This document shows positions 1 to 16,466 of a DNA stretch of 16,466 nt, one piece after another. The notes under the pieces are model-generated. The model saw only the letters and a list, made by a program, of their open reading frames with translations. It was not told where the DNA came from and did no database searches. Position 1 is the first letter of the stretch; each line of letters starts with the position of its first letter. A program made the translations under genes and the position numbers. This DNA is from an archaeon (lineage in GTDB: Archaea > Iainarchaeota > Iainarchaeia > Iainarchaeales > Iainarchaeaceae). Where the stretch lies: positions 1-16,466 of the forward strand of contig JBBSVV010000026.1 in assembly GCA_038046625.1 (NCBI GenBank), written 5' to 3'.

Positions 1-143
1 AACCACTATAAATGCCGAAAAACTTTCGTGGTTTGCTATAGCTATCAAAAGCGTTTAAGACATTATAGAATTTTACTGAAAATAATGTCTTTTGATATAA
101 TATCCAATTTTTTTAAGGCAGTGGATTGTTTTGGGTTGTTCAA

Positions 144-3100
144 TCAGCTGCCGCTTGCACAATTAAGTTCTGATGGTATTGCGGAGCATAACTCAAGGCC
201 GCAGAACAGGCTTTGGCTGGATTTTTCAAAGTCCCCGTAAATCCTGTCCTGGTTCCACCAGAACTCGGTTTTAGTTTCGCCCGTTAAGCCGTCTGTTGAG
301 GCTGAAATGCAGACGTACTTCTGCTTCACAAGTTCAAGTATATCCCCTATGCTTTTGACCTCTCTTAGCCCTGAAAGCCCGTTCAGCTGTACGGTGTCCA
401 AGGCAACTCCCTTTAGGTCGTCGCTGAACAACGAGGATTTTCTCTGCGGGTTGTCGCAGGCAAGGCTGATTGCATAATTGCTTGAGTCGGGAGTATAAAA
501 CATTGTGCCGAGCGATACACTGCCGCTTGGCGCGTTCGGCCAGTAAAAGCCGTACGCGTTTTCAGGATAAGTCAGCCCGCAGAGGCCGGGCGCATTCGCC
601 GCTGAATATTCAGTGTACGCGCGGTCCTTTGTGTCATTGAAAACCCTGTTGCCGGAAAAATCAGCACAGTTCGCGAGGTTGGATGCAATGCCGGTCCATG
701 AGGAAGCGTTCTCCATATCCCCGAGCCTTGGCAACAAGCGATTGCTTGAATTATTCACGTAAATGAAGCCGTTCGCCACGCCCCTATTCGAATCAATTTC
801 AAGCAATACAGGGGTTGGAACGCTCGGCGAATAAGTAAATGTGTAATCTGGCGACCCGTCATTGGAAATTGTCAGGATTTTTCCCCTCTGCGTTGCATTG
901 AGTGCCGTGAAATCCGTTTCCTTTGAGAGGCTGAGGTTGGCAACAGGGGTTCCCGAGCTTCCGGTTATCCTGAGGTCCCCGGAATTTCCCGAACCGTAAA
1001 TCCCTATTGCAGAAAATTCCCCGCTGAATCCGGTTCCATAGCCCTGCCTGTTCACGAAGGTTGGGTTTCCGCCCTGGCCGAAGGTGGCGCCGACATTGGA
1101 GTTGATTGGGAGCCTGTAGAGCAAATCCCCGGAATCAAGCTGGCTCCTGAGCGAGAGCACAACATTAACGTCAAAGTTTGTTTGCCCCTGGGGGAAGAAT
1201 TTCCAGTTGCCCCGGTTTCCGAACCTCAGAGCTATTGTGACGTCATACAGGCCGGGCGCGGGCAATGGGGTAAAGACCGAACCGGTCTTTGAGCTGAAAT
1301 GTATCTTATTGTTCTTGAAAAGGTTGTTGAAGCCATCCGGATCCGTGAATTCTGTGCCTGCATTGAAGAAGCCCGAGTCCATCATTGCGGTGTTGTAGTC
1401 GCTCAAAAAGTCCCGCGAGTAGCCGTCAGGCATCAGGAAAGCCTGGAAGTTCAATAGCTTATCGGAATTCGAGAAGTCATTGTTCCGCTCCACGTCTGTC
1501 TTCAGCCTCTGCAGTTTGTGCATTATTTCGGTTGTGAATTGGGTCGCGTCGCAGTAATGGAAGTCGGCATTAAACCTTGGGGTGGTTGAATTGAAGTCAA
1601 GGAGGTCGCAGGAATCTATCTTGATGTTGCTCCAGTCCCATGAGGCAAGGATTCTTGGCACCGCATCTTCGCCTGTCACGCCTTCAATGTCGTTCGGGCC
1701 GTAGCAAATGTTTTCGCTTCCCGCGTCAATGCGCACGTGGAAATTTTGCTGCAGAACAGGGTAACTCGCCTTCAAAATAAGGAGCACAAAGCGGTTTATG
1801 TTGCTAGTTACCTGGCTTGAACTGTTTTCGTAAGTGTCAACCGCGCCGCCGGTTGATTCCGCAGCCCACTCCATCATTTCAACAGCATCATTCTTGGAAT
1901 TATCCCACGCATAACCGGGTTCGGGACTGTCATTCTGCAGCAGGTCAGTGACGTACGATTCCATTGTAGTCGGGTGCCAGAAGAACAATGAAATGTTGTT
2001 TGCATTGGCCTTTTCAATAAGGTTTTTCACAATGAGCTCTTCCGTTCCCTGCCGCCAGTAACAATCGCCGGCGCTGTACGGGCTGCAGCTGTCCGCATCA
2101 TTGTCCCTTCCGGAAGGCGCATTGTCCCCTATGATGAGGAGAACCCTTCTTGTGTTGCTGCCCAAGTTGCCAAATCTGTCAATCGCATCCTGTGCAGTTG
2201 CACCCCAGGCCTCGCTTAGGGTGTCGGTGCCGCCATTAAAGCCGAATTGCTTGTCGCCCCAAACCAAATCACCGCTTATATTACAATTTGCCCACCATTT
2301 TGATTTGCCGCCATTTTGGCCGTCACCCATTTTGAAAACCTTGGCATTCACGGTAAATCCGTTACTTGAGAGCTGATTCTTGAGCTCGTCTATTCTTGAA
2401 CACACTGTTCTCCACGGGACTTCCATGCTTCCTGAAGTGTCAATCATTATGCCGATGTCAATATGCGTGGCCGCAATGAGATTGAATGCCGTTCTCGCGT
2501 AAACCGTTGCACCCGCATCGTTGGTTCTTGGCGTCGGGCCCCCGTTCCGGTTCTTGAAGTACACGACCACCCAGGTGTCCTCCTCACTGATGACAAATGG
2601 CCCGCTGCCGGTTACTCCAAGTTCCTGAAGGGTTCCGAGAACCTGCTCTTTTCCGTCAGCCGGAATTGTTGCAGAAAGGCTCTTTTCCGTCGAGCCGGAA
2701 AAATGGATCTTGTAATCAAAGGTATAAGTCGGGTTGTTTGGTATGTTTTTTGCGTTAACGTAATCCTCAACATTAATTAACGCGTAATCCCTTCCCTTGA
2801 AACCGGTGTTGACTACGCTGAAGCCGATGTCTCCACCGTTGTCGGAAACGTTTCCGAGGAACCGCCCCTTAATGGTTATGTTGGTGTCCGGAGTGCCTTC
2901 CCACCACAAATCCATCATGCCTTGAGGGTCTCCAACTATATTCAGCTGTATGAAACTTGCCTGGTCCCCTGAAACATTGAAATCAAATGTCCCGAGTTTT
3001 TGCATTGCCTGCCCACTTAGAACGCCAAGGACATAGATTTCATTTTGCGACGGAATGAAAGTAAACAGGTTCGAGTCCAGTTCTATTTGTGCCGAACCCG

Positions 3101-6100
3101 CATTGGTGTCAATGGCATACATCGTCCACCTTACACTTACCGTGCCAAGGTACTGGTCAAAGCGGGGCTGTTTAATTGAGTACCTTCCATTAGCCCCGAG
3201 GTCAAAGGAAACGTTAGGCTCCCAGAAGTCCGGAATAAACACGTGGGCCTTGTTGAATACGTTTCCGTCTTCCTGCCCTGAAAAAATGTTGAACGCGGTT
3301 TTTTGGATGCTGAATAGGTCATTCTGGTCGTCACTGACAATGACCTCAACCATGTTTACGTCCTGGAATTCTGCTCCTGAATCCGCATATCTAGCCTTGA
3401 TGTAAACATCATACTGGCCAACCAGCTTGTCCCCGAGAGCAAGGATGTCTGCGCTTTCCGTAGGCCCCAGCCTAAAAGATGCGCTGTCCTGTGACTGTAC
3501 AATTATTGACTGGCCGCCTTTTTTGAGCGTAATCGGACCTGCATCGGAATTCGAGGAAACGCATGCCGGGCTGTTCGGCGGGGAACATGTTATGGTTTGT
3601 GTTGCCGAGGGAACATAGAGTGCGACCTCAACCGCCTTTTCGCAGCCCGAAGTGCTGATTGAAAATGTTCCGGAAGAGTTATGCGTTGTTTCTATTCTTT
3701 CCGGGGTTATTGTCAGGCAATCGAATTCAGTGGGCGAGAAATCCGCCGTGAACGCGCTTGTGGCACTGAGCTCGACAATCCCCGAGTCATTGTAAAATGC
3801 CTTCTTTGCCCTGACATAAATCTTGTCGCCCGCACTGAACATTGTTTCTATCTGCGCACTATAACTGCCATTTCCGAATTCAATGAACGGGTTTGGCGAA
3901 TCAAAAGAGCTTGTCAGGCTCCATTGCACAATCGCACCCCTAATCGGAAGGCCTGCCGCATTTGTGAGGCCGGCAGTAATAAGGTTAGGTGCCACTCCGG
4001 CATTCAAATGGTTTGGCACAACGGAAATGTTCATGGCATTCTTGTCGGGAATCCTGAAAGTGTAGGTAATATTATCGTCCGGCACATTGAGCCCGAGGCT
4101 TATGCCGAGCTTTGAGGACGAACTTGCCTTTATTGCCTTGAGGTCCGGGTCGATTGTGTAGCTTGTGCCGTTCTGGATGTTCACGGCACTTATGCTTGCA
4201 GGAGTGAGCTCCAAAGAGCCATTATTGTTCGAAAATGTAAGGGTTGCATCGGAAACATCCCTTGACTGCGGCTGCTGGTTGAATATCGAAACATGGATTG
4301 AATAAGGCACATCCTGCCTGAGTTCCTGCGTAACCAAAAGGTCGAGGGTTATGGGTGAGGCAAGGTAAAGCGGCGGGCTCGATTTTTCGCTTAGAGTAAC
4401 GTCAAAGGCAAAGTTGGCGCACTCAACCATTACGGGGTCGCATTCCAGAGGCTTGTTCACGTAGAAACTTTTCAGGTAAAGATTGTTTTGCGACGGCAAA
4501 AACAAGTCCTGTCCCGCGAGCCGTGCCTTTGCGCCGTACCTGACCTGCAGTTCCGCATTGTCAGGCGCATTAGTTGCAACGAAAACCTTTGCAGTGAAAT
4601 TGTAAACCCCGGGGCTTAAAGGGCCGAAGGAAAGCACTGCGAGCTTCGCGTCAACCGAATTCGTTATTTCGGCCTCAATGCCGGCATGATTGTTGCCGGC
4701 GTCATAAGCATTATACCTCACAACAGAGTAGCCGCCTGATTGCGCATCCTCAACCCTTATGAGCGAGTCAACTCCCCTCACTTCGGAGTTTTTGCCCGTG
4801 CGAACAACAGCAACCGCGGAATTCAAATCGCTTTTTACCTTGAGTGTGAACGCGAGAATGTAGTGCGAGCCGGCCTTGAACGAAGTTGCGGCACTTGAAC
4901 CGTCGCCCTTTAACACGCTTACAAGGCCGATGCACATATTGTTGCCGTTGTCGCACTTCAATTGCGGAACGTTGTCGCCCGGCCTGTGCAGAACCACCCT
5001 TGGCGCAAGGGTTTTTTTGGAAATAATCTGATACGAAATTGTCCGCGTAGGCAGATACTCTGCCTTGCTCACCAAAAGGTACGGCTTCCTGTTTTCCTGC
5101 AAATCAACCTTCTTGGTTTTGCCGTTTGTTGCACTGAGCTCTTCCGCAAGCTTTGTGCCGTCAATCTCGTTTATGAACTCAACCTTTGCATCCTGGACCG
5201 GCCTGCCGTCAGTGTCAACTACCTCGACAACCATGGAGCCCTGGCCAAGGACAAGCGTGACCTCAAGAATGAGGTCAGGGCCCTTGGCAAGCGTTCCCTT
5301 CACGGAGCTTCCGCTCGCGCCCGCCTTTTCCGCACCGGCATTATAATCGCCGAACGGCATGTTCTCAAATGCAATCTCCCCGGAACTTGATGTGGTGCCG
5401 CTCTCAACATAGAACCTGAGAGTTGATTGGTAAAGGTAAACCTGCGCGCCGCTCACAGGATTTCCGGCGAAATCCTTGACCCTCACAATGACTTTGCCTG
5501 AATTGTTCGGCGGATCCGCCTTCTCCATCAGGACTGTCGTGGCGTTCGAATCATTCGGATCAACTGTTGGGACGCGCGCAATGAATTTGTGCACGTAACC
5601 CTGCAGCTTTGCGGTAACCGCGTAAGAATTGTTTGCGTCAACGTTCGTGAAAAGCGCGATGCCGTCTGAAAGCGAGGCAATCGTGGAAACAAGCGCATTA
5701 TTCTCGTAGAGCGAAACTCGAACCCCTTCGAGAGGCTGTTTTGTGGATTTGTCAAGGAACTTAAGCAGAACAACTTTTTGCTTCGGGCCGTTCGGGCCAA
5801 CCGCGAGCTTCGAAAGGCTGATGGTAATTTCATTTTCCTTGTCGGCCTCGACATCAACGATTTCGGAATCCAAATTCGCGTACACGGGCAAGGCACTTTG
5901 GTCGCGCGCCTTCACATAATACCTGCCGGGCCCAATGCTGAAAACGGCAACTCCTGAGGAGTCGGATTGCGACTGGTTTTTCCAGATGTTTCCCTCCTCT
6001 GCAAAAAGCAGCAGGTCTATTCCCGGAATCGCTTTTCCTGAAGAAGCCTCCCGGACAAGCACCCTTATGCTTCCTTTTGCCTGGCTCAGCGCACTCATCA

Positions 6101-6800
6101 GGAAAACGGTTCTTGTTCCGCTCAGCGCCTTTTGGTTCGGGTTATAGCCCGTAAGGTTCACGGTTGCCGTGAGGATTCCGCAGTCCGCTCCAACCAAAAT
6201 TCTTTCCTCGCTGCCGGAATTTGTTTTGGTGCTCGGCGCGGGGTAATTCTGGCTGCACGCGAACTGTATCGAGGCACCCGGCAATGGCTTTCCCGCCTGG
6301 TCCCTGACCTCAATGTACTTTTCAAGGAGCGCGGGCTTTGCCGCCTTCAGGACTATTTTTGCTTCTTTGCCTGACTCAATCTGGAGTTCCTGCGCGTAAT
6401 CATCATACCCATTCTTTGAAGCCTTGACCTGCACCTTTAGCTGGTCAATCTTGAGAGAGGCTTCGCCGAATGCGTCGGTTGAAAGCGCATCCTGCTTCTG
6501 GCCATGCATTACAAGGAGCTGTGCCCCCGCAATGGGCTGGTCGGATTCATTGACGACGAGGAATTTTGCCTCGCCCCCAGCGTTAAAGAGCGCGCCGATG
6601 ATGAATGCGCCCAAAAGAAGCACCAGTATCAGTGCCAAGATTCCGATGAAAAGCAGGAAGCTCGGCACAACCTTGTCAATAGGGTCGATTACCTTGTAAA
6701 CCGGAATCTCTTCATTGAGTTTGTCAAGGAAATTGTAATACTTATCCTCAAGCGAGAAATAATACGCCTTGACCTGCCCTATTATGTCATCCAAGCCCAT
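144..6800 (-). CDS. Giant (~2,218 aa) membrane-anchored cell-surface protein, putative adhesin: N-terminal TM anchor, carboxypeptidase-regulatory-like/CnaB-type repeats, vWA domain, Cys-containing C-terminal region
   Basis: Uninterrupted 6.66-kb ORF. Start moved from 6851 to ATG 6800 (MGLDDII...) because the extra 17 codons cross an AT-rich promoter-like stretch. Single hydrophobic segment FLLFIGILALILVLLLGAFIIGALF (~6584-6660); repeated V-x-V-x-D-x-x-G-x-P-x-x-G-A-x-V motifs; IDIGIMIDTSGSM (DxSxS, 2424-2441) and RRVLLIIGD; many N-x-S/T sequons and paired Cys. Confidence 0.9.
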   Translation of the reverse strand: MGLDDIIGQVKAYYFSLEDKYYNFLDKLNEEIPVYKVIDPIDKVVPSFLLFIGILALILVLLLGAFIIGALFNAGGEAKFLVVNESDQPIAGAQLLVMHGQKQDALSTDAFGEASLKIDQLKVQVKASKNGYDDYAQELQIESGKEAKIVLKAAKPALLEKYIEVRDQAGKPLPGASIQFACSQNYPAPSTKTNSGSEERILVGADCGILTATVNLTGYNPNQKALSGTRTVFLMSALSQAKGSIRVLVREASSGKAIPGIDLLLFAEEGNIWKNQSQSDSSGVAVFSIGPGRYYVKARDQSALPVYANLDSEIVDVEADKENEITISLSKLAVGPNGPKQKVVLLKFLDKSTKQPLEGVRVSLYENNALVSTIASLSDGIALFTNVDANNSYAVTAKLQGYVHKFIARVPTVDPNDSNATTVLMEKADPPNNSGKVIVRVKDFAGNPVSGAQVYLYQSTLRFYVESGTTSSSGEIAFENMPFGDYNAGAEKAGASGSSVKGTLAKGPDLILEVTLVLGQGSMVVEVVDTDGRPVQDAKVEFINEIDGTKLAEELSATNGKTKKVDLQENRKPYLLVSKAEYLPTRTISYQIISKKTLAPRVVLHRPGDNVPQLKCDNGNNMCIGLVSVLKGDGSSAATSFKAGSHYILAFTLKVKSDLNSAVAVVRTGKNSEVRGVDSLIRVEDAQSGGYSVVRYNAYDAGNNHAGIEAEITNSVDAKLAVLSFGPLSPGVYNFTAKVFVATNAPDNAELQVRYGAKARLAGQDLFLPSQNNLYLKSFYVNKPLECDPVMVECANFAFDVTLSEKSSPPLYLASPITLDLLVTQELRQDVPYSIHVSIFNQQPQSRDVSDATLTFSNNNGSLELTPASISAVNIQNGTSYTIDPDLKAIKASSSSKLGISLGLNVPDDNITYTFRIPDKNAMNISVVPNHLNAGVAPNLITAGLTNAAGLPIRGAIVQWSLTSSFDSPNPFIEFGNGSYSAQIETMFSAGDKIYVRAKKAFYNDSGIVELSATSAFTADFSPTEFDCLTITPERIETTHNSSGTFSISTSGCEKAVEVALYVPSATQTITCSPPNSPACVSSNSDAGPITLKKGGQSIIVQSQDSASFRLGPTESADILALGDKLVGQYDVYIKARYADSGAEFQDVNMVEVIVSDDQNDLFSIQKTAFNIFSGQEDGNVFNKAHVFIPDFWEPNVSFDLGANGRYSIKQPRFDQYLGTVSVRWTMYAIDTNAGSAQIELDSNLFTFIPSQNEIYVLGVLSGQAMQKLGTFDFNVSGDQASFIQLNIVGDPQGMMDLWWEGTPDTNITIKGRFLGNVSDNGGDIGFSVVNTGFKGRDYALINVEDYVNAKNIPNNPTYTFDYKIHFSGSTEKSLSATIPADGKEQVLGTLQELGVTGSGPFVISEEDTWVVVYFKNRNGGPTPRTNDAGATVYARTAFNLIAATHIDIGIMIDTSGSMEVPWRTVCSRIDELKNQLSSNGFTVNAKVFKMGDGQNGGKSKWWANCNISGDLVWGDKQFGFNGGTDTLSEAWGATAQDAIDRFGNLGSNTRRVLLIIGDNAPSGRDNDADSCSPYSAGDCYWRQGTEELIVKNLIEKANANNISLFFWHPTTMESYVTDLLQNDSPEPGYAWDNSKNDAVEMMEWAAESTGGAVDTYENSSSQVTSNINRFVLLILKASYPVLQQNFHVRIDAGSENICYGPNDIEGVTGEDAVPRILASWDWSNIKIDSCDLLDFNSTTPRFNADFHYCDATQFTTEIMHKLQRLKTDVERNNDFSNSDKLLNFQAFLMPDGYSRDFLSDYNTAMMDSGFFNAGTEFTDPDGFNNLFKNNKIHFSSKTGSVFTPLPAPGLYDVTIALRFGNRGNWKFFPQGQTNFDVNVVLSLRSQLDSGDLLYRLPINSNVGATFGQGGNPTFVNRQGYGTGFSGEFSAIGIYGSGNSGDLRITGSSGTPVANLSLSKETDFTALNATQRGKILTISNDGSPDYTFTYSPSVPTPVLLEIDSNRGVANGFIYVNNSSNRLLPRLGDMENASSWTGIASNLANCADFSGNRVFNDTKDRAYTEYSAANAPGLCGLTYPENAYGFYWPNAPSGSVSLGTMFYTPDSSNYAISLACDNPQRKSSLFSDDLKGVALDTVQLNGLSGLREVKSIGDILELVKQKYVCISASTDGLTGETKTEFWWNQDRIYGDFEKSSQSLFCGLELCSAIPSELNCASGS
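1780..2465 (-). other. von Willebrand factor A (MIDAS) domain within the giant protein (approximate limits)
   Basis: HIDIGIMIDTSGSM (beta1 + DxSxS), then GGTDTLSEAW, RRVLLIIGDNAP (beta4 + Asp), ANANNISLFF and AAESTGG, in the usual vWA order. Confidence 0.8.
4985..6570 (-). repeat. Six tandem degenerate ~80-100 aa beta-sandwich (carboxypeptidase regulatory-like / transthyretin-like) protein repeats; a seventh copy lies near 3760-4030
   Basis: Repeat heads: FLVVNESDQPIAGAQL, IEVRDQAGKPLPGASI, VLVREASSGKAIPGIDL, LKFLDKSTKQPLEGVRV, VRVKDFAGNPVSGAQV, VEVVDTDGRPVQDAKV and AGLTNAAGLPIRGAIV. Several are followed by T/S-D-x-x-G and A-x-K-x-G/E-Y motifs. The repetition is visible at protein level only. 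Confidence 0.8.
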
Positions 6801-6926
6801 TGGAACCAACTTAAAATATGGAAAAAATCTATATATACACAAGTTTCTCATATTTAAACCTGTTTAATCGGGGAAAGCGCTGCGGGCAACGGCAACAAAT
6901 AAATAAGGGAAACCCGAACTTAAAGT
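6801..6926. promoter_or_regulatory. Divergent promoter region (giant protein / GH130) with archaeal TATA-like boxes
   Basis: AT-rich 126-bp gap. TATATATA at 6830-6837 lies ~30 nt upstream of ATG 6800. TTTAAATA on the minus strand at 6851-6858 is the same octamer found upstream of lemA. AAATAAATAA at ~6897-6906 precedes ATG 6927. No clear SD for either gene. Confidence 0.5.
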
Positions 6927-8027
6927 ATGAACATCGAAACAAAAGTGCTTATCACTCCTGAAATGATTACGCCCACGCTGAAAAACTTCCGCGTGCGCGG
7001 CGCAATCAACCCCGGCGGAATAAGGTTGCCGGACAAAAAAATAATGCTTTACGCGAGGATTGCGGAAACCCCTTACCACGACAATAAGAATTACCTTGTC
7101 CCGCGCTTTGTCGGCAAGAACGAGCTCAAGGTAATCATGGACAAGATACCGCGCAGAAGGGGCAAGGTGTGCCCGGACTGCTTCATCATGGACACAGAAA
7201 CGTACCTGCTGTACAGGCTCCCCACGATTTCACATTTCAGGAAAATAATCCTTGATGAGAGCGGCGAGCAAGTCGAGAAAATCAGCCAGTCCCCGGACTT
7301 TTTCGGGCTGATGAATGACGGCGACTTCGGGGTCGAGGATGCGCGCATGACTTTTTTCCGCAGCGAGAACAGGTACGCCATGACCTACGTTTCAGTTTCC
7401 CTGAAATCGGGCGTAACAACTTCGCTTGCAACCTCAACAAACCTCTCGAACTGGAAAAGGGAAGGGGTAATATTCAGGCCACAGAACAAGGACGTGGTTT
7501 TGTTCCCGGAAAAAATCAACGGCTATTACGTTGCATTGAACAGGCCCGAGGGCACAATGATTTTCGACAAGCCCTCAATCTGGCTGTCTTACTCGAAAGA
7601 CCTCCTGTTCTGGGGAAGGGACAGGCCTTTGCTGAGGCCACGGGACAACAGCTGGGAGCATGTAAGGGTCGGCGCCGGAACCGTCCCGATAAAAACCAGT
7701 GAAGGCTGGCTCGAGATTTACCACGGGGTCAGGCTCAAGAACAGGAACAACGCGAACTCGAAAAAAATTTATAGCGCGGGCGCAATGCTCTTCGGCCTAA
7801 AGGACCCGTCAAAAATTCTAGCGAAAACCCCGAAGGACAACCCTTTATTCGAGCCTACCACGAAGGAGGAGAAGCACGGCTTCATGAACAACGTTGTTTT
7901 CCCCACGGCGGCAATCGAGAGCCTCGACAAGAAGAGCCTTTTGGTTTACTGCGGCGCCGCGGACTCAAACACCGTGCTGAAGAAGCTTCGCGTGAGCGAC
8001 ATACTCAACTCGCTCGAATTCACGTGA
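6927..8027 (+). CDS. GH130-family glycoside phosphorylase/hydrolase (five-bladed beta-propeller; beta-mannoside phosphorylase-like), 366 aa
   Basis: Motifs INPGG, YARIAE, TISHFR, GVEDAR, YAMTYVSVS, NKDVVLFPEKING.Y.ALNRP, W...RVGAG..PIKTSEGWLEIYHGV, YSAG, NVVFPTA and YCGAAD match GH130. Confidence 0.9.
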   Translation: MNIETKVLITPEMITPTLKNFRVRGAINPGGIRLPDKKIMLYARIAETPYHDNKNYLVPRFVGKNELKVIMDKIPRRRGKVCPDCFIMDTETYLLYRLPTISHFRKIILDESGEQVEKISQSPDFFGLMNDGDFGVEDARMTFFRSENRYAMTYVSVSLKSGVTTSLATSTNLSNWKREGVIFRPQNKDVVLFPEKINGYYVALNRPEGTMIFDKPSIWLSYSKDLLFWGRDRPLLRPRDNSWEHVRVGAGTVPIKTSEGWLEIYHGVRLKNRNNANSKKIYSAGAMLFGLKDPSKILAKTPKDNPLFEPTTKEEKHGFMNNVVFPTAAIESLDKKSLLVYCGAADSNTVLKKLRVSDILNSLEFT

Positions 8028-8106
8028 CGCAAAAAAATCCGCATCCAAGCGCAATTAAATACATTTCGCACACCAATTATACAAGGCCGCTTCCAAGGTC
8101 TTTTTG

Positions 8107-10287
8107 ATGCAAGGAGAAAAAGTTCTTTTCATTTCGAGTTTTCCGCCGCGTGAATGCGGCATCGCCACCTTCACGAAGGATTTGACGGAGTCCATCCAGA
8201 AAAAATTCGGCAACTCCCTCAAACCAAAGATAGTCGCCATGAACGAAAGCGAATCCAGCTTCCACAAATACCCCGGGAAAGTCGTTTCCTCGATAGTGGA
8301 GCAGGATTTTTCGGATTACGAACGCATCGCGAAAAAAATCAATTCGATGCGCGACGTCAAGGTCGTTAACATACAGCACGAGTTCGGGCTCTTTGGGGGG
8401 GAATATGGCGGGCACTTGCTGAGGCTCATGGAGCTTTCAGATAAAAAAATCGTCACAACCCTTCATACAGTTCTTGAGAACCCGGACCAAAAAATGCTTG
8501 AAACTATCCAGGGAATTTTTGCGAAAAGCGAAAAAGTAATAGTGATGACCGAAATAGCCAAAAAAATCCTTTCTGAACAGTACGGCGTGCCGAAAGAAAA
8601 AATCCGCGTGATTCCACACGGCGTCCCTTCAATCAGCTACGGAAAGGACAAGGAAAAGCTCAAGAGGAAGTTCGGCCTCGAGGGAAAAAATGTTCTGCTC
8701 ACGTTCGGCCTCCTGAGCAGGGGGAAGGCAATCGAGCACGTCATAAATGCGATGCCGGAAATAGTGAGGAAGAATCCGAACGCGCTGTACCTCATTGTTG
8801 GCGAAACCCACCCGAAAGTCAGGGAACAGGAAGGCGAATCATACAGGGCGGAGCTCAAGGAACTCATCAGGAAAAACATGGTTGAGGACAACGTGAAGTT
8901 CATGGACAAATTTGTTACGACACAAGAACTCGTTGAATGCCTCACGATTTCCGACCTTTACCTTGCGCCTTCACTCGACCCAAAACAGATTTGCAGCGGC
9001 ACAGTCAGCTATGCATTGGGCGCGGGAAAGGCAATTGTGGCGTCAAAAAACAAGTACAACGAGGAAATGCTTTCAAACGGGCGCGGAATAATGCTGCCCG
9101 CCAATTCGCCAAAGGGATTTGCCGATGCGGCGAACAGGCTCCTAAATGACGAAGCGCTCCTCAAAGGCTATGAAAAGAATGCGTTCGAATTCAGCAGGAA
9201 AATGACCTGGCCAAACGTTTCCGCACATTACACCGACGTTTTTTATTCCATTTCGGAAAATGGCGGCGGGTTTTTCGGGAGGCTTCCAAAAGTCAGCTTC
9301 AGGCACTTTTCAAGGCTTACCGATGACTTTGGCATAATACAGTTTGCCGATTACTCAACCCCCGACAAACAGAGCGGCTACACTCTTGACGACAATGCAC
9401 GGGCCCTTACTGTCGCGGTCAAGGGATATGAAAAGTTCGGGACGCAGAAAATGCTGCGCTTTGCCGACAAATTCCTCGGCTTCATTGACTACTGCAAAAC
9501 CGAGAACGGGAAATTCCACAACGAACTTAATTATGAAAGGGAATTCATGGATGATTTCGGCAGCGAAGACAGCTTTGGCAGGGCAATAAGGGCACTTGGC
9601 TCGACATGGAACAGCTCTTTGCCGGACAAATACAGGTTCAGGGCAAGGGAAATACTGGAAAGCACAATGAAAAACGGGCAGGAAATAAATTCCCCAAGGG
9701 CACAGGCAAACACACTGATCGGGCTCGCGAATTCAAGCGCACTTTCCGCGAACGACGGCACAATCAGGGCCGGGCTTGTTGACTCGCTGGTTTCGAAATT
9801 CCACGAAAACAGCGATGACGAGTGGCAGTGGTTCGAAAAATACCTGACCTACGGCAACAGCGTCATTCCGGAATCATTGTTCGAGGCAGCGCCGCAGAAC
9901 GGCCTTGAAACTGCAATGGAAGTGGCGAAAAAATCCCTCAACTTCCTCACGAAAACGCTTTTCATAAACAACAAGTTCGTTCCAATCGGGCAGGAAGCAT
10001 GGTATCTCAAGGGCGAAGAAAGGTCGGTTTACGACCAGCAGCCCATTGAAGCCGGAACAACTACAACGGCTTACCTAAAGGCATTCGAAAAAACCGGGGA
10101 CGAAAGCTACAGGAAAAAGGCGCGCGAGGCTTTCGACTGGTTCCTCGGTCAGAATTCAGCAAACCAGGTTGTTTATGACGAGGCAACTGGCGGCTGCTTC
10201 GACGGCATAACGAGGACAGGCGTAAACGCGAACGAGGGCGCGGAATCAACCATCTCCTATCTGCTTGCAAGGCTCTCGATAAGCTAG
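8107..10287 (+). CDS. Two-domain protein: GT4 (GT-B) mannosyltransferase-like glycosyltransferase fused to a C-terminal (alpha/alpha)-toroid, glycosidase-like domain, 726 aa
   Basis: N-terminal half: SSFPPRECGIATFT, IQHEFGLFGG, TTLHTV, IPHGVP, TFGLLSRGKAIE, GETHP, QICSGTVSYALGAGKAIVAS. C-terminal half (from ~9285): GIIQFA, GYTLDDNARAL, SEDSFGRA, WFEKYLTYGN, DQQPIEA, WFLGQN, GGCFDG, NEGAEST. ATG 8107 preferred over TTG 8104. Confidence 0.88.
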   Translation: MQGEKVLFISSFPPRECGIATFTKDLTESIQKKFGNSLKPKIVAMNESESSFHKYPGKVVSSIVEQDFSDYERIAKKINSMRDVKVVNIQHEFGLFGGEYGGHLLRLMELSDKKIVTTLHTVLENPDQKMLETIQGIFAKSEKVIVMTEIAKKILSEQYGVPKEKIRVIPHGVPSISYGKDKEKLKRKFGLEGKNVLLTFGLLSRGKAIEHVINAMPEIVRKNPNALYLIVGETHPKVREQEGESYRAELKELIRKNMVEDNVKFMDKFVTTQELVECLTISDLYLAPSLDPKQICSGTVSYALGAGKAIVASKNKYNEEMLSNGRGIMLPANSPKGFADAANRLLNDEALLKGYEKNAFEFSRKMTWPNVSAHYTDVFYSISENGGGFFGRLPKVSFRHFSRLTDDFGIIQFADYSTPDKQSGYTLDDNARALTVAVKGYEKFGTQKMLRFADKFLGFIDYCKTENGKFHNELNYEREFMDDFGSEDSFGRAIRALGSTWNSSLPDKYRFRAREILESTMKNGQEINSPRAQANTLIGLANSSALSANDGTIRAGLVDSLVSKFHENSDDEWQWFEKYLTYGNSVIPESLFEAAPQNGLETAMEVAKKSLNFLTKTLFINNKFVPIGQEAWYLKGEERSVYDQQPIEAGTTTTAYLKAFEKTGDESYRKKAREAFDWFLGQNSANQVVYDEATGGCFDGITRTGVNANEGAESTISYLLARLSIS

Positions 10288-10315
10288 CGGCTTGTTGCGG
10301 CATCTGATGCGCGCG

Positions 10316-11950
10316 TCATAGAAGGTTTCTTCCTGCGGCAGAATCAACTAAAATTTTTGCGTTCCCATGGCGCTGCAGCACGGATGCAGGCGCGCCTTCA
10401 TCTGGCCTGCGTGAAAATGACTTTGAAATGGCGCGCGCCTTTGCCCTTCCGCTTGCAACCAATATTATTTTTCTGGCGGACATAATCGTTGAGATGCCCA
10501 GAGTAATGGCCTTCGCGGGTTCCGCCCCCGCAAAATCCGCCTTTCTCGCGCGCAAAACCCCCTTCGAAATTTTCACTACCCGCGTCTTTGAATTGAACGC
10601 AGTTCCGGGTTCATTGAAAGCGATGTGAGCATTAGCCCCTATGCCTAACAGAGCCAAATCCAAACCCCTTGCTTTAACGACAGCCGCGATGCGCCCACAT
10701 TCGGCACCCAAATTTTTTGCGTTGCCATTGAACAGGAACACGTTTTGCGGCCTGAAATTCACTTTGCCCAAAAAATTCTTTTTCAGGGAGAATGCAAAAG
10801 AATCGCGCTCATCCGTAGTTCCGGCATACTCGTCCAATTCAACAAAAGCCGCTTTCGAAAAATCCGCTTCACGTTTTTTATAAGCAAGGGCAAGCGCCCT
10901 GTAAACCGCAAGCGGGGTTTTTCCCGCGGCAAGTGAAATCACCGACTCGGGCTTTTTGCGCAGCTGCCTCACAACCATCGCCGCGGCCGCCTTCGCCGAT
11001 TCCCCGTAATTCCGCACTTTTATTATTTCGGCAAGGTTCCGCCCAAGCAAATAATTCTTAAGCATTTTTCCGGTCGGGGCAAAGTAAGTTTTTTCCGCGA
11101 TTTTCCTGCCGGCAACAAAGTTCCCGCAAATAAGGCGGTTCCTGCTCCCAAAGCCATTGACCGCACCGTAAGCATAACCCGCATTAAAAAAATCCCCCGC
11201 GCCGGTTGCATTAAAGGGTTTTACCGGAAGCGCCGCCGAACTGTGCTTCGCGCCTTTGCAGTAAAATTCCGCGCCCCTGTTCCCGCGCTTCAGGACAACG
11301 CGATTGGCACCCATTTTGAACAGTTTTTTGATTCCGAATTCTTGGCTGCGCGATTTTGTTATGTGCCTCAATTCCAGCTCATTGAGGAAAAAAGCGTCAA
11401 CGTGCCGGATGAAATCACTTACCAGCCATTTACCGTACTCGTCAAAGCACGCATCGAAAAAAACAAGCGCCTTTTTTTTGCGAATCGATTTAAGCAGTGC
11501 GGAAAAGCTATTCCTCATCTTCGGAAGGTGAAAGAACCCGCCAAAGAAAACAATGTCGTCTTCGGAAAGGCGCGGCAAAAGGAACCTTGCCACGGCCTTC
11601 GAATCAAGTTCCAGCAGGCACCCCTTGCTGGATAGTATTGCCCGTTCGCCGTCATTGCGCACAAAAATATTCGAAACGCCATTCGGAGACGAAGTTTTTT
11701 TCAGCAGGGGCTTTACCCGGAAACGTTTGAGTTCACTCAAAAGGAAAGTTGTGAAAACATCTTTGCCGAGAGCACTTACAATTGTTGTGTCGAGGCCGAG
11801 TGAAGAGGACGCGACGGCAAAGTTTGCGGCATTTCCGCCGAGCGAGTAGTAAAATTTCTCCGCGTGCCTCTCCTCGCCGAAATTTGCACCGCCGCCGGAA
11901 TGTGTGAATAAGTCAATATTCAGGTCTCCGACTGAGAAAATTTTCGGCAT
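10316..11950 (-). CDS. nagB: Fusion of a PfkB/ribokinase-family carbohydrate kinase (N-terminal, ~11060-11950) and a NagB-type glucosamine-6-phosphate deaminase (C-terminal, ~10316-11035), 544 aa
   Basis: PfkB part: VGDLNID, GGNAANFAVASSSLG, LGKD, NELE, KRGNRGA, NATGAGDFFNAG (11192-11212). NagB part: LAAGKTP, LDEY, LLGIGANAHIAFNEPG (HIAFNEP at 10607-10627), AITLGISTI, ASG..KA, PASVLQRH. No stop or frameshift between the halves. Start set at ATG 11950 (MPKIFSVG). The symbol applies to the C-terminal domain only. Confidence 0.9.
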   Translation of the reverse strand: MPKIFSVGDLNIDLFTHSGGGANFGEERHAEKFYYSLGGNAANFAVASSSLGLDTTIVSALGKDVFTTFLLSELKRFRVKPLLKKTSSPNGVSNIFVRNDGERAILSSKGCLLELDSKAVARFLLPRLSEDDIVFFGGFFHLPKMRNSFSALLKSIRKKKALVFFDACFDEYGKWLVSDFIRHVDAFFLNELELRHITKSRSQEFGIKKLFKMGANRVVLKRGNRGAEFYCKGAKHSSAALPVKPFNATGAGDFFNAGYAYGAVNGFGSRNRLICGNFVAGRKIAEKTYFAPTGKMLKNYLLGRNLAEIIKVRNYGESAKAAAAMVVRQLRKKPESVISLAAGKTPLAVYRALALAYKKREADFSKAAFVELDEYAGTTDERDSFAFSLKKNFLGKVNFRPQNVFLFNGNAKNLGAECGRIAAVVKARGLDLALLGIGANAHIAFNEPGTAFNSKTRVVKISKGVLRARKADFAGAEPAKAITLGISTIMSARKIILVASGRAKARAISKSFSRRPDEGAPASVLQRHGNAKILVDSAAGRNLL

Positions 11951-12030
11951 AGTGATTACGGGTGCCCCGTGAGGCACCGAGATTATTGGGCAAACATCAT
12001 ATTTATGCTTATCTCACAAAGAATTTGTGC
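11951..12030. promoter_or_regulatory. 80-bp divergent promoter region with a central TATA-like element and two inverted repeats
   Basis: ATATTTAT at 11999-12006 (ATAAATAT on the minus strand); GGTGCC-N6-GGCACC at 11961-11978; CACAAA-N3-TTTGTG at 12015-12029. Confidence 0.5.
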
Positions 12031-12612
12031 ATGAAGAAGGCACTTGTCGTGGTCGCGCACCCCGATGACGAGACAATCTGGATGGGCGGAAAGATTCTGC
12101 GCGAAAAAAGCTGGAACTGGACAGTTGTTTCCCTGTGCCGCAAGGATGATGCGGACAGGAAGCCGAAGTTCTTCCGCGTGTGCTCGCAATTGAATGCACG
12201 CGCCTTCATCTCGGACCTCGAGGATAAACATCCTGAGGAGAAGCTGCCTTCACTGGATGAGGTCGTGAAGCGCCTCGAGCCAATTGCAATGGACAAGAGC
12301 TTTGATGTTGTTTATACGCACGGCACGAACGGCGAGTACGGGCACAATAGGCACATAGAGGTCAATGCGGCGGTGAAGCGCATGGTTCAGGACGGCCTGA
12401 TTGACTGCAAAGAAGTGTTCGAGTTCGATTATCTGCGCAAGGAAAATCCGTTCAGGTGCGAGCCGAACCAGGAAGCGCGGATAAAATTCGCGCTGAGCGC
12501 GCGCGAACTGGAAAAGAAAAGGTATTTAATCAGCGAAGTGTATGGTTTTGATAAGCAAGTCTTCGAATACATCAGCTGCAGCGGCACTGAAACATTCAAG
12601 AAAGTGAAATAA
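12031..12612 (+). CDS. PIG-L / LmbE-family Zn-dependent N-acetylhexosamine de-N-acetylase, 193 aa
   Basis: MKKALVVVAHPDDETIWMGG (AHPDDE signature straight after beta1, which supports the start at ATG 12031), conserved Arg in DADRKPKF, and VYTHGTNGEYGHNRH (second His motif). Confidence 0.88.
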   Translation: MKKALVVVAHPDDETIWMGGKILREKSWNWTVVSLCRKDDADRKPKFFRVCSQLNARAFISDLEDKHPEEKLPSLDEVVKRLEPIAMDKSFDVVYTHGTNGEYGHNRHIEVNAAVKRMVQDGLIDCKEVFEFDYLRKENPFRCEPNQEARIKFALSARELEKKRYLISEVYGFDKQVFEYISCSGTETFKKVK

Positions 12613-12613
12613 A

Positions 12614-13771
12614 ATGGGCAACGGAAAAAAATTTTGCAGCCTCGTCCTCTACCCTTATCCTGCGGAGCTTGATGGAGTGAGCCTTCAGGGGGAATTCCTT
12701 TACCGCGGACTGCTCGAAAATAATTACCCAACAAAGCCTGTCAACAGGAGCGCAGTGTTCGAAAAAAGCTTCCTCTACAAATCATTCAGGCCGGACGTTG
12801 CAATCGGAATCGGCTTCTGGGGGAACATTCCTGACCTTGTCCTCGAGCCGCAGAGGAACGGAATCCGGGCGGTGCCGTGGCTCAATGCCGATGGCTGGGT
12901 AGCGAACTACCATGAAGTGCTGAATAATCTCCCGCTCATAATGACGACAAGCAACTGGGTAAAGGAAACTTACATCAGGGATGGGGTTTCCGGCAAAAAC
13001 ATTTTTGCCGTTCCCATAGGCATTGACATGGAGCAGATAAGGCCGATTCCGAAAAGCGATAAGCGCGTAATTGAAATGAGGAAACTGCTCGGCGTGAAGG
13101 ATGATGAAAAAATGATTCTCACCATAGGCGGGGACACGACAAGCAAGGGATTCCAGGAAGTGCTCAGGGCATTGGGAAAAATCGGTGAAAAGTTCACGAA
13201 ATGGAAATATGTGGGCAAGGCCTGGGAAAACAGAAAACCCGCGTACCACTACAAGGAGGAACTCAAAATCATAAATGAATTCGGGTTCGGGAAAAAAGTC
13301 AGTTACATTGACGGCAACACTTCAAGGGAAACAATGAACGTGCTGTTGAGTGCGGCGGACATTTATGCCGCGCCAAGCAGAATCGAGGGATTCGGAATGG
13401 TTCAGGTCGAGGCTCAGGCCGCGGGAACCCCGGTTCTTTCAATCGACGCAATGGGAGTCAAGGACACGGTTGTCCACGGCAAAACAGGTTTCCTCGCGAA
13501 AGTCGGGGAAACAATCGACCTCGAGGAGGAGTGGGTTTACAGGGACATGGGCTTCGCGAAAAAGCAGAAAATAAAATTCGACAGGCCGAAGACTTTTGCG
13601 GTGCGCGTGGATGTGGATGACCTCGCGGATTACCTGCTCAAGCTTCTTGAGGGCGACTCTTTAAGGGAAAAAATGGGCGCTGAAGGAAGGAAGCACGTGG
13701 AAAAAAACTTTGGGCACAAAAAGGTTGCGCTTGACATTGCAAGGCTCATTGAATCAAAGCTGGATCTTTAG
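12614..13771 (+). CDS. GT4-family (GT-B, retaining) glycosyltransferase, 385 aa
   Basis: TTSNWVK, VPIGID, KGFQEVLRAL, ADIYAAPSRIEGFGMVQVEAQAAGTPV (E-x7-E motif), VHGKTGFL, LREKMGAEGRKHV. Starts 1 nt after the deacetylase stop (TAA-A-ATG), implying translational coupling. Confidence 0.92.
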   Translation: MGNGKKFCSLVLYPYPAELDGVSLQGEFLYRGLLENNYPTKPVNRSAVFEKSFLYKSFRPDVAIGIGFWGNIPDLVLEPQRNGIRAVPWLNADGWVANYHEVLNNLPLIMTTSNWVKETYIRDGVSGKNIFAVPIGIDMEQIRPIPKSDKRVIEMRKLLGVKDDEKMILTIGGDTTSKGFQEVLRALGKIGEKFTKWKYVGKAWENRKPAYHYKEELKIINEFGFGKKVSYIDGNTSRETMNVLLSAADIYAAPSRIEGFGMVQVEAQAAGTPVLSIDAMGVKDTVVHGKTGFLAKVGETIDLEEEWVYRDMGFAKKQKIKFDRPKTFAVRVDVDDLADYLLKLLEGDSLREKMGAEGRKHVEKNFGHKKVALDIARLIESKLDL

Positions 13772-14896
13772 CGGGTTCTTTCTCTTCTTCACGGCTTCAT
13801 AAGCAAGCAAATACGAGCCGGCGCTCCACGCCTGGTGCCTGCTGCCGCCCGGAGTGCCTGTAATCGGGTGAATCCACTCATTGAAATCCCATCCGAACCT
13901 CTTGCCGAGCATGTTTGCATGAGCAAGCGATTCAAGGGCATCCTCGGCCAGGCGAAGCCGTCCAGACTCAACCAAGGCGCACACGTAAAAGCCGCCTATG
14001 TAAGGCCAGATGCCGCCATTGATGTAATTGTTCGGGACGCCGGCCAAAGACGCCTTAAAATAGCCATGCCACTCTGCGGATTTTTCATGGATTGGCGGAT
14101 AAATGGCGCGCATCGGGTAAGGTTCGGCCACGCCGCTTTCCTCCACAAGCTTTAGAATTGATTTTGACTGTTTTTTGTCCGCGAGGCCGAAAACTATTGC
14201 CAGCATGTTTCCAAGGGAATCGAACCACTTTTCAAGCTCACGGTATTTCTCGTGGTCCTTCCAGTGCCACGGGAGAAAATAACCCAAAGAAGAATCATAG
14301 AGATACCTGTCAACCTGCTTCTTGAATTCAGGAAGTATTTTTTTGTGTCCTGTCGCGGAAAGCGCGGCATAGTAAAGCGCCTGCGTGTTTATGGTGTGCC
14401 CGTACTTGTGGGGAAAGCAGTCCTGCCAGTCGCTCGTTGGAAGCTGTTCCGGCATCATGTCTTCTCCGGCATCCTGGAACTGCACCCACTTCAAGGCGGC
14501 GCCAATGTTTTTTTTGTGCTTCTCCCAGAGCGCGGAACCAAACCTTTTTTTGTAAAAGTGTTCCCCCAAAATAAACCAGAGGCTCGAATCAATGGTTGCA
14601 AAGGTCGCGGGCTTGTCTATGGAGCCGATGAAATCGGTTGCATTAGGAATCTGGCCGTTCTTGGATTGCCTCGAGGCAAGAGTTGAAAGGCTCCTTGCAA
14701 AAACACCCTTAAAGTCGCTTGTGTTGAAAGAGGCGCCAATCATCGAAACATTTGAGTCGCGGCTCCAGACCTGAGTGTAACCATGCGCTCCGGCCGAAGC
14801 ATAGAGGCCATGGCGTGTGGAACACAGCGTGAGCACATCCCTTGCCTTCTGCACTGCCTCCCCGCACAATTTTTCCATTGAGGTATCCATGTGCAT
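13754..14896 (-). CDS. (alpha/alpha)6-barrel glycoside hydrolase, GH100 (alkaline/neutral invertase)-like / amylo-alpha-1,6-glucosidase (GDE_C)-like, ~380 aa
   Basis: YTQVWSRDS, GQIPN, TIDSSLWF, DWQD, NTQALYY, FDSLGNMLAI, YINGGIWPYIGGFY and FNEWIHPITG...HQAWSAGSYL parallel the GH100 blocks. The start could be 14896, 14890 or 14878. Its 3' end overlaps the convergent GT4 by 18 bp. Confidence 0.82.
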   Translation of the reverse strand: MHMDTSMEKLCGEAVQKARDVLTLCSTRHGLYASAGAHGYTQVWSRDSNVSMIGASFNTSDFKGVFARSLSTLASRQSKNGQIPNATDFIGSIDKPATFATIDSSLWFILGEHFYKKRFGSALWEKHKKNIGAALKWVQFQDAGEDMMPEQLPTSDWQDCFPHKYGHTINTQALYYAALSATGHKKILPEFKKQVDRYLYDSSLGYFLPWHWKDHEKYRELEKWFDSLGNMLAIVFGLADKKQSKSILKLVEESGVAEPYPMRAIYPPIHEKSAEWHGYFKASLAGVPNNYINGGIWPYIGGFYVCALVESGRLRLAEDALESLAHANMLGKRFGWDFNEWIHPITGTPGGSRHQAWSAGSYLLAYEAVKKRKNPLKIQL

Positions 14897-14951
14897 AATT
14901 AGGTGCTTGGCAAATAAAATAGTTTTGCCTCAGTGGCTATATATAGCTCAC
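14897..14951 (-). promoter_or_regulatory. Short intergenic region with a palindromic TATA-like element and an inverted repeat
   Basis: Perfect 12-bp palindrome GCTATATATAGC at 14936-14947; GGCAAA-N9-TTTGCC at 14909-14929. Confidence 0.4.
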
Positions 14952-15836
14952 TCACATTCCGCGCAGCCTTTTCACGCGGTCCCCAATTTTAGGGTGCGTG
15001 TCAAACATGCCGTCAAACCATGCTTTGCGGTTCTTCAAAGGATTGTCGATGTACAAATGTGCGGTTGCGCTGTTTGCGGCCTCGAGCACTTCCTTATCCG
15101 AACCGATTTTTTCAAGTGCGCTCGCCAGGCCTTCAGGATTCCTTGTTAACATTACGCCGGAAGCATCCGCAAGGTATTCCCTTTGGCGGGAAATCGCGAA
15201 CTTCAGGAGCATTGCAACAATAGGAGTTATTATTGCAAGCACTATTCCCACAACAAGGAGTATCAGCCCGCCCCTTCCCCTATTACCACCATGCTTGCCC
15301 CAGAGGATGCTCCTCAGGATAATGTCGCTCAAAAGCGCTGTAAGGCCCACAAAAACAACAACAAGCATCATGAGCCTGATGTCATAGTTCTTTATGTGGC
15401 TCATCTCGTGCGCAATTACCCCCTCGAGCTCCTGCCTGTCAAGCCTCTGAAGCAGGCCTGAAGTGACAACAATGATGCTGTGCCCGGGGTTTCTTCCCGT
15501 TGCAAACGCGTTCAATGCCGTGTCATTGATTACATACGCCTTTGGAGCAGGGATTCCCGCCGCAATAGCGAGGCCCTCAATGAGGCTGTAGAGATAAATG
15601 TTATCCTTCCTTTGCAGTTCCTTTGCGCCGCTAATCGCGAGAACAATCCTGTCCGCAAAGTAATAACTGAACGTGACATAAATCAAAAGAAAAATCAGGC
15701 CGATTATTATGCCAATGGTTCCGCCTCCGCCGAACCATATTTCGCCGAGAACCCAGGAAAGAAAAAGAATGAAAACGGAGAAAAACGCAACGAGAATTAT
15801 TGTGTTGCGATTATTCTCCGAAATCTGCTCGTACAT
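14952..15836 (-). CDS. htpX: HtpX-like M48 family membrane zinc metalloprotease, 294 aa
   Basis: Two N-terminal TM helices, NAFATGRNP, ELEGVIAHEMSHIKNYD (HExxH), two further TM helices, SRQREYLADA, THP...RV. Confidence 0.95.
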   Translation of the reverse strand: MYEQISENNRNTIILVAFFSVFILFLSWVLGEIWFGGGGTIGIIIGLIFLLIYVTFSYYFADRIVLAISGAKELQRKDNIYLYSLIEGLAIAAGIPAPKAYVINDTALNAFATGRNPGHSIIVVTSGLLQRLDRQELEGVIAHEMSHIKNYDIRLMMLVVVFVGLTALLSDIILRSILWGKHGGNRGRGGLILLVVGIVLAIITPIVAMLLKFAISRQREYLADASGVMLTRNPEGLASALEKIGSDKEVLEAANSATAHLYIDNPLKNRKAWFDGMFDTHPKIGDRVKRLRGM

Positions 15837-15846
15837 CCGGTTTCAC

Positions 15847-16407
15847 TCAGAAGCTTACCTTGACGTTGCTTCTCGCGGCTTCCTCTATCTCGAAGTATTC
15901 CTTCTTCCTGAAGCCGAAAATTCCCGCTATTATGCTGTCAGGCATAACCTCGGCCTTGGTGTTGTACTGCAAAACCGTGTCATTGTAGAACTGCCGCGTA
16001 TACGCAATCTTCGATTCTATCGAGGAAAGCTCCTCCTGAAGCATGAGGAAATTCTGGTTCGCCTTGAGTTCAGGGTATGCCTCCGCAACCGCAAACAGGC
16101 TCTTCAATGCGCCCGAAAGCAGGTTTGAAGCCAGCGAAGTTTCCTTCACGCCCTTGGCATTGGCCATCTGGGCCCTTGCCTCGGTAACCATCTTGAAGGT
16201 TTCCTTCTCGTGCTTCGCATAGCCCTTCACAGTTTCAATGAGATTCGGCACCAAATCAAAACGCCTCTTCAATTGAACGTCAATCTGGCTCCACGCATTC
16301 TCGAACCTGTTCCTCAGCACGACAAAACTATTGTATGCGAGCAGGAACCACAATGCAAGAACGGCAACCGCTACAATTACAATTCCTAAAATAATCTCCA
16401 AAGCCAT
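15847..16407 (-). CDS. lemA: LemA family protein, 186 aa
   Basis: N-terminal [61 protein letters not shown]...E.KIAY.RQFYN. Lies 10 bp upstream of htpX, the known lemA-htpX pairing. Confidence 0.97.
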
Positions 16408-16412
16408 TAAAG

Positions 16413-16451
16413 CACCTCCAATTGTATTCTCCGCACAAAACTTTATTTAAA
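16413..16451 (-). promoter_or_regulatory. Putative lemA promoter (TATA-like TTTAAATA) and Shine-Dalgarno GGAGGTG
   Basis: Minus-strand TTTAAATA at 16444-16451; GGAGGTG at 16413-16419, 5 nt upstream of ATG 16407. Confidence 0.65.
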
Positions 16452-16466
16452 ATAGTACCCTGAAAA

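Follow-up and report, generated by a model that had tools for sequence, protein, structure and literature searches.

NagB of Bacillus subtilis is a monomeric, non-allosteric glucosamine-6-phosphate (GlcN-6-P) deaminase, and in Thermococcus kodakarensis the glucosamine (GlcN) kinase is an ADP-dependent glucokinase and the deaminase GlmD has a SIS fold. In the FrlD/FrlB and FraD/FraB pairs a PfkB kinase 6-phosphorylates an amino-sugar derivative and hands it over to an Amadori-type deglycase; to our knowledge, no glucosamine kinase of the PfkB family has been described. In the chitin route of T. kodakarensis deacetylation comes first and GlcN is phosphorylated afterwards, as set out in PMC6579819.

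In the window (the whole stretch of DNA analysed, 16,466 nucleotides) one gene joins a PfkB kinase to a NagB-type deaminase. Judging from sequence, structural models and gene context, we give a probability of about one half to this fusion being a glucosamine 6-kinase/deaminase that salvages GlcN from an α-glucosaminide and yields fructose-6-phosphate (Fru-6-P). The order of steps would be that of Dac, GlmA, GlcN kinase and GlmD in T. kodakarensis (PMC6579819), where Dac also belongs to the PIG-L family. Here, however, the kinase is a PfkB protein and the deaminase has the NagB fold, both are fused, no ADP-dependent kinase (PF04587) was matched in the window's genome, GH18 chitinases were found in 0/23 family genomes, and a GH100-like hydrolase and a putative GT4 synthase lie in the cluster. 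FrlD/FrlB and FraD/FraB likewise place a PfkB O-6 kinase before an amino-sugar-6-phosphate enzyme, but there the second enzyme is a separate SIS-fold protein and the substrates are fructosamines. The proposed route resembles the NagK/NagA/NagB system of Escherichia coli in ending with the NagB reaction and in requiring an amino-sugar kinase in the cytoplasm, but the kinase has another fold, a PIG-L protein stands where NagA would be, neither nagA nor a ROK kinase was found in the window's genome, and glucokinase and BadF gave matches in 0/23 family genomes. The host is a small groundwater archaeon whose genome is 84.6% complete, so that genes not found there may lie in the missing part.

The fusion gene and its distribution

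One open reading frame spans 10316..11977 on the minus strand and opens at a GTG, but translation probably starts at the ATG at 11950, which is preferred because the homologues begin with the same M..(K/R)(I/V)F.VGD (Table 1). The resulting protein of 544 aa, which has exactly the coordinates given in the earlier note, carries both Pfam domains above cut-off: PF00294 (E 3.7e-36, 125.4 bits against a cut-off of 25.8), which in a whole-genome profile search was matched at the same coordinates as in the window, and Glucosamine_iso, PF01182 (E 4.6e-22, 79 bits against 27). The AlphaFold2 model is a single compact two-domain chain (mean pLDDT 94.0, pTM 0.91), in which the linker consists of the end of a kinase helix, a helix at residues 294-302 and the first NagB strand, with pLDDT >90 across this region.

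Table 1. Features of the fusion gene and of its neighbourhood in the window
Feature	Positions	Strand	Remarks
GH130 beta-mannoside phosphorylase-like gene	6927..8027	(+)	Pfam PF04041; extended cluster, in 13/20 loci
GT4 glycosyltransferase, 727 aa	8104..10287	(+)	Pfam; extended cluster; C-terminal half without Pfam match
PfkB-NagB fusion gene	10316..11950	(-)	544 aa; stop included
NagB-type (predicted glucosamine-6-phosphate deaminase) domain	10364..10996	(-)	Residues 319-529; Pfam PF01182
Linker	10997..11107	(-)	Residues 282-318; gap between the two Pfam envelopes
PfkB (ribokinase-like) kinase domain	11108..11950	(-)	Residues 1-281; Pfam PF00294
Divergent intergenic region, fusion versus PIG-L gene	11951..12030		80 bp; presumed promoters (from sequence)
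PIG-L/LmbE-family putative N-deacetylase	12031..12612	(+)	Pfam PF02585; frame opens GTG 11962, likely start ATG 12031
GT4 retaining glycosyltransferase, 385 aa	12614..13771	(+)	Pfam; directly 3' of PIG-L; kept in 20/20 loci
Compact (alpha/alpha)6 glycoside hydrolase, GH100-like	13754..14896	(-)	Pfam GH100/GDE_C/MGH1-like; kept in 20/20 loci

The catalytic signatures listed in the earlier note (GGNAAN, NxxE, GAGD, DEY and H-I-A-F-N-E-P) are all intact in the translation, where they read SLGGNAANF, NELE and TGAGD in the kinase half and ELDEYAG and NAHIAFNEPG in the NagB half. The GG switch (G38-G39), NxxE (N190..E193) and GAGD (G250-A251-G252-D253), invariant here or nearly so, are PfkB motifs, the last supplying the anion hole and the catalytic Asp. 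Among 48 aligned fusion proteins the invariant residues include G38, G39, N43, E193, A251, G252 and D253 in the kinase half, and D373, Y375, H442, N446, E447 and P448 in the NagB half.

The junction between the halves (11035-11060), for which the earlier note had asked for a check at the level of the reads, is genuine. It is crossed without indel or joint by three contigs from other sequencing runs, X4 (covering 10316-11478), X5 (10316-12142) and X6 (10433-12347), none of which was flagged as a possible source of the window. An assembly artefact is ruled out by these three runs and by the recurrence of the fusion in relatives. The two-domain PfkB+NagB architecture was found in 51 of 67 homologue clusters, the intact fusion is present in 31 of the 215 genomes of the phylum Iainarchaeota/Diapherotrites (DPANN), and all 49 fused NagB domains form a single clade (SH-aLRT 95). 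The fusion is thus real and recurrent. When contigs were scanned with a profile of the fusion alignment, bacterial NagB swamped the result and none of the 80 loci kept was a fusion: 79 matched the NagB half only, and the remaining one (L008) was a standalone kinase. A full-text search of the main texts of the literature found no description of a PfkB-NagB fusion, of a PfkB glucosamine kinase or of amino-sugar metabolism in Diapherotrites/Iainarchaeota, and the fusion has apparently not been described before, in agreement with the earlier note, which did not know the architecture as characterised.

The two catalytic halves

The top PDB sequence match of the NagB half was B. subtilis NagB (2bkv, E 1e-46), and its modelled fold superimposed on 2bkv_B with a TM of 0.93 and an rmsd of 1.6 over 238 columns, at 37% identity. 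By sequence and by model, this half is complete, as the earlier note had it, and is closest to the monomeric B. subtilis enzyme (2bkv/2bkx), with which it aligns end to end and has LDEY and (N)xHI(A/G)FNEPG in common. In the NagB proteins of E. coli and B. subtilis the Asp of DEY and the His and Glu of HI(A/G)FNEP are catalytic, and GxTP and a Lys bind phosphate; the corresponding D373, H442, E447, G343, T345 and K504 are invariant in the 48 fusions and fall on these motifs in the alignment with 2bkv. E. coli NagB has an Asp before the catalytic His, whereas the fusion and B. subtilis NagB have an N. Unlike the B. subtilis protein, however, the domain here follows a kinase in a chain of 544 aa, of which it forms the C-terminal half, and it falls below the NCBIfam cut-offs for NagB, although the two NagB models (NF001684, 202.2 bits against 326; TIGR00502, 174.1 against 236.9) are still its best-scoring ones. 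The AgaI galactosamine-6-phosphate isomerase model (NF007291) gave 137.7 bits against 271, and GalN-6-P may be an alternative substrate as far as sequence goes. A role mainly as 6-phosphogluconolactonase is rejected on the score of the fusion with TIGR01198 (67.6 bits against a cut-off of 124.45) and on the presence of a separate true pgl, which weakens the lactonase-only outcome that the earlier note had named as overturning its reading: the genome's other PF01182 protein scored 158 bits with this model, and its gene lies between gnd and zwf in a tal-gnd-pgl-zwf operon. The NagB half is a predicted GlcN-6-P deaminase.

The kinase half gave no comparable lead. Its fold, which includes the beta-sheet lid, is closest to ribokinases and the sulfofructose kinase YihV in Foldseek (TM normalised to the target 0.84-0.87), the nearest kinase structures being ribokinases, YdjH, sulfofructose kinase and ketohexokinase. 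The specific NCBIfam models all scored low: ribokinase (TIGR02152, 91 bits against 299.65), IolC (78 bits, far under its cut-off), tagatose kinase (NF049991, 60 against 420), fructokinase (NF006957, 49 against 450), FrlD (a weak match of 40 bits) and the 1-PFK/hexose kinase models (32-33 bits; TIGR03168, 32.5 against 216.4). By sequence and fold, then, it is a generic ribokinase-like PfkB protein, and neither names its sugar.

A conserved cluster around the fusion

The main clue to the function of the fusion is its neighbourhood, since in 20/20 fusion loci fetched from relatives it is flanked, in the same arrangement, by a PIG-L gene, a GT4 gene and a GH100-like gene, the PIG-L gene directly adjoining it. 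The earlier note considered neither this cluster nor a GlcNAc kinase or a Fru-6-P 1-kinase. The PIG-L protein, the only one in the window's genome, carries AHPDDE and HNRH motifs and weakly matches MshB in NCBIfam; a PDB sequence search with it gave no match at E <= 0.01. The best NCBIfam matches of the 385-aa GT4 are GlgA-Coryne, MshA (70 bits) and BshA (62 bits), all below cut-off. No signal peptide was found in the hydrolase, whose model (AF2 pLDDT 89) has InvA/InvB and plant neutral invertase as best Foldseek matches, followed by the GH63 enzymes MgH/GgH, so that its fold resembles that of hydrolases of small alpha-glycosides (sucrose, mannosylglycerate and glucosylglycerate). The cluster extends further in part of these loci. 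The 727-aa GT4 gene lies beside the fusion in 13/20 loci, with a further partial copy in L131, and occurs also in L160-L162, and the GH130-like gene scores 237 bits against an NCBIfam cut-off of 550. The halves also keep to the cluster when separated, the standalone kinase in L140-L145 and L164 (7 genomes), and the standalone NagB in L160-L162 (3 genomes). Taken together, the cluster appears to make and break a glucosamine-containing compound.

The GT4 and PIG-L proteins form the same family pair, with the same order of action, as MshA/MshB and BshA/BshB, but the scores are far below the cut-offs, and the cluster lacks a cysteine ligase and contains a hydrolase and the kinase-deaminase. Their weak matches to MshA and MshB, and the PfkB myo-inositol kinases of Thermococcales, would also suit a kinase that phosphorylates X, the aglycone of the glycoside, or that prepares a phosphorylated acceptor for the GT4 (e.g., myo-inositol, as in the MshA route, or some other polyol or acid), with NagB as no more than a pathway neighbour. 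In genome G151 the detached kinase is found beside GT2, HAD phosphatase and GH15-like genes, a set that looks like a glycoside-phosphate synthase/phosphatase. We regard this as improbable: it leaves unexplained a NagB fusion kept in 31 genomes, with all its NagB domains in one clade, and GlcN freed by the hydrolase would have no kinase.

The sucrose cycle of sucrose-phosphate synthase (GT4), GH100 alkaline/neutral invertase and PfkB fructokinase draws on the same three families, and in known sucrose clusters such genes are found together with PfkB fructokinases. An amino-sugar version of this cycle would make the kinase a fructokinase, with NagB either running toward GlcN-6-P, as a GlmS bypass feeding the UDP-GlcNAc of the GT4, or converging on Fru-6-P. 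A cyanobacterial sucrose-phosphate synthase, 6kih, is the top solved match of the GT4, ahead of MshA and BshA, the hydrolase matches GH100 invertases best in both sequence and fold, and a PfkB-NagB fusion with a Khk-like (prokaryotic-ketohexokinase-like) kinase, P0121, exists. Nevertheless, we think a fructokinase quite unlikely. The GT4 gave 24 bits with the sucrose-phosphate-synthase model, far less than with MshA or BshA, the fructokinase score is that given above, NagB would still want a supply of GlcN or GlcN-6-P, and PIG-L would have no role in a fructose route; PIG-L and NagB are integral here, and no sucrose-phosphate phosphatase lies in the window. The GlmS bypass, put forward in the earlier note, is weakened further by a full glmS in the genome (640 bits against a cut-off of 418; the profile matched only glmS itself and one amidotransferase domain) and by both GlmU halves, with which UDP-GlcNAc would be obtainable without NagB.

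A possible glucosamine salvage cycle

The architecture, the intact catalytic motifs, the folds, the conservation and the neighbourhoods are observations, whereas we infer what the kinase acts on, which way NagB runs, what X is and what all the neighbours do; a glucosamine 6-kinase/deaminase would fit in as follows. The GT4 would transfer GlcNAc from UDP-GlcNAc to the acceptor X, and PIG-L would strip the acetyl group to give GlcN-α-X, as MshA/MshB and BshA/BshB do. The GH100-like hydrolase, encoded on the opposite strand to these two, would free GlcN, which the PfkB domain would phosphorylate at O-6 with ATP, and the NagB domain would deaminate and isomerise GlcN-6-P to Fru-6-P and ammonia. 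The fusion would thus be the last arm of the cluster, returning carbon to Fru-6-P, which could enter the oxidative pentose-phosphate operon. Deacetylase, hydrolase and GlcN-6-P deaminase together would leave only a kinase step to be filled in the cluster, and a hexosamine-kinase role is favoured because PIG-L is adjacent, the split halves keep to the cluster and NagB-ROK fusions exist independently. An internal glycoside rather than chitin is suggested by the lack of GH18 in the family genomes and of a signal peptide in the hydrolase. Further support comes from nagA, ROK and ADP-dependent kinases not having been found as other candidates in the window's genome, the sugar-kinase families surveyed being ROK, glucokinase, BadF and ADP-dependent kinases, and from T. 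kodakarensis as an archaeal precedent for deacetylation before GlcN phosphorylation (PMC6579819). Against a GlcN kinase it weighs that the kinase sequence names no sugar, all equivalog scores being far below cut-off, that the cluster resembles the sucrose cycle, and that the detached kinase of G151 has no PIG-L neighbour. The hexosamine kinase feeding NagB that the earlier note predicted is favoured by gene context, while its substrate does not follow from a generic PfkB sequence.

Other partnerships of NagB were sought in 27 long NagB proteins, hand-picked from 150 matches listed and scanned for domains. Five of the 27 were NagB-ROK fusions, which passed the NagB cut-off, seven were NagB-PIG-L fusions (NCBIfam PRK02122 type), one protein was a NagB-PIG-L-PGM triple fusion, and P0121 was also in this set. 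Furthermore, in L156, a genome without a PfkB orthologue, a ROK sugar kinase gene overlaps a long NagB gene. As in the fusion, NagB is joined in these proteins to a kinase or deacetylase, but the kinase folds or the domain order differ, and none is this clade's PfkB(N)-NagB(C) protein. No characterised LmbE+NagB fusion was found in a full-text search of the main texts of the literature.

P0121 and the NagB-PIG-L(-PGM) fusions weaken the case for a GlcN kinase in that they fit routes through phosphorylated GlcNAc equally well. In such a route the PfkB domain would phosphorylate GlcNAc, PIG-L would replace NagA on GlcNAc-6-P and NagB would again give Fru-6-P. The steps would come in the order known from E. 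coli, two of them being taken over by non-homologous enzymes. The NagB-PIG-L fusions do put PIG-L among sugar-phosphate enzymes, and nagA was above cut-off in 0/23 family genomes. We consider this unlikely, since the steps of the two fused enzymes, the kinase and NagB, would then not follow directly on one another, and since the PIG-L of the window, presumably co-transcribed with the GT4 like the glycoside-acting MshB and BshB, belongs to another subfamily than the NagB-fused PIG-L domains, with which it gave no tblastn match >45 bits. We know of no PIG-L member that acts on GlcNAc-6-P.

Consecutive steps would also result if the kinase acted after NagB as a phosphofructokinase, from GlcN-6-P to Fru-6-P to Fru-1,6-P2, or on the tagatose-6-phosphate equivalent after an AgaI-like deaminase; the PfkB-NagB and NagB-PIG-L fusions would then both join neighbouring steps. 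PfkB-type phosphofructokinase occurs in Aeropyrum, neither a PfkA-type nor an ADP-type one was found in the window's genome, and in G214 a 37%-identical PfkB lies near PGK, GAPDH and TIM. This is nonetheless very improbable. Of the two aldolase families surveyed in the window's genome, class I archaeal (DeoC-family) and class II FBP aldolase, neither was found, and among the 31 genomes that carry the fusion intact only 7 gave a DeoC-family match >100 bits. In addition, the kinase does not leave the cluster of GT4, PIG-L and GH genes when NagB lies in another place, the kinase partners of NagB elsewhere are ROK sugar kinases rather than phosphofructokinases, the phosphosugar-kinase (1-PFK/hexose kinase) models score low, and the origin of GlcN-6-P would still have to be explained.

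Returning to the fusion as a glucosamine 6-kinase/deaminase, we tentatively propose, as a bolder idea with less than even odds, that the cluster is a full make-and-break cycle for a cytoplasmic α-D-glucosaminide and that with this fusion the PfkB family gains its first glucosamine kinase, which would channel GlcN-6-P directly to the NagB domain of the same chain. Candidates for the glucosaminide are free-amine analogues of sucrose, glucosylglycerate or the GlcN-inositol/GlcN-malate thiol precursors, which Iainarchaeota could use as solute, store or cofactor precursor. The size of the protein (544 aa) and its confident model make a one-polypeptide conversion of GlcN to Fru-6-P open to a direct expression test, and the conserved GT4, PIG-L and GH proteins are reagents for finding the glycoside. 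If the reading as a glucosamine 6-kinase/deaminase holds, the range of sugars accepted by PfkB kinases would widen to glucosamine, and a third, non-homologous form of archaeal amino-sugar catabolism would be added, in which PfkB and NagB replace the ADP-dependent glucokinase and the SIS-fold GlmD. It would also indicate that a glucosamine glycoside is made by tiny uncultured DPANN archaea, a kind of organism whose carbon metabolism is known almost solely by annotation.

Architecture of the fusion gene and its two halves

The open frame on the minus strand, 10316..11977, begins at a GTG, and the start is probably the ATG at 11950, where the homologues begin, so that a 544-aa protein would be made. 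The contig belongs to a 986-kb assembly of 57 contigs that is 84.6% complete. All of the PfkB and NagB motifs named in the earlier note were found in the translation, and they are invariant or nearly so across an alignment of 48 fusion proteins. Runs with contigs matching the window come from two studies, and in three runs not marked as a possible source the contigs span the junction of the domains with neither an indel nor a joint, which rules out an assembly artefact there. Separately, a T>C change at window position 11957, in the divergent intergenic region adjoining the start codon, is present in the sequencing-run contigs X4, X5 and X6 and absent from X1, and is strain variation. An AlphaFold2 model built from the alignment (mean pLDDT 94.0, pTM 0.91) suggests a defined packing between the domains; in a fold search no PDB chain spanned both (query TM ≤ 0.49).

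Coordinates of the fusion, its neighbours and related loci
Feature	Position	Strand	Basis or content
PfkB domain of fusion	residues 1-281		Pfam, 125 bits
Glucosamine_iso domain of fusion	residues 319-529		Pfam, 79 bits
Giant 2235-aa protein	144-6851	-	repeated CarboxypepD_reg, Ig-like, macroglobulin-like domains
GH130 gene	6927..8027	+	
727-aa GT4	8104..10287	+	glycosyltransferase domain, about residues 72-361
PIG-L deacetylase	12031..12612	+	motifs AHPDDE, HNRH
385-aa GT4	12614..13771	+	
GH100-like hydrolase, 380 aa	13754..14896	-	
M48 peptidase and LemA gene	14952-16407	-	tandem pair
GlmU, two separate genes	G000 C27:4355-4879; C49:6095-6796		
Tandem PfkB genes	L148 (G214:C19) 5785-7864		one 35-37% identical to kinase half
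Detached kinase orthologue	L147 (G151:C45) 3031-6906		beside GT2, HAD (S6PP-like) phosphatase, GH15-like gene
Standalone-kinase cluster	L008, ~4775-8900		GH100-like, GT4, PIG-L, kinase

The C-terminal half has the complete NagB fold that the earlier note had read in it, with a TM of 0.93 to the monomeric B. subtilis NagB 2bkv, its closest solved relative by sequence (E 1e-46), followed by the S. mutans, Borrelia, human and E. coli enzymes. The top NCBIfam matches were NagB models (202 and 174 bits, both under the curated cut-offs), with AgaI at 138 bits and pgl at 68 bits. The second PF01182 protein of the genome is a true pgl (158 bits, cut-off 124), encoded between gnd and zwf at a locus that adjoins a transaldolase/FSA-like gene, and therefore the idea that the C-terminal domain acts only as a 6-phosphogluconolactonase was rejected.

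The kinase half reads as a generic ribokinase-like PfkB, the sugar substrate of which is not legible in its sequence. Searched singly against the PDB, it reached no better than E 7e-13, with T. maritima ribokinase; when 18 orthologues were combined in a profile, the top matches were YdjH, ribokinases, MJ0406, a fructokinase, ketohexokinases and sulfofructose kinase, and all NCBIfam equivalogs scored far under their cut-offs. It shows no diagnostic hexosamine feature, which counts against a GlcN kinase. Two more PfkB paralogues occur in the genome, one of them probably a nucleoside kinase because it adjoins adenosylhomocysteinase and adenylate kinase genes.

As to glmS and nagA, both raised in the earlier note, the former is present (640 bits, cut-off 418) and the latter was not found in this 84.6% complete genome (best match 18 bits). 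GlmU is divided, the acetyltransferase half lying near glmS and the nucleotidyltransferase half at another site. In the family's 23 genomes, too, GlmU matches are repeatedly separate and of half length, and no match reaches the full-length cut-off. All genomes searched are incomplete: within this limit no glucokinase, BadF-type kinase, GH18 chitinase or nagA above cut-off was found in the 23, and no PfkA-type PFK, ADP-dependent PFK or glucokinase, ROK, or DeoC-family or class II aldolase in the window's own genome (84.6% complete). Of the 31 genomes in which the fusion is intact, just 7 have a DeoC-family match above 100 bits, and it is very improbable that the kinase is a PFK working downstream of NagB. 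In another family of the phylum, the two tandem PfkB genes of locus L148 have PGK, GAPDH, HAD hydrolase and TIM genes within a few kb and are possible PfkB-type glycolytic kinases.

A conserved gene cluster around the fusion

The gene neighbourhood is the main clue to function. The PIG-L gene, the only one in the genome, is divergent from the fusion, and its stop abuts the start of the 385-aa GT4, with which the GH100-like gene is convergent; the 727-aa GT4 (about 365 C-terminal residues without a Pfam match) and the GH130 gene occupy the opposite flank. Thirty other genomes carry the fusion intact; loci were fetched from 20 of them, and PIG-L, GT4 and GH kept the same arrangement in all 20 (in L131 the GH is a fragment before the contig end), and the GH130 and 727-aa GT4 genes were present in 13. 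Each half keeps to the cluster when the fusion is split. In seven genomes (L140-L145 and L164) a standalone kinase, 38-42% identical, lies with PIG-L, GT4 and GH, and in all five examined NagB is part of a NagB(N)-PIG-L(C) fusion encoded at another site; in three others (L160-L162) a standalone NagB fills the slot between the 727-aa GT4 and PIG-L, with the kinase encoded away from the cluster.

The nearest NCBIfam models to the GT4 were GlgA-Coryne, MshA and BshA (75, 70 and 62 bits), and the nearest structures 6kih, MshA and BshA. No signal peptide was predicted on the GH100-like hydrolase, whose model (pLDDT 89) is closest to the GH100 invertases InvA, InvB and plant neutral invertase (query TM 0.73-0.76), then to GH78, the GH63 mannosylglycerate and glucosylglycerate hydrolases and a debranching enzyme; most of these hydrolyse small cytoplasmic glycosides. 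The cluster resembles a sucrose cycle, and a Khk-NagB fusion exists, both of which count against a GlcN kinase; with PIG-L in every locus, a fructokinase, with NagB in reverse or convergent, is nevertheless rather unlikely. The non-amino-sugar neighbours of the detached G151 kinase (L147), a gene group that may serve to make and break down another glycoside, also count against a GlcN kinase. A kinase of the aglycone or acceptor is quite improbable.

The giant protein resembles the surface or adhesion proteins that are common among DPANN archaea, and in several relatives divergent homologues occupy the corresponding side of the cluster. The L008 cluster, in a record titled Candidatus Falkowbacteria (a CPR bacterium), is accompanied by a fragment resembling this protein; either the cluster was transferred laterally or the contig was wrongly binned or labelled.

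Distribution and other NagB fusions

The source names of homologues place the contig in the DPANN phylum Iainarchaeota/Diapherotrites. Full-length intact orthologues occur in 31 of 215 genomes of the phylum (16/23 in its own family, 12/23 in f12, 2/2 in f25 and 1/2 in f29), with partial ones in G102 (interrupted) and G083 (cut by the contig end). Homologues clustered at 90% identity (n = 67) comprised 51 with both domains, 11 with PfkB alone, one truncated PfkB-only and four PIG-L plus NagB, and only 5 full and 3 partial of 1.84 billion representatives (50% identity) spanned both domains. The fusion is recurrent, yet its range is a single small clade. When 142 NagB domains were placed in a tree, the 49 fused to PfkB all fell together in one clade (SH-aLRT 95), consistent with a single fusion event; its nearest neighbours, weakly supported (69), were NagB-PIG-L fusions of the same phylum. 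Searches of the main texts of open-access papers found no account of a PfkB-NagB fusion, a PfkB glucosamine kinase or amino-sugar metabolism in the phylum.

Pfam scans of 27 long proteins, picked from the 150 best matches to the fusion alignment, gave seven NagB-PIG-L, five NagB-ROK and two PfkB-NagB of the window's clade, and one each of NagB-PIG-L-PGM (phosphohexomutase; P0146, 942 aa), NagB-PGM, a 2866-aa giant with PP2C, PGM and NagB (P0180), NagB-GHMP (GalK-like), Khk-like PfkB-NagB (617 aa), D-glutamate-cyclase-like GLUCM-like_C-NagB (P0095, 544 aa) and AraC regulator-NagB (P0160, 526 aa); six carry an unannotated extension. Two NagB-ROK proteins exceeded the NagB equivalog cut-off and had a ROK glucokinase-family domain, and at locus L156, in a genome where the PfkB orthologue was not found, the genes for a ROK kinase and a long NagB overlap. 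NagB has thus repeatedly been joined to free-sugar kinases. The PIG-L/PGM fusions suggest phosphorylated GlcNAc intermediates, a point against GlcN as substrate; a GlcNAc kinase, with PIG-L serving as a NagA analogue, is unlikely.

A putative glucosaminide pathway

We consider the kinase half to be a hexosamine (GlcN or GlcNAc) 6-kinase with a probability of about 0.65, and the chances that it phosphorylates GlcN specifically to be even. From the observed domain architecture, motifs, folds and gene associations we infer activities of the fusion and its neighbours that would form two arms. On the plus strand, GT4 would move GlcNAc from UDP-GlcNAc onto an acceptor X, and PIG-L would deacetylate the product to GlcN-alpha-X; on the minus strand, the GH100-like enzyme would free GlcN, the PfkB domain would make GlcN-6-P, and the NagB domain would yield Fru-6-P and NH3. 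An archaeal precedent for the order deacetylate, hydrolyse, phosphorylate GlcN and deaminate is found in T. kodakarensis (PMC6579819). The same transfer-then-deacetylate logic as proposed for GT4 and PIG-L operates in MshA/MshB and BshA/BshB. The T. kodakarensis kinase and deaminase are non-homologous to those of the fusion. If the proposal is right, the chemistry would be a known type of pathway, built from other parts and fused, and the cluster may imply a glucosaminide not yet known.
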